Positions 1 to 64,000 of a stretch of 64,000 nucleotides of DNA are shown piece by piece. The notes under the pieces were generated by a model, which had not been told where the DNA came from, did no database searches, and saw only the letters and a list, made by a program, of their open reading frames with translations. The stretch covers positions 158,968,001 to 159,032,000 of the forward strand of contig CM097885.1 of the NCBI GenBank assembly GCA_044892525.1, read 5' to 3'. How positions within the stretch are numbered: the stretch's first letter is position 1; the number at the start of each line of letters is the position of its first letter. A program made the translations under genes and the position numbers. Origin of the DNA: Schmidtea polychroa. Taxonomy: Eukaryota.

Positions 1-438
1 ACGTTTATCTTCGGAATATATTGGACTTAATTAAAATTAAAAATAAAACAAATATAAATACCATTTAAAATTTCAAAATGACACAAACTAAAACTTTTTA
101 AATTTTTTTATACAGCTTCTGTAATTAGCTTCTAAAAGCCTAATAAAATATTTCAAAATATTCTAAATAAATCCTCCAATAACCACTTATATATGCTATT
201 TAAATATTTCAATAAATGTGTCAATTTTGATTTTTAAATCCTATTTTTTAAAATTTTTTCTATATTATTTTAATTATTACTTTTTAATTTATTATATTTT
301 TTTAATTTCTTTATATATTGTCAGTTATTCTCAAGGTCAATGACAACAGATCAAATTCATAATTTCATTGATTTCTTCTTTAGTGTTGTCTGTTTATGAT
401 GAGAATTGCTTCTTTACCAAGAGATCATCACTTTATAC

Positions 439-523
<85 letters not shown>
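439..523. repeat. (AAT)n microsatellite
   Basis: Perfect AAT run; gives the poly-N/I/Y pseudo-ORFs in the track. Confidence 0.98.
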
Positions 524-525
<2 letters not shown>

Positions 526-652
526 ATTGAAAATAAATAAAGAGAACTTTGAAAATAAATAATAAGAAAATGATAATAATAATAAATAAAATAAGAATTT
601 TGAAGAAAATAATCATGAAAATATTGCTTACCTTGGATTATATCAATAAACA

Positions 653-653
<1 letters not shown>

Positions 654-743
<90 letters not shown>

Positions 744-750
744 CTATTAT
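654..750. repeat. (ATT)n microsatellite
   Basis: Near-perfect ATT run, opposite orientation to the 439-523 run. Confidence 0.97.
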
Positions 751-1049
751 TATTATCATAAAACAACTCTTGCCATTTAATTAATTATTTAATGGAAATC
801 TTCAAAATAAATTAAAATTAAATTTAAAATAATTGGTTTTGAATTTCCTTTCAAGTAAAGTCATTGAGCTCTCTAAGAAGAAAAACACATTTTTATAGAA
901 TATTTTGTAAATCCGTAGTTTAACGTGATGAGAAATATGATTAAGATTTTATTTGTTTTAATCGTAATATTTAAATTTTTACAATGAAATTATAAAGCAG
1001 ATTTTCCTAATATTCAAATTGAATTGAGTCTATGTTCAAATAAAAAAAC

Positions 1050-1620
1050 AAAATTCAGATGGAATTCAAGCTTCGAGTCTTTCAAAGCACTCAAAAAAAC
1101 CATAAAAACAAGTGTGAAGGAAATATTGCATTTTTGGGGTTTTAATAAAATAAATACTAAAAGTTGGTATCTCTGATGCCTTAGGTTCTTTTATGAAAAG
1201 AAAAAAAATACCAAAGTATACCAATACCTAATTACAAAGTTGCTAAAATACACAATTCGAGCGAATACAATATAAATGGATTGGAGTAAACTGATCAACT
1301 CACATGCGAAGTAATACCACTGTAAACGTACAAATTAACACTTCTATTTCTCATATACGCTTTCATTTCCCAATATCGTTTATTCTTCTTTTTCTTTATC
1401 CTACTTAAGGCTAAAAGCTACATTTCTGAAGTTTGAGTCTTCTTCTTTATACTCCTCTTAATTGTTAACTTCTATCTACATTCTGATAATCTGATTCAAC
1501 CCTTCCTTTGGCCGCCATCCAAAATTATCAAAATAACTAATGGTCTTTATTGAAACATTTTTCGAGCTTATTGTCTTTGTCAACCATTAATCAACATACT
1601 ACAAGGCGTTCAAAAATCAT
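1050..1620 (+). pseudogene. Heavily decayed Ty3/gypsy RT-connection/RNase H remnant
   Basis: Broken frames give FRWNSSFESFKALKKTI (cf. FxWTxxxxxAFxxLKxxL) and LKHF/RAYCLCQP (cf. LKHFRxYLYGxPF); many stops and frameshifts. Confidence 0.35.
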
Positions 1621-4600
1621 TTTGTTGACAACGGAATTCATTGCTTAATTTTATTATTGTCATTGTAATATTAGGTTAAAATGTTATAGCATTAATAGGG
1701 TTAAAATATTAATTCATTTAATAGTCATTCTTTTATTTTCTAGAATGATAATGATTTTCAAAGGTTTTAACTATTTTTTATAGATTTATTTGTTTTATTA
1801 TGGTAGAATTGAGACTTGCTTTCGTCAAAAATGAAGAAGTACGTCACGTCTTCCTATCTCACGGACTAAAGTGGGGGTTCAATCGTCCAGTTGCTGATTT
1901 TATCGGAGCTCTCTCAAGAGACTAAATTAAATCAGCCACTGACCCTTTTATAGCATATTTAGATCATAGATAAGGTCATTAATATAAAAATATCAGACTC
2001 GTATGATGTTGGTAGTAATTGTAAAAACGAAAGCTAGGAAAGCTCAAATGTCACGATGTCATAAGTAAGCTTAAAAAACTGGATTCTCGATAAGTTTGAG
2101 TTTCTCGCATCAGTTGTGGAAGGCCACATGGGTAGTTTTGTTTACCCACAATTCGAGAAAACCTCTGCATTAGATATTGTTTCACGAAATTTCACAAACT
2201 ATATTTGATTGTTAGGTATCAGTTAACTAACAAACTAATAGATTTTTGAAATGCGGATTGCCTAGAGAGTATTTGCATCAATAATAGTGGTATAATTGCA
2301 GCATTTTTTTAGGTCGACCTCTCAAAACCACGCTGACCCACAGTTCAAAGACGACCTTAATGAATAATTTATAAAATAAAAGGAGTACCCACTCGTCATA
2401 ATGATAGAATTCAAGTGATTCCAACGAACTAGAAAATCAATAAATCCAATATTCTGATGTATATAAAAAGAGCTCTCAAGCGTACGGGGGGGACGATCGC
2501 GAACGCTTCACGATCTCCAGGGTCGAAGGTAACTCAGCATATACTGAGTATATTTATCATTATCATTATTATTTTATATTTGTTTTTAAAAATATTAAGT
2601 TTTCATCTATATATACATAAACACATATATTATATTAAATTAATTATGAATAGCTATTTACCAATANNNNNNNNNNNNNNNNNNNNNNNNNNNNNNNNNN
2701 NNNNNNNNNNNNNNNNNNNNNNNNNNNNNNNNNNNNNNNNNNNNNNNNNNNNNNNNNNNNNNNNNNNNNNNNNNNNNNNNNNNNNNNNNNNNNNNNNNNN
2801 NNNNNNNNNNNNNNNNNNNNNNNNNNNNNNNNNNNNNNNNNNNNNNNNNNNNNNNNNNNNNNNNNNNNNNNNNNNNNNNNNNNNNNNNNNNNNNNNNNNN
2901 NNNNNNNNNNNNNNNNNNNNNNNNNNNNNNNNNNNNNNNNNNNNNNNNNNNNNNNNNNNNNNNNATAGCAGTATTTATTACTATAGTCATTATTACTATC
3001 ATTATCATCATCATGAAGATGAGTGTTGCTGTATATTGTTAGGATTATTATTATTAACACTCTCGCGGTTATTATTGTTATATTATTATCTTCAGGATCA
3101 ATCTTATTATTATTATTGTCTGTAGTAGTATTATCGGCGTCCTTATTATCATGATCATGATTTCTATCATTAGTAAGTATTGGTCTCTTTTCTACCTTAA
3201 ATGGATTAATTTTCAAAAGAAATTGTTACCTTAATATTTTTTTCTAATGGGAGATTTGACCAATATATCACGGGATCACATCATTCAACTTTCCATAATA
3301 CGCATTAAAAATACTGTAATGAAAATATCATAAAAATGCCAATATTTAATCATTAATATATTTCATATTGCAAACAGAATAATCAAAACACTTTGTGCTT
3401 GTTTATGCAGTTTACAAACAATGAATAGTGCCATCACTTGTGCAATACCCCCTCTTTGTATTAGGAGGAGAAATTTTATATTACCCAACTCGCCCATAAT
3501 TTCTTCAATAATGATATGTGAATCTAGTATGTGAAACAAATTGAAAATTTGTTTCAAATTGGAGGGAGACAAAAATGACATGTCTTGTTACTTTTGCTTT
3601 CATATTATTAATTTCCAGCTATAGGAAATTATTATTGAAATGAGAATTGTAAAGTTCAAAACTAATTCAAATAAAATATATAACTGAATTAGAATTGTTT
3701 AAATTTACGAAATATCATGTTATTTCACTGATCAAATACTCATTAAAATGGATATATTAAAAATACTATTTAAAATTAACTTTATTTCTTTCTTAGTTAT
3801 GTAAATGAAAATATTTTTAAAAAAAATTATTATTATTAATATTATTATTATTATTATTTATTATTATATATTATTAATATTTATTATTAATATTAATGTT
3901 AATATTATTTTTATTATTAATATAAATTAATTTTTAATAAAAACTTGCTGTAATCCATCGAAATGAAGGACTTTTTTATATTTTAATTTCAGCTTGAGAC
4001 AATTAGTTTCAATTGATTAGGAATATTTTTTATAGTTTAAAATTCTTTCATTTTTTTATTAAATATATACTTCGCATTAAAAAATTATTATTTAATTGTT
4101 TAAAATTTAATCAATGTTGCTACCAAGAAATCATAACTTTATTCTAATAATTAATTAGTATTCATCTTAAACCTTTAAATGATGGTTTAACCATACATTG
4201 TTATATAGAAAATTATATGTTTAGATATTATTATTTTTAATATTAATATTATTTTTTTATTATTGTTATTGAATATGTTAGAATAAAACTGTTATTATTT
4301 ATTTCAGAGATAATTCTATGGATAAAATTAAATAATGATATTTTCAAAAGATCATTAATGAAAGAAAAGGCGATTAATTTACGAAACATATATTTCTTAT
4401 TAATTCCAGGAAACCAATTACATTTGTTGTTTTATTTGTGATTATGTAAATGTATGAATGAAATGAATATTCTGGAAATATTAATATTTCCTTCCCGTTG
4501 AATTGTGTTTTTATTTTGTTGTAAGGCTCAATATTGAAAAATAGATATAAAATAATAAAATTATCCTTGACAGAAATAATGGTTCAGATATTCGTGCTTA

Positions 4601-4870
4601 TTATTATATTTTTGGCTTGATTTATATTATTATATAAATTTTATTTTGTCTCTGAAATTAATAATAGATTGTTTTATTAATTTTATTATTTATATTTGTA
4701 TTTTCTGAATTTAAATAATTTAAACGTCATCAATTTATTAATAATTTTAGTTTTAATGACTTTTTTTGATATATCATTATTTTGAGCTAATTACTTATAT
4801 TCACTAATTTGATCCTTTTTGAAAAAAGTATACAATATTTGTTCATTTTCAAATTCATAATAACGCATAA

Positions 4871-5400
4871 TCATTTTATTTCTGAATAATAACCATTTGT
4901 CCATTTCAATACTATAGGTCCTATAGTATAGGATAAAGCCATCATTGAACAACCTAATGGTCGTATCTCAGTTGATTGGGTAGAAAGCTGCTTCATATCC
5001 GCAATACAACGACATATTATGTCGCAAGGCATTTCATATCCATGTTTATATCTAAATCGAGCTGCTTCCATTTGTGCACGACATACTTGAGATCGATAAT
5101 CAGGGATCATACCAGTCATAACACCTCCAGTACTTTCAGTAATATTAAATAATCTTGTAGCTGAACTCTTCTCAATCATTTTATCTGGAACCTGTCTTTG
5201 TGTAGCTACTACATCACAATAATTGCATCGAATATCCACGGAAAGCAATCCACCACATAAATTTGATATCATTTTATTCTTTTCATAATTAATTGCCGCC
5301 ATCTTTTCTAACTCTTTACCAAAATTCATAAACCGAAATTCGATACCATTAACACCATTAATCATCGATCACCATTTCAAAAATCCATAAAAATTCTAAC
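4871..5400 (-). pseudogene. PSMA6: Proteasome subunit alpha type-6 (alpha1)-like, degenerate and 3'-truncated
   Basis: GGLLSVDIRCNYCDVVATQRQVPDK...RLFNITESTGGVMTGMIPDYRSQVCRAQMEAARFRYKHGYEMPCDIICRCIADMKQLSTQSTEIRPLG matches the alpha1 core; the N-terminus is scrambled and the frame stops just after GYY. Confidence 0.75.
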
Positions 5401-5480
5401 TCTAAAATACAAAATCGATAAACTCTAAATCTAACAGTAAAAATTACAACCTAATTAACAATAAATTGCAATACCTCTTG

Positions 5481-5537
5481 CTCGCGTCTGTGTGTGCACA
5501 CAGCCAAAACAAAGAAAAAAGCGCACACAGACGCGAG
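5481..5537. promoter_or_regulatory. Inverted pair of CG-rich motif CTCGCGTCTGTGTG(T/C)GC upstream of the PSMA6-like sequence
   Basis: 17-bp arms with 1 mismatch and an A-rich spacer; the same motif pair recurs at 19807-19867. The regulatory role is inferred only from position. Confidence 0.35.
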
Positions 5538-5553
5538 ACAACTAATAATTTAC

Positions 5554-5951
5554 CAATATTGTTGATTCAACTCTATTGTATACTTGTAATGTCTAAGCTT
5601 GTAATGTTTATATTATTAGATAGATTATTTAGATTATTTAGATTATTTATATTATTTAGATTATATGTTAGATATCCGTAAAAAAATATTTTACACCATT
5701 ACAAGTTAAAAATGCTAAAGATTTACGGATGCACTTGTAAACAGTTTCTATGTATGACGGTATCTCCAGAAGTGAATATGATTTTTCCATCGCCATGTTT
5801 ACAAGTTTGCAGATATTTTTTCTGTGATTTAGCTAATTTGCAAGTGATGTGATTTTCAGTGTAGCAGGGAAAGTATACAATAGAGTTGAATCAACAATAT
5901 TGTATACTTACCTGGTGCGAATACTAATGAGAGCCAAAAGCTCGAAACTAG
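5554..5951. mobile_element. Small non-autonomous element with 32-bp perfect inverted repeats, possibly Helitron/Helentron-like
   Basis: CAATATTGTTGATTCAACTCTATTGTATACTT (5554-5585) is exactly inverted at 5871-5902, followed by a GAGC-CAAAA-GCTC hairpin and CTAG|T at 5948-5952. Confidence 0.45.
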
Positions 5952-7044
5952 TCTACTATTGAGATTTGCACTGGGTATCACAAAGCTTGTAATGTTTTTA
6001 TTATTTTAATGTTAGACATCCGTAANNNNNNNNNNNNNNNNNNNNNNNNNNNNNNNNNNNNNNNNNNNNNNNNNNNNNNNNNNNNNNNNNNNNNNNNNNN
6101 NNNNNNNNNNNNNNNNNNNNNNNNNNNNNNNNNNNNNNNNNNNNNNNNNNNNNNNNNNNNNNNNNNNNNNNTTGAATATGACGTAAATCTTCAACCTTCT
6201 CAACCTTAACGCTTCTAGCTCCCTTTTTATGTTTTAATTTTCTATTCCCATTTTTGGTGCTTTACGGATTTTGCCACAATATGTTAAATTACGGATCTTG
6301 AAAGAAACTGTCTTACAAGCCTTATCAAGGGTTTGTAAACCATGAATTTGAAGCCTGATAATAAATGAAGATAAAGAAAATTGAATAATAAAACACTATT
6401 GACTAATATTTATTTTTACAATTCAAATTTACAAAAGAATATTTTGTTTTTAACTTTAAAAATAGATGAAATTATGATCACGATTAAATAAATCAAACTT
6501 TATAGCTTTTAGTTATCATTTATGAAAGGAAAATCGAGTATAAAGTGTGCTCTTGAAAAAAGGGAGTATTGTACAAGAAAAAACCAAAAAACCTGATAAT
6601 AACTGTTATGTTGCCTATAATATATTATGTTAATGTATTGTGATATTAATTATGATATTAAATATTGGTGTGTGTTATGGAAAAGCTTGTAGAGCCCAGC
6701 AGAGTCTCCTTTGAAATTGTGTCGGGACTGCTGGGGTGTTTGTATGTAATATATTAACAAATATAATAAATTGAAAACAATAAAAAAATTTACAACTTTT
6801 ATTAAAATTGTATTTTTGATTTTTTCGTTGGATTCTAGGATTTTCTTTGCAATTTGTTTGTAGATTGTTTCAGATTTTTAGAGTGATTTGGAAGTAACTT
6901 GGTTAGGATATTTAATCCTTATTATAAACGAGTTCTTTTTATTCTTATTTATTCGTAGTCTTTTTTTATTCTTAGTCTTCCACTTGAAAATGCAAAATAT
7001 TTCAATTTAGAATTTTTTTAATTATTTTTTGTAATTCTCTATAG

Positions 7045-8020
<976 letters not shown>

Positions 8021-8094
8021 CTCTATAGTAATAATTTACTATAGAGAATTACGCTATATAGTTTCATTTAATTTTTATATAATAAACGTAAGTG

Positions 8095-8097
<3 letters not shown>

Positions 8098-8173
<76 letters not shown>
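8098..8173. repeat. (AAT)n microsatellite
   Basis: Perfect AAT run. Confidence 0.98.
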
Positions 8174-9582
8174 TATACATTGCAAATCTTAATTACAACG
8201 AAATTAACAACACACTACAGTAACTAAATAAAATTCCATCATTATTGAATGTATAGTTTGGTTAAAATGAAGTATGGTGTTATATTCGATGCAATTTCTA
8301 ATAACACTAGTTTTGAACTGTTTTGACTCTTCCGGTGCGATAAATACAAAAAATTGTACAGTAGAATCTAAGCAAATTAGAAAATCATATTGTTTTTATG
8401 CATCAAATTAATGTTATCGTTATTAAAATTATGAAAGTTATCAAAAGTAATTTGATGGCAGAATGGTTTTAGAATTTGTTTGCCAAGACATTCGGTTCGA
8501 TTCAGTGTAGAATAGAGTTTCTTAATAAATACTCTCAAAACGAGTGTACCATTAGAAATTGCAGTGAATATTACATTACACTTCATAATAAATTTTCATT
8601 TTGAATAAGTTGATATTGGATTAAAAATTCGGATTTCTGAAAGTTAAATAAGCATTTCAGTGAAACTATTGTATATTATGTAACTTATAATAATCATGCA
8701 TTATTACTAGTTTTCAGGAAATTTTATATTTTTTTGAAATTTGAAAGCTTAGACTGATAATGTAGTTTTATGTAGAAAATTTAACTGTAATGTGAAATAA
8801 AAATAATAATTTGTAATTAAATTTATGTATCATTTTTGTGATTAACTCGGGAATTTCAATTTAAATTTATAACGCTACTAATTCTTATTTATATAATCAT
8901 GTTCATTGCAAAGCAAGGATTTAATATAATTTTATAAATATTTCACGTTTTGATAAAAACTAAATTAAATATTTTCCTATGCTGAAGACGCATTATAATG
9001 TATATTTTAGTTAATTTCCATTAATACTGTCTTAGACAGTTTATTTTCATAAACTACTGAATAATTCNNNNNNNNNNNNNNNNNNNNNNNNNNNNNNNNN
9101 NNNNNNNNNNNNNNNNNNNNNNNNNNNNNNNNNNNNNNNNNNNNNNNNNNNNNNNNNNNNNNNNNNNNNNNNNNNNNNNNNNNNNNNNNNNNNNNNNATA
9201 AATTAATATAAAATTAATATAGTTAAATAATTCAAAGTAATGTATAATCTAAAATCTATTTTATGACATAACAGGTCAAGTATTTATCTATTTAGGATCG
9301 AAGACTATTATGTAATAATGAACATGAAATATGAGACATGTTATAGATATACAATAACATGCACACACGCATCAAACCATTCACGATAATTATTAATTAG
9401 GTAATTTAATTATTGGATAATTTATAAATATATAATAATCTCAGTAAAAAATAATTATATTTTATAAAGATTTCAATTTTTTTCTTGACACCAATGTGAT
9501 ATTGCACATTTAAAATGAATAATTCTATGAGACATAAGTTTATTTATACAATTTTTATGATATTTAATTCAATTAAAAATTT

Positions 9583-9849
9583 AATGTTGAACTGTATTTG
9601 ACTTTTGATTGATTTTGATGATCAATTAATATAGGTAATTGACCTATATTAATTGATCATCAAAATCAATCAAAAGTCAAATACAGTTCAACATTGTCTA
9701 GGGTAGGCAAGAAAAACGCATGCCGATACAAAAAATTACAAGATGAAAGAATATGATTCCAAATTTCAAAACAATTGTTTTGAAATTTGGAATCATATTC
9801 TTTCATCTTGTAATTTTTTGTATCGGCATGCGTTTTTCTTGCCTACCCT
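9583..9849. repeat. Two back-to-back long palindromes
   Basis: 9583-9695: 54-bp perfect arms with a 5-nt spacer; 9700-9849: 75-bp perfect arms with no spacer; 4 nt apart. Confidence 0.95.
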
Positions 9850-11199
9850 TTATATTTAGACAATTGTTTGTTTTTTATTATTATACATAATTTAATGTTA
9901 ATAATTAATATAAAACTTAAAGATAACTTTTATTAGTTGTACATTATGTGCCCAGCACAAATAATTTTTATAACCATTCGGTTACTTTACCAAGTCACTA
10001 TCATTTATATGTCTGATAAAAGATGCTAAAATATTATTTGTAAATTACTTGTTAGATTTATTGACTTGTATTTATATCAATAACAGTTCTTAAATATATA
10101 AACATACTTTTCTAAAAGCACTNNNNNNNNNNNNNNNNNNNNNNNNNNNNNNNNNNNNNNNNNNNNNNNNNNNNNNNNNNNNNNNNNNNNNNNNNNNNNN
10201 NNNNNNNNNNNNNNNNNNNNNNNNNNNNNNNNNNNNNNNNNNNNNNNNNNNNNNNNNNNNNNNNNNNNNNNNNNNNNNNNNNNNNNNNNNNNNNNNNNNN
10301 NNNNNNNNNNNNNNNNNNNNNNNNNNNTTTCTTCCAAAATATTTTTCAATTTAAAGATAAAATATACTACTCACTTAATTATATTCTCCTGAGAGAGCAT
10401 TTTATTTGAAATTTTATATTTATTATATTAACATATTTATAAATTATGAATGGTAGTTATATAAAATTTCCATTAGAATTGAGTTTAACTTGATGCAAAT
10501 GGGTGAAAATAGTTCTATGTAAAAATGCGTGTGATTTATTTATCTGGGCCCGAGCTTTTAGTTTTCTTTTGAAATTTTTCTTTGAATTATTAAAATTATA
10601 AAATTGCAATTTTATAATCATTCATAGAATTGTAAATTTCGATTTCAATTAAAAATTAAAAATTAAATCTAATTTTTTTTATTTTTATTTTATGTATTTA
10701 TTAAAAGGTTTCGATGATAAATTCCTTTTAATTTTATATTTCTAAATTAGAATTGTAAAGGATTTGATTCTTTGAAGCTTTGCTTGAACATATCTAATTT
10801 ATTTTTTGTTTTTTTATTGTAAATAATTGTAAATTATTGTAAATAGTTGTTTCATTAACTTAATCATGATCGGGATCAAGTAGTATAACCATGAAACAAA
10901 AATGTCGATAATATTTAAAAGTGGATGATCATATTTCTAGGAATTTCCTCAAAAAATATAGTTCAAGCTTCGCATTTTAAAAAAGTAAATGTGAATCAAG
11001 GTCAACATTAAATCAAGGATTCAATCTTCCGCAATCAAATTGGATAATTTAAAGTAAAATAAAGATATTTTATTGGCACTAAACAAAAGAAGTTGAGTAA
11101 AGACACAACCTTTTAAAGTTGTTATTAGTCATTTGATAATTCAAGATAAGTATTGACAATGATATCATTCAATTCTGGTATTATAGTATCGTCTTACAC

Positions 11200-12250
11200 C
11201 GGCGCTTCTCAACCTTTCTGTTTTTGCGACCCAGTTTACCAACGTAAATATTCTCGCCCCCCCCCCTTTTTTTTGATCTATCGAAAATTATAGTGTCATA
11301 ATGAAAACGGTCCGATATTTGTAAATTTAATTTTATTGGTAAAATGCGACTGTTTGCTATAAATGCACAGTAATGTATACGTCTATCCCTACCCTTTTTA
11401 CCAACGCCTACTAAAACACAGGCCTAACACAAGTAGTTGGAGGTTGGGGTTTTGTCCCGTCTGCTAATTCCGAATGCATTTGAGTTTCGGGAGGTTTGTC
11501 ATTGTATGTGTGTGTTTTTCTTGAAGAAGAAAATCGACAAGAAGCCGTGATGTTTCGAGATAATGTATTTATTATGAAATTGGGTTATTTAGTCGATATA
11601 TTTGAGAAGTTAAATGTCTTGAATCTTCAACTTCAAGGAACAAATACATATATTATGGAAACAAATGATAAAGTCAATGCTTTTTGAAGAAAATTGGATT
11701 TGTGGCTTAGAAATTTAAAAGAAAAGAAATTGGAAATGTTTCCGAATATAAATGAATTTGTAAAGACATACAAAACCGAAGAAGTACATATAAACGTGAT
11801 TTTATTAACTATAAACAAGCATCTAAGGATGCTATCAAAGGATTTTAAAAAATACTCTTTTGCTGAAAAAAAAATTCTAGCAAGTTACGAGTGGGTTAGG
11901 GACCCATATCACAATGTTCCACAAGGTCTGTCAACTTCTGAAGAGGAAACTTTTATTGATTTTACAACAAACAGTGAAATCAAAAGACAATTTAATAAGA
12001 AATCGATTTTTGCATTTTGGGTTGGTTTGGATGACGAGTTTGCGACATCAAAACGAAGACCTTTGCAAATACTTTTACCATTTTCAACATCTTATCTTTG
12101 CGAAACCAGATTTTCTGCGGTGGCTTCGTTGTAAACAAAATACAGATCACAGCTAAATATAGAAAAAGAACTTAGGATATCCATATCTGATATTACTCCT
12201 TCATTTCAAAAACTTTGCAATGAGAAACAGGATCAAGGAAGTCATTAATT
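11200..12250 (+). mobile_element. hAT (Buster/Charlie-type, ZBED5/FAM200-like) remnant
   Basis: TIR-like CGGCGCTTCTCAACC at 11200; stop-interrupted transposase C-half LGYLVDIFEKLNVLNLQLQG...LLPFSTSYLCETRFS; right end not found. Confidence 0.8.
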
Positions 12251-12437
12251 AATAACATAACTGGTATTTGTTTCATACTAATAAACTTAAATAATAAATA
12301 TAATAAATTATTTATTGGTAATATGTAATTATAAACTGTATTCTTATTATAAATATATATAAATATAAATACATAGATATTTTTAAGTTGACTAAATTAA
12401 CTTAATTTCGCAACTTAATCCCTTTAATCTATTGAAT

Positions 12438-15318
12438 CAGTGGCGTACCAAGGATTTCTGGGGCCCTTGTGCAGATTTTGGGACGCACAAAATATTTGTC
12501 GAACAAGTGATCCGAGGAACCAAACCATAGGCAGGCTTGGGGGAAGGTGATTAGCAACTCTCTGAGTAAATTTGCGCATTTTAAAACAGAAATAGTAGCG
12601 TTTCGGGTTGGGTTGAAAGGATATTTTGTTACTTCTCGGTATTCTCTGTATATAGAATGGGCACATGCCAGGTACCATCATGATATAATGAACAATAATT
12701 GTTGTTATTGTCACTAATTTATTGAAACATAATTCTTAGAAAAAACTCAGATCATACGCTTATTTCACCATAATATAAAATTGAATCACATGATAAAAAG
12801 AAAGAACAAATCAAACATATGTCCTAATTTAGTTGGACACGATTCAAGTTTAAGATTTGTCAAAGGCTAAAAATCCCAAAAGTTAAAATGGCCGTTTGCG
12901 CGCCTTCTCTTGAGCAAAAATATCGACCACTTTTGAAATGTCAAGCTTTCTTGCATGTTCGTTTTCTATCGATAACATCGCTAGGTCGGTTAATCGCCCT
13001 TCATACATGGTACTTCTTAGATAGTTTTTTATGAGCTTTAATTTGGAAAATGATCGTTCGCAGTTTGCAACAGTCACAGGCAAAGTCAACAGCAACATGT
13101 AAGCGGTGCAGACATCACTTAATGCAGATGATAAAGCATAATAATCCACAAGTAGCAGTTGGGCAATTTCGAATATGGTTGGTTTGGTGGCTAAATTGGA
13201 ATGAAAGCTTGCGCGAAATGACAACAGTTGAGCTGGAAACGAAGGCGAAATATCGTTATCGTATTCTTTAGCTAATAATTCGGCCGCTGTATACAGTTCA
13301 TCGTCAGAGGCAATCAATAATGTAGATGGTAACAGAGCGCTAAACGTTGCAGCCAGTGAACTGAGGCTAAGAAATCGCAGTTTGATTTGTCTGCATGCTT
13401 TATCCACCGTAGCCAAAAATACGTTCAATCTGAAACGTTTCTCAATTGATGCAGCTTTCGGCTGCTTCGCGACTATGCGTGCCTGAACTCCCGAATAAAT
13501 ACCACTCATAGTAGCCGCGCCGTCATAGCCTTGACCGCGCAGTTTGGTGATTTCCAAACCATTATCTGTAATACATTTATTTACAAGAGTGTCACACAGA
13601 CCGCTAGCAGATGTATCATCGACCACCAAAAAACCCATAAATGACTCACAAATTTTCAACTTCACCGGTTTGCCTGCTTGGTCTGTTTCAATACAGACGT
13701 AACGAATAACTTGACTAAGTTTGTCGATTTTACTGATATCTTGGGTAGTATCCACCATAATTGAGAAAAATGGCGCAGCTTTTACGTCTTTAAGTATGTC
13801 CTCCTTGATGCATCGAGCTACCATGGTAATCACTTCATTCTGTATGGTGGGACTGAGATACTTCACAGTACCTTGGGGCATTCTCAACAATTTTTCAAGG
13901 ATGGGATCATACCTTGCAAGTAGGTTGATAACAGACAAGAAATTACCACAGTTTTCATTCCCGTTAGTTCCGACATCTTTTTCCCGGTGGCCTCTGAATG
14001 CCAAATTCGCCCCAGCCAGCATAAACGTGACGTTTACTATTCTGTCAATAACTTGTCTCCAGTAGCTTGCTTCCTTCCTTATGCCATCTTCAATTTCCGC
14101 TGTTAATGTTCTGTTCATGCGCCACTGTTCAAGAACCATGCAACATTGTATGTGGTCGACGGATTTTTCATGAATATCCAGCACATATGTCAGATGACCC
14201 CAGTCACGGAATCCTCTTACCCAAGACTCATCACGATTTTTCGAAAACAGCCAATATGCGTGGCAATATACGCAGTCGCCACTAGGCGAATAAGCTAGAG
14301 TAGTGCGTTTCAGTTTTACGCCTGCTTTATTGATTTTATTGTAAAACGATTCGGAGAAGCATCGTCCTTTCTGGCCGAGATCTCGTGGAAACGGACCAAG
14401 AGGTTGACATGGACCAAAGGAAATTATCAACAAATGCTCTCCGAAATTTGCTTTGTCAGTGAGATGTTTTAAAGCAGTTCGTGCCTCCACAAAAGTGTCA
14501 ATATTGCTCTGAGTAAAAGCTGAAGTAATTGAAGGGCCATATTTCTCATCGTCGGCGCTGTTTCCTAAATCTGGTGTCAATATTTGATCATCCGCCGTAG
14601 ATTCCACAGTGTCATTCTGCTCAGTGGCGACATCTATAGCCACCGCCATCTCTGAGTTGATCAAAGCTGAATTCGATTCAGTCACCATATCTGAAGTAGG
14701 CTTCGATATCGGTTTAATATCCACGGGCTTTAGAAATTCGTAAATTTTCGGCATTTTAGCGGCCTTCTGTTCTTGTTCCTCACGTGCTCGTCGCTTAGCA
14801 GCCCCACTTAAATATGACTTAGACATAGTTAAGGGTGTGCAGCTAATGCAATTATATAATATCCAACTAATTATGCAATTATTGTAAATTGATATACAAT
14901 AAGCAATCCTTTTTACCGCATAGTAAATATCAACAAAACTCTATGACCTCTGCCATGATGTCGTTATACCGCCATTTTGAATCGAGTAGGCAAGTAAATT
15001 GGATTTGACGTTTTATTAATAAACAAGTCCTCGTCACATAAAAAAACCAACGTCAAGTAAATCAAATAATTTAATAGATGAATGGGTGTGACATATGTGG
15101 TTTACAACTATATCCAATATAGATTCCTAATAATATTAAATGTATAAACCGTCCAAACTGTGGTTGCTGTCTTAATAAAAACAAAACAAACGCCAAAGTG
15201 ATGCTTGGTTTGATGACAATCGGGGAATTTATAATGCTCGAACGTATAAATTTTACTAATTTTTCGTCCTGGGCCCTTGTGCCGTGCACAACCTGCACAA
15301 CCTATTGCTACGCCATTG
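12438..15318 (-). mobile_element. hAT element (ZMYM1-like transposase), both termini intact
   Basis: TIRs CAGTGGCGTACC / CAATGGCGTAGC; 8-bp TSD TATTGAAT at 12430-12437 and 15319-15326; subterminal GGGCCCTTGTGC at both ends. Confidence 0.95.
12883..14826 (-). CDS. hAT transposase (TTF-type Zn finger, DUF4371-like region, DDE, dimerization domain) with an apparent in-frame internal deletion
   Basis: 647-aa open frame; motifs LAFRGHRE, FSIMVDTTQDIS, GQGYDGA, TVANCERSFSKLKLIKNYLRSTM; the HCxxHxLNL segment expected after QPKA is missing. Confidence 0.9.
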   Translation of the reverse strand: MSKSYLSGAAKRRAREEQEQKAAKMPKIYEFLKPVDIKPISKPTSDMVTESNSALINSEMAVAIDVATEQNDTVESTADDQILTPDLGNSADDEKYGPSITSAFTQSNIDTFVEARTALKHLTDKANFGEHLLIISFGPCQPLGPFPRDLGQKGRCFSESFYNKINKAGVKLKRTTLAYSPSGDCVYCHAYWLFSKNRDESWVRGFRDWGHLTYVLDIHEKSVDHIQCCMVLEQWRMNRTLTAEIEDGIRKEASYWRQVIDRIVNVTFMLAGANLAFRGHREKDVGTNGNENCGNFLSVINLLARYDPILEKLLRMPQGTVKYLSPTIQNEVITMVARCIKEDILKDVKAAPFFSIMVDTTQDISKIDKLSQVIRYVCIETDQAGKPVKLKICESFMGFLVVDDTSASGLCDTLVNKCITDNGLEITKLRGQGYDGAATMSGIYSGVQARIVAKQPKAASIEKRFRLNVFLATVDKACRQIKLRFLSLSSLAATFSALLPSTLLIASDDELYTAAELLAKEYDNDISPSFPAQLLSFRASFHSNLATKPTIFEIAQLLLVDYYALSSALSDVCTAYMLLLTLPVTVANCERSFSKLKLIKNYLRSTMYEGRLTDLAMLSIENEHARKLDISKVVDIFAQEKARKRPF

Positions 15319-15959
15319 TATTGAATGTCACATTTTGATGCTACTATTGTCAAAACTAACTTTTGTTTTTTTCTGATAATAACTGATGAGATTGATAAAT
15401 TTTTAATAATTTAGTTTGTATTTTTACATCTACATATTTCAGGAATCCTTTTTTAATTGGATAATATTGCATATGGATTTATTTTTTTAATTACCATCGA
15501 TTTTCGATTTGGACGCTTAGAATATGTTGGTTTTTCCGTCTGTAATTTTGTTAATATTTTATTCATCTTGAATCGTAATTAAAATAAAAGAAATTTTTAA
15601 TTTAAAATTATATAATCTACTTTCTAATCATTTAAGTACATCAGAATATACTTGAGAATGTTTAAATATTTTGATTTTGTATTTTTATATTTAAAGCTCC
15701 CTTGGAGAACAGAAATAAGAAGCAGAAAACATATATTTTTAACGTTTAGTGAGAAAAACAATTTTGTTTTATTAACTACAACGAAAAGATTATATGCTTA
15801 CTATACAATTCAAGGGTAGCTATTGGTAAAAATGTAACGGGGGAGACATTTTCTCGTTTCCAATCGACTCGGAAATTAGAAATAAAAAAATTCAGAATTA
15901 AAACTCAACATACCCAAACACTAGAGCTTATTTATCAAACCAATTTCATAATCAAAAAA

Positions 15960-16960
15960 GCAACTGTTACATCCTTTAAAATGGCGCATTTATTACCAAA
16001 GAAAATTAATTCGTTTGAAGATGGTAAGATTATTAATAACTGCAGAAACCATTTTTGATGACTATCAAAATAAAAACGAAATAGTTACTACAATAAATGC
16101 TGTCAAACTCTCACCAAGAACTGTAACTCGAAGAATCGAAATTATGGCTACTGACATTGAATCCCAGTTAAATTATGACATTCGATAAAGTGTATTTTGT
16201 CATTGCAAGCCGATATATCTAACACTTCTCAATTATGTATTATTGCAAAGATGGTTTTTGACGACTTCAGTTAAAAAATAATTTTTAAAAATCTTATCAT
16301 TAAACGGACGTACTATAATTTAAATTTTAAAAATTATTTGCAGGAAAATAATATTTCTTTAGAAAAATTGTCATTAATAACAACAGATGAAGGGGAAAAA
16401 TAACGGATTTGTTGAGTTATGTTAAAAACATTCGATATTTTGGAAATTTGTATCTTATTATTGCATTATTTACGAAAATGTGTTATGCTCAAAGATACTT
16501 CCTTTTCAACATATAATACAGACTGTAACAAAAGTAGTAAATTCAATCAGTGCAACGGCAATTCAGCACAGATTAGTTGAATTGCTTCTACAAGAAGAAA
16601 GTGCAGAATTTGAAGATCTTGTCACATACGCAGATCTAAGGTGGCTTAGAAAAGGAAAGGTACTTGAGGGGTTTCTAAATTTATTCAAGTGAAAGAAATT
16701 TTTTTTATCCAGAAATTATATTTGTTTAGAATTATAGCAAAATCCTTTGCCGCCTAACTTATTTAACAGTTAAATTAGAAATAATTTTGAAACTACATGG
16801 TAAAAATTATCATATTGCCTCCATGATAAGTACTGTCGATATAGCATATAGAGAATGATAATTTATCACATCTCCCAAATTTAAAACTGATAATAAAAAA
16901 GTATTGCGATAGAAATGCTATCATCCATGAATTTGCCAAATATTTAGATATCTTATTCTA
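15960..16960 (+). pseudogene. hAT transposase remnant (GTF2IRD2/SPIN-like)
   Basis: Fragments LSPRTVTRRIEIMATDIESQL and VTKVVNSI...DLRWLRKGKVLEGF, with many stops and frameshifts. Confidence 0.7.
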
Positions 16961-17366
16961 ACAAAAGATTTTCAAAATTATAAAGAAAAAAGGAGTCAAA
17001 TATAGAATTTTTGCATTTTAAACACTTAAAATAAAATTATAAATAAATGAATATTTAAGCGACAGTAATTATTTATTGCTGTTGCTTTGTGTCCAATCCT
17101 AAAAAGATATTTACAATGTGAAGGTATTCACAATAGTATTTAAACAAATCACATCATAATTTGTTTGAGTTTCTATAAAAATAATTAATGTATAAGTAAG
17201 GATTTCAACATACAGGCAACATACAATAATATTTTAATTTATATTTTAGAATACCTCACAACTATAATTTTAATTCTTCTTTCACAAAAACATTTAACAA
17301 TCTACCTTTTCCATTCTTAAGCTTTAATTTACAGTAAAACATTTATAGAAATTTTATTGAAGGTCT

Positions 17367-17714
17367 TTGTCATCTGTTGAAAAAATTGATAGCTTGCTAC
17401 GGAGAACCCAAATATTAGTAGTTGATCAAGGGAGACAATTCGAATCAGAACTATTCGATGCCCTATATAAAAATACGAAACAAAACGTAATCCAACCACT
17501 TCCTACAACCCACGGGGCGAGCCCACAACTGGCTTACCGAATTACCGACATTTTTACTGGGATTAAGGAACACCCCCATCTCAATCGACAACGAAAGCCC
17601 TTCTTAAAAAGTCTTCGGCAGAGAATCAAATCTCCCATCACTCATAAACAACACAACAGAAAACACGGAAAAGAAATTAAAGGAAATTTTAAAACGGCAA
17701 CAAAGATTAATTGA
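17367..17714 (+). pseudogene. Ty3/gypsy integrase core remnant
   Basis: VDQGRQFESELFDAL matches the integrase second-Asp motif (xDQGRQFESxLF); frameshifted afterwards. Confidence 0.6.
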
Positions 17715-19666
17715 AAATTGAATATTCACAATAACTGAGACTTCATTTATCTTTGAGATTTTCTTCATCGCCATTTTTCAATGTCCAGGTGAAGAAAACA
17801 AGTATCTAATTCAACACAAATTGTATAAAATGAATTCTAAAGCTCCATAAATACATTTTATTAAACGGTTGGATTATTTCATATAACTGTTAAGATTGAT
17901 CTTAGGTACAAAGATATCTAACACAATTTACTGATTTATCTGACTCGTAAAAGATAGTGTGTAAGTATAGATAAATGATATAGATTAAATGAGCTAACAC
18001 GTTAACTTGTTTTTCAAAAATGTATTCGATTATGCACAATTATTTACAAAATTGTAAAATAAGTTTCCGAAAAATGCCACAGATTCTAAAGCACAGATAT
18101 CGGTTATACAAACCGTCCTCAGAAAACGATAACATACGCTGGATCTAATTGTCTCACAGCGCTGTACTAATAAGAATGGATCAAGATAGAGGGAGAGTCC
18201 CGAAATTAAGCGCAATCGTATAGAACCAGGGTGTTCTATCGTTACTATTAATTTCCCTTTTCAAATTTTAAATCCAACAAGTAAATCAGGAAGAAATGAT
18301 GGCACTTGTGATCGGGTGTGCTTAATTTTATTGCTATTTAATTTAATTAGATAAATTAACCTCATGGTTAATTGTCTTCTCGAGATTTCACAACTAACTA
18401 ATTTCTCCATAAATTATTAACTTATTTCTCAGCTCTGATTTTTCAGTTCCGAAATCTACTTTTATACTCCACAATCACCAGCAGTTGAGAATTAAATTAT
18501 TTCTCAGTATACCACAACTGTCACAAGTAATTGATTTCCTTTTTCTCTAATCTATGTGGGAGAAATAATTCCTTTTTCAAGCTTTGGAATCGTATTATTC
18601 TACCTTCTGTCATTATTTCTCTTCTTTATATATTAATTATTTTTGCACTTTTAGAATTAATAATTACTATTTATAAATAATATATGTTATAAAACTCCTA
18701 TATTTACTAATTATCTTATTTATAGTAATTAATTTATGCTATTTTCATAATATTTCTATTTATAGTAATTATTTACTTATAATAAGTATTATTTACTGAT
18801 TAGCCCTTATGGCTGTTGTTTTTTTCGAGCCCAACTCCAAAATAACACTGATGAAATGAAGTTAATTATTTCCACTTTTAAATCATCGGAATTATCCTAC
18901 TGGAGATAACTTGGTCTGAGACTCATTTTCAATGTTTGTACATTATTTCTCAGATTTGAAAATTTACATTTTCAGAAAACATTTTCTTTAATTTAATGAT
19001 TTTTTTCCTTTTTCATGTTTCATAATGAATAGCAAAATTTAAATTTATTTTTAATTTACTGGATAATTTTAGAGAAATTGTCAGCTTTACAAAAGTATTC
19101 ATCAAGTTGTATGTTAATAGCTTCGTGGTACCTAAGGAATTTGAGTTTCTCTACGGTTTACAATTATTCCTACTTTTTTCGATTTAGAGATTTTAATTAA
19201 TTCACTTAGTTCCATATTATTTCTTAAAAGATTACTTGTTATGATGGAAAAATCTTTTTTCTGAAAGGGGAAAATCAAATGAAGAGCATTCACTTAAATT
19301 ATTAGTTCATGATTGGCAAATTCGTCCAATTGTAATTAATTATAATTTTAATTAATTTCTGTCTAGGACTATTAAATAGTGTATTTTCAGCTATTGTTAA
19401 TTTATTGTAATAATTAGAAAAAAAAGTTAAATTAGTTTTCATTATTTNNNNNNNNNNNNNNNNNNNNNNNNNNNNNNNNNNNNNNNNNNNNNNNNNNNNN
19501 NNNNNNNNNNNNNNNNNNNNNNNNNNNNNNNNNNNNNNNNNNNNNNNNNNNNNNNNNNNNNNNNNNNNNNNNNNNNNNNNNNNNNNNNNNNNNNNNNNNN
19601 NNNNNNNNNNNNNNNNNNNNNNNNNNNNNNNNNNNNNNNNNNNNNNNNNNNNNNNNNNNNNNNNNN

Positions 19667-19700
19667 TTATTATTATCACTATTATTATCATTATTATTAA

Positions 19701-19768
<68 letters not shown>
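19667..19768. repeat. (ATT)n microsatellite next to a gap
   Basis: ATT run abutting an N gap. Confidence 0.97.
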
Positions 19769-19770
<2 letters not shown>

Positions 19771-19806
19771 GTTGTTGTTTCCACCGAATTTGGCATGGTT
19801 TTGGTA

Positions 19807-19867
19807 TCGCGTCTGTGTTCGCGGTTGTTAGACCGATTCTCTTGTTAGTGTGCGCACACAGACGCGA
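19807..19867. promoter_or_regulatory. Second inverted pair of TCGCGTCTGTGT(G/T)CGC motif upstream of the 20021 ORF
   Basis: 16-bp arms with 1 mismatch, ~150 bp before the ATG at 20021; function inferred only. Confidence 0.35.
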
Positions 19868-20020
19868 GAAATAGGTTTGGTATTGTTTGATTGTGGTTTT
19901 TGATTAATTAGTTTTTTGTAGAATTGAATTGATTTTGTGTTTGGTAGAAAACTGATATTGGAATTTTTGTTTTACCAGAAAAAGTTTTGGTGGTTTTTCA
20001 AATTGGTTCCTCTGATAAAA

Positions 20021-20677
20021 ATGGAAAATAAAACTTCCGGTAGTTCAATTAAGTCTTTGGAAAGAATAAGAGATGATCTGACAAAATCTTTATTTATTAA
20101 TTCCATTGAAGGAAATAAATTGACACATGATCATGATGTACATTCTCACAAATATATAGTAGAAATTCAAAATATGTTCAATAACAAGTTTCGTTCATGT
20201 GATTTCCCCAAATCTGACAATTTCAAAATGAAAAACTCTTGTACATTTTCTAGTATTATCCAAGATTTCGAGAATCTTAAAGAATCAGAGCCGTTATGCA
20301 AATATTCAATTATTAAAGAATCGTTGGAAAATGTTATTAAATCATCTGGTGAATATTATGATGGATTCACAGATGAAATGAAAAGGTATTCAATAAACAT
20401 TCCACTGCCTAATATCACAATGAAAGGTAAGTCTACAAATTCACAAAGTAAAGATAAAAGTAATGGAGCTATGTTTGTCCTTATAGAAGTTCAAAGAATT
20501 GCTCATGAATCTGAAAGATACGCTTTGGATTTAATGAAAGAAGGATTACGAATATGAAACCTGATTTGTCTCCGGTGATAAATGTAAGTAGTGATGTTCT
20601 TGAAATGATAACAGTTGTGTGTGATTATGTTTCAAAAGTCGTCAATAAATACATTTTTGGAATTCCTTTTCTGAGTA
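20021..20677 (+). pseudogene. Unknown protein with a single frameshift near 20553, runs into a gap
   Basis: ~178 open codons from ATG 20021, then a second open frame (MKPDLSPVINVSSDVLEM...) overlapping the stop; no family recognised. Confidence 0.45.
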
Positions 20678-23600
20678 NNNNNNNNNNNNNNNNNNNNNNN
20701 NNNNNNNNNNNNNNNNNNNNNNNNNNNNNNNNNNNNNNNNNNNNNNNNNNNNNNNNNNNNNNNNNNNNNNNNNNNNNNNNNNNNNNNNNNNNNNNNNNNN
20801 NNNNNNNNTTTTGAAAATGAAGTTTAAAATCTTTTTTCAAACTATTAAAAAGAGTTCAGTGCCGATTATTTTCTTTGATAAATGAACCGGATATTCATAT
20901 GAAAATTGCCTGTCTGTTTTCATTGTCTCATATATCATATATAAAGCGTTTGTTTTTTTGTCAGCAATGGAAATTTAAGAATTTTCTATAGCAAAATTTT
21001 TAATTCTATTTCCTATCAAAATTTGCATACAAATATTTCTTGGTCAAGAATATTAAATAAAAGTGGTAAGAAATTGATTGTACTTTTAATATACAATAAA
21101 AATTAAATTTTATATTTGCATTTATAAAATAGTAGGACAAATGTTTTTAGAGTGCTCTTTCTGAAATTTTAACTGCTGTCTAACTGCTGCTCTTTCGTTG
21201 TAATCATTCTTTCATTTTTGATAATTTATTTCACAAACATTTTTGATTGTTTCAGAGTGAGTAAAATTAATTATTTTTAGTTTATTCATTTTTGAGGTAA
21301 ATTAATTATTTTGTTGAAAATTTAGAAGTTAAATTTAAAATTAAAATATTAAAAATGCGAAAAAAAAATTTTTTTAATTTTAAAATTTTAAATCGTAATT
21401 CTAAGAAGATCGAAATTTTCAAATCAACTATATAAATAATGGATTTATAAAAAATCGAAAATTATTACAAACATTTTTCATTTAAAAATATAAATTATTC
21501 AAAAAATAATTATTTAAATAAAGATGTTGGAAATTGTGCTGAGTAAAATTAATTTCTTTTTTGTTTAAATAATTTCAGAAATACATATAAATTTACAAAT
21601 CCTAAATTACTATGAAATATTTATAGTGACTCAATTANNNNNNNNNNNNNNNNNNNNNNNNNNNNNNNNNNNNNNNNNNNNNNNNNNNNNNNNNNNNNNN
21701 NNNNNNNNNNNNNNNNNNNNNNNNNNNNNNNNNNNNNNNNNNNNNNNNNNNNNNNNNNNNNNNNNNNNNNNNNNNNNNNNNNNNNNNNNNNNNNNNNNNN
21801 NNNNNNNNNNNNNNNNNNNNNNNNNNNNNNNNNNNNNNNNNNNNNNNNNNNNNNNNNNNNNNNNNAAAAGAAAATCTCGGAAATACATTTAACACAAATT
21901 AAAACAAATGAGGTTTTCAATCTATGTCGAAAGAGTAATAAATTTATAAATTTATGCCATTTCTTTTAATTGAAATTTCCAATATTTAACATTTCCATGA
22001 ATTTACTGTGACTTTCTGTTGAGGCAGACTTCTATTATTGTTGATTCCTTTGAATTTTATTTCTTTTGAATCTTTTCCCAATTAAAATATTTATAAAACG
22101 TGACTTGAAAAGTAAAAGTCTATTGAAATACATTAATGGTATATAACTATAATAAGTACGTATTATCAGGGCCGTTTCTAGTTGTTTGCTGCTCCTTTTT
22201 CCCCTATCATCCAGGCTAGAAGAATTAATGTATTAGATGCCTAAATTAGAATTTGTATTCAATATTAAACAGTAAAATGCATAAACCAAAACTCTCTCAA
22301 ATTCCCTGTCACATCTCAAGCTTTTGAAATATTCTGTATTGTTAAGCTCATTTACTTTTTGAGAAAGAGTAGTGCTTCTTTTGCAGCAGTTTACTGAACA
22401 AAGTTATTTGAAATAATATACTATGCCATGTTACAACTCTCACAACAAACTTAAATTCTATTTAGAATACCTTCGTCTTCCACTTTATTTGTCGTACCAG
22501 AAAAGACTGAGTTCTGAATTTTCATTGACTTCAAACAACGCTTCTTACACATATGGTAATCGGTACCCTGTGGCCGTTATGGCATCGATCCTGCTTGACC
22601 TCGAAGGCTTTATATTCAAGATTGGTATATGACATTTCAGTATATCCCGTGTACATGGAGAAGCAATAAAGAAGGCATATAGTTGTTGTATAACCAGGCC
22701 CTAGGAGAGGCGGGCCAGAGGGGTCACTGTGATGAAAATTTTCTCGACAAAAATATAGATTTTTGAGATGAAGAGAATTTCAGTGAATATGAGTTTTGTG
22801 ATTTGTCATTTATTGAGTGTCCAGTTGTCTTACTTTGGGGTAAATCTGGTTTCCATTTGTGATAATATGTTTTGAGAATAATCTTATCAGGATGCGGGAA
22901 ATGTTGTTGCCAAAGAGTCTATACTGGACGAGATCATTATTTTCTAAAAAAAATCCAAATATCGCAAGGGATCAGAATTTATGGAGAGGAAATGATAAAA
23001 TATTTGTTAGGATATTTTTCTTTTTCATTCATTTTTCTTGACAATGGAATAATAGGTGACAGATTTAATAATATATTGACATCGGGAAATGAAGGAAAGA
23101 AATAAAATGTGAATATTACAGATTTTCCTAATAAACATGTTTGATGAACAGTTTTATTTGTTGAACATTTATCAAATTAATATTTTGTCAAAATACAATT
23201 TTGAATTATAACTTGACAGACAGTTCAAAGTTCAAGTTATTTAAAAAGAATTAATTTTTAATTGAATTATTATTTTGATTTATAAGAAAATTTTGTACGT
23301 GGCTATAAAATTAATATTAAATTATTAATTTATCATTAAGCGAAAAATTATAGATAATCTGTGACATACACAAAGGATGCTGAACCCCCCTCCCTATTTC
23401 ATTCCATATATATATATCAAAGAATTTGATATCTCCTCGCTTGAATTATAATGATGATTTAATTACTGAGGCGACAATATTAAAATTTAATAATAATGTC
23501 ATTTGTTTCCTGTTATAAGTTTGATTTAAATAATTATATATTTTCCGTAAATATCGTATTAAAACTTTGAAATTATAAAATTAGTCTACAGTGATTTGTT

Positions 23601-25657
23601 TTAAATTTTATTATCATCTCAATTGTAATGGACGTACGAGAATTTATTCACGGCGAGGGTCAGATAACGCGGTGACTTTGAGTATTTATTAGTGTAATAA
23701 ACAATTTNNNNNNNNNNNNNNNNNNNNNNNNNNNNNNNNNNNNNNNNNNNNNNNNNNNNNNNNNNNNNNNNNNNNNNNNNNNNNNNNNNNNNNNNNNNNN
23801 NNNNNNNNNNNNNNNNNNNNNNNNNNNNNNNNNNNNNNNNNNNATCTAAAGATTTATTTATTTATTAAAACAGAGTGATCACTCTTAACTAGTTATGTAT
23901 ATTGCTCAATAACTAACATATTGTACTGAATTACGCAATATACTTTGAACTGCTAATGTAAGGTTGGTGTTTCATTTTGAATTTTAAAGGATATTTAATT
24001 TTAATTTTAAATAAAAATTTTTAAAAATTCAGAAAAAGAAAGTATATCATTATATTATATATTTTTAACCAATAAGAAGTAAGAAAAAGGAAATAAAAGA
24101 AGGATCGAGTTGTATGTTCAGGAAGAAGATTGCTAAATTCCAGGAGATTGACAAGGACTATCTTATAGTCGAAAATATTTTCATTAAATACATTATTCGC
24201 AGCAAAAGGCTTAAATTATCACTTTATTGTTTTAAATAATAACGAATAATAATAAAATTAATAACAAGCATAATAATACGAAGAAAAATTATAGTTTCTA
24301 TATCCCAGTTCAATCTAGGAAATATTTAGTATTTTATCAATGGTCTACAAATAGCTGTAAATTTGATTAAAATTTTATTATGTCGAATTTAGATAGTTTA
24401 ATTAAATTTTGTTTCAATTGTTTTCAATGAATGACAAAATTAAAATCGATGAAACTTTGAGAAACTGAATAACAACAAAAATGTTACTCAAAATTTAGAG
24501 GAAAATTAAATTTTTCGTCAATTTTCATCAAATGTCACACGAGATCCAAAATAATAATTCTTGAAATTATAAAATTTTTTCTAAAAATATGAAAACTACA
24601 GAAAAATGTTTTTCATATTTCACTATTTTCTACAAAACTAATTCTCGGAATCGAAAAAGAAATCTAGTTTTCACTGTCACGCAATTTCCTTCATCTTTTG
24701 TAGAAAATTTAAATACCCGCCTCGCTTTATTTAAATAAATCAATTTAAATTATTTGAAAATTCAGGAATTTTTTCTATGTTTTTAAAAATAATTTTTTTA
24801 AATATGAATTGAAAATATTTTTGTTGACCAATTTTTTCTTCAACTGGAAATTTAAGTTTATCGAAAATATCAATAAAATAAATTAATACAATTGATTATT
24901 ATCATGCGTATAATTGATTTGAAACAATACATTTTTGTGCAAAATATGAGTGATCCTGTTGATTATAACTTCAATGGAAATACCAAGACATTTAAAAAAT
25001 TTGCTTCATATTTTTCATTCCAACAGCTGTGAAACAACAGTACGCTTGCCGTAAAATGAATTTCATTTGATAGATTACTAAATGCGCTCATGAAGTCATC
25101 ATGCATAGCTTGTTGTTTTTTCATTAAAATTTCCATAGTTTCAATTTTAAATTTCAATCGACTATAAAAGATTTTCAATATTTTCTTTTTTCTCAATTTG
25201 AATAAAAGCACTTTAATCAAAACAACTTCGAAATATTTTATATAAAAATTTAACGATATAATTTCACTCAATTCAAACCAACTGTTTTAAAAATTTGTTT
25301 GTTTCACAATTTAAAACAACAAAATTTATGACATTTTATAATTTAATAAAACTATGTCATTCTTTGACATTTTCCATAATTAATTAAATTTTATTATTTT
25401 ATTTAATTTTACTTATCACTTTTATCACTGGACAGAACAATGAGAACATTGTTAATTATAAGATAGTCCTTTTCAATCTCTTTGAGAGAAAATTTGCTCA
25501 TTTAATATGTTGAGGTTCTCAAATCTCAACTTGATGGTTCTTATATAAATAATAAAACAAACACTGGTTCAATAAATTTATTTAATTATCACAATTACAA
25601 ATTAAAAATATAAAGTTAACAATCACCTCAGAATTGTTTCAATTTGTGTTGTATATA

Positions 25658-27646
25658 CACCTAACTGCGAAAGTTAACATTGTCTATAATATACGTTGGT
25701 GTGCACACCACATGAGGTGAGTCACCAATTATATGACAATGTTAACTTAATTTCATTTTTTCAATTTTTCAAAAATCGTTTTAAGGTAAGTTTTTGAATT
25801 GAAGTAATTTTTAGGACTTGAATTTTGATTTTATATAATTATGAGAATATTATTCAAGTTCTTAAATATTACTGTTAGTCATCTTTTATAATTTATCATT
25901 TATAAATATATTAATAATTAAATTTCAGGTGTTTTTTTAGGAAATTTATGATATTTTATGCATTAATATGGAATTATTTCGCTAAAATGTAAGTTAGATA
26001 TTTTTATATTTATAAATAAATAAAATTAATCACCAAACACATTTATTTTTTTAAGACATTTAGGGAAAAATCGGCGCACATGAATGAAATAGTTTTTAAA
26101 TTTTTATAATCTTCTTTCTGCAGCTCATTTTCGATGGCTTCTTTGACGATGTCAAATCTGCTTGGGAAGGACATTGAACTGAATCCATTTGTCCTTGATA
26201 TTACTTTCTGATGCTGCCTTTGATTTTACTAAACACGCTTTCTATTGGATTGAGGAATGGGCTATATGGTGGCAGGTGTTCTATATAATTATTCGGAGAA
26301 ATTGCTCCACTATGAATTGAAGCATTGTCATGAATGAGATGGTATCCTGTCCCATTCAATTTTATACTTAATTCATTAATAAAATTTTGGTATGTATCCT
26401 TTTTGTAGGATCCTACAATTAATTGGTGATGAATTGCACCTTTCACACCTATTGCTAACAGAAATGACATGTTTTGTCCTCGATTATTTGAAACTATGGA
26501 GTATATTCTTTCTCCTTTTTTCTTCCTTCCGTAGGTTTGTGTAGTCCACGTATTGAAGCCGCATTCATCAATATAAACGATATTTTTATCTCGCCAGACT
26601 TCTTCGAGAAAACGCGTGACATACTCCATTCGGATTTGAAGTACGCGATCTGAATTTCTTGCTTCCACACATGGCCTTACCTTTTTAACCGTTATTAAGT
26701 AATTTTTTAGAAATCTTGAAATAGCAGTTGTGGATGCCGAGCAATTTTTTTGTAAAAGGAAAATTCGCATTTTTTCTGACGTTGCATAAAAATTGGCTTC
26801 GACAAAATCCAACAAATTATTTCCCTGTTCTTCTGAAATAATTTGTTTTCTGCCACTTCTTTTTCCTTTTGTAATTTCGGCATATTTCTTATATTTGTAA
26901 ATTATTGAAATAATTGAATTTTTGGGGATTCCGAGCAATCTTCCAAATTCTTTATAATTGTCCCCATTTTCAAATGCATTAATAAGCCGAATTTTGTCAT
27001 TGTCTGTAATTCTTTGAAAATATTAATTTGTTAAAATAATTAATTAAAATTTACGATTTGCGATTTTTTTTCTGCAAATTCGAAGTTGTCGAAGGACCTT
27101 CTTCAATATTTGAAATGGTACCTTCACACAAAGAAATATCTGTTATACTGTAAAATATTTTAATATTTTATATTTTAATGAATAAATCTTACATTGTCAG
27201 ATCTTCAACTTCGCAAAAAGCCACTGTGTCCTGTGAAATATCTGTAAATCTAAAGAAAGTTTATATTCTAAATTATTTTATAATTAAATCTTACGATGTA
27301 TCTTCTTTTTTTCCCTATAGCTCAACGTAGAGCAGTCAGAATCTGATTCAAAAGTTTTTTTGTACATAACTTTTTAAATAATTTTAAAATATTGATATGT
27401 TAATTATATGTTAATCAATGTGAATTTCGCATGAAAACACTTTACTTAATTTTGTATGTATTTTTCATTATGTGTGCTGTGCTTGTATGCTTAATTATTT
27501 TCTCTCACTTTTTAGATTCCTATAATAAATATGGTAAATTTCGCAGCATTAAATTTCTACACACAGGTAAGTTTGTGTGTTCCTATAATATATATTTATT
27601 GATTTTTTTTTAGATTGTAGATAATGTTATATTTCGCAGTTAGGTG
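25658..27646 (-). mobile_element. Tc1/IS630-superfamily DNA transposon
   Basis: ~30-bp TIRs CACCTAACTGCGAAAGTTAACATTGTCT / AGATAATGTTATATTTCGCAGTTAGGTG, each flanked by TA; transposase inside. Confidence 0.88.
26201..27020 (-). pseudogene. Tc1-like DDE transposase, C-terminus frameshifted
   Basis: HTH region, YIDECGFN, IHDNASIH, LPPYSPFLNPIE; the frame extends upstream of the track start (RITDNDKIRLINAFENG) and the C-terminal tail continues in another frame. Confidence 0.85.
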
Positions 27647-30570
27647 TATAAACGTGTGTATGTGTATGTGAATGCAGCTTCCTGAGCTCGGATGTGTAAA
27701 TAGATATGCTCTAAATTATATTGCAATATCAATTTCTGAATTTGCAATTCTTCTTAGAAGCTTCTATTTTTTGAGTGGTTTGACTGAGAAATCAGTCTGC
27801 TTATATACCAAAATTTTGTTGACAATTTTTGTTTGTCAATGATTGCTATTGTGGGGTGATTTTTTGTTCTTAAAAAGCACAATTCTATTTTTATATTTCA
27901 ATAATTTATATTAAGTGCATTGAAGTATATTTAATTACATATATAGAAAGATTTTAGTTCAGTTAAAAGCTAATCGATTTTTGTATACTAATTTTTGTAT
28001 ATTAATAAATTATAATAATGTGTTTTAATTTTTGTCTAAAAATATTTTTAATAAGGTTCTTGACAATGTTCTCTGAATAAGAGAGATTAGATCAGTTGAT
28101 AAAGTATTATTATAATGTATTATATTTTTTCAGATATATAATTGAGATGTATAATTTTTCAAATTAAGTAAAGCACCAGAATAGACAGGTTAACTGTGTG
28201 AACTTGAAAATATTTTTTTAATTATTTTAAAAGTGCAAAGTAAATATTTAACCAACTGGTTAATATTTTCTTGAATTGTGTCACTGCACTAAAAAATAAA
28301 TAATCAACATGTGTTGATCAAAATAATAATTATTATTATTATTATCTGTCACATTGTTATAATTTTCCGAAATGAACAAACTTTTTTGACTTCTTCAAAA
28401 AAAACATGAATAATTGGAATGCATATATTCATAAATGTTTTAGAATTTCTTGGTTTTAAATTAATATTTTAGACCCTTAAAATCATGATAGTTATAATAG
28501 TCATAACAATCACAACAACAACAATAATAATAACAACAACATTATTTTCTATTAAAATATAACGTTTATAACAAACCAATAAATCAATAAAAACCAAATA
28601 TATAATCCCAGCTTGATAACATAGCTTAGTCACATTCAAATTGTTAATAATCACAATATATTAATGTTTATCCCATTAATCACATAGATATATGTATATT
28701 TATTCTGTATTTATTTGTTCCTATTATGTTATATTTAAGTTTCTTTACTGTTCGTCCATCTTCTAACAAATACATATTTTGCAGGAAAAGATTATCTTAT
28801 CATTTACTTGTTTAACATTTAATTTATGCTACAATCAGGAAACCTATGTTTAATAATTTATATTTTGCGAAGAAGGAATTTGGTGGAATTATTCTAACGA
28901 ATGACTGTCCTACTTTTCATGTTACCTAATTTCATCATATATTAATATAAATTCACTTATTTTTTTCAATTAAAAATTTGATTTTTTTTAATCAAAATGT
29001 TTATCTTCACAACACGAAATAATCGTTTTGCATGTTATTAATAATGAAAAAGGTTTGGAAATTTTTAAATTTGTAATTTTTCAACCAATAAAAATTGGGA
29101 AATTTGTTTTATTAAGCTTCATTTTGCTTTTACTAATCATTCAAAGGTTTAAATCTAAAAATTTTTAACTAGGAAATTTGTGGAAAAAAATCAAATTTTA
29201 GGGGCTATCAGTCATTATTTATCTATATCTTTCATTTAAATGAACTAGAGGTTGGACGCAAAGGTTATTTCTGTAGGAAATCAAACAGTTAGGTATGCCA
29301 CTATTCTTTATTCCGCATCTATTGTCATTTATTCAAAATTTTGAATGGAAATCCCATCATTGGTGGGAAATAGAATTGATTAATATTTACAGAAATGTCC
29401 AGATTTTTTGGAACTTTTTTTTTAATTTTTATGCTTGAAATTTATAAATTAGTGTCAAAGATTAATTTTTATTTTTAATATTTACGATAGAAAGCAATAT
29501 ATTATTCATTGAAATTATCAAAATTATAAATTACAAACTCTTCATTCATTATATAATTGGTTGATAATATATAAAAAAAATCATAAATCAATAGAAATTA
29601 TATTCCCAGAAAAATATAATAATAATTGATTAATCTATAATGACTTTGAGTCGATATGCATTCCATTCTAAAAGTTTTATCAATAAATCAATTCCATTCT
29701 ACGAATATTGGAATCGCAATGCCAATGTTATCGATTGCACACATTCGATGATGCTAATAAAAATTAAATTAATTAAAAATGAAATTTGCATGAAACATTT
29801 TGCAAATATTAAAGACTGTCTGGTATGAATTATATATTTATATAATATTATGGGATTTATTTTTAGATTTTTTTTGAAAGTAAGGAGAAAATTTAAAACG
29901 TGCCGTTCCATAAAACATGTGCTTTTCATTGGGATAATTCTTTGATTCCCATATAGATTTGATTAATAAATTTATAGTTGATAATTCAATGAAATAGTTC
30001 TGTTAACTTCTATTCAATTGAATTTTCTTGATTAACAAATTTATTGTAAGAAAATTGCTTATTACAATTACGCTAACTTATAACCTTTTTCAAAAAATAA
30101 GGTAACCTTTATGATACTGCAAAGAATGAAGATTATCACAAAGTATAACTTTGTATTTACCTTATTAAGGACTATCAAGGGTAGCTGCATGAAGTGCCAT
30201 AATTTCGTAGTGAATTTATTTCACAAATTTTCAACCTTACCATTTACCAACTTTTTAGAAAGAAATAAAATACAATTATGCGGCATTCGAAAAAATTTGT
30301 TTTTAAAAGGTATTTTTTGGACAACTGTAATTAAAATTAAAATTTCCAATTGGATTATTGAATTTATTTTCAAATTTTTGTGGAATTTTTATTATTATAT
30401 TATTTTTATAGATATTTTATATATTAATATATAGAGAGTAATTCAATAGATGACCAACAGTTAATGTTTGCAAAGTCAAAATGTTATGGTACAATCTTTT
30501 AAATATTAGTATAAGGGGAGTTCCATGAAAAATTCAAAGTGGCATCAACTTTTCCAAACTGATTTCCATA

Positions 30571-31119
30571 TCTAATATATAAAGATGAAAGTTTTTTGTT
30601 TGTTTGTTTTCTTTAAAATTCCCCACCGTTGGACCTAGGGTGCTGAAATTTCGCATGTGGCCCTCTTTTGACTCGGGACATGTCATACGCTATGTTTCAC
30701 CCCCAGGTGACCACCCCTAGAGTACCCTTAGTCGGTTTTTTTTGTCTGTCCGGTCAGCAATTTACCATATAAATAATAATTGATTATATGTTTGCTACTT
30801 GCAGTTGCAAGTAATATAATTTAGTCAAAGGTTTTCAAAGCAGAATTCAAACATGGAGAATTTGAATTTTATTTGATTAGTGAACCAGTTTGAAATTGCA
30901 AAAATATTGCCAGTTATTTATCGATTTAAATTGGAGTGCGTTTTCGATTTTACAAATTGAAATTTATTTTGAAAGCTTTTCTTATTGTGAATTAAACATG
31001 GAATTGAACCTGTTATAAAATTAATACTGGAACGGAATAACATCATTAAACAAAAAAATTAATTTAAACGAATTATTATAATAAATGTAAACTCGGGCGA
31101 AGCCGGGTACAACAGCTAG
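30571..31119 (+). mobile_element. Non-autonomous Helitron (549 bp)
   Basis: A|TCTAATATATAAAGATG...GTTTGTTTG 5' end; 3' hairpin ACTCGGGCGAAGCCGGGT then CTAG|T; inserted between A and T with no TSD. Confidence 0.8.
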
Positions 31120-31687
31120 TAATCAATAAATAAAAAAAGTTATAATTATTTTTATTACAAATATATTACAGCTGAAATTGAAAAGTTTTGGTGAGTCACT
31201 TGTTGATATCAAAATTTTAAAATTGTATAAAAATATACAAATTGTTTAATAAATTTTTGAAATCGGAAGTTGATGGATATTGCCCGCTAACGAACCTATC
31301 TACCCTTCTCTAGGAAAAAGGCCTTTTGAAAAATAATGTAGGTCAATTCAAAAAATGGAAAACCTTTTGAAACATTATTGTCAAATCGACTGTAAAAGTA
31401 AGGGCTCGTTTAACTCAAAGTTACTTACTGAGAGTTCCGACTAATGGCGATCCATTTGCGATCAATGGCTCATTTTAAAACGTTTTCTCAAGGTTTTTGA
31501 ATTTGTATGGTGGTTATCCAACGTAATCAAGGATATTGCAAGGGTCATTTTAAAGGTTTTATGGACGGTTAAAATTCAAAAATAATATTTTTAAAATTAA
31601 ATTTATCTCAAAAAACTACCAAATTTTCGGTGTGTAGATAGAGTCGTATGTGTTCTACATTATGAAGCTACTTAAACAATCGAAGGT

Positions 31688-32260
31688 TCAACTGTGGTGA
31701 GTCAAAACTTTCAAAAAGGTTCTAAATTTTTGAAATTCTTCAAAATCTATGGGTTCCCAACATTTTATAGTCCCCATTTTTGGTTTATAGATAGATTCAT
31801 ATGTGCTCTGCGTTATGGTGCTACTTAGACATTTTGAAGGTTCGACCATGATACTCTTGTATTTACTTGTCCGACGAGTTTCACATAAAAACTGTATATT
31901 TGGAATCAAGGATCGTTTTAAGCAACTTCCACGGAAAAATATGATTATAGCTTTAATAGTTGCTACAGTATTTCGAATCTCAAGAACTGTATTGAAGTCA
32001 TTGACTACCAAATTCAACCTGTGAGAAGCACAATGAAGAAAGCCAGCTTTAGGATATTTCTTTCTAATAATTGCTTGAACACCATTATCTTTGCCAACCA
32101 TGGCATATCATCCATTGTAACCTTGTCCTACTAATTTGCCTAGGTTGATACCAAATATTTCGAATTGACTTACAATTGAATAGGCAATTGTAGAAGCACT
32201 TATATTGTCTAAACTGGCTAATCTAATAAATTCTTTTCTTATTATATAATTAAAACGACC
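31688..32260 (-). pseudogene. hAT transposase fragment (ZMYM1/PRKRIR-like)
   Basis: GQGYNGYA/MVGKDNGVQAIIRKKYPKAGFLHCASHRLNLVV...LCETR. Confidence 0.8.
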
Positions 32261-34145
32261 AACTTTACCTTGTGCGCTTTAAATAATTCGAAAAAATTGA
32301 AAAAATGTACTTTTACAATACAAAATCACAAAAAAACTACTGTTATTACCGCTACGCACTACAGGCTGTACCAATACATGAGACGACATAGCCCAACGCC
32401 ATAGGCTCGTGGAACTTACTCTACTATATGATACTTTAGATTGTTGTCATTTAAGATTTATTATATTAAATAGACAAACTTCCAAGGTGGGTCAAATGAT
32501 CCTGTTTGACCGTTAATGCCGGAGCCCATGCATTTCGTTAAAAATTGCAATTTTTTGATTTTAGGGGAATTTAAGGGTAATGAAGCAACTATTTCAACTT
32601 TTTATAAATGAATTTAATGACGGATTAAGAAGCAATTCGTTAATAAATCCAACTTTTAGGGTAGTTTTGTTAGATATTACAATTTAAGCTTTTTCTATAG
32701 ATATTAAGGAAATAATTTGTTACAATTTAAATATCTATTGATATGATTTTTATCATAATTCATGATAAATTATTTGATTTTATTGTTCAATATCAATAAA
32801 GATGTATTTATAATAAATTGTGTATTTGAAATATCGGTTTACATACAAAGGTGCAGAATTTAAGGAAAAGAACAAGAAAAACTTAATTTTTTTTATAAAA
32901 TATATAAAAATAAATTAATTAAATTAAATTTTTAATTAATTTGATTGTTTAAAACAACCAATTTAATACAAGATGCATGCAAAATCAAATCTGGCAGCAC
33001 TCGTGTATGGGTGTAGAGTTAATTAAAATTACACGCATTCCGATTGGATAAAGTGGCAGCAAATGCGTAGGCGTACAATTACAGTAAAAATAAATACCGA
33101 CTGAAAATTCATTTTATCAACTTTTTGGAATTTTTTGGAAAATTGGTATCGTCAATTTGTGAAATTATTAACTGTCTCTCAGCTTTCGGAGCTTATGAAT
33201 TCTATGCATTTGTGGTAAGTTTGTTTTGTATAAAGTAATTTTTAAGTTAATAAAATTTAACGTCCAATTTAATTTTTATCTTTTGTTCTTTTTATTATTC
33301 ATTTCTTCAAAATTTAACCATGTTTAGAGAGACAGCCCAAAAAATGTGGTCGTGGCCAATTAAATGCTAATATGAATTGTTCTACAAGAGTAGGCAGCTG
33401 GACGGGTAACAAGTGTCGCGACTAAAGATTTTTGTCTTCGGCAATAGGTAGCAATTGAAATAGTAAAGACAATAATCTAAGAAAGGGATAGATAATGAAC
33501 AGTAACGTAAGACCTTCTATCGGCAGTCCAGAACCCGAAAATGAGAATACAATGAGGAGTAGTTTTAGCAGTAGAGCTTACCTGCTCATTGATTTTCAGC
33601 CACTGTGTACATTACCAACATGGTCGTTGCCATGTGTATTCAGATGGTAAAAAGTAAAATAATCATAAAAGCGTTTAGGGAAGATTCGATTCCGAATCCA
33701 TAAGCAACCCTAGAACGTTTAAATGACACACCACCTAAGCGCTAACATTTTTATCGTTTAAAAAGTCAAACAATTTTATGGTTTGTATATGGTCTGAATT
33801 GCCTTGAACTACATAATCATTCATTAATTTTCTAATTTCTGTATCTTAAGAAGAATTTGTTTCATTCAATTCTTTCTGGCCACAAATTTTGTTGTTCTCA
33901 TAGTTGCGTTGTTCCTTCTTTCTTAATAAATAACAATCACAAAAATCTTTCTATTATCTTTAAATATATCATAAAATTATATCAGATCATCTAAATTATT
34001 TTAAAATGTAATCAATTAATTACCCAATTATTAATTTTTATAAAAAATAAATTTTAAATAAATTGCAGATACAATCATAATAATTCCATTTGTTTAAACT
34101 AATTACATTCAGTATCATTATTTGTATATTTTTATTAAATAACAA

Positions 34146-35541
34146 ATGGTAAATATTTAAATTGATTGTTGAGTCCATATTGTTTTTCAAAATATTTAGG
34201 AATCATTAAACAAGAAAGCAGTTGAAAATTTCTGTGAGTATTTGAAATGTGAAACTGTCCATCCAAATCCGGATTATTCGAAAGCTGTTGAATTTCTTAC
34301 ATCCCAATCAGTTCAGTTGGGATTGGAGTTAACTGTCATTGAATTGTGCCCGAACAACCCAATAGTAATAATGAAATGGAATGGTAGAAACAATGATTTG
34401 AAAAGTGCAGTGTTCAATTCACATATTGATGTTGTACCTGTGTTCCCTGATCAATGGAAATATCCTCCTTTCTCTGCTCACATCGATGATAATGGTAACA
34501 TCTATGCTAGAGGTTCTCAAGACATGAAATGTTGTGGCAGTCAGTATTTAGAAGCAATAAGACGAATAAAATTTCATTCACCAGATTTTATACCAGAAAG
34601 AAACATTTATATTTTATTCGTACCAGATGAAGAAGTTGGTGGTAGTAAAGGAATGGAAAGGTTTGTTGAAAGTCAACAATTCAATGAAATGAATGTTAGA
34701 ATCTGAAATGGATTTTGAATGTCTAAAAGTTATTCAACTTTAGATTGGAATCGTTATGGATGAAGGTATAACAAGCACTGAGAATAAGTATCCAGTGTTT
34801 TATGGAGATAGAATTTTATGTTGGATAAAAGTTCATATCAGTGGATCTACTGGCCATGGATCCCAGTTTATTAAAAATACAGCCGGGGTTAAACTTAAAT
34901 TGATTTTGAATAAGTAAAGACAACCGGCTATAAAATACAATTTTTAATTCTCCGTTAGATTTATGAATTTCCGCGAACAAGAGGAAACTAGAATGATAGA
35001 AAATAATCTTACTCTGGGAGATGTCACAACAGTCAATCTTACTGGTGTAACTGGAGGAGTACAGCATAACGTCATTCCGTCTCCATTCACTTTGGATTTC
35101 GATATTCGAATTAGTCCAAAAAGAAATGTAGCAGAATTTAAAGCCATGCTTAATGAATGGGCAAGAGAATGTGGCGATGGAATTGAATATGAATTTGTTC
35201 AGCACCCGTCAAGCGCGTACCTCACACCGATTGATAGCAGCAACAAATGGTGGGTAGCGTTTCAATCTATATGCAATTCCCTTAATATGGAAATCATTCC
35301 ACAGATATTTCCAGCTGGAACTGATAGCAGGTTTAATTGTCTGATTTTCCGGTATTGGTTTTAATAACAGTTCAGGTTTATCCGAGAAAAAGGAATCCAT
35401 GCAATTGGGTTTTCCCCAATCAATAATACTCCGTTTCTATTGCATGACCACAATGAATGCCTCAATGTCGATACGTTCATTCATGGAATCGATTTCTATG
35501 AAAAATTGATTTTGGAATTTTCAACGATGAAATATGATTAA
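34146..35541 (+). CDS. ACY1: Aminoacylase-1 (M20 peptidase family), 5 exons: 34146-34148, 34200-34694, 34744-34913, 34959-35330, 35376-35541
   Basis: Four GT-AG introns (51, 49, 45, 45 nt) give one continuous frame with motifs TVHPNPDY, FNSHIDVVP, YARGSQDMK, PDEEVGG, MDEG, GHGS, FPAGTDSRF, GFSPINNTPFLLHDHNE. Confidence 0.94.
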
Positions 35542-36204
35542 TTCAATGAAATTTGTTGAATAAATTTTTAATTGATTTTTTAAATTCTGACAATAAATTT
35601 GTGATTTTACAGAGAAAATTATATTTTATTGTCTCATTGTCATGAAAAAATATTCTTAGAATTTTTTGCTTTAAGATAAATTTGAAAATTTATTATACAA
35701 ATGTGCGCCATCCAGAATAAAGGCTATTAATTATTTCTTAAGAAATAATACTCATAGAAAAATAAAAATAATATACTTATAATCAGATAAATATTTCCGG
35801 TTCAAAAATTATTTTTGCACTAAATAAGTTAGAAAGGTTTACTGTATATTATAAAAAATTTATAGAGATACATTATATATAGATATTGAAAAACAAGACA
35901 ATTTAGTTAATACATTTATTTATTTTAATACTATTTTGAATCAAATGTTATAAAATTTTGTCTGATCAAAATTATGTTAACCAAAAATTCTCCAAGAAAA
36001 GGTGAGTCCGTTATCTCGGATTGCTTTGCAAAGATATCTCGAACATAGGGATGGTCTTAAGACATTTCCAACGCATCAAGGCGACTGGATAAAATTCCCT
36101 GTGAACCTGTCCTCTGAAACCGGGGAATAAAAGGCAACGTTGAAAATCAAAAATATACACAGTCAATTTACGCGCACAACAGAAAAATGGACATAACGCA
36201 AAGA

Positions 36205-36239
<35 letters not shown>

Positions 36240-36543
36240 ACAATGATGCACACAAGGTTCGTTCAATCACTAAGACATCAGTTCATCTATCTCAAATTTG
36301 GGGTCGGTATTGTATTGGGAAAGCTTAGGTAGAGACTGGCGTGTTATTGTAGTGACGGTCTGTACCTCAGATAGTAGTTGTGCCTTGGCACTCTGTCGAC
36401 AAAGATGTTTAAATAGATGATCTGGAATTATTTCAATTGATGTAGATTTCTGTGATAACTTATACTGGCGAAAGAAGTTTTAATTTATAGAAAATCTACA
36501 TTAGTACACATCAGCATAAAAAAATATTGTTTTTATTCGAACA

Positions 36544-37496
36544 TTACAAACCGAAATTACCGTCCCAGTAGTTAAGCTGTACGTCTACTAATACTGTATT
36601 CATTAAACGTTGAAATGTTGCTGGAGCATTAGTTAACCCAAAGCGTAGTCTTATATACTCATAATAACCGTCCTCAATCACAAAAGCAGTTTTTCCGCGC
36701 CCCTCTTCCATTTGGATTTGAATGTACCCTTTATTTGCATCTATAACTGTGAAATACTTAGTATCCCTAAGTTTATCATATTGTCCTAGTGCTCTCGGGA
36801 ATGGGTATGAGTCTTTTACTGTTACATCATTTAATTTACGATAATCAATGCACATTATAATTTCCCCGTTTTTCTTTCTAACTGGTACAATAGGCGATGC
36901 CCATTGTGATAAACTTTGTTTTATTACACCTGCCTCTTTTAATTCTCTAATCTGTCGCTTTATTTCCTCCCTCAATTTATACGGTACGCTGTAAAGTCTT
37001 TGTTTTATTGGTCTAACATTCTCTGTATCAATCACATGTTTGATAATATTAGTATCTCCTAAGATGAATTCATGTTTTGCAAAAAAATCGCTATATTCAT
37101 AAAGTAGTGTTTGTAGTTGTAATTGTTGTGTTTTATCATAACATTTAATATTATTAGCTCTACTCGGTTCGACCATTTGTTCACTGTTATCCCTAATCGT
37201 TGAAATTTTGCACACCTAGATTCACCTTTGTGTAATTTCCCCAATTTCGTACCTTAATGAATCTTACTGTATTCCTTTCATAGTTCGCAATTCTTATTGG
37301 AATTTTCCCATGGTTAATATTACATTATGATTCCTTGCTATTGCTGTTTCTGGCTGGAAGATGAACGTGTTCTCACGTTTAATATTGACTTTTGTCGGGA
37401 TTATATGATAGCAGGGGTATTTTAATTCGAACGCTTCTAATGGAATTACTTCTGAAAATTTTGCGTTTTAATATACTGTTTTCCGCTTGACTATAC
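36544..37496 (-). pseudogene. Ty3/gypsy pol, linker plus N-terminal RT (downstream part of the interrupted element)
   Basis: SQWASPIVPVRKKNG...MCIDYRKLNDVT...GKTAF...FGLTNAPATFQRLMN; the upstream linker IPIRIANY...GTKLGK is frameshifted; truncated before YxDD. Confidence 0.92.
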
Positions 37497-37538
37497 TGGT
37501 GGGTTACAGGTGGTCGAATGATTAAGTGCTGTTACCAG

Positions 37539-39101
37539 CAGGGCTGTGGAGTCGTATCAAAATGGACCAACTCCGACTCCGACTCCGACTCCGACTCCGA
37601 CCTAGGTCTAACATGTATAAGATCTTTTTTTTTATTTAATACTATTAAATTTAGGTTTTTAAAAAATGAGCAAAAAATAAGTTAAATACAAAACAAATCT
37701 TTTTTAAAATATTATATTGTTTTATTCTTTGATCATAATTTTTTAATTTTTAAAATATATTTCTTAAAAATAAAATTGCTTCAATCAAATCTTCTTTAAG
37801 CAATGCACGCAGGTCTGACTTAATTATTTTCAGAGCAGAGAACAATCTTTCAACACTGACTTGCGTTGGCGGTAAAGCGGTTACAATTCTAGCTACATTT
37901 TGAATAATTTTTGGGTACACATCAATAGCTTCTTGGACGTTCAATTTCGATGATCGATCATATTTTTCAACTTCCTCCAAAGCGGTAAAAAACTCATTTT
38001 TAAACTTCTGCTCTTCTGTATCTGGTTCCTTTTCATGATATCGCTTTCGTTTTATAAGATCCAATTGATTTAAATATTTTTCAAAATCCACATCTTCATT
38101 TGAACTGGAAGAAACTGATTCCTGACTGGAGGTGATGTTAAAATGCTCGATCTGTGTTTCACGATTTAGTGCCGGAAAACATTTGATGCGAACGGTGATT
38201 TGATAGAGCGTTTCTTTGGCTTTTGCAATATGAAGGTCATTTAGTAATATTCGGCTCATTGGATCAATATAAATAGCGGCTAATAAAATTTCATTTTGCA
38301 AAAGCAGTAGTTCCCTTTTATTCATGGAAGATATAATAGCACTGGAAATCGGTTCATCAGTGCGGGACAACTGATAAATTAAGTTTTTCCACTCAAAAAA
38401 GAAGGTCCCAGGAGTTATATCTTCAGTTTGTAATTTTTTAGAATTTCCCATCTGATGTAATTGAAAAATGCTTAAGTAATGCCGATTTTAATTTTTTATC
38501 CATGTTGAGGCCTTTGAAAATACTAAATTTTTAACTGCAAATATTAAAAACAATACTATTAAACTCGAAACTTATTAAAGTAATTGCAAATAAATAATTT
38601 AAACACAACTTACGTTTTTAATGCACACAAAAAAAACTTTATTTAACTTCCCTACAACAAAAAATTTCACGATGTAGTTTTGTATTTATTAATAATTTCA
38701 GTTGTTGTCTAGTTTATTTTAAAAAAATTACTAATGCTCTTTAATTAAGATCAGCATGTATTTATACCAAAATTAAACTAGGATAATAATAAATTTATAT
38801 GGGTTTTAGAATTATTTGTAATTTTCTTATATTTACCTGTCTGACAACCGTTTTTTAAAAATATTCTTAGAGATTCTTAGAAAAGCAAAAGGTAAAAATT
38901 GTTTATTAAATAATTCTGAAAAAGATAATTTAATTGCTATACAAAATCCTAAAAATGTTGAAAATTCCTCTTAAAATTTTAAATTTTACTCGGAGTCGGA
39001 GTCGCTTCTGTTAACTCGACTCCGACTCCAGCTCCGACTCCCCAAAAATGCACGACTCCGCGACTCCGGACTCCGACTCCAGCTCCGACTCCACAGCCCT
39101 G
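37539..39101 (-). mobile_element. Internally deleted hAT element nested in copy A
   Basis: Perfect 16-bp TIR CAGGGCTGTGGAGTCG/CGACTCCACAGCCCTG; 8-bp TSD GTTACCAG; (CCGACT)n subterminal arrays; ORF 37750-38451 ends in the hAT dimerization motif PPTQVSVERLFSALKIIKSDLR. Confidence 0.96.
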
Positions 39102-39320
39102 GTTACCAGCGTAACCCAACATGCAACATTAGTTTCCGCTTGGTACCCGTTGAGTAATCAACGTTGGTACTGTACCAAGGGGTTGAATACTCGCAAAAAG
39201 TGAGCGCATCAAAGCACTATAATTGTCGAGTACTCCATGGGTTCACGGACTACCGATAGAAGGTGTGTGTCCGATTTCTCAGGTCCCTTTATCAAAATTG
39301 TTTTCCCAACCTTACACACA
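39102..39320. ncRNA. Conserved hairpin-rich terminal block of copy A (candidate structured RNA/ssDNA element)
   Basis: Closely similar to 63168-63390; several stems conserved, one compensatory pair; no known RNA family recognised. Confidence 0.4.
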
Positions 39321-39472
39321 AGCTCTCGTTTCTCAGGCAATCATAAGCATCTCAGACATTATCTAACTCTACAAAATACGTATTATTGTAACAACAAAAA
39401 AAATAAATATTATTTTAGTACTACAAGGTATATCAAACACACTACAAAATTACATAATCATGGAGTAAAAGT

Positions 39473-39942
39473 TCAACTCGGCCGGTTGGTGGGGCCGGTT
39501 AGTCCCGTCGTAGACGTTTGCGACGAACCCGCTTGCCTTTCGTATTCAGCCAGTCTGGCCTTCTTTAATTTTTCACGGATGTTTCGCCCAAGCCGTTTTC
39601 TTTTGGGCTTATTTTCAGCGGCTGGGGGATATATGGTTGCGAGTTCAACGGCCAGTGGCCTTATTTGTCTTGCTGCGGATTCCTGCACAAACTGCTCATT
39701 TCGTTCGGTTTCGAGCACCCGCACCTGCACCTTCAGGGCGCGAATCTCCATTTGGTCCTGAGCGGCCTGTGTCTGCAGCTGGAGGATCTGGGCGGTTTTC
39801 TTCTTCATGGCTTCGGGACTAAACCAGGTCCCTTCGAACTCTCGACATTTTCCCTTCAACTTGTCCACCCGGACCCGGAGTTCGTCAGCACGTTGTTGGG
39901 CCTGCTCCCGATCCTTCCGGAGATTTTCCATTAACTTGTACA
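39473..39942 (-). CDS. Coiled-coil protein of unknown family (ORF2 of copy A)
   Basis: Open GC-rich frame after a TTTTAG acceptor; KCREFEGTWFSPEAMKK motif shared with the 44860 and 52044 copies; basic C-terminus KPKRKRLGR. Confidence 0.7.
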
Positions 39943-40166
39943 CTAAAACACAACAGTTGTCAGTTTCCTTCATATCGAATAAAATGAAAATGTAAATTAT
40001 TAATTAACATTAGCAATTCCCGGTTACGACCTTATTGCACTTATTCAATTTACTATATGAATTCTAAGACTCCAAAAAAGAAATTTCCTTTATTTAAATA
40101 ATACACATTAGAAGATAGCGGTGCTATAGATATAATGACTAAAATAAGTTATTTATAGTCTAATAA

Positions 40167-40532
40167 TCACGCTTGGCGTTTGCGGGGCCTTCCTCTTTTT
40201 CTCGGGGGTACCGTGGCCTCCTCCAATTCTTCCAGGGGCACTCCCTCCCTTTCTGCCCGGATTTGCATCTCTATCTTCTTAAGCCGGATCTGAGCGGCTT
40301 TCACATCCCAGGCCGCTTGATCTCGGGCCTCCTGTAACCGGTTATTCTCCGGCTCCACCTTCACCCATACCGGGGCATCTACTTCGGGGCCCGTCCGGAT
40401 TACTCGATCTGCGCAATCCAGGTCCCGTCCCTGACCCCACCGATGTATATGGTACCAGATGTACCGGGTCCGGAGTCGGGTGATCGTCTGCTGGTCAGTA
40501 CCCTCGTCACTGCTAGAGCTGGATTGAGACAT
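40167..40532 (-). CDS. AT-hook protein of unknown family (ORF1 of copy A), 121 aa
   Basis: ATG at 40532 two nt after a TTACAG acceptor; ITRLRTRYIWYHIHRW motif; C-terminal PRKRGRPRK AT-hook; homologous to 51094-51558. Confidence 0.75.
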   Translation of the reverse strand: MSQSSSSSDEGTDQQTITRLRTRYIWYHIHRWGQGRDLDCADRVIRTGPEVDAPVWVKVEPENNRLQEARDQAAWDVKAAQIRLKKIEMQIRAEREGVPLEELEEATVPPRKRGRPRKRQA

Positions 40533-41792
40533 GTCTGTAACATAAACATTAAGACCCATACATAACCACTGTGACTTATAAATAGACGTCACAACAAAAC
40601 ATACAGAAATTTCTTGTTTAAAATCAATAATACTTAACTACTAAATTTATTATAATTAATATAAATACTTCTAACATACCCAAATTTTATTTAATATATT
40701 AATATACTTTTTAATTAAGTAAATTAAGGAAAAATTTACTAAAGTTAAGTGTTAACGTTAAAAAATTCGTACCCGAACCGAAAATCTCCAAAAATGGTTT
40801 TGTTTAAAATTATTATTTTAATCATTCGGCATTTATTTACCACTGGTTGGTAATTTGGATTTTATAAGTTAAAATTTTTGAATTTTTTAGGTAATTTTTA
40901 GGTAAAAGTGAATATCTCCACTAAATGCGGTTACGCCAGGCGAAGGGTACTAGTGGTGAGCTCAGTCTCTTGCTCACTTACTCTTCCCCTGGTTGTATTC
41001 GTTATAAGTGGTAAAATCATCATTTATCCGTTTGTGGTAATCTATTTCTTGATCTTATATACCTAATTTAGGGACAATTTGATGATTATTTTCCCCAGCT
41101 GGAGCTATCGAGGTTCAGTTTCAGCAGTTCGTCCTATGACTCTTGATCAGGAAATCATGGCTTGTATTCATAAAGATTGTGTGAGTTGATTGATTGAAAG
41201 GGAAAAATTAATATTGAATCTTTTTTTAGTTGCAATTGACGACTTGTAGCCTTGCACGAACATTGATTAACTTGTTTGTATTCTGTGCGCTTTCAATATT
41301 CTATTGTCGTTTCAATATGAGATTTTTATTTGTCTAAATTTATTGCAATTGTCAAATTTTATTAGTCAGTTATTATTGTAAACAAATTTATTCGAACAAA
41401 GTAGTAATATTTAATGAATTTATAAATGTGAGCAACCGTTAAACATGATAAATATACTAAAGTCGATGAATGAAAATACTATTACCATAATATCTGCATG
41501 TAATTTGCTTTTATATGAAGAAACCCAAATATTTGGTTGGTTTGTAATGTGGTTCTAATTTAGAAATTTTTCATCTAAGTCATTTGGTATTAATGAACAT
41601 GAAGCAGTTATGGTTAATATGCTTTTGCCTACTTTAATTGAATTTATAAAGAAGTTGTATGTTTGTTTTTCGTTCGGGATTTAAGGGTCAGATTGCATAG
41701 TTGCTCATACGTCCTCACCCATATCCCCCGGTGACTTGAATAATGGTAAGGGGGGGTGTTGCTAAAAATAGTCTTCAGAATTCTGATCCCTC

Positions 41793-41803
41793 TGATTGGC
41801 TCG
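41793..41803 (-). promoter_or_regulatory. CCAAT box (CGAGCCAATCA) in copy A
   Basis: Identical 11-mer at 49836-49846 in copy B; both lie ~1.25 kb upstream of the ORF1 ATG. Confidence 0.55.
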
Positions 41804-42399
41804 GAGGGTCGTTTCTAAATTTAATTTCTTGGGGAAATCCTAAAATCAATATCAGATTGGGATATTAACTTTGACAAGTAATAATAATTGTTAATAATAA
41901 TAATATATAATCAGTGTAGTATTTATACATTTACTAATATATTCCACCATGACTAAGTGTATATGTATATATATATCTACAATTAAATTATATATATTAA
42001 GAACAATATTAGTAAAAATAATAGTCAAGTCATATATAACTGATCATTAATAGTAATAATAGCAACAATAGAGATAANNNNNNNNNNNNNNNNNNNNNNN
42101 NNNNNNNNNNNNNNNNNNNNNNNNNNNNNNNNNNNNNNNNNNNNNNNNNNNNNNNNNNNNNNNNNNNNNNNNNNNNNNNNNNNNNNNNNNNNNNNNNNNN
42201 NNNNNNNNNNGATAATAAGAATAATGGTAATAATGATGGTAATATTAGCATTAACAGCAATAATATTAGGGTTAATATAATTTTACATGGTACAATTCGA
42301 AGCTTATATTTCTTATTTTAAAGATTTCTATTCTATGATTTAGAAAGTTACTTTTGGTAATTTATAAATTTCTGTTTCTAATTTAAATTTTATATTTTT

Positions 42400-42665
42400 C
42401 AATTTACACATTTATACGTTATAATTTCTAATTGTATATATTATAGTGTATAACTTAATAATTTATGATTTTATACTTTATATTTTATAATTTTATATTT
42501 TATAATTTATAATTTTATGTTTTACGATTCAGTGGTTTAGATTTTATAATTTATAGTTATATATTTCGTAGTTCATAATTTTATATTTAATAATTCACGA
42601 TTTTTAGGTTTTATACTTTAGGATTTTATATTTCATAATTTATGATTTTATAATTTATACTTTAT
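42400..42665. repeat. Degenerate (ATAATTTTATATTT)-like low-complexity tandem array inside copy A
   Basis: Repeated TTTTATA units. Confidence 0.7.
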
Positions 42666-44372
42666 GAATTTCTAGTCAGCTTTACATGACTTTTTATAAG
42701 TTACTTTTGTGGGATCATCATAGTTTTCTAAAAGGTTTTCAAGTTTGTCGGTAGCTATTCCCAGACTCTATTCCCGAAGTTCCACGTTTATGTATAATTA
42801 ATAAAGAAACATTTCCGATACCCAAAATCTATAGCTCCTAATCGGGATTTTCCATTAATGACTTACATCAATATAATTAGCTCTAAGATCTTACAACTAT
42901 TTATACAATTATAGCTAAATATTTATACATTAATGAATGTTTAAAGTGGGAATTGGATTTAAAATCCTTACATTTACTTTGAATCAGCATAGCTAGATTA
43001 AGTTGTACCTGCACGTATGCCGAATATCTTTCTTATCTCTATTACTTTATCAAAATTTTCTATTACAAAATTTAGTTCGGCATATGTCCAAGTATAATTG
43101 AAATTACTGTGATGAATCAACTAGCTACATTAATGTGAGTGCAGAATTGTGTAATTTTAGGTACGAGCTCTGCTCAAATTAGAACCTTAGTGTAGAGTTA
43201 TTATTCAGGATTTTAAGTTTTGATTTTAAATATGTGTTGCATAGAAGGTCGGGAAGAATATTGCTTCCATGGCCCCACTGTGACCACTTCCACAAACCTT
43301 AGTGTTGAGTGTTGAGTCAACCATTTACGATCGACCTTACATAAATACAAAGAGTCAGGCGTAGGGTTTCCTCGACCTAACTCCATGGCAGGACCATGAA
43401 GTAGTTCGACCTCCGGCTGACCCGAACAAAAAGGGTTTTTATAGATAATAATAATGCATGTGTGAATGAGAAGTAGAATTTAAGAATTATATGCAGGACC
43501 GATCAGAGACGTACTCGGACGCCGCTGATCCGTCGAGAATTACTAGAACATAAAATCTTAATAATATTCTTAATGAACAAAAGATTGATATTAATATAAT
43601 TACGTAGCATAAAATTACATCAAATCAAAAGGCTTACTAATAATTTTCCAGAAAATTCTTCAGCAAAATATTGGCATAAAGATTGATTGTGACTGAAACG
43701 TGTCAGTATATATACATATTTAGTACACGTGTATGTATCGATGCATTAAAACAAACTCGAATTCTTTTTATTCCAGAATTTTCTATTTTGCGATTTTGAT
43801 ATTTTTAATGGCAATTTTTGTGCCATAATTTTTGTTTTTATTTTTATATTTTTATTTTTTAATTATTTTTCGTTAAATTGACGTCCATGATGGATTTGAA
43901 ACGGTTCCAGAACATTCTATTTTACTTTTAATTTAATTTTTATTCTAACGGGTGTTTTTATGAATTTCTTTTTAAGATTTTTTATTTTTATTACTAATTT
44001 ATTTATTTTTTCCTAAATTTTATTGTTTAAGGTAGCTTTTATGATGGTCATCACCATTTTTATGGAATGTTCTGGGTTTTTCTGGAATTTTTTACTGTTT
44101 TTACCATCTTTTAAGTTATTCGAGTTTGTTTTTTGTAACTCTATGTTTATTTGGTTATTTTTGAGTTAGATTTTGCATAACTTCTTGCTTTTGTATAATT
44201 TTATTTAATTTCTGTGTTTATTTTTTTTGTTACTTTCTCCTTTAATTACCATTGTTTATTTGGTGTAGTTTTGATATATTTAGTTATACTTCTTGCTTTT
44301 TGCATGCTGTGTACTTACACATTTCAGTCGCAATTAGATATTTTGGGTCTAGAAGTCAGTTCTAGCCCAACA

Positions 44373-44700
44373 ATACTGTCTGTTAAATCGAATACAGTGT
44401 TTTAATTTGTGGAGTATGTCCATTCCTAAGACACAAAAGCATTTACATTCTCTAACTACTTTAAAAACATGTTCCACCACTTGATCTGAGAAGTGGACTG
44501 TTAATTATATATCGCCTTTTAACGGTATAAAATGGTATGATAGTGAGATTACTCTATCTTTCGTACTTAATATATTTCTCTTTTTATATTCCGTTAATTG
44601 GTCTTCCCTAATCATATAAGCTGCTGCACCAGTATCGTGGTGATAGGTCTAACCTCATCGTCCAACATATCTTTTATTTATCATGCCGGTCCATTCATTA
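44373..44700 (-). pseudogene. Ty3/gypsy aspartic protease (upstream part of the element split by copy A)
   Basis: DTGA active-site codons at 44625-44636 and CVLGMDIL at ~44418-44435; across the ATAC TSD it continues as DLTDSIVKRKTVY*NAKFSEVIPLEAFELK into 37496 and below. Confidence 0.8.
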
Positions 44701-44859
44701 TTTTTTTTCTTTGTTCTGAATATTTACCCTATTATTATCCTTCCCTACTATATAATATCCCATTTCCTAATACTTATACCACCGGTGCTTCGAGTTAATT
44801 TAAATAAAAATAATTGGCAACATATATATATATATATATAATGAAAAAGTTTCGCCAGG

Positions 44860-45251
44860 ATGTGGCTCGTAAAGGCCGAGTCTCTGGTGCAGAAATGCAG
44901 AAGGCTTGAAGCAACATGGTTCCGACTAGAGCATGTCCACAAATTACAAAAGAGAATCGAACCCGTTGAAAAGTCTCAGGTCGAAGATCAGGGAATCATC
45001 TCAAGATCACAATCCTATAGCACACACAAAAAACTATTGAGCTTCGTGCTGAGATACATACAGATGCAGGAGTGGGTCGAGTGCCGTCCTACTTAGAAAC
45101 CGAATTGTTTCCGACTGTCACGCCTTTCCTTTCCATGATTTCAACGGCGGCTCCAGTCATCAAGAAACCATGCAAATCCAAGCCCGGAAAGTTCGAGAGG
45201 AAAAAGATTCGAGAATTGAAGAGAGATCAGAAGGGCAAGCAGAAGAAATAA
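44860..45251 (+). pseudogene. Third, frameshifted copy of the ORF2 coiled-coil gene (copy C fragment)
   Basis: VQKCRRLEATWFRLE...KSQVEDQGII, then in another frame VTPFLSMISTAAPVIKKPCKSKPGK*; preceded by (TA)n. Confidence 0.65.
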
Positions 45252-48200
45252 TGACACTAACCTAAATATCTATGATGAATGTATTTTTGTTTAATCGCTT
45301 GCTCTTTATTATAATTAAGTATTTAATATTGATATTCTGTTTGATTTTTATTACTTTGATTAAACTTAAACAAATAATTAAATTTGGAAAATTTCTTCAC
45401 TAAGTCATATTAAATTCGATAATAAATCAACTTAAAATTAAGTAAAATTGAGGTAGCCCGTTTTCATCTGAGGCCAAAATAAAATTATAGTCCTGGAAAT
45501 ATTTGGATATCGACGATAAATTTGATTTAGTATTAAACTGTATATAAAAGTGTCAAACTTATAACTATGTGATATGAACCACTACAATATAATATATTAG
45601 CGAAATCACGGATAATTTGACAGAAGGATAACTGACAACCTAACACTTTCGAATTCTTGAAATCTCGTTTTGCTTGAAAGTTTTAATATAGGAGTCCATG
45701 GTAGATGGTATTCACTAAAGAATAGGATAAATCACAAAACGATGAACAGGAATGTAGTGTGGTGTTAATTTATTGATTGTAACTTTTTAATTGTAATTAC
45801 GTTTTGTTGCCTGCAGTGTTTTTTTGAAGATTTACAGGATTTTGAATCCCCAATCAAAAAAACTATATAGCAATAATTTACCATAGTAAATTATCACTAA
45901 AGGATTATTGAAAAATAAATAAAAACTATTTAAAATTAATAAACGATAAACCTGATGAATAAACGATTATAAGAGAAGCCAGACCATAGACGAAATTAGA
46001 TTAGAACAAAGAAATTCATCCATAGGTATTAACATTAAGTAAAATCAGAAGAACATTAAAAATTAAACAGTTCTAGAAGAAAATTTTATTTTAGACCCAA
46101 AATTTCCCCGACTATCATAGGTTGAATAATATCTATATCTATTCTAAAACTATTAGAACTGAAAAACAGAAATAGATTTGCTGTGCTTTTTGAAACAAAA
46201 CACTTCAGTTATTACAGGAACAACTGTACCTCTACCAATCCTGATAAAACAAAGAAACTTCGTCATCTATCGTATTTTAGAGAAATATCAGAAAACTATT
46301 GTAAACCGAACTCTAGAGAAATCTGATCTAGAAGTTTTAAACAACCATTATTGTAAGAAGATCGAAACTAATACATATCTTGACAAATTAAAAGTATTCG
46401 ATTGAAAGTCTAATCTCATCTAGAAGAAAAACTGCAGGTCATACAATATTTTTATACAGTTGTTGGGCTAGAACTGATTTCTAGACCCAAAACTCTAAAT
46501 TGTGACTGAGGTGCGTTGGTACATAGCACGCAAATAGCAAGAAGTTCAGTTAAATATAAAAATACATCAAATAAACAATATTAGTTAAAAGGAAAAACAA
46601 CAAAAATATAAACACAGAAATTAAATAAAATGGTACAAATGCAAGAAGTAGTGCAAGAAACTAACTCAAATATAACAAAGAAACATAAAAATTACAAAAA
46701 ACAGACTCGAATAGCTTCGAAGATGGTAAAACATTAAAAATTCTAGGAAAATTCCAGAACAGTTCATAAGAATGGTGACAGCCATCATAAAAGCCACACA
46801 GAGCAATAAAAGTTATCAAAAATAAATAAATTAGTCGTAAAAATAAAAATTTGAAAAAGAAAATCAAGAAAAACATCATAAAAATAAAAAATTAATTTTA
46901 AATTTATATGGAATGTTCTGGAATTGTTCCAAATCCATCATGGAGGTAAATTTAGCAAAAAATAATTGGAAAATAAAAACTTAAAAATAAAACTAAAAAT
47001 TATGGCATAAAAATTGCCATTAAAAATATCAAAAATAGAAAATTCTAGAATTAAAAGAATTCGGGTTTGTTTTAATGCATCAATACATACACGTGTACTT
47101 GCACACACAAAAATAGGTATCTATACCAACGCATTTTAGTCATAAAAACATTCTTTATGCCAAAAAAACCTCTTGACAATATTTGGAACAACCACGAATA
47201 GTAAGGGATTTTTTGATTGTTTTATTGTTATAATTGTATTATTATAAATTTATATGATTATCCTCATGTTATTATTAATATTACCATGACTGAGTTTAAC
47301 TTTCGATTTTTTTGTTTTATTTATGCTAAACAAGAGTGATCAACGTCGTCGTAGACGTATTTAGCTCGAGACATTGACCAGCCTTGTTGCCAACTTAAAA
47401 TCCTTTTCATGCACAAAAGAATGGGTCTACGACCCCAAATACACTAAAATTAAAGTTTTCATAGCCAGAGGTCGCCACGAACTAATGGTGTTCAACCAGG
47501 AGTAGGGCGAGTAAAATCCATCTTGGTAGTTGGCATACTCACAGGGACTATGCGGACGAATTAAATTTTGGGATATTAATCATGGGTACATATCACACGT
47601 ATTCAGTGTAATCGGGAAAATACGTAAATTTTAATTAATTTGACCTTGTCATAATTTACATATGTAATCTGTACACTCAACTTCATTATAGAGAACACCA
47701 CATTAGCGAAATCTAAACGGGAAATATCCCATACTCAATATTATACAAAGACACTCAGTTAATTGCACGAAATTGCTCAAATGTTTAATATGCTTAATAT
47801 CGAACATTATTAATATACTCTAATTGATATTATTTATAATTATGGTTAATCAAAAATTTAATAATTAAAAACCCGAATTTAGACCAAGTTCAATAAACCC
47901 AAGATATTGTGTAATTATCCAGTTTACGATACCTTAATTTTGATAAATTTAATACCCTTGTAAATGCTGTTAACCGAACCTTACATAAGGTCATAAAAAA
48001 TTAATTGGAAACATAGTATGGTAGGTCCATCATTTTATATTTTCCTTATATGGCCTCCTATAATTCATATTTAGAGAATCCTAGCCAGAATTTAATAGCT
48101 CAAAGGCTCTTCGAATAAATTATAATTCTAATATACTATTTCAGAAAACTATATTTTGGTTCAAAAACCCAAAATCCCCATCGAAGTAACCGACCCTTTC

Positions 48201-49330
48201 CTTACATGGTGTAGTGAAAATTAATATGAGAAGGCTAATAGTGTAACGACCTAAAATTAATTTGTAATGGACCACCTATCATTATATAGTATTGTAAAAA
48301 TCAAATGTCTAGAAAACCTAATTGTTATCCAAAAGCATGATGCACATAGAAATAGCCCGGAATAGATTATCCTTTCTCTCCTTTAGGATCATAACCACTA
48401 GCTAAAATTATAATCGGCAGCTTAATGTCGCCAGAACTACCTCATACGTTTTTTATACTCACCCCTCCAGGACTATGTCATTTAACTAATACCCAAACGT
48501 ACACGATCTTTATTTTTCACATTAGCATGTAGATTTTTGCACTTGGTAAAATATAATCCTTATTTCGTGTCTATTTGATTAATTATAAAATAATTCTTAA
48601 ATTATTTCGTCAAAACTTTTATGTTTATTGTCATACATATTATATACAGGTTATATAAAAACTTTTAAAACATTCAAAGTCCAACCGTAATTTCTCTACA
48701 ATTATGATGATGTTATGTATACATTTTGATTATATTATCTTTGTAATATAAATTTTAGAAAATCTTTCAAAACTGACCCTTTGAACCATATAATCATTAA
48801 TGGTTGCCCCAAAGTTCAAGTTAATTTATAAATTCGTTTATATTTCGTTTAAAAATTAAATTGAACAAATTTTTATAACAGAAACATGATAATCTAGTTT
48901 ATCTCCAGGCAAAAACCCTTATATTTCACTGGAAAAAATATAATTTCTCATTTTTCATAATCGACCCCCCCCCCAACTTGCATGTAGGTAGTAATCGTAA
49001 GGCTTTTGCGTTAATGTTAATATCATTATTTAATAATATTTACATCTTATTATGAACAATTAATATAATCCAATTTATTCGATAGAAATGGAATTTAAGA
49101 ATAATACGAATAACTTGATTAATTTTCTCCTTATTTTTAACCCTTAATTGACCTAGCACCCCTCCTTACCCTACTGATTCATCATATAATTTAACTGACC
49201 TGATTCGTCGATTCCCGAAATGTTGCAACGCGGTTTTTTTTCACTTTTCACAATTTAATACTATTTAGATTTTATTAGGAATGATTAGTATATTAAAATT
49301 GATCGAATAAAATGGACTTGAATTCTACTG

Positions 49331-49539
49331 CCGTAGAGTGCCGAATAGTATACCTCCCCAAATAGTGTACTAGTGGTATACTATTTTTAAAAAAGTGCTA
49401 AATATTAAAGTGCTAAATAGTGTACCATGGTATAATAAACCAAATAGTGTATCTGGTATAATATTTGGATTTCAAAGTAAATCAAAATTTTGGCGTTTTC
49501 CATATAGTGTACCATGGTATTAAAATCGGCACTCTACGG
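49331..49539. mobile_element. pogo/Tc1-type MITE nested in copy B
   Basis: 14-bp TIR CCGTAGAGTGCCGA/TCGGCACTCTACGG, TA on the right (TG on the left), internal TAGTGTACCATGGTAT repeats. Confidence 0.65.
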
Positions 49540-49835
49540 TACTAATGACGCGATTAATTTCTCCTTTCGTCACCCATACCTATATAATACGATATAACAC
49601 TCCATCTTAACCCCTAAATTAAGTATATAATTTACACAAACCAATTTATCGATTTTGCCCAAACGTTACTATTAATAGAAAAGTTCAAAACCGACATTAT
49701 CGATTTTCTTTTCCTTATTGTAAAATTTAGCCAATAGAACCGCTTCTATTAATAGAAGCAACCCTGCAAAATAAGGGGTGCCCTCATCAAACTTACCCTA
49801 GCTGACCAAGTGGACGATGCATGCGCTCTCGTAAA

Positions 49836-50005
49836 CGAGCCAATCACCACCGACCAAGGCAGCAGGAACCCCAATCTTCGTATAAACCAATGACACCCTG
49901 GCAAATTTAACCCCTGTTACCCCAGAAGTAGATCCCATGCATGTCAAAAAGGGCGAGGGACCTTTTTCCCAGGATCGACTGCTTAAACTAATATATATAA
50001 CCCCT
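49836..50005 (+). promoter_or_regulatory. CCAAT boxes and TATA-like site in copy B
   Basis: CGAGCCAATCA at 49836, further CCAAT motifs nearby, ATATATATAA at ~49992. Confidence 0.5.
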
Positions 50006-51093
50006 TATAACCATAGACGAGGAATAATGAGGAACAACGTATGTTACAATTATAATCGTTAATTACTTAAATTCAAATGAAAAATTAACAAAATTACTTA
50101 ATAACTATTGCTTTACGATAAAACGAACTATCTAATTAAATTCAACAAGAGCGAAAAATATATTCAACAAAAATTATAAAACTTATTTAAGAAATCATTT
50201 CAGTCACTGTAAAGTCTTACCGATGATGTAGAAAAGCGAATGAAAAGAGGGCCTCTCTAAATTCCCCTCGGATTCAAATTTTTATCCTGAATTCCCACTG
50301 CACGTATAAGCATGGGCACGAAAATTGGGATGACCAAAAATTGGGTCACAAATGAATCACAAGTTGGGTGAGTCGGCATATTTTGGACTATCATTAGGCA
50401 ACGGACGTTTCGAAAAATTATCCAAATAAACTTCACGCTTAAACTGGAGGTTGTGAAGATTGAATTTCTAAAAATTAAACGAATGGAAAATTTAAAAATT
50501 TTTTTGTTACTTGTCACATTAAGATGATGGTAGAGCCACCTATAACCCCTAAAGGTAGGCATTGCTAGGGACCGAATATAATTCGCGGCACGGAACAATA
50601 TCCCTCCCGTAGTGGATCCTAGCAGCATGGTTTTTTTAATAATGTTTTAAATAATTCTTTTTAAATAAGGTTCATGCATTAAAGCAACAAATTAAATTTT
50701 TGAATAAGTTAAACAAGAGTCATTTAAATATGCGATCTTAAGTTTATATTACAAAATTAAAATTTTTCCATTCCTACTTTATCCACTCTTAATTCGTTAA
50801 GCCTAAATTTATTTATCCTGAATTTAAATACACGAACTTTAACTTAGTAATTGGTAACTTATAAATCTTGAATTTAGTAATTCTCAAACTAATTTAAGCT
50901 AAATCAAAAATCAAATATGGAAATTAATTAGCAACTTAAATCCACTTTAACTACGAAAAAATCATTGTCGATTGGATGAAATGCGTACCATGTTTGAATT
51001 TAAAATGTAATTGTGTATTTAAACGTCCTGGGGTAACCGAACGTAGATGGATGAACAAAGATTCGTTTTAATATCTCTCTTATCATCACAGGC

Positions 51094-51558
51094 ATGCCTA
51101 ACATCAGACCAGAAGACGGCCACGCGAGCCCCTCGGCATCTGCATCAGGACTCAGCACAACCCAAGAGGAGGCAGACGAATCCACCAGACTGAGCCGAGA
51201 TGAAGAAATCACCCGACTGAGGTCCCGGTGGATCTGGTGCAAGATTCACGACTGGACCTACCAGAATGTGTTCCCGGTGATCCCGAAGGTAGAGCCCTTC
51301 GTCAACGCCACCTCCCTCGCTCTGATCGAAGCCTTTGAAAATGTCAAGGCTGCCATGGATCAACTACAACGGCTCGAGGATGCAACCCTAGCCGGCGAAC
51401 TGGAGGACATCGACGGGTACGCTAGGTTGCAATGCTACCCGGAACGGACAGCTACCATTCGCCGTGGCGTGGAACGCCCAAGGAGTCAATCACGGGGTTC
51501 CGAGCAAGCACGAAGGCGGGGGCGTCCGCGGAAGAACCGTCTCACATCGGATAGGTGA
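51094..51558 (+). CDS. AT-hook protein of unknown family (ORF1 of copy B), 154 aa
   Basis: ATG two nt after a CACAG acceptor; ITRLRSRWIWCKIHDW, KVEP and VKAA motifs; C-terminal RRRGRPRK. Confidence 0.75.
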   Translation: MPNIRPEDGHASPSASASGLSTTQEEADESTRLSRDEEITRLRSRWIWCKIHDWTYQNVFPVIPKVEPFVNATSLALIEAFENVKAAMDQLQRLEDATLAGELEDIDGYARLQCYPERTATIRRGVERPRSQSRGSEQARRRGRPRKNRLTSDR

Positions 51559-52043
51559 CCGTTGGACTGAATCATAACCCCTGTGACTAAACCTCATTTG
51601 GGCGCGTCTCCTTGTGGCGACTTTCCTTGCCAAATGGAAAACTAGTGTAGTTTTAGTTTGTCTTGACTTCGTTATAATCCATGTACGATGTACTATTATT
51701 TGATATCTTGTTTTGATTTAAGTGTTATCATTGTGTAATTTTGTAGTGATTTTATTATAATCCACGTGTGAAGTGTTATTCCTTTGTATTTTGTTTATTA
51801 ATCCGATTGTTTAGAATTCATCATAAAATACGCTTAAAATGGTATTATCTTATATTTTGTCTACTATCCCCAACCTCATAGCGTTTAGTAAGATCCATAA
51901 GGCTAAGTCTGGGGTTCAAATCTGCATTAATGTGAGGTTGCGACTTGGGGATTGTGGCTTATACTGCGAGGGGAGTAGCAGTAGGGCGTGGAAACTTGAC
52001 GAGAGTACGAGAAGTCATATTATTAATTACGTTTTTGTTTTAG

Positions 52044-52427
52044 TGATAAAGCTCTTAGAAGATATGCCAAGAAGATATATCAAGGCCCACTGCCGAAATT
52101 TCGGAAGTACTTGGTTCCCGCCAGCCGAGATGAAGAAGCGCCTGAAACTGATTTCGCAGTTGCAGTTGCAGAGTGTGAGAATTGGAAACCCAGATCCACC
52201 AACAACCAATCGAGTAAGACACGATCTGCAAGATCCAACCGATGACCGAAATTTTCTGCAAACCGAAGGGACTCGTATCTTCCATCCTTCCTAGGAAGAA
52301 AATCGGACCGGGTAAGGCTGCTTGCGCTAGAATACGACAGGCCAGCCTGGCCCAAACACCAAGTCAATCGATTCCCCAAGGACTACCCCGAAGGAGTCTA
52401 CCAGAGCCTCATGAACTCGTGATATAA
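52044..52427 (+). pseudogene. Frameshifted ORF2 coiled-coil gene of copy B
   Basis: After a TTTTAG acceptor: IKLLEDM...HCRNFGSTWFPPAEMKKRLKLISQLQLQS; homology continues in shifted frames (RELET, KIQPM, RKKIG, RLLALEYDR). Confidence 0.7.
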
Positions 52428-52463
52428 AGGGTGTGATCTCAAATAAAAAATCATTGTTGTTAT

Positions 52464-53022
52464 GGCTGACCGTCAACTCGCCAGAAAAAAACTCGCCAAT
52501 GAATTAAATATTTTTAAAATATTTTTAAAATTTATAATTAACCCTAATGCAATTTATCAAAAGCCAAAGAGGAAAGTCAATACTTGTATTAGATGGGTTT
52601 TTATACAACCAGGATGCAACCAGGACTTTTTATTGCGCTTGCATTTGTTCCCCTTAGTAAAGTAGAACAGTATTATTTTTTAATTCTTGAATATTGCTGT
52701 AATGAAAACATACCAGAAATCGCAGAATTTAGAAATTACTTTGAAAGAATGTACATTGGATGTTATAAAGATAGTATAAAAATCTTACGAAAAAATATAT
52801 AGTTGCGGAGATACAGTAGTCTTACCTTATATAGTAGTAGACTATCCGACAGGATGTTTTGTACCCCTAGGGGTACAGCGTCTAAGGGTATAGGTCACAA
52901 GGGTATACGTACATTCAACACTTTTTTTAGAATTTTAAATAAAAATTTTTATTTTAAATATTTTATTTTTTCTGGCGAGTTGACGGATAAATTTTTTCTG
53001 GCGAGTTTCCGTCAAATCGCCT
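52464..53022 (+). mobile_element. Mutator (MULE)-like remnant
   Basis: Imperfect TIRs built of AACTCGCCAGAAAAAA units; internal ALAFVPLSKVE...EFRNYFERMYIG resembles the MULE transposase C-terminus; no clean TSD. Confidence 0.6.
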
Positions 53023-53707
53023 ATAATTGTCACAAACAAATATTTTTGCGGAGACTCTGTTGGTATCAACAATTTTTTCCCCACAGTATAATCACATTAT
53101 CTTATAACATTATTATCGAATAAGTACCAAAGTTTATTCAATCATAGTAAGGAATGAGTTTGAATTATAACTGGGCTTAGCAAAGTAATAAAGTTAATAA
53201 AGTCAATAAATTCACTTGAAAAAGGCAGTGCCGAAAATTCGTGAGTATCAACAAACATCGATATATTACTGATTTATAGTCTTCAAACTCTCTTTTTAAT
53301 TCAATGGATAAAATAATCAGTGGTGAAATTGGAAGAAATATAAGTTCTTATAATAATAACTTTATATTAATAACTTTTCTCAATAATTACCTCAACAAGC
53401 ATCATTAAATCGTATAAGATACTGTGCAAATATAGAATGTTTTAATATTTTTATTTTTAAATTTACTTTAAACTTTTCGATAACATTTATATTTTATTTA
53501 TATTATTTATTTATTCTCGCAAAATATTTATTAATATAAATTTAATAATGACATTTAATTCGAAATGTTGAAAAACAAAACATTGTTTGATAAGATAATT
53601 TTAAAAGGTGTTTAAATGTATCAATATTAGAATAAATTATTGTTATATAGTAACTTCATTTAAGACTATTTAAAGTTAATACAAGGAACATCTTGGATCA
53701 GATTTTA

Positions 53708-54122
53708 ATGAATGAGGAAAGGCTGCAGTATTTACCACCAGTTGACTCATTAATGTATGCAATGGATCCTTATTATCATAAAGGTTCACTAATGAAAATT
53801 TTGAATTTTTTTTATCTTTCTAAATTTATCACAAATATTTATTTCTAATTTGATATTCTAATTTTTCTAGAAAATCTTAGAATATCCGACCATAAATCTG
53901 AAAATTCTTTTTCCGGATCAAATAGTCAGTCAGGTATTGTTTTAATTCTGATTTATATCCGCATTTTTCATTTTTCAATTTCATCATTACAGCAACCTCG
54001 TCATACTTTTGGATTTATAACGCCAGTAACAAAGGACCTAAGAAAAGATATAATGTTGATATTGATGAAAATAGTTTTGATCCTTTAAGTTTGACTTATG
54101 AAGATCCCATAAAAGAAGTAAA
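53708..54122 (+). CDS. Putative spliced gene fragment, unknown product
   Basis: ATG 53708; GT-AG introns 53784-53870 and 53934-53992 keep the frame (MNEERLQYLPPVDSLMYAMDPYYHKENLRISDHK...); third-exon frame ambiguous. Confidence 0.4.
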
Positions 54123-56078
54123 AATTTTAATAAATTTTATATTTTGAAAAATTTTATTTAATTAAAATAATAATATTTAATAATGTAAAACAATTAATTA
54201 ATGATGCTACCAAGAAATCATCACTTTATACAATNNNNNNNNNNNNNNNNNNNNNNNNNNNNNNNNNNNNNNNNNNNNNNNNNNNNNNNNNNNNNNNNNN
54301 NNNNNNNNNNNNNNNNNNNNNNNNNNNNNNNNNNNNNNNNNNNNNNNNNNNNNNNNNNNNNNNNNNNNNNNNNNNNNNNNNTAAAACAAAAAATCAATTT
54401 CGTAGATGTTATGAATTATTATATATAACGATAATTGTTTAAGAAATGAAGTATTAATTATCAATTTTACAAAAATTAGTTACAGATTTTAATTAATCTT
54501 GACGTAATTATATAATGAATGCTATTCATTTGAGCATTGCCGATGATGCAATTGTATTCTAATTGAATTTTCTAAAAGCTATTTCCATTAGATATAAACA
54601 AAATGTATTATAGTAATTAATTTTTATTGGTAGAATAACTAGTGAAATATTGATTTGTTTCAATGAAAAATATATTATCATTGCTATTTTTATTTGATTA
54701 ACAGAATCAACTGGTTGACATTTGGTTCATTTTATTATTATTGCTGTTTTGATCTATTTTGGAATATTCATCCTTTAATATAAAATATTGGAATTAGTGA
54801 AGCGTAATAAAATACTGTTGAATCTATAATTTAAGGATTTTTACTGTATTGCATTTCCGCTGAAAATTGGAAGAAAACACACACACGCACATGCATATAT
54901 TCTATGTTAAGAAATACTGAAAATTTATTTAAATAAAAGTATGACTCATGGCATGACTCATTGTATTTGTTCTCAAAAGTATGACTCATGTCCATTATTT
55001 AAATGGACAGACCTGCATTTCTGAAAATGTAAATGGCTAAGGGGGGTGGTTGAGTCTCCCTTTTATCTACTATGGATGTTGTAGGTTTCAGTTTTCACAT
55101 CAATACTTTCACTTTTTCATTTTGGATGTGATTTCAATGTCTTCAAAATACTTTGGTAGGGTTTTACAGATACTCTTTGTTCATTCATTTGCATTTGGAA
55201 TATATTTCCACTTTTTTACTTTTGCAATAATTTTACACTGGAACATTATCTCCACAAGTTGCTTGATTTTATTTTACTTGAAACAAAGCATTCTACCTTG
55301 GACTTGAAATTGATTCAAGAGTCGAATAAAGTGTTTCCAGTCCGAGCTTTGTTTGGACTCGCAGCAAGAACAGTTCATTTTCCCGACTTTTCATTCAATT
55401 ATTTGGGGGAGGCTGATCTTTCATCTTTTTAAGAGTCATATTGGTGTAAGAAATATTTTAAAAACATCAAAAAACTTCCAAAATTATATCGTTACATAAC
55501 AAAAATACATTTACCCGATCACAAAATATTTGAAATCCAAAAATTGACACGTGCCAACTACTTGCAGTGTTCAATAAAAGAAAACTGTAAATCCTGGATA
55601 TCTGTTGAAGAAGTTTTCAATTGGTTTTCAACGCCCATATATAATGTTTTTAAGTATCCCTCCTTTGCAATTTCACTGCCTTTAATGGCATGTCATAGGC
55701 CATTTGTGGTAGAAATTTCAGATATTTTCACGAGTAACATCTCACAATTGAGGGTTAATTCAATAATTTTTCTGAAAATAAAATTTATTTATTTTATAAT
55801 TATTTTTATTTATTTGCGATAACATCAGTTGTGGATTCATCAAATAATTCTATTGGCTGTTATCGCGCATTAATTTAGATGTTTTAAACAAGTTATTGAT
55901 TTAATTTAGATTTACTTTTCTATTTAATCTTCTTCCATCAATTCTTATGATGTTTATGGAAACTTTTCCATAATTTTCTTAAAATTATTTTCTACAATTT
56001 TTCACTCGATGCGCAAATTCGAGCCATATCGTTTTTTCAATTTATTTAATTAAGGTTCTTCAAATTTACATTCAACTA

Positions 56079-58456
56079 ACGGGTAACTCCATTCCTAATA
56101 GCATGACTATTCCTAATAATATGATCATACTATTATTCCTAATAAAAAGTCATACTATTAAATAGTATGACCATTAATATTTAATGATTTTTTAAAATTC
56201 TTTTGTATCAATAATACAATTTCTATAATAATATTTTCTTATAAATCACCCCAATGAAAAAAAGAAGATTTACAATTGCTTTTAAGAAAGAAGTGATTTC
56301 ATATATGGAGCTTGGAAATTCATGTTATAAGGCAAAAAACATTTTCGGCGACAGAGATAATCAATCTATGTTTCAGCAGTGGTATAAGAACAAAAAAGCG
56401 ATTAGTGCACAATCTGCATCGCTGAAAAGAGCGTTTGGAGGCGGAAGGAAGCCTTTGCTGGGATCTCTTGAAGAATTAATTTTTGATGAAATTATTGAAT
56501 TAAATATAATGAAAATAAAAGTTACTCGAACTTTCATATCCGATCGCGCTATTACATTAGGAGAACAAAATTATATTGACATCAAAGCTTCAAGCCGCTG
56601 GATTGACGGTTTCATGAAAAGAAAGGGATTGTCGCTTAGAAGAGCAACTAACTTTACGAATTTATCAGATGATACGTTAATTTCACATGCCATTAATTAT
56701 ATGGGTTTTTAACAGATACGATCCCTAATGTTGACTTGTCGAAAACATTGTTAATGGATGAAACAGCTGTTTATTTCGAGGATAATAGGAACCATACAGT
56801 TCATTTAAAAGGACGGAGACACGTAATAATGAAACCAACAGTGTTTTATTCAGCCCAAAGAAAAGAAATATAAAACTTGTGGTAATACCCGGCGGATTAA
56901 CCCCCTATATACAAGTAGGAGATATTTTTAAAGAATTTAAAGACATAATTTTCAGTTTTATTAATATTTTATTATAATTTTATTAATATTAGGAAATAGA
57001 ATACATGTTAGGTTCGATGGGTAGTTACTCAAACTAACGCAGTTGTAAATCTGATTCCAATAGATTTTACTGATAGAAAAGCGTGTAATTGATTTTATGC
57101 AAATAAATAAATAACAAATATGGTTTTAAATATTTATTAAATATAAATGGATATATATGTTACAAAAACGATTCAAAATAAATGAAACCCAACCCTGGCT
57201 GTACGCTGAAGTTCAGATAACGGTTATTCAAACCGCCCTAAAGATTACTTATAAGTTTCAAGGCTGGCCCTAAATGCGCCAACAGCCCTATATAGGTGAC
57301 AAGACAAGATAAGGGATTTCCCGAGATTTATACGCGATACTATCAACCCAAAAAATTGGTTGATAGTTTATTTGTATAAGCCAAAACAGCTACAAAAATA
57401 TTTGCTGATGACTAAGCCCTGTTAATTTTTTATACAATATAAATAGAAATTAATTAACTAATTTATCTGTTCGGATTCCCAAGTGTCCTCTGTAAAAACC
57501 AGAAATAGTTATGGTTAAATCAAAACTAAAATTCTTTCGCGAAGTTAAAATTCCAAGATCGCTTCTTTCCAAATATTAACAGAACGTAGATCGATTTGTC
57601 GTAATTAATTTTGACGCATTTATTAAATTATCTGTAAATGTTAGATCTAGTTTGTGTGAGATTCGATGATTGCAAGTATTTGTTGATAGTAACTTCTCGA
57701 ATTGGTATGCTTCAGTTGATCTGACTATTGTTCGTCCAACTAATTTGTCAAATTTTTTTCTGACTATTTTTGTCCTCCAACTAAAATTTTGTACTGATAT
57801 TTATATTATTTTAAAATAATTAATTCTATTTTTAGTAATTTTTTAATTACTAAATATATGTAATTATATTTATTAAAATATTATTATTATTTATAATCTA
57901 AATAGTAATTTTTAATTACTATTTATATTTTAATCCTAACTATAGTAATTATTTTCTATTTTAAGTAATTATTAAACACTAATTATAGATAATTTATTTA
58001 ATTTTCTAAAAAATTCCTAATGTAATTATCCCGGCTCCTACTGACCCCAACATACACAAGACGTGGAAATCCCAAGGCTCCTAGCCAAGGGCTTGTGAAT
58101 CTTTGGATTAGTAATGCTTGGAGCTCTATGTCTATCCAAAACATAAAAAACTCTTCAATCGGCTGGGTTTTCGGAGAATTTCGAGGATTGGCATATATCT
58201 AAACATGATATTTATGGTGAGAGATTCCGAAACGAATTTATTAATTCGATATTTGAAAATTCAACACCAACTCAGAACGAGTACGATTTTGAACCAGATG
58301 TATTTGCTCTAGCTGATGAATGATTAAAAATACAATTATGTTTTTTATGTTTCTATAAATTCAAATAGTATGACTAATTTACTTAACCATGAAAAGAATT
58401 TTTATTTTTGGTCATATAATTAAATAATATGACTCATACTATTTGGAGTTATCCGT
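56079..58456 (+). mobile_element. pogo/Tigger-type (POGK-like) transposon, decayed, with ~1 kb internal insertion
   Basis: TIRs ACGGGTAACTCC/GGAGTTATCCGT flanked by TA; CENP-B-type HTH ORF 56254-56712, LMDETAVYF, VIPGGLTPYIQVGD, and C-terminal YTRRGNPKAPSQGLVNLWISNAW at ~58050. Confidence 0.8.
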
Positions 58457-59179
58457 TAATTATTATTCCTACCTTTTTGTTATTATTATTTTATTTTTTC
58501 TTATTTTTCGAGATGGTAGGTTTCTCAAATTCGATATGTAATCCCTAAATATTTCGGTGCTTGCTAATTTCATTTTAGTTATAGGGGAGTTTAAATCAAT
58601 TTAGTGCTGTTGCGGATATGTTTTTTCAACACAATAAAACAATTTCAAAATCTTAGTTTTAGTACAACAGGCCTATTTATCTGGAATGGGTAACAAGCAT
58701 TTGACTGAAATACCTTATTTTACCTTACTATAAAAACAGAAAAGCGAAAACTTTGTAGAAAAATGATGACTTTGTTCCATAGCAATCAAAACTATTAAAA
58801 TAAAATGAATTTACGGACAACTGTAATTTTGTGATGTTTTAGCGCATATCAATCTTTTGTAGTCGTTGAGGTTAAGGACAAGCGCAAAATGTCAATTATT
58901 TTATTATTATGTAGGCTGTTATCACATTTTACATGTGGTACATAGAAGTATCGGCGATCAACTAAGGGTTAAGAGGACTTCAATTAGCAAACAAACTCTA
59001 ATGGTGGGTCGTTGAAATGACAACAGATGTTTAAATTACAGTAAATGACAAATATTATGGTGTCTCGTGTTTGGTAAAATATAAAAGGATTTTTGACTTT
59101 ATTGAAAAATAAAAATCACAATATTCATACACAAAAAAAGAATGAAATTTTGCTTTAAAATTTATTATTACCAGCTTAA

Positions 59180-59395
59180 CCCTCTGACAGAGTATCCCGC
59201 AATTTACGCGTGGAGTATCTACAGTTTTAATTATACGCATCTCGCGATTTGGACGTGCTCGCATTTATTTATGTTTTCTCACGTTGCTATTCCACGATTT
59301 CCCAGTCCAAAATGTCTTTCTGTGCTGATAATTTTATCCCGATTTCGACGTAATAACATTTTTTAATCAAATTTGAAAAAAACGCGGTCAGAGGG
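59180..59395. mobile_element. piggyBac-type MITE
   Basis: TTAA|CCCTCTGAC ... GTCAGAGGG|TTAA. Confidence 0.85.
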
Positions 59396-59861
59396 TTAAC
59401 AGACATTAAACGAAAGTTCTTTCTGAAGTTGACAATATTTTTGTAAATCATTCGGTAGTATAATTGTATTCTATTTCACTGTAAAATTTATCTTCAATAT
59501 TGCTTTAGTTTTACTACGGCAAAAGTTCTTATTTTCACTGAATTTCGATTGCTATATAGGAAATTTCTAAAAATATTTAAACCTTTAGATATCACAGTCT
59601 GGGAAATCAGCGAAGAGGAGAAAGAGTGAGGCTAATTGTACAATGCCCAATCTTCAGAATTTCATCAAAATCGGCAACAACATTTTTAGATCAACACAAT
59701 CTTATAAACATGTTATGCAAAATGAAGGTAGAATCTCCCCAAAGCAAAGAAATATTCTCGCAAGCAAGTAATAAATATTATTTTTATTATTTATTAATTT
59801 TGATTTCTACAATTATAAAAAACTAAATTCATCGTTGAGATAATTTCCACTTTGAGTTTAA

Positions 59862-59985
59862 TATGTTAACTGTCACGCATGTTTTACATGTCAAAATTTA
59901 ATTGTAAGATTTTATAATCCACGATATTTACCTTATTTTAATCATTCTAAAAAATAATAGTTCTACTCACGTGGCAGTCAACGTG
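59862..59985. mobile_element. Small degenerate piggyBac-type MITE
   Basis: TTAA on both sides; TIR CACGTTGACTGCCACG vs TATGTTAACTGTCACG (4 transitions). Confidence 0.5.
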
Positions 59986-61979
59986 TTAAACTTTAATTAT
60001 TAAGCTTCATCTACCAATTCAAAGTTGATAATTCGGTTTTCGACTGTAGATCAATGTTTTTCCTAATACACACAAATTTTCGGCACAGACTTTTTCATAT
60101 GGAATCGAACAAAATTTATCATTTAACTTTATCTTATTCTTAACACGGCGATCACGGGATTTACCAGAATGAAGGTTGTTAGACGCAATTAAATTCAAGT
60201 CTTCTTCAAGCATTTATTTTTATAACAACTTCAAAATTGTGTCGTTTACTAGCGTATTTAAACACTGAGGCGTGATAATTATTAATATTAATGTAATATT
60301 AATGTAATTTAATTGATTTAATTTAATATAATTTAATATAATATAATATAATTTAATATAGAATTTAAATATAAAAATTTAACAGAAATAATTATTTCTA
60401 CTAACTGATCTCACTTCTGCCATTTAACCATAATAATTTTATATTGGGGTTTACTAACTCCTTACAAAGGTCATAGAAAGTTTGATTACACCAATGTTCC
60501 AGCCAGACTACTATGTCAAAACCGTTATTTTGATCTTAATGGTTTAGAAAAACAACATCGAAACATGATATCAAAAGATAAATATTGCCAATCTATGAAG
60601 CTGTTTTAGATACAGGTCACGGATTTAAGAATAAATTGTGAAAAGCATTTTTAAAGCTAACATCTTTGAAGATTTTTTGGAAATCGTTGGAATGAAGAAT
60701 AATTGACTGGATATTTTTTAGTGCATTGCGTTAAAGAAACAGAAACAAAGAGAGAAATAAAAATGCAAGATTCCAAGATTGAAAAAATCAAAGAAGTTAT
60801 AAGAAAAGCTAATGCTTTTAATGATGAAATTTTCTCAATTGTAGCAGCTCAAAGAAAAGACATATTAGTCGACAGTATATCAAAGAAAAGAGACAATCAT
60901 GTTATTCTTCTGACAGAAGCCATCTTAACAGGCAATGTGCAGATAATGAACACAAAAAACCTTTTGGTATGCTTGCAAAGAAGGGGGACATATGAGAAAC
61001 AAGGGTCCTAATATTCCCTGTTCAACTTATCGAAGAAGTCGCTTGAAATTTCAATGCTGTGACACAAACACAGATGACGTGATTTTTCGTGGGAAAATTT
61101 TTCAAAGTTCAGAGTGATAGGAATACAGGAAAACAAATATGAGGGAATTCAGAATTCAATGCGGGAATATACTGGAAAAGACGAAACAAGATGACTGATT
61201 TCCCTAAAGTCAGGTCCTTTAATGCGACGAGGTGATTGTGGCAATGCAATGGTAATAATGCTAGTTTTGTTAATGAGTATAATAGTGATAATTTCAGTAC
61301 CATGTTTATTTTGTAACTGATACATACAAAGCAAATAATTTTAAGTGTGATGTATAAATCCTCATATCTACTCATATCTTAATATGCTCAAATACCTTGT
61401 AGATAATTATGTAAAAGTTCTGCTTTATAATAATATACAACTAGCTGGATGAAAAACGTGACCCTAATGTAATAATTTTCCTTTGATTAAAAGTTTTTTC
61501 TTATAACAATATAATTAGAAATGTATTCAATTATTTTTCATGGTTACTCACCTATTTTGTTTTGTGCAAATTTGTTCCTTGCACATTCTTCACTTTTCCT
61601 TTAACAAATTTTGAATTGAATATTAAATATTTGATTATTAATTTAATTAAAGATTATGTGAATGTACGTAATGCTGTTTGTTGAATTCCTTATTTATACA
61701 TTCCCACATTGAATGAATTTCCTTGGGAGATTTGTTAAAATAATATTTTCGTGAAAATTATTATGTGAATATATATATATATATATTTTATAATTTGATT
61801 TTTATTAAAGACATTATCAATACGGAAAGCACTGTTAGCTAATGCTTAAATTATAAGAAAATAATATCTCGTTTAATAAAAAAAGCAATTTAGTAAATGA
61901 ATTTTCGTTGATTTACACAGACAAAATATTTTGGTTTTTGCATTTTAATTTTCAAAACTGTTATTTTTTAAATTTCTAG

Positions 61980-62499
61980 AATATGTCGCTTAAAGAAAAA
62001 GGCATATCATGAATCTTTGAAAATTAAATATACGGCCTTGGGAATTGAATATTGTAAAGATGTTTTATTTTGTTTTGTTTAATCATCTTTCAGGTGAAAT
62101 AATAAAATTATTGGATTGGATAGATAATTGCAAAAAAATGCTATTTCCCATGTCAGTGGAGATTATCAATAAAAAAATCGATGAAATTCACGGTAAGTAT
62201 TGATTTTATTTTTGAAATTATCGATTTCTGAGTGATATCTAGTCATTCGGGCCGCAGGTCGATTAAATCAATTCATAATGGGATTGGTGACTGGCATGAA
62301 TAAAGATTTCAGGGAAAATCCACAAATTATGAAATTGAGCACATTCAATCCAGACGAAGAACCGATTTACAAATTCGAATTCAGTCTCTCCGGAGAAATT
62401 GACGTTGACAATGAGCTAGATTTTCTAGTTGAAGCAGGTTTCATAGATGATTTTCTGAACTCTTCAGGAAGTACTTCATTCTCAGATGACTTCGTTTAA
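61980..62499 (+). CDS. 3' exons of an unknown spliced gene
   Basis: Two short GT-AG introns (about 40 and 50 nt) join ICRLKKKAYHESLKIKYTALGIEY-C-EIIKLLDWIDNCKKMLF...EIH-V-IRAAGRLNQ...SDDFV* in one frame. Confidence 0.55.
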
Positions 62500-62622
62500 T
62501 AACATTTTGCATATTTTATGAAAAAAGAATATTTTTATAATTAATATTATAAACAACCAGTTTTAATAAACTTATTTTTTTATTTTTAATTTGATATATC
62601 TTTAAATGATATTTTAATTGGC

Positions 62623-62690
<68 letters not shown>
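62623..62690. repeat. (AAT)n microsatellite
   Basis: Perfect AAT run. Confidence 0.98.
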
Positions 62691-62691
<1 letters not shown>

Positions 62692-62799
62692 GTGACAATA
62701 TTTAGACTGTTATTTTGTTTAGATATTCGGATTTTATATTAAATAAATATTATTATTTGGAAACAGTGTGTTAGATTTATTGAAAATTAATGCCAATGT

Positions 62800-63058
62800 T
62801 ATTGGTGACCACGCCGAAATCACAGCAAAGGCAGAAAATTGTGGAATCTTTGCCAAAGAATATTCAAGATTCAATTTATAAAGAAGTTTTTTGGAGGAAA
62901 AAAAGAAAATGCAAAGCGCTGTCTTGTATCTATTCAAGAATTTGTGATGATAAATTCGCTCAATTTAGGAGCAGCGTTCGATATGTTATTGCATGGAGAC
63001 GGAAAAGAGTTATGGATGACTTAGGGAAACACAAAAGACTCCGGCCTCAGATCAAGAG
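62800..63058 (+). pseudogene. Frameshifted exon-like ORF of unknown origin
   Basis: Two overlapping frames shift at an A-run (~62898); possible donor GAG|GTAAAA at the end. Confidence 0.25.
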
Positions 63059-63127
63059 GTAAAAAGTTGGTTTATTTTAAAATATGTAACATCCAAAAGT
63101 TTTTTTGCAATCTATCGAAGACATGAG

Positions 63128-64000
63128 TGGTAGGTTACTGGTGGTCAAATATTTATTCTTTACTGCTGTTACCAGCGTAACCCAAAATACAACGTTGTTT
63201 TACCGCTTGATACCCGTTGAGTAATCAACGTTGGTACTGTATCAAGTGGGTGAGTACTCGCAAAAAGTGAGCGCACCAACGGCTCTATAATTGTCGGTTA
63301 CTCTATGGGTCGACGGACTACCGTTATAAGGTATGTGTCCGATTTACTCAGGCCCCTTACCGAAATTGTTTTCCCAAACACCCTCATACAAATTTTCAGT
63401 TTTGGTTCGATTAATATACGTAGTTTGAGACGCGGTCTCGTAATGCTACTAATTACCCCATCAAAGAATAATCTTCTGCAATTTATTGATCAACTATCAG
63501 TGTTCACCATTCATCAATCGCAAACATTCGCGTTTATTTCAACAATCTTTACAAATTAAGGGAAAAGAAAACGGAGAATGTTCGAGAACTGAATTAGTTA
63601 AATTAGATCTGGTCTTTACACTTGAGTACGGAATAGGTGATGTCCATGTAAAATACGTTATTTCGCTCGTCATTACTAGTTCCACACCCGTTACTACATC
63701 CCTTAACATTATTGATCGAAAGTTCCTCATTATTGTGCATTGAGAAGTTCATACGCACGCCACGTTATAGCAAAACTAGTTTAATGTCTCTCGAAGCTAA
63801 TTATATCACCCTGCCGATTATTGTTACCAAAATTCATGATAATGTATTACTGAAGTTATATTATTAATCATATCTTTATTATTTCAAACAACGCGCCATA
63901 ACCGTCGTTATAGTGACGCTTGCCTGTGTGTGATTACATAACGGCATTTTTGCTTATGTGTGCTAGGGCGACTCCTCAGACAGATTTGCAGGTGTGTACT
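63128..64000 (-). mobile_element. Copy D: terminal block of another family member, extends beyond the window
   Basis: Begins TGGTAGGTTAC (cf. TGGTGGGTTAC at 37497) and aligns with 37497-37538 plus 39110-39320 for ~260 bp. Confidence 0.78.

Follow-up and report, generated by a model that had tools for sequence, protein, structure and literature searches.

Two genes under selection in the solo LTR of a Burro-type giant retrotransposon of Schmidtea polychroa, and their likely exchange as a cassette

A gypsy pol gene on contig CM097885.1 of Schmidtea polychroa is interrupted by a gene-bearing unit with retroviral-type ends, which raises the question of whether this unit is the LTR of a larger element or a mobile cassette without a parent. 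An earlier note had left both readings standing and had suspected a link to the Burro elements. We analyzed the locus within a window of 64,000 nucleotides (positions 158,968,001 to 159,032,000 of the forward strand), in which the unit, its surroundings and its relatives are arranged as follows:

36544-37496, minus strand: linker and truncated RT of the host gypsy element, downstream of the insertion (RVT_1, E 5e-13)
37493-37496, unstranded: left ATAC of the target-site duplication (one ATAC only at empty sites)
37497-44372, minus strand: solo LTR of a giant Ty3/gypsy element of the Burro type (termini shared by paired and solo copies)
37539-39101, minus strand: nested truncated hAT with inverted ends, private to this copy (terminal inverted repeats, duplication, dimerisation domain)
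44373-44376, unstranded: right ATAC of the target-site duplication (one ATAC only at empty sites)
44373-44640, minus strand: decayed protease region of the host gypsy element, upstream of the insertion (sequence and homology)
46461-~52420, plus strand: truncated LTR of the diverged type B, containing an ORF1 homologue at 51094-51558 and, near 52040-52360, what remains of a broken ORF2
63128-63377, minus strand: 3' end of another related LTR (87% over 211 bp)

The unit is a solo LTR inserted in the decayed pol gene of an unrelated gypsy element. The proposed bounds and the ATAC on either side were both located, the ends reading TGTTGGG (44372) and CCCACCA (37497) on the minus strand, and empty sites agree with them: both flanks are present in 7/7 relatives of the host element, the flank alignments abut at the junction in six of these seven, and the target site is single-copy at all five printed junctions. 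The claim that excision rejoins a gypsy protease to its linker and RT stands by homology but not as an open frame, since host pol is decayed, with stops and frameshifts on either side of the solo LTR. Identity between the host RT and that of the LTR-owning element is 42%, and the unit itself contains neither RT nor integrase, as had been reported. Its net length is 5,305 bp, after subtraction of the nested hAT and one copy of the 8-bp hAT duplication (GTTACCAG, at 37531-37538 and 39102-39109); this hAT carries terminal inverted repeats and encodes a hAT dimerisation domain. Two of the three diverged relatives claimed within 25 kb are solid (46461-~52420 and 63128-63377), whereas the third (44869-44991) is weak, with E 6e-4 in a search of the window only.

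Other copies of the unit identify its parent. Among the 40 closest copies, 20 are solo and have individual 4-bp duplications, and the other 20 border internal sequence with a tRNA-Pro primer site, gag, fusion glycoprotein and pol; the termini are the same in both kinds, and the paired copies have one outer target duplication around gag-env-pol. The very long LTR encoding accessory genes is thereby supported. A parentless, non-autonomous cassette mobilised by an integrase could draw on the 20 copies that stand alone with duplications of their own; however, an excess of solo copies is the expected outcome of LTR-LTR recombination, and the paired copies, the primer site and the single outer duplication refute this reading, which we regard as improbable in the extreme. 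The proposed check for pairs with primer site and polypurine tract yielded the pairs, the polarity and a primer-binding site, namely a tRNA-Pro complement 8 nt past the 5' LTR end that matches genomic tRNA-Pro(TGG) genes, but no polypurine tract before the 3' LTR, where a conserved GC-rich, non-purine motif stands. One full copy of 38.7 kb, with two LTRs and an outer CTAT duplication, contains gag, MATH, fusion glycoprotein, protease, RT, RNase H, integrase, TRAF and BIR/RING, and integrase is followed, ahead of the 3' LTR, by several accessory ORFs. The LTRs are spaced by 30.6-36.6 kb in six of seven pairs and by 43.6 kb in one, and the parent element totals 30-39 kb. Exact LTR starts number 2,512 (~2,500) and exact LTR-primer junctions 393; in a positional sample of LTR starts, roughly half carry the cassette genes. 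Three copies 14.2 kb apart on C3, considered as an LTR-internal-LTR arrangement, turned out to be a tandem duplication around a hAT-split LTR.

The suspected link to Burro was correct. Burro/GYPSM1 are giant gypsy-like LTR retrotransposons of planarians; the passages on them in PMC6431247 give a total length of >30 kb, an internal region of ~25 kb and thousands of copies, and describe gag, MATH and an env-like fusion protein, then PR-RT-RH-IN-ankyrin, as well as BIR. Likewise, in a Pfam search of one copy of our element, Monjiviricetes_fusion precedes protease, RT, RNase H and integrase, and the Burro-type cargo comprises strong MATH, TRAF, BIR and RING matches and a weak ankyrin match (E 0.016). 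BCL2-like, ubiquitin-like and dUTPase-like motifs, found in Burro by HHpred according to the same passages (PMC6431247), gave no Pfam match at E 0.05 in one broken copy, apart from a weak UBXL match. Length (>30 kb, with an internal region of ~25 kb), the env-like fusion protein, the Ty3/gypsy order and MATH/BIR agree, and the element is Burro-type as judged from described length, domain order and cargo.

Within the solo LTR, we distinguished the following features:

39102-39300, minus strand: conserved structured terminal block, continuing in 37497-37530; presumably R-U5 and the genomic-RNA start region
39473-39942, minus strand: ORF2 exon of ~155 codons, with a W-F-x-P motif and a Lys/Arg-rich tail, opening at an acceptor-like AG|TG
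40167-40532, minus strand: ORF1, a 121-aa protein with two helices and, towards the C-terminus, an AT-hook-like RGRP motif (coding selection)
40955-41011, minus strand: conserved cis block with a candidate splice donor GTAAGT at 40976-40981 (alignment)
41795-41799, minus strand: CCAAT box, putative cassette promoter (26/28 aligned copies)
42288-42700, unstranded: AT-rich 22-bp tandem array
43671-44372, minus strand: first 0.7 kb at the 5' end of the LTR, with 77-91% identity among LTR types that bear a cassette

Both ORFs of the LTR evolve under purifying selection. Based on variants common to at least 2 of 41 copies, dN/dS is ~0.15 for ORF1 and ~0.08 for ORF2, with controls at ~1. Shared changes in ORF1 comprise 72 synonymous, 33 non-synonymous and no stops (72/105 at third positions), and those in ORF2 103 synonymous, 26 non-synonymous and no stops (100/129 at third positions). 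The intron-like stretch has 34 deletions and ORF2 none, and both frames are retained across saturated divergence. No homologue of either ORF appeared in the databases searched and no fold match was obtained; one search, which covered near lengths only, is included here, and of two weak matches the one inspected is a repeat protein. These blanks, together with low recognition by a language model, would suit chance open frames in the GC-richer part of the LTR, a reading that is refuted by the selection signal (third-position bias, no shared stops, no deletions in ORF2, retained frames) and that we hold to be very improbable. The two ORFs pointed out earlier are thus both coding; however, the conserved part of ORF2 opens at the acceptor-like AG|TG at 39942, present in 38/39 aligned copies and in seven of eight diverged LTRs, and not at the upstream ATG. 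ORF1 has an AG acceptor 0-2 nt upstream of its ATG.

In ORF1, R-G-x-P is invariant in 21/21 members and its core GRP is flanked by Arg/Lys, with Pfam AT_hook matching below the curated cut-off in nine of the 21; its product would presumably bind AT-rich DNA, for example the arrays of its own LTR. For ORF2, long helices (coiled coil) are predicted (structure model pLDDT 81). The protein would be oligomeric and nuclear, and possibly a Rev/CERV-like exporter of unspliced RNA, with which it has a basic tail and helices to compare but no homology or fold match. Proteins of the Rev/Rex/Rem class export unspliced RNA and offer a further model for ORF2. An ORF2-like gene also lies within the 4.2-kb LTR of a second family (RT 88-93%); its product is 25-30% identical to ORF2 over 67-104 aa, the W-F-x-P motif being common to both. 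A profile match between the two was discarded as circular, because the alignment held a near-identical row.

Turning to expression, the structured end and the CCAAT region singled out in the earlier note are both borne out. The terminal block is 96-98% conserved among close copies and common to all 10 LTRs aligned, cassette-less ones included; its folding has z = -2.3, with 6/200 shuffles equally good, compensatory change occurs at 11 of 50 predicted pairs (13 LTRs), and a search of Rfam gave no match. The cis block recurs in type-B LTRs, although the candidate donor is not kept there, and shows no coding signal in any frame; a coding upstream exon was rejected, with no codon signal and with in-frame stops in several copies. 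An exact exon-copy repeat was absent from four LTRs at a minimum of 20 nt. Contigs of run X1, whose RNA nature is guessed, cover the two ORFs as well as the cis and terminal blocks but hardly the intron-like stretches, a pattern that could stem from conservation alone and whose gaps are no evidence; no reads or contigs span the predicted splice junctions, and two listed contig joints lack intron ends. We infer that the genes lie in a U3 of ~5 kb, although they could instead lie in R or U5.

Our preferred reading, which we consider fairly probable, is that of a solo LTR of a Burro-type element whose two selected genes are likely regulators of their own element and were likely swapped as a cassette. 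A full element would have integrated into the older gypsy pol, and LTR-LTR recombination would have removed its body. The LTR genes would be read from spliced mRNAs that probably start at an LTR-internal CCAAT promoter; ORF1 and ORF2 would serve as alternative 3' exons, and the ORF2 start would possibly be created at the splice junction. Alternatively, the ORFs could be the last of the many accessory genes, spliced from the 5' leader and expressed from the 3' LTR only, so that solo copies would be silent passengers. The accessory ORFs downstream of integrase point this way, as do acceptors conserved across types when the LTR-internal donor is not; what argues against it is that type-A LTRs have kept the CCAAT box, the cis block and the donor ahead of ORF1, and we find it rather doubtful.

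The exchange proposed in our preferred reading emerges from the comparison of elements bearing different cassettes. We fetched 16 partner tiles, five of which had no RT match; in 11/11 tiles holding RT, this domain is 97-100% identical (dS 0.15-0.28), only one flanking LTR having been checked for four of the 11. Internal DNA from the polyprotein to the 3' LTR is mostly 92-95% identical. Between the cassette versions on these elements, ORF1 is 38-64% and ORF2 43-77% identical with saturated dS, and pS is 0.69-0.84 in the cassette ORFs versus 0.13-0.24 in pol/env. This divergence lies between conserved LTR ends, and the non-coding ends are far less diverged than cassette synonymous sites, so that an elevated mutation rate is not its explanation. 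Thus, the cassette was likely exchanged between elements by recombination. In types A2, A3 and B, identity between sister LTRs is 99-99.9%, hence all three types were recently mobile, and LTR L196 combines an A-type ORF1 with an A2-type ORF2 (the ORF2 tree being a quick version whose search was unfinished). Other LTR types bear arrays of 13, 41, 75 and 112 bp, and arrays and ORF1 types do not correspond one-to-one: the 22-bp array is common to types A and A2, whose ORF1 nevertheless differs by 36%. The LTR ends recur, without the cassette, in a gag-only derivative, and both cassette-less elements examined inside keep gag without env and pol. The template for U3 is the 3' end of the genomic RNA, so that a single switch of template close to where the LTR begins, followed by strand transfer in the conserved end, would place the whole cassette on another backbone.

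Old cassette versions would persist through selection for variety, by escape from silencing or in tissue niches. Were the proteins instead to act on the host, against silencing or defence, their diversity would reflect a protein-level arms race and not self-regulation. The element does bear host-interfering domains (TRAF, BIR, RING), and BURRO1 is described in part of PMC8532177 as repressed tissue-specifically by SMEDWI-2. However, comparisons within types show that selection on the ORFs is strongly purifying and not positive, and cassette synonymous sites are saturated too, which indicates old alleles rather than fast protein change; we judge a host-directed role unlikely. Tentatively, the self-regulatory reading may be extended: the LTR would be an exchangeable regulatory module, each version combining a promoter and arrays of its own with an activator that binds DNA and an exporter of RNA; many such versions, all ancient, would be under balancing selection on one backbone, and the thousands of solo LTRs would be autonomous two-gene units acting in trans, also for cassette-less gag-only derivatives.

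LTRs are usually taken as cis-regulatory and solo LTRs as non-coding relics, whereas here LTRs carry protein genes, in old and apparently swappable versions on one young backbone. Family definitions based on RT miss the main axis of diversity in the Burro-type lineage. In an animal used as a stem-cell model, nuclear proteins may be produced from solo LTRs, and the system offers a direct test of whether a retroelement escapes silencing or splits tissue niches by changing its LTR module while keeping its engine.

Variable U3 subfamilies and LTR swapping were reportedly described in plant retrotransposons by Du et al. in 2010. Similarly, in the passages of PMC10794571 on plant retrotransposons, U3 varies by subfamily and LTRs are swapped between autonomous and non-autonomous partners; there the variable U3 is described as cis-regulatory, whereas here the variable part includes protein genes. 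The relevant part of PMC7264820 locates the additional ORFs of plant elements internally, for the most part after pol and before the 3' LTR. The CERV protein of C. elegans Cer1, a novel LTR-retrotransposon protein that is made from a spliced mRNA and exports unspliced RNA (as outlined in PMC10309623), provides a model for ORF2, a likeness without a sequence or fold link, RNA binding by ORF2 being hypothetical. MMTV sag, in the account of it given in PMC9147501, is likewise a retroelement gene that overlaps U3, with a lengthened LTR and functionally different alleles; it is expressed by spliced mRNAs. In the 3'-LTR alternative considered above, the two ORFs would resemble one of the sag transcripts in their expression. 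The same account concerns an LTR of ~1.3 kb and a membrane superantigen in a vertebrate betaretrovirus (PMC9147501), unlike the 5-kb LTR found here, with its two small, probably nuclear proteins in versions 30-65% identical. For Burro/GYPSM1, the giant-element section of PMC6431247 describes neither LTR-internal genes nor LTR types; what is apparently new here is the presence of deeply diverged, seemingly exchangeable cassette versions on one pol backbone.

The unit at window positions 37497-44372, read on the minus strand, is a solo LTR belonging to an already described family of giant elements, lying within a decayed gypsy pol gene. It runs from TGTTGGG to CCCACCA, is flanked by ATAC on each side, and measures 5,305 bp once a nested hAT element is subtracted. 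These boundaries, the ATAC duplication and the insertion in gypsy pol, as proposed in the earlier note, are borne out by empty sites: both flanks without the insert occur in all seven relatives of the surrounding element, with a single target copy at all five junctions inspected among them. The RT of the host gypsy shares 42% identity with that of the element owning the LTR. The window contains the following mobile elements and LTR genes:

12883-14940, minus strand: hAT transposase, 685 aa
26201-27022, minus strand: Tc1/DDE_3 transposase
37539-39101: truncated hAT with a dimerisation domain, nested 34 bp from one end of the unit, 8-bp duplication GTTACCAG
39473-39942, minus strand: ORF2 of the LTR
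40167-40532, minus strand: ORF1 of the LTR
56245-56712, plus strand: Tc5-type fragment

An intron-less, frameshifted aminoacylase-like sequence (34200-35364, plus strand; M20 peptidase-like, recognised by eye) is perhaps a retrocopy, and two near-perfect palindromes of ~114 and ~150 bp stand side by side at 9583-9849.

In the AT-rich, 781-Mb genome (four large contigs), the first 18 bases of the LTR occur without mismatch 2,512 times, and exact LTR-primer junctions number 393. By class, the 40 best hits of the LTR 5' kilobase are 20 solo LTRs with matching 4-bp duplications (two of them in low-complexity DNA), 13 5' LTRs (primer site seen in 12, one assigned by its partner's duplication) and seven 3' LTRs. 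One 38.7-kb copy has two LTRs and an outer CTAT duplication; it encodes gag, MATH, a Monjiviricetes-type fusion protein, protease, RT, RNase H and integrase, followed by a weak ankyrin match, TRAF, BIR/RING and unassigned ORFs. The same LTR thus stands paired around gag-pol, which settles in favour of a very long LTR the choice that had been left between this and a gene cassette. A primer site complementary to this genome's tRNA-Pro(TGG) genes lies 8 nt beyond the LTR end, and the LTR sense strand is therefore the window minus strand. Of the two priming sites anticipated, this one was found and fixes the polarity, but a polypurine tract is absent from the sequence before the 3' LTR. The gap between LTR end and primer site is 8 nt (7 nt in a second family) at several loci (L016:9001-9025, L019:6660-6690, L278, L279 and L280), and at the other end a conserved GC-rich motif with a 6-8 nt spacer replaces the polypurine tract, possibly reflecting unusual plus-strand priming and end processing. 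Genes for the primer tRNA, tRNA-Pro(TGG), form a long tandem array of period 475 bp (G000:C1:130.90-130.95 Mb, L111-L114), and their 3'-end pattern has 2,183 matches genome-wide. Variant loci include an LTR that shares the 5' end but not the 3' end, precedes a primer site and lacks any sense-strand ORF of 80 aa (L146), a 3' LTR after which come a primer site and another LTR end (L118), and an LTR with tandemly duplicated ORF1 (L131).

Judged by their substitution patterns, both LTR ORFs are genes under selection. We took 41 non-redundant copies, after removing 19 duplicates or sister LTRs from a set of 60 loci. Variants present in two or more of these copies number 72 synonymous and 33 non-synonymous in ORF1 (ratio ~0.15) and 103 and 26 in ORF2 (~0.08), with no stops in either; both ratios are approximate, since scoring treated variants as states rather than placing them on a tree. 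The ratio was 1.6-6.4 in shifted sense frames and 0.7-2.0 in non-coding controls; the antisense frame with shared third positions gave 0.27 (ORF1) and 0.16 (ORF2), with stops present. AG directly precedes the ORF1 ATG in 41/41 copies, and ORF2 opens with AG|TG in 38/39 aligned copies and 7/8 diverged LTRs. Since ORF2 codons ahead of the first internal ATG change synonymously, ORF2 probably starts at a predicted splice junction. A candidate donor GT(A/G)AG at 40981 is retained in 32/36 aligned copies and not in type B, one of the diverged LTR versions. Contigs of one run, which we guess to be RNA, cover both ORFs, and none of them spans the predicted junctions. The 121-aa ORF1 product is predicted to form two helices (pLDDT 65) and has an invariant R-G-x-P tail and an AT-hook match scoring under the cut-off; long helices and a basic tail are predicted for ORF2. 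Database searches for homologues and folds of either protein returned no match.

The cassette is far more variable than the element that carries it. LTRs with the same ends split into several types (among them A, A2, A3 and B), and the ORF1 tree has two deep clades with sub-clades. Three elements had both LTRs checked; for these, identity is 99-100% in RT (dS 0.15-0.20) and 96% in env (dS 0.21-0.22), against 38-64% in ORF1 and 43-77% in ORF2, with synonymous sites at or near saturation in both ORFs. Tile by tile, internal DNA between the polyprotein and the 3' LTR is mostly 92-95% identical; identity falls to 73-87% in the type-B element's 5' leader. Five of 16 sampled partner tiles lack RT; in the other 11 it is 97-100% identical, although one covers only 63 aa and a single LTR was checked for four. 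Types resemble one another only over the initial 0.7-1.4 kb of the LTR, its ORFs and its final 0.2 kb, and the intervening tandem arrays differ in period. Identity between sister LTRs is 99-99.9% in types A2, A3 and B, and in one LTR the two ORFs belong to different types. These patterns suggest that the two-gene cassette is likely exchangeable between elements.

An ORF1 or ORF2 homologue occurs in 21 of 40 LTR starts sampled by position (one weak); the other 19 have neither, and several of these are truncated or belong to a cassette-less type. Both cassette-less elements inspected keep gag and lack env and pol. Among 30 primer-linked LTRs, ORF2 is present in 22; the cassette is missing in eight, seven of which bear the 5' signature of a ~21-kb non-autonomous subfamily (L224/L225, L261, L262) that combines cassette-less LTRs with a single long gag-containing frame and has neither env nor pol. 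In a second family, with RT 88-93% identical, an ORF2-like gene also lies inside the LTR. This family (L275-L280; 150 hits) is very young, with sister LTRs 99.95-100% identical at ~26.3 kb spacing; its 4.2-kb LTR holds one 253-aa ORF2-like gene, and no ORF1 was seen there.

The terminal ~200 nt are common to 10/10 aligned LTRs, cassette-less ones included, with compensatory change in 11/50 pairs and a folding z of -2.3; we therefore infer that they would hold R-U5, with ORF1 and ORF2 in a long U3. Retroelement replication copies U3 from the RNA 3' end; a template switch inside the 5' LTR portion that the types have in common could therefore move the cassette between co-packaged genomes. We favour the reading that the cassette proteins would regulate their own element: ORF1 as a putative protein that binds AT-rich DNA and would act on the LTR, and ORF2 as a putative nuclear factor that would form oligomers and perhaps export unspliced RNA, the role of CERV in Cer1. 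Loss of the cassette from the gag-only derivative fits proteins acting in trans, and the array common to types A and A2, whose ORF1 differs, counts against strict cognate pairing.

LTR swapping and variable U3 regions in plant retrotransposons were reportedly described by Du et al. 2010. Membership of our element in the Burro/GYPSM1 family of giant planarian retrotransposons is by architecture, set beside published Burro entries by description; in layout, the 38.7-kb copy agrees with Burro/GYPSM1 (PMC6431247). No description of Burro LTR genes, or of types of LTR, came up in full-text searches or in word searches of PMC8532177, PMC11410931, PMC13238120 and PMC13524379. The selected two-gene cassette is apparently undescribed; its ORFs may be drawn in the figures or supplements of published Burro entries. 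In other reports, CERV exports unspliced RNA for Cer1 (PMC10309623), sag of MMTV provides a precedent for a gene in U3 (PMC9147501), and in plants U3 variation and exchange of LTRs have been documented (PMC10794571), with additional ORFs described in the internal region (PMC7264820).

Follow-up and report, generated by a model that had tools for sequence, protein, structure and literature searches.

In avian retroviruses, the end of the LTR just 5' of the primer site forms the U5-IR and U5-leader stems, which are needed for the initiation of reverse transcription, and a structure similar to U5-IR was reportedly described for Tf1 by Lin and Levin in 1998. Ty1 and Ty3 are described as forming extended tRNA–RNA initiation complexes (PMC5371799, PMC3592414). 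For retroviruses and the yeast Ty elements the structures of the leader RNA are known in detail, but hardly at all for animal gypsy elements, for which alignments seldom reach the depth needed. Planarians carry giant gypsy-like LTR retrotransposons, Burro and GYPSM1 (PMC6431247), and Burro elements are reported as known and expressed (PMC8532177, PMC11410931). The thousands of copies and many diverged families of such an element in Schmidtea polychroa yield a covariation-backed model of a ~150-nt core together with a primer-site stem. The fold of the core in a retroelement leader appears to be previously undescribed, though structured U5 and primer regions are of an expected kind, and nothing is overturned by finding structure at a primer-adjacent place.

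The window analysed is a 64,000-nucleotide stretch of the S. polychroa assembly (GCA_044892525.1, contig CM097885.1, positions 158,968,001 to 159,032,000), in which a sequence-only reading had singled out a hairpin-rich block at 39102-39320 that it took to be terminal. The block belongs to the 3' end, the last ~270 bases, of a solo LTR on the minus strand (37497-44372), recognised by its TG..CA ends, its target duplication and paired copies elsewhere. Position 39102 is the insertion site of a hAT DNA transposon, and the end of the element lies at 37497: in related copies the similarity extends ~35 nt past the left edge of the block and stops abruptly at TGGTGGG, and in the window those ~35 nt are found at 37497-37538, on the far side of a 1,563-bp hAT element (37539-39101, minus strand) with 16-bp terminal inverted repeats, a hAT dimerisation domain and an 8-bp duplication, GTTACCAG, at 37531-37538 and 39102-39109. 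Once this insertion is subtracted the solo LTR is ~5.3 kb long; its ends read TGGTGGG..CCCAACA, with ATAC on both sides as a 4-bp target duplication (CAAG at another copy). Its insertion site adjoins an unrelated gypsy reverse transcriptase (RT) region (RVT_1 match; 36544-37215, minus strand), and the flank is not common to other copies. Helitron/Helentron, Polinton and TIR-transposon ends were weighed from the termini and are ruled out by the paired direct repeats around gag-pol. In 5' LTR copies the LTR end is followed by an 8-nt spacer and then by a tRNA-Pro primer site; no primer site adjoins the solo LTR of the window, which is therefore a relic, and window copies without a primer site are passive relics. 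Besides the copy in the block (copy A), the window holds copy D, a 273-bp LTR-end fragment of a sister subfamily with P1-P4 (63128-63400, minus strand, E 4e-07), and a third core copy of the short-LTR family D type (33499-33649, plus strand), found with a covariance model and missed by BLAST from copy A. At 46461-47231 a piece of a related LTR, from its opposite (U3) end, lies in inverted orientation with 78-81% identity.

Two loci have paired LTR copies, at distances of 33.3 and 36.9 kb, with long ORFs between them in the window-minus sense, opposite to the strand taken in the sequence-only reading. A scan of 20 ORFs found zinc knuckle, MATH, Monjiviricetes fusion, protease, RT, RNase H and integrase domains between the paired LTRs, as well as ankyrin, TRAF and BIR/RING domains, all on the minus strand of the block; three more families that were checked consist of complete fusion-PR-RT elements, the period being 26 kb. 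The host, which the sequence-only reading had not recognised, is a Burro-type giant gypsy retroelement whose layout matches Burro/GYPSM1, a likeness to Burro-1 to -4 that rests on the domain layout described in the literature, not on sequence identity. As far as the published description goes, those elements too exceed 30 kb, occur in thousands of copies, carry gag zinc knuckles, MATH, ankyrin and BIR domains, and place a fusion glycoprotein between gag and protease, followed by PR-RT-RH-IN (PMC6431247). The sections of that account to which we refer concern the proteins and do not mention an LTR-end RNA structure, a tRNA-Pro primer, a spacer or LTR-encoded ORFs.

The block is a high-copy repeat. 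Queries with copies A and D gave 2,424 (40 of them scored) and 3,110 first-look candidates, respectively, in the 781-Mb genome, and two relaxed core patterns gave 6,063 and 6,012 matches (controls 0 and 26), so that ~6,000 genomic copies share a common core of P1-P3; all copies analysed come from this one genome. Clustered at 70% identity, 70 primer-site loci fall into five families and one disrupted copy, and all five families have the same spaced motifs 70-150 nt ahead of the LTR end. Among the 59 copies nearest to A and D the primer site adjoins just four, the others being solo LTRs, 3' LTRs and fragments, and these 59 show no common truncation point that would mark strong-stop DNA. A young and abundant 14-kb derivative (L208-L209, C1:5730001-5745000), whose cluster accounts for 25 of the 70 primer-site loci, has a 1.64-kb LTR and as its sole ORF a gag-like one of 877 codons; it retains the core, the primer site and the U3-side junction, as expected for signals required in cis. 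No copy outside this genome was found in pattern scans of viral and metagenome contigs: the single pattern match in viral contigs and the five in metagenome contigs are attributed to chance because the flanking stems are absent.

On the minus strand the core consists of three domains. P1 (39246-39273) has an outer stem whose pairs covary, an internal loop, CC/GG inner pairs and a UUCUA-type apical loop, and it is followed by a linker, GAACCC (39239-39244). P2 (39185-39235) has a long outer stem, a pyrimidine/CAC internal loop, AG/CU pairs, a U-G pair that is near-invariant (44/46 rows) and a variable apical hairpin. P3 (39139-39179) has an outer stem, an 8-nt AGYACCAA bulge facing one G, and an inner hairpin. 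The most conserved parts of the core are the unpaired ones: CT[TC]CTA in the P1 apical loop (38/43 alignment rows), CTCAC in P2 (43/43) and CCAA in the P3 bulge (41/43). A single-sequence fold of the minus strand of 39133-39277 recovers the whole model (z -3.78, 0/200 shuffles equally stable), as against z -2.18 and 6/200 shuffles for the plus strand, and RNAalifold on a 16-row alignment predicts P2 and P3 as in the model and differs in the inner pairs of P1.

Of the stems proposed in the sequence-only reading, the quoted strings are exact: CTTGGTAC (39139-39146) with GTACCAAG (39172-39179) in copy A, CTTGATAC (63206-63213) with GTATCAAG (63239-63246) in copy D, and three hairpins called invariant, together with CGGACTACC, in both copies. 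The stem said to covary between A and D does so, being the outer stem of P3, and its covariation holds in deep alignments. Three of the five proposed stems are real (P1 and the outer and inner stems of P3), and the CTCGC and GTTAC hairpins are not kept in the deeper alignment. CTCGC-AAAAA-GTGAG can form in 5/43 rows, and its CTCAC half, present in 43/43, is the internal-loop strand of the longer stem P2, which had been missed; GTTAC-CAGC-GTAAC has a rival in a longer stem that reaches the LTR end (P4), and it is broken in 9/70 family-A copies whose loop is not GTAA. The apparent invariance of the hairpins is an effect of the 87% identity between A and D (over 211 nt), and the inner stem of P3 covaries across families.

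For the covariation analysis 40 diverse loci were chosen by eye among the first 100 rows of each relaxed-pattern listing, and a covariance model was trained on 16 copies outside family A. This model retrieves copies A (E 7e-13) and D (E 4e-07), both on the minus strand, and gives 48 matches in 45 of the 51 loci searched. In the resulting 48-row alignment, which had been fitted to the structure model, 91.7% of 1,580 cells pair (33-42% in slid controls) and 28 of 34 pairs show two-sided changes, a figure matched by 0/500 shuffles. Five decayed or misaligned rows were removed before both significance tests, leaving 43 with a mean identity of 58%. Significance was assessed with our own tree-aware G-test, which approximates R-scape and is not R-scape itself: at E<0.05 six of 10,296 pairs are significant and all six belong to the model, as do 15 of the top 16. 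In a structure-blind MAFFT alignment all three significant pairs, and eight of the top nine, are again in the model. The model pairs include 135 G-U and 32 A-C cells, which identifies the sense RNA as the folded strand; G-U asymmetry had been thought not to settle the strand, and together with the gag-pol orientation it settles the sense strand of the block as window minus. Neither test yields a significant pseudoknot pair, and no unpaired palindrome suited to dimerisation is conserved, none occurring in more than 2/43 rows. As had been anticipated, the block matches no known family: Rfam covariance models run against the window give nothing at the block at E<=1, and against eight loci at E<=10 they give four weak matches far under gathering scores, one of which overlaps a core (E 5.1). 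No published description of this fold was found in the literature covered, to which Repbase entries and Grohme et al. 2018 (with its supplements) do not belong. The structure is real and well supported, and its function we infer.

On the sense strand an 18-nt primer site follows the 5' LTR after 7-8 nt and complements the 3' end of the genome's own tRNA-Pro(UGG). The exact 17-nt primer-site pattern has 1,077 genome matches (control 0), and these are not tRNA genes, since ARAGORN finds none in 30/30 primer-site loci; the tRNA-Pro(UGG) genes themselves are tandemly arrayed, one unit every 475 bp (C1:130901009 onward, L158), with 1,555 pattern matches genome-wide. The core is present at 67/70 primer-site loci. 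In retroviruses the usual spacer between the LTR end and the primer site is ~2 nt; here 7-8 bases separate the terminal CA from the primer site in 69-70/70 loci, which implies unusual end processing by integrase. HIV-1 has a primer activation signal, and complementarity of the GAACCC linker to the T-arm of tRNA-Pro is here partial and not significant: the linker occurs in 23/43 rows, 28% of shuffled tRNAs score as high (7% at 7-mers), and no tRNA complementarity outside the primer site is significant in the 43 rows. A primer-activation-like extra contact with the T-arm through GAACCC is possible and, by these counts, unsupported.

Folds of the whole leader add a long stem, P4, running from just past P3 to the LTR end. 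In the window its 5' arm (39102-39126, minus strand) has a CUG-GWAA-CAG hairpin that the hAT insertion cuts, and its 3' arm lies together with the integrase attachment end (..CCACCA) at 37497-37507 (minus strand). In 38/38 distinct arm pairs, representing 67/70 loci, P4 pairs 4-7 of the 7-8 spacer bases and stops 0-3 nt ahead of the primer site, and in 32 of the 38 it is more stable than at least 99% of shuffles. Because the spacer lies outside the LTR and is found only at the 5' junction, P4 is selected in the 5' leader RNA. The complementarity of P4 and spacer is family-matched, the arms changing in concert between family A and the other families; the cognate duplex is the most stable in 4/5 family rows only, family E being a near tie and the 5' arm of family A scoring -22.8 with the 3' arm of family C against -20.7 with its own. 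The CTG/CAG arm, the alternative to the GTTAC hairpin, is kept in 67/70 family-A copies.

Five LTRs carry promoter-like modules at +335 to +846, and family E has none by the same pattern. A CCAAT-like box, a TATA-like box and a splice-donor-like site occur near the LTR start (L209:6250-6420; window 33040-33220; L212, L213), and a second copy of the predicted first exon closes the short intron in families B and C. The promoter-like modules, at 0.35-0.9 kb into the LTR, suggest that transcription starts a long way before the block, which would then belong to U5 or R; we infer that it lies in U5. A separate ~135-nt twin-hairpin block (L209:6590-6740; L213, L218) recurs in families C, D and E, its copies being 82-93% identical.

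Taken together, these observations make it rather likely that the LTR-end block acts as a predicted four-stem 5' leader RNA, one that prepares reverse transcription from the tRNA-Pro primer and labels the RNA as cargo for packaging. The leader would fold into P1-P4; P4, by analogy with the U5-IR stem, would keep the primer site at the base of a helix; and the near-invariant loops (the UUCUA loop, the Y/CAC loop and the AGYACCAA bulge) could dock the element's Gag/nucleocapsid or RT, or make tertiary contacts, the bound protein then promoting packaging and initiation. That P4 is tied to the primer site is no proof of a role of P1-P3 in priming. Of what the sequence-only reading had proposed, an undescribed cis-acting RNA, the selected structure stands, with priming and packaging as candidate roles, and action as single-stranded DNA, dimerisation through a palindrome and self-cleavage find no support in the present tests. 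As with U5-IR, a stem formed by the LTR end lies directly 5' of the primer site (38/38 arm pairs); it differs in taking a 7-8-nt spacer into the stem and in being preceded by three more domains with near-invariant loops. Ty1 and Ty3, in the parts of the published accounts that bear on this, share a structured 5' RNA beside the primer site and possibly an extra pairing with the tRNA T-arm, whereas the site here is a single 18-nt tRNA-Pro block, not a bipartite one, and no pseudoknot was detected. Statements related to a primer-site-presenting stem occur in portions of two earlier accounts (PMC3601003, PMC5371799).

A bolder reading, which we regard as unlikely, takes P1-P3 as a new class of retroelement RNA module, a domain that folds by itself and whose invariant loops recruit RT or Gag, or carry out chemistry, within an unusual replication scheme. 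Hepadnaviral epsilon, which recruits its polymerase, offers a parallel. The scheme would combine the 7-8-nt primer spacer and a multi-kilobase U5 with the lack of a polypurine tract, such a tract being absent before the 3' LTR in five families. In its place stand a conserved AATTGCG/CGCAATT hairpin and a GC-rich non-purine motif (L046:3646-3700, L209:5690-5735, L212:4606-4660) with 1,061 genome matches (control 0), close to the 1,077 of the primer site. The missing polypurine tract is an oddity of this group, and the other Ty3/gypsy LTR features stand.

It is similarly doubtful that P1-P3 form a response element of the Rex/Rev type, bound by an LTR-encoded protein so that intron-containing genomic RNA is exported from the nucleus. 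The candidate binding protein would be the product of ORF G2 (39473-39943, minus strand), which is coiled-coil-like, has a TWFSP motif and a basic KRKR cluster, lies behind a splice-acceptor-like site, and is conserved in families B, C and E; it has no Pfam match, no relative at E<=0.001 among 93 candidates and no convincing Atlas match. Its KRKR/RxxR cluster is kept in four autonomous families, it ends 260-340 nt before the core, the LTRs carry both donor- and acceptor-like sites, and the gag-only family keeps the core in an LTR without G2, as a signal acted on in trans would be. In the sections of the HTLV account that deal with it (PMC12789967), RexRE is described as a stem-loop within the LTR to which a viral protein binds, and the likeness to HTLV-1 RexRE/long R and HIV TAR extends to a multi-stem LTR RNA in an element that encodes a small basic protein; there is, however, no sequence or Rfam similarity to them, and the structure here stands at the primer site, not at the transcription start. 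Against nuclear export also speak the fixed place of the core beside P4 and the primer site across families and the twin-hairpin block of families C, D and E, which is another candidate for that job. A second LTR-encoded ORF, G1 (40167-40532, minus strand), has no Pfam match and ends in RKRGRPRK, which we take to be AT-hook-like; G1 and G2 both lie behind acceptor-like sites, and solo LTRs could express them.

Leader function is also preferred to the improbable alternative that 3'-end formation at the 3' LTR is governed by the structure instead of a nearby AATAAA, in the manner of the long structured R of HTLV-1 and BLV. Over the final ~700 nt of their LTRs, families A, B and D have no positionally conserved AATAAA or ATTAAA, while AATAAA is described as the most strongly conserved motif in the LTRs of animal Metaviridae (PMC3601003), and the consulted portions of published work offer a precedent for structured-R 3'-end formation in HTLV (PMC12789967) and a parallel in foamy virus (PMC3694450). 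An RTCAT-like candidate cleavage motif is, however, explained as the P4 arm that pairs with the spacer found only at 5' LTRs, and AATAAA sites occur between the block and the promoter-like modules, which are 1-4.5 kb further upstream. That P1-P3 are a new self-cleaving or otherwise catalytic RNA is very improbable. The fold is compact, its unpaired residues are near-invariant despite 58% mean identity, and the P1 loop closed by CC/GG loosely recalls HDV P3/L3; yet there is no Rfam ribozyme match, core motifs of hammerhead, hairpin, twister, pistol and hatchet ribozymes occur in 0-2/48 rows per strand (in agreement with the earlier failure to recognise a ribozyme core), an HDV-type P2 or catalytic C could not be placed by eye, so that the topology is incomplete, no pseudoknot pair is significant, and a cut directly before the primer site would sever the template of strong-stop DNA. 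Least probable of all is action in single-stranded minus strong-stop DNA, or as sites on the DNA that integrase or transcription factors would recognise: DNA synthesis begins with this block, which also contains the attachment end, and for copy D the plus-strand fold is slightly the better one, but the G-U excess (135 against 32 A-C) and the U-G pair of P2 would be mismatches on the DNA strand, and double-stranded sites are not expected to show compensatory changes.

The core and P4 are small enough for direct probing and priming assays, and the core serves as a sensitive marker by which every Burro-type LTR can be traced, even those of non-autonomous elements missed by BLAST. LTR copies are also contained in near-identical tandem units of 14.2 and 15.8 kb (C3:94.74-94.78 Mb; C1:39.42-39.47 Mb), which may reflect duplication or an assembly artefact. 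Apart from the LTR, the window contains two neighbouring near-perfect DNA palindromes of 113 and 150 bp (9583-9695 and 9700-9849), at which miRNA matches are far under gathering scores, as well as a proteasome subunit exon (4871-5368), a hAT transposase (12883-14940), a Tc1-type transposase (26201-27022), an M20 peptidase gene (34200-35520) and a Tc5-type fragment (56245-56712).

Follow-up and report, generated by a model that had tools for sequence, protein, structure and literature searches.

A conserved AT-hook-like reading frame inside the long terminal repeats of Burro-type giant gypsy elements in Schmidtea polychroa

The window analysed here, a whole stretch of 64,000 nucleotides from Schmidtea polychroa (contig CM097885.1 of GCA_044892525.1, positions 158,968,001 to 159,032,000), contains two short GC-rich reading frames that encode related proteins. 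What are these frames, and what might their products do for the DNA that carries them? A preliminary description, made from the letters of the window, took them for paralogs of an orphan AT-hook protein family encoded inside an LTR-like unit.

40167..40532, minus strand: ORF A, 121 amino acids from its second ATG.
51094..51558, plus strand: ORF B, the type-B allele of ORF A, 154 amino acids, with an AG at 51090-51091.

Both frames were indeed open, and each had a GC content of 58% against 29% for the window. Counted from an ATG farther upstream, at 40559, the ORF A frame is 130 amino acids long. The two products are homologous (BLASTP, 30/91 identical, 33%, E 3e-9), but they are copies of a high-copy repeat and not a two-member pair of paralogs. 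We scored 150 genome matches for each frame, from 2560 first-look candidates for ORF A and 2042 for ORF B, figures that are not copy numbers; 13 of the best 150 type-A matches had an internal stop. The DNA surrounding the frames had been called diverged. No blastn match links it, but the 5' ends of the LTRs in which the frames lie are 81% alike over 722 bases, in inverted orientation.

The placement inside an LTR-like unit held for both frames, each of which lies within the LTR of a Burro-type element.

37497..44372, minus strand: type-A solo LTR of a Burro-type giant gypsy element, with TG...CA ends, about 5.3 kb without its insertion.
37539..39101, no strand: hAT-type DNA transposon inside the end of the type-A LTR, with an 8-bp target duplication (PF05699, E 7e-5).
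42375..42671, no strand: AT-rich tandem repeats within the type-A LTR, period about 22, a candidate AT-hook target.
46461..52464, plus strand: type-B Burro LTR, interrupted, its LTR start at 46461.
63128..63377, minus strand: isolated terminal block of a third Burro LTR.

The type-A LTR is 95-97% alike to both LTRs of one full-length element. As the 4-bp target duplication ATAC flanks it on both sides (37493-37496 and 44373-44376), it is a solo LTR. A search of the type-B LTR (46461..52464) for its 3' terminal block found none. The two differently typed LTRs stand back to back (43671-44372 and 46461-47163), inverted and about 2 kb apart. A reverse transcriptase at 36544-37176 was considered as part of the Burro element and rejected, as it is 41% identical to the Burro enzyme and lies outside the target duplication. 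By eye, we take other frames in the window to be a hAT-type transposase (12883-14826), a Tc1-like fragment (26201-26770), an aminoacylase-like gene in pieces (34371-35364) and a pogo-like fragment (56254-56712).

Full-length copies identified the host element. In four type-A and three type-B LTR pairs (one type-B pair among these seven is an old one, with LTRs just 90% alike) the frame sits in both direct repeats, 1.0-1.7 kb from their 3' end and in sense relative to the long interior frames. Genome matches to the two proteins often came in same-strand pairs 29-46 kb apart, and the LTR pairs lie 31-44 kb apart with LTRs of 4.3-5.9 kb, giving a total length above 30 kb. A Pfam scan of one element interior identified a CCHC gag, MATH, a viral fusion-protein env, protease, reverse transcriptase, RNase H and integrase, together with ankyrin, TRAF, BIR and RING modules, with the core genes in one orientation; tblastn matched these domains on other elements. 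The same scan gave no Pfam match for BCL2, SUMO-like or dUTPase motifs. The LTRs have TG...CA ends, 4-bp target duplications and a primer-binding site, which we take to resemble a tRNA-Pro site. Exact junctions between LTR and primer-binding site numbered 412 in the genome, against 0 for the reversed control.

Planarian Burro/GYPSM1 elements are described as longer than 30 kb, with 5-6 kb LTRs, a gag with CCHC, MATH, an env between gag and pol, PR-RT-RH-IN, ankyrin, BIR and accessory ORFs (sections of PMC6431247). The elements found here are alike in length, multi-kb LTRs, the order gag-MATH-env-PR-RT-RH-IN, ankyrin and BIR. The host element is a Burro-type giant gypsy element by size and domain layout as described there, not by a sequence match to Burro1-4 or GYPSM1. 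The section of that account compared with our data includes no LTR protein gene, AT-hook, cassette types or non-autonomous family. Two features of the element ends stood out. An 8-base spacer between LTR end and primer-binding site is conserved (L066:8363-8390; 412 junctions), and the stretch before the 3' LTR (L069:7387-7412) has no polypurine run, yet is common to autonomous and non-autonomous elements.

ORF A is under purifying selection, in line with the preliminary description of a selected, element-encoded factor. In 32 intact type-A ORFs, 31 of them sampled through the non-coding LTR-primer junction, dN/dS (Nei-Gojobori) was 0.11-0.26 by divergence bin and not near 1 across copies; the 496 pairs are non-independent and 56 are saturated, and requiring an intact frame lowers the ratio slightly. 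Five pairs gave Fisher p values of 2e-4 to 1e-23, all at or below 4e-4. Variable columns by codon position were 56/47/105, the third position being the most variable, and 15 young copies differed by 3 amino-acid and 7 silent changes. The type-B ratio was 0.15-0.34, from 14 ORFs picked as best matches and thus biased, with one close pair at 0.73. Whole-gene dN/dS of ORF A showed no sign of positive selection.

These patterns bear on the idea that ORF A is a passenger, either a piece of gag or of a host gene, or a GC-rich cis element that happens to read as protein. Non-autonomous copies spread without ORF A, as a passenger would have it. Yet dN/dS is well under 1 with third positions varying most, the frame, start and acceptor are kept at saturated dS, and Pfam, PDB and database searches gave no match, so that this reading is already largely refuted and we give it hardly any credence.

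Searches with ORF A alone and with a 28-row alignment, made among proteins of near length, identified no homolog. A profile search of 1.84 billion representatives gave 2 matches: one was a tandem-repeat artefact, and the other protein was matched only through RGRP repeats. None of 594 pattern matches in metagenome contigs was confirmed, and PDB sequences gave 0 matches. No gag or host-protein match, let alone a confident one of the kind the preliminary description had considered, appeared in Pfam, PDB or the databases. Foldseek, which it had proposed for an AlphaFold model, returned no fold match at E 0.001 for the models of A or its neighbour ORF C; the ESM Atlas gave nothing usable for A and nothing at 0.9 for C. 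As the searched libraries may contain few planarian repeats, these negatives apply outside this genome and not to other planarians.

The ORF A product has an acidic Ser-rich start, a W-rich helix (11-31), a psi-KxE motif (57-60), a long helix (64-96) and an AT-hook-like C-terminus. Its AlphaFold model, of low confidence (pLDDT 65, pTM 0.29), places the helices at 11-31 and 64-96 and leaves the tail loose. Between types, no block is better conserved than the W-rich helix.

40179..40205, minus strand: codons for the AT-hook-like PRKRGRPRK, residues 110-118 of ORF A, 10.8 bits, under the Pfam cut-off.

We counted motifs in copies from best-match and junction-sampled loci whose frame runs at least 70 residues past the core. 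RGRP was present in 57/59 type-A and 27/29 type-B copies (84/88 together) and in 18/24 of a third type. The longer [RK]RGRP[RK][KR] was found in 55/59 type-A and 26/29 type-B copies, and R-G-x-P was invariant or almost so. An S/T-P precedes the hook in 29/59 type-A copies. The AT-hook proposed earlier therefore kept its RGRP core and basic flanks, but it scores below the Pfam threshold (PF02178; 10.8, 8.9 and 12.3 bits against a gathering value of 17.4, with 1/4 copies unmatched), a cut-off that applies to the whole protein and so puts a lone hook at a disadvantage. The proposed SUMO consensus fitted type A, where psi-K-x-E/D occurs in 58/59 copies with x variable, but 0/29 type-B copies have it; P-K-x-E is found in 27/29 of these. 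The motifs said to be shared, ITRLR[TS]R[YW]IWxxIHxW, KVEP, VKAA and RGRPRK, are in both window copies, but VKAA was rejected as a family motif, occurring in 1/59 type-A and 7/29 type-B copies, and is a coincidence.

On the strength of the motif, it is plausible that the ORF A product is a nuclear AT-hook DNA-binding factor. It resembles HMGA-type proteins in the R-G-R-P core of PF02178, the basic flanks, the acidic Ser-rich end and, in the type-A copies that have it, the S/T-P ahead of the hook. HMGA proteins have three AT-hooks, whereas A has one, below the Pfam cut-off, together with a W-rich helix and a long helix that have no homolog.

ORF A is accompanied by a second reading frame and by candidate splice signals.

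40535..40536, minus strand: AG as candidate 3' splice acceptor, two bases ahead of the ORF A ATG.
39473..39942, minus strand: ORF C, the second LTR gene, coding for a coiled coil and basic tail, with a TG start after the AG at 39943-39944.
52044..52294, plus strand: decayed type-B ORF C, with its AG/TG start at 52042-52045, an internal deletion and a divergent end.

Apart from rare decayed copies, all three types have an AG 1-2 bases ahead of the ORF A ATG, while the sequence farther upstream is unalignable. ORF C lies downstream of ORF A. Its conserved part starts with AG/TG in 115/117 copies that share no methionine, and the G at what would be the free third position of a valine codon is invariant. 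This points to an ATG formed by splicing to an exon ending in A, and it is likely that splicing builds the start codon of ORF C. No donor for this joint was identified. Two other sources for the start were rejected. The lineage with a genomic ATG for ORF C was a single interrupted copy, and in spliced-leader trans-splicing the ATG in which flatworm leaders end (PMC12582326) would be out of frame with the TG.

The dN of ORF C is far below its dS. AlphaFold models its product (pLDDT 82) as three long helices, and the protein combines a coiled coil with a basic helix. ORF C looks like a second gene under selection. By eye, no pairs mixing a type-A with a type-B partner were seen among the rows listed for A and C, and predictions of an A-C complex, run without alignments, gave no answer (0.25, 0.39, 0.01). 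In contigs of four sequencing runs guessed to be RNA, compared without a DNA control, 371 from one run (X1) cover ORFs A and C, and X7 and X8, which are one sample, gave one each on ORF A, with the presumed intron little covered; we take this as a weak hint of expression. The contigs of these runs contained three joints, none at the predicted splice sites. Six internal accessory ORFs (L066:8695; L069:645, 2211, 3474, 5221, 6065), encoding RING, TRAF, BIR-RING and three products of no known kind, also have an AG 0-3 bases before their first ATG, which suggests a single splicing scheme across the whole element.

How the LTR genes are distributed was examined at 60 of the first 66 listed of the 412 junctions, all from contig C1, with 5 near-tandem neighbours and 1 locus already in the data set left out. 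An ORF A homolog was found at 36/60, of which 32 were intact with RGRP, 3 frameshifted and 1 ended without the hook. The 24 junctions without ORF A comprised 16 with other LTR types lacking both A and C, 4 truncated copies, and 4 that keep ORF C but have no A in the 3 kb read. Four of the 16, when examined, were non-autonomous elements of 15-16 kb without the env/PR/RT/IN core. As these copies also lack pol, the loss shows that A is dispensable in cis, not what it does. The non-autonomous family (L192-L200, L203-L204), whose LTR types are those of the 16 junctions, has retained the RING ORF, the end of the polyprotein and a gag that is 73-74% identical.

At least three old cassette types, with saturated synonymous sites, are carried on one nearly uniform backbone (dS about 0.1-0.3). 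In eight autonomous elements, four only partly covered and with MATH left out because its reference started in a different frame, the dS of gag, env, PR-RT and IN against one reference element was 0.12-0.33, whereas that of ORF A against the same element ran from 0.03 to saturation (98% to 38% identity), and ORF C behaved likewise. Between types whose A proteins are 38-40% identical, the integrase region is 95% identical. When autonomous types are compared, the opening 700 and closing 235 bases of their LTRs are about 74-91% alike. Saturated cassettes together with low backbone divergence indicate old cassettes on a recently homogenised backbone, a contrast that, we infer, would come about most simply by template switching. 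Downstream of the primer site, the RING ORF has diverged in type B and the third type (dS 0.8-0.9), which it has not done in other lineages of type A, suggesting that the swapped block sometimes extends into the leader.

This distribution also bears on the suggestion, which we consider improbable, that A steers insertion by tethering the pre-integration complex to chromatin rich in AT. The AT-hook-like motif, the AT-rich target duplications observed and a need for A only by or from autonomous copies would fit such a role. However, in a genome that is 71% AT, AT-rich sites are expected anyway, A is encoded outside the gag-pol polyprotein and so has no evident way into the particle, and A types as divergent as those above share almost the same integrase region.

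Candidate RNA structures were also found in the LTR itself.

40918..41011, minus strand: conserved bulged RNA hairpin of 94 bases upstream of ORF A, with a donor-like GTAAGT at 40976-40981.
50528..50635, plus strand: position of the type-B upstream hairpin, degenerate in the window copy (z -0.4; relatives z -1.3 to -5.3).
39102..39309, continuing at 37497-37538, minus strand: structured terminal block common to all LTR types, the putative R-U5.

The 94-base hairpin lies 390-480 bases upstream of ORF A and has double-sided changes in 11/24 pairs, reached in 0/500 shuffles and with slid controls at 0-3, although related sequences can beat such shuffles without structure. It is present in some, not all, lineages and in two non-autonomous types, including one outside the model that scores 53 bits. 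Over 55 sources the model gave 13 sense matches, with none in several type-A lineages, in any type B or in the non-autonomous type met most often. Covariation of the type-B hairpin is weak (1/28 pairs). As the GTAAGT lies inside the covarying hairpin, pairing could account for its conservation without splicing. Rfam gave 0 matches in 37000-53500.

A structured block of 235 bases, universal across types and with a sharp start, closes the LTR, and three further hairpins fill it. We therefore call it R-U5, which places ORFs A and C, we infer, in U3. Polyadenylation-like signals are also found downstream of A and C, so the two may instead be self-contained LTR genes or lie in R.

These hairpins raise the possibility that A, or C, is a Tat/Rev-like RNA binder whose basic motif contacts a hairpin of the element RNA to act in elongation, export or packaging. 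The covarying hairpin upstream of A, its recurrence in non-autonomous LTRs, the hairpins of the terminal block and the coiled coil and basic helix of C are in its favour. On the other side, the model failed to detect the hairpin in several lineages, type B scarcely covaries, and the basic motif of A matches an AT-hook core and not an Arg-rich RNA motif. We think this reading unlikely.

We also judge it unlikely that A is a host-manipulating nuclear effector, akin to the apoptosis and ubiquitin modules found elsewhere in Burro, with RGRPRK acting chiefly to direct localisation and a host protein as the binding partner of the W-rich helix. A localisation signal would not require a fixed GRP core, yet R-G-x-P shows little or no variation here, and whole-gene dN/dS gives no sign of positive selection. 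Such an effector would be in keeping with the TRAF, BIR, RING and MATH modules of the element (see also sections of PMC6431247), with the strong retention of the W-rich helix between types, and with the coexistence of old alleles, which is compatible with host conflict.

The reading we prefer, tentatively and at somewhat under an even chance, is that ORF A is an LTR-borne accessory gene for a small nuclear AT-hook regulator that acts in trans to keep the LTR promoter active. The protein would bind AT-rich DNA in trans through its C-terminal hook and so sustain transcription from the LTR, its long helix may oligomerise so that several hooks bind jointly, and its W-rich helix could recruit a partner. 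A and its neighbour C would each be translated from a spliced mRNA, with the ATG of C supplied by the joint, and entire cassettes would pass from one backbone to another by template switching at the 5' and 3' LTR ends that the types share. We count for this regulator the location in the LTR, the sense orientation, the purifying selection, the kept RGRP, the AG before the ATG, the absence from non-autonomous copies, the allelic types on a common backbone and the AT-rich repeats in the LTR. Against it, the single sub-threshold hook could be simply a nuclear-localisation signal, the structural model is of low confidence, and no homolog informs function. The upstream part of the LTR is 72% AT against 71% for the window, so the hook by itself would confer no specificity.

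Accessory genes in retroviral LTRs are familiar from vertebrates, where HIV nef and foamy-virus bel2 overlap U3. MMTV sag is an accessory gene in a long LTR that overlaps U3 and is expressed from a spliced mRNA (parts of PMC9147501 consulted). The genes described here are alike in position, with U3 and splicing predicted, but Sag is a membrane superantigen of a vertebrate retrovirus without homology to A, whereas here two small nuclear-looking proteins are encoded wholly within the LTR of an invertebrate gypsy element. The plant gypsy elements Grande, RIRE2 and Retand (TRP28) have conserved extra ORFs in most copies, proposed to encode nuclear DNA-binding regulators, which are mostly antisense and internal, placed between pol and the 3' LTR (sections of PMC7264820 and PMC11963269). 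A and C, unlike these, are in sense and inside the LTR, so that solo LTRs carry both genes. The host element is known, and a literature search made outside the primary Burro description, Repbase, figures and supplements found no description of genes within Burro LTRs; within that search, the pair of LTR-borne genes, the variety of cassettes and the absence of both genes from non-autonomous copies appear to be undescribed. The preliminary description had likewise made no mention of the second LTR gene, the splice signals, the different cassettes or the non-autonomous family without A and C.

No kind of LTR element larger than Burro elements is known; in planarians they are a principal target of piRNA silencing and are expressed tissue-specifically (PMC8532177). 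Two selected LTR genes are small, testable candidates for their control or for escape from silencing. Solo LTRs that keep the genes may supply the host with a high-copy chromatin protein, and old cassette alleles on a young common backbone make the part played by LTR swapping measurable. A wider picture, doubtful but worth stating, is that Burro is a complex retrovirus-like invertebrate element in which the LTR works as an exchangeable regulatory cassette of two genes. Ancient pairs of alleles, made up of an AT-hook regulator and a coiled-coil partner whose start comes from splicing, each with its own promoter region and RNA hairpin, would be shuffled onto a single recombining backbone. They would also work in trans on non-autonomous copies and be scattered over the genome in thousands of solo LTRs, possibly still expressing them.

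Several rearranged copies were met along the way. ORF A is a mosaic at L140 and L174, where its first and second halves come from different lineages. Contig C2 (133002269-133118772) has five ORF A copies at 29-kb spacing, possibly a tandem array of LTR-sharing elements. At L158 a truncated Burro LTR adjoins a long ORF that we take to be like a Polinton-type DNA polymerase. At L208:3815-5254 a 3' LTR is followed by the primer site, leader and RING ORF and then by the final 43 bases of an LTR, likely a template-switch product.
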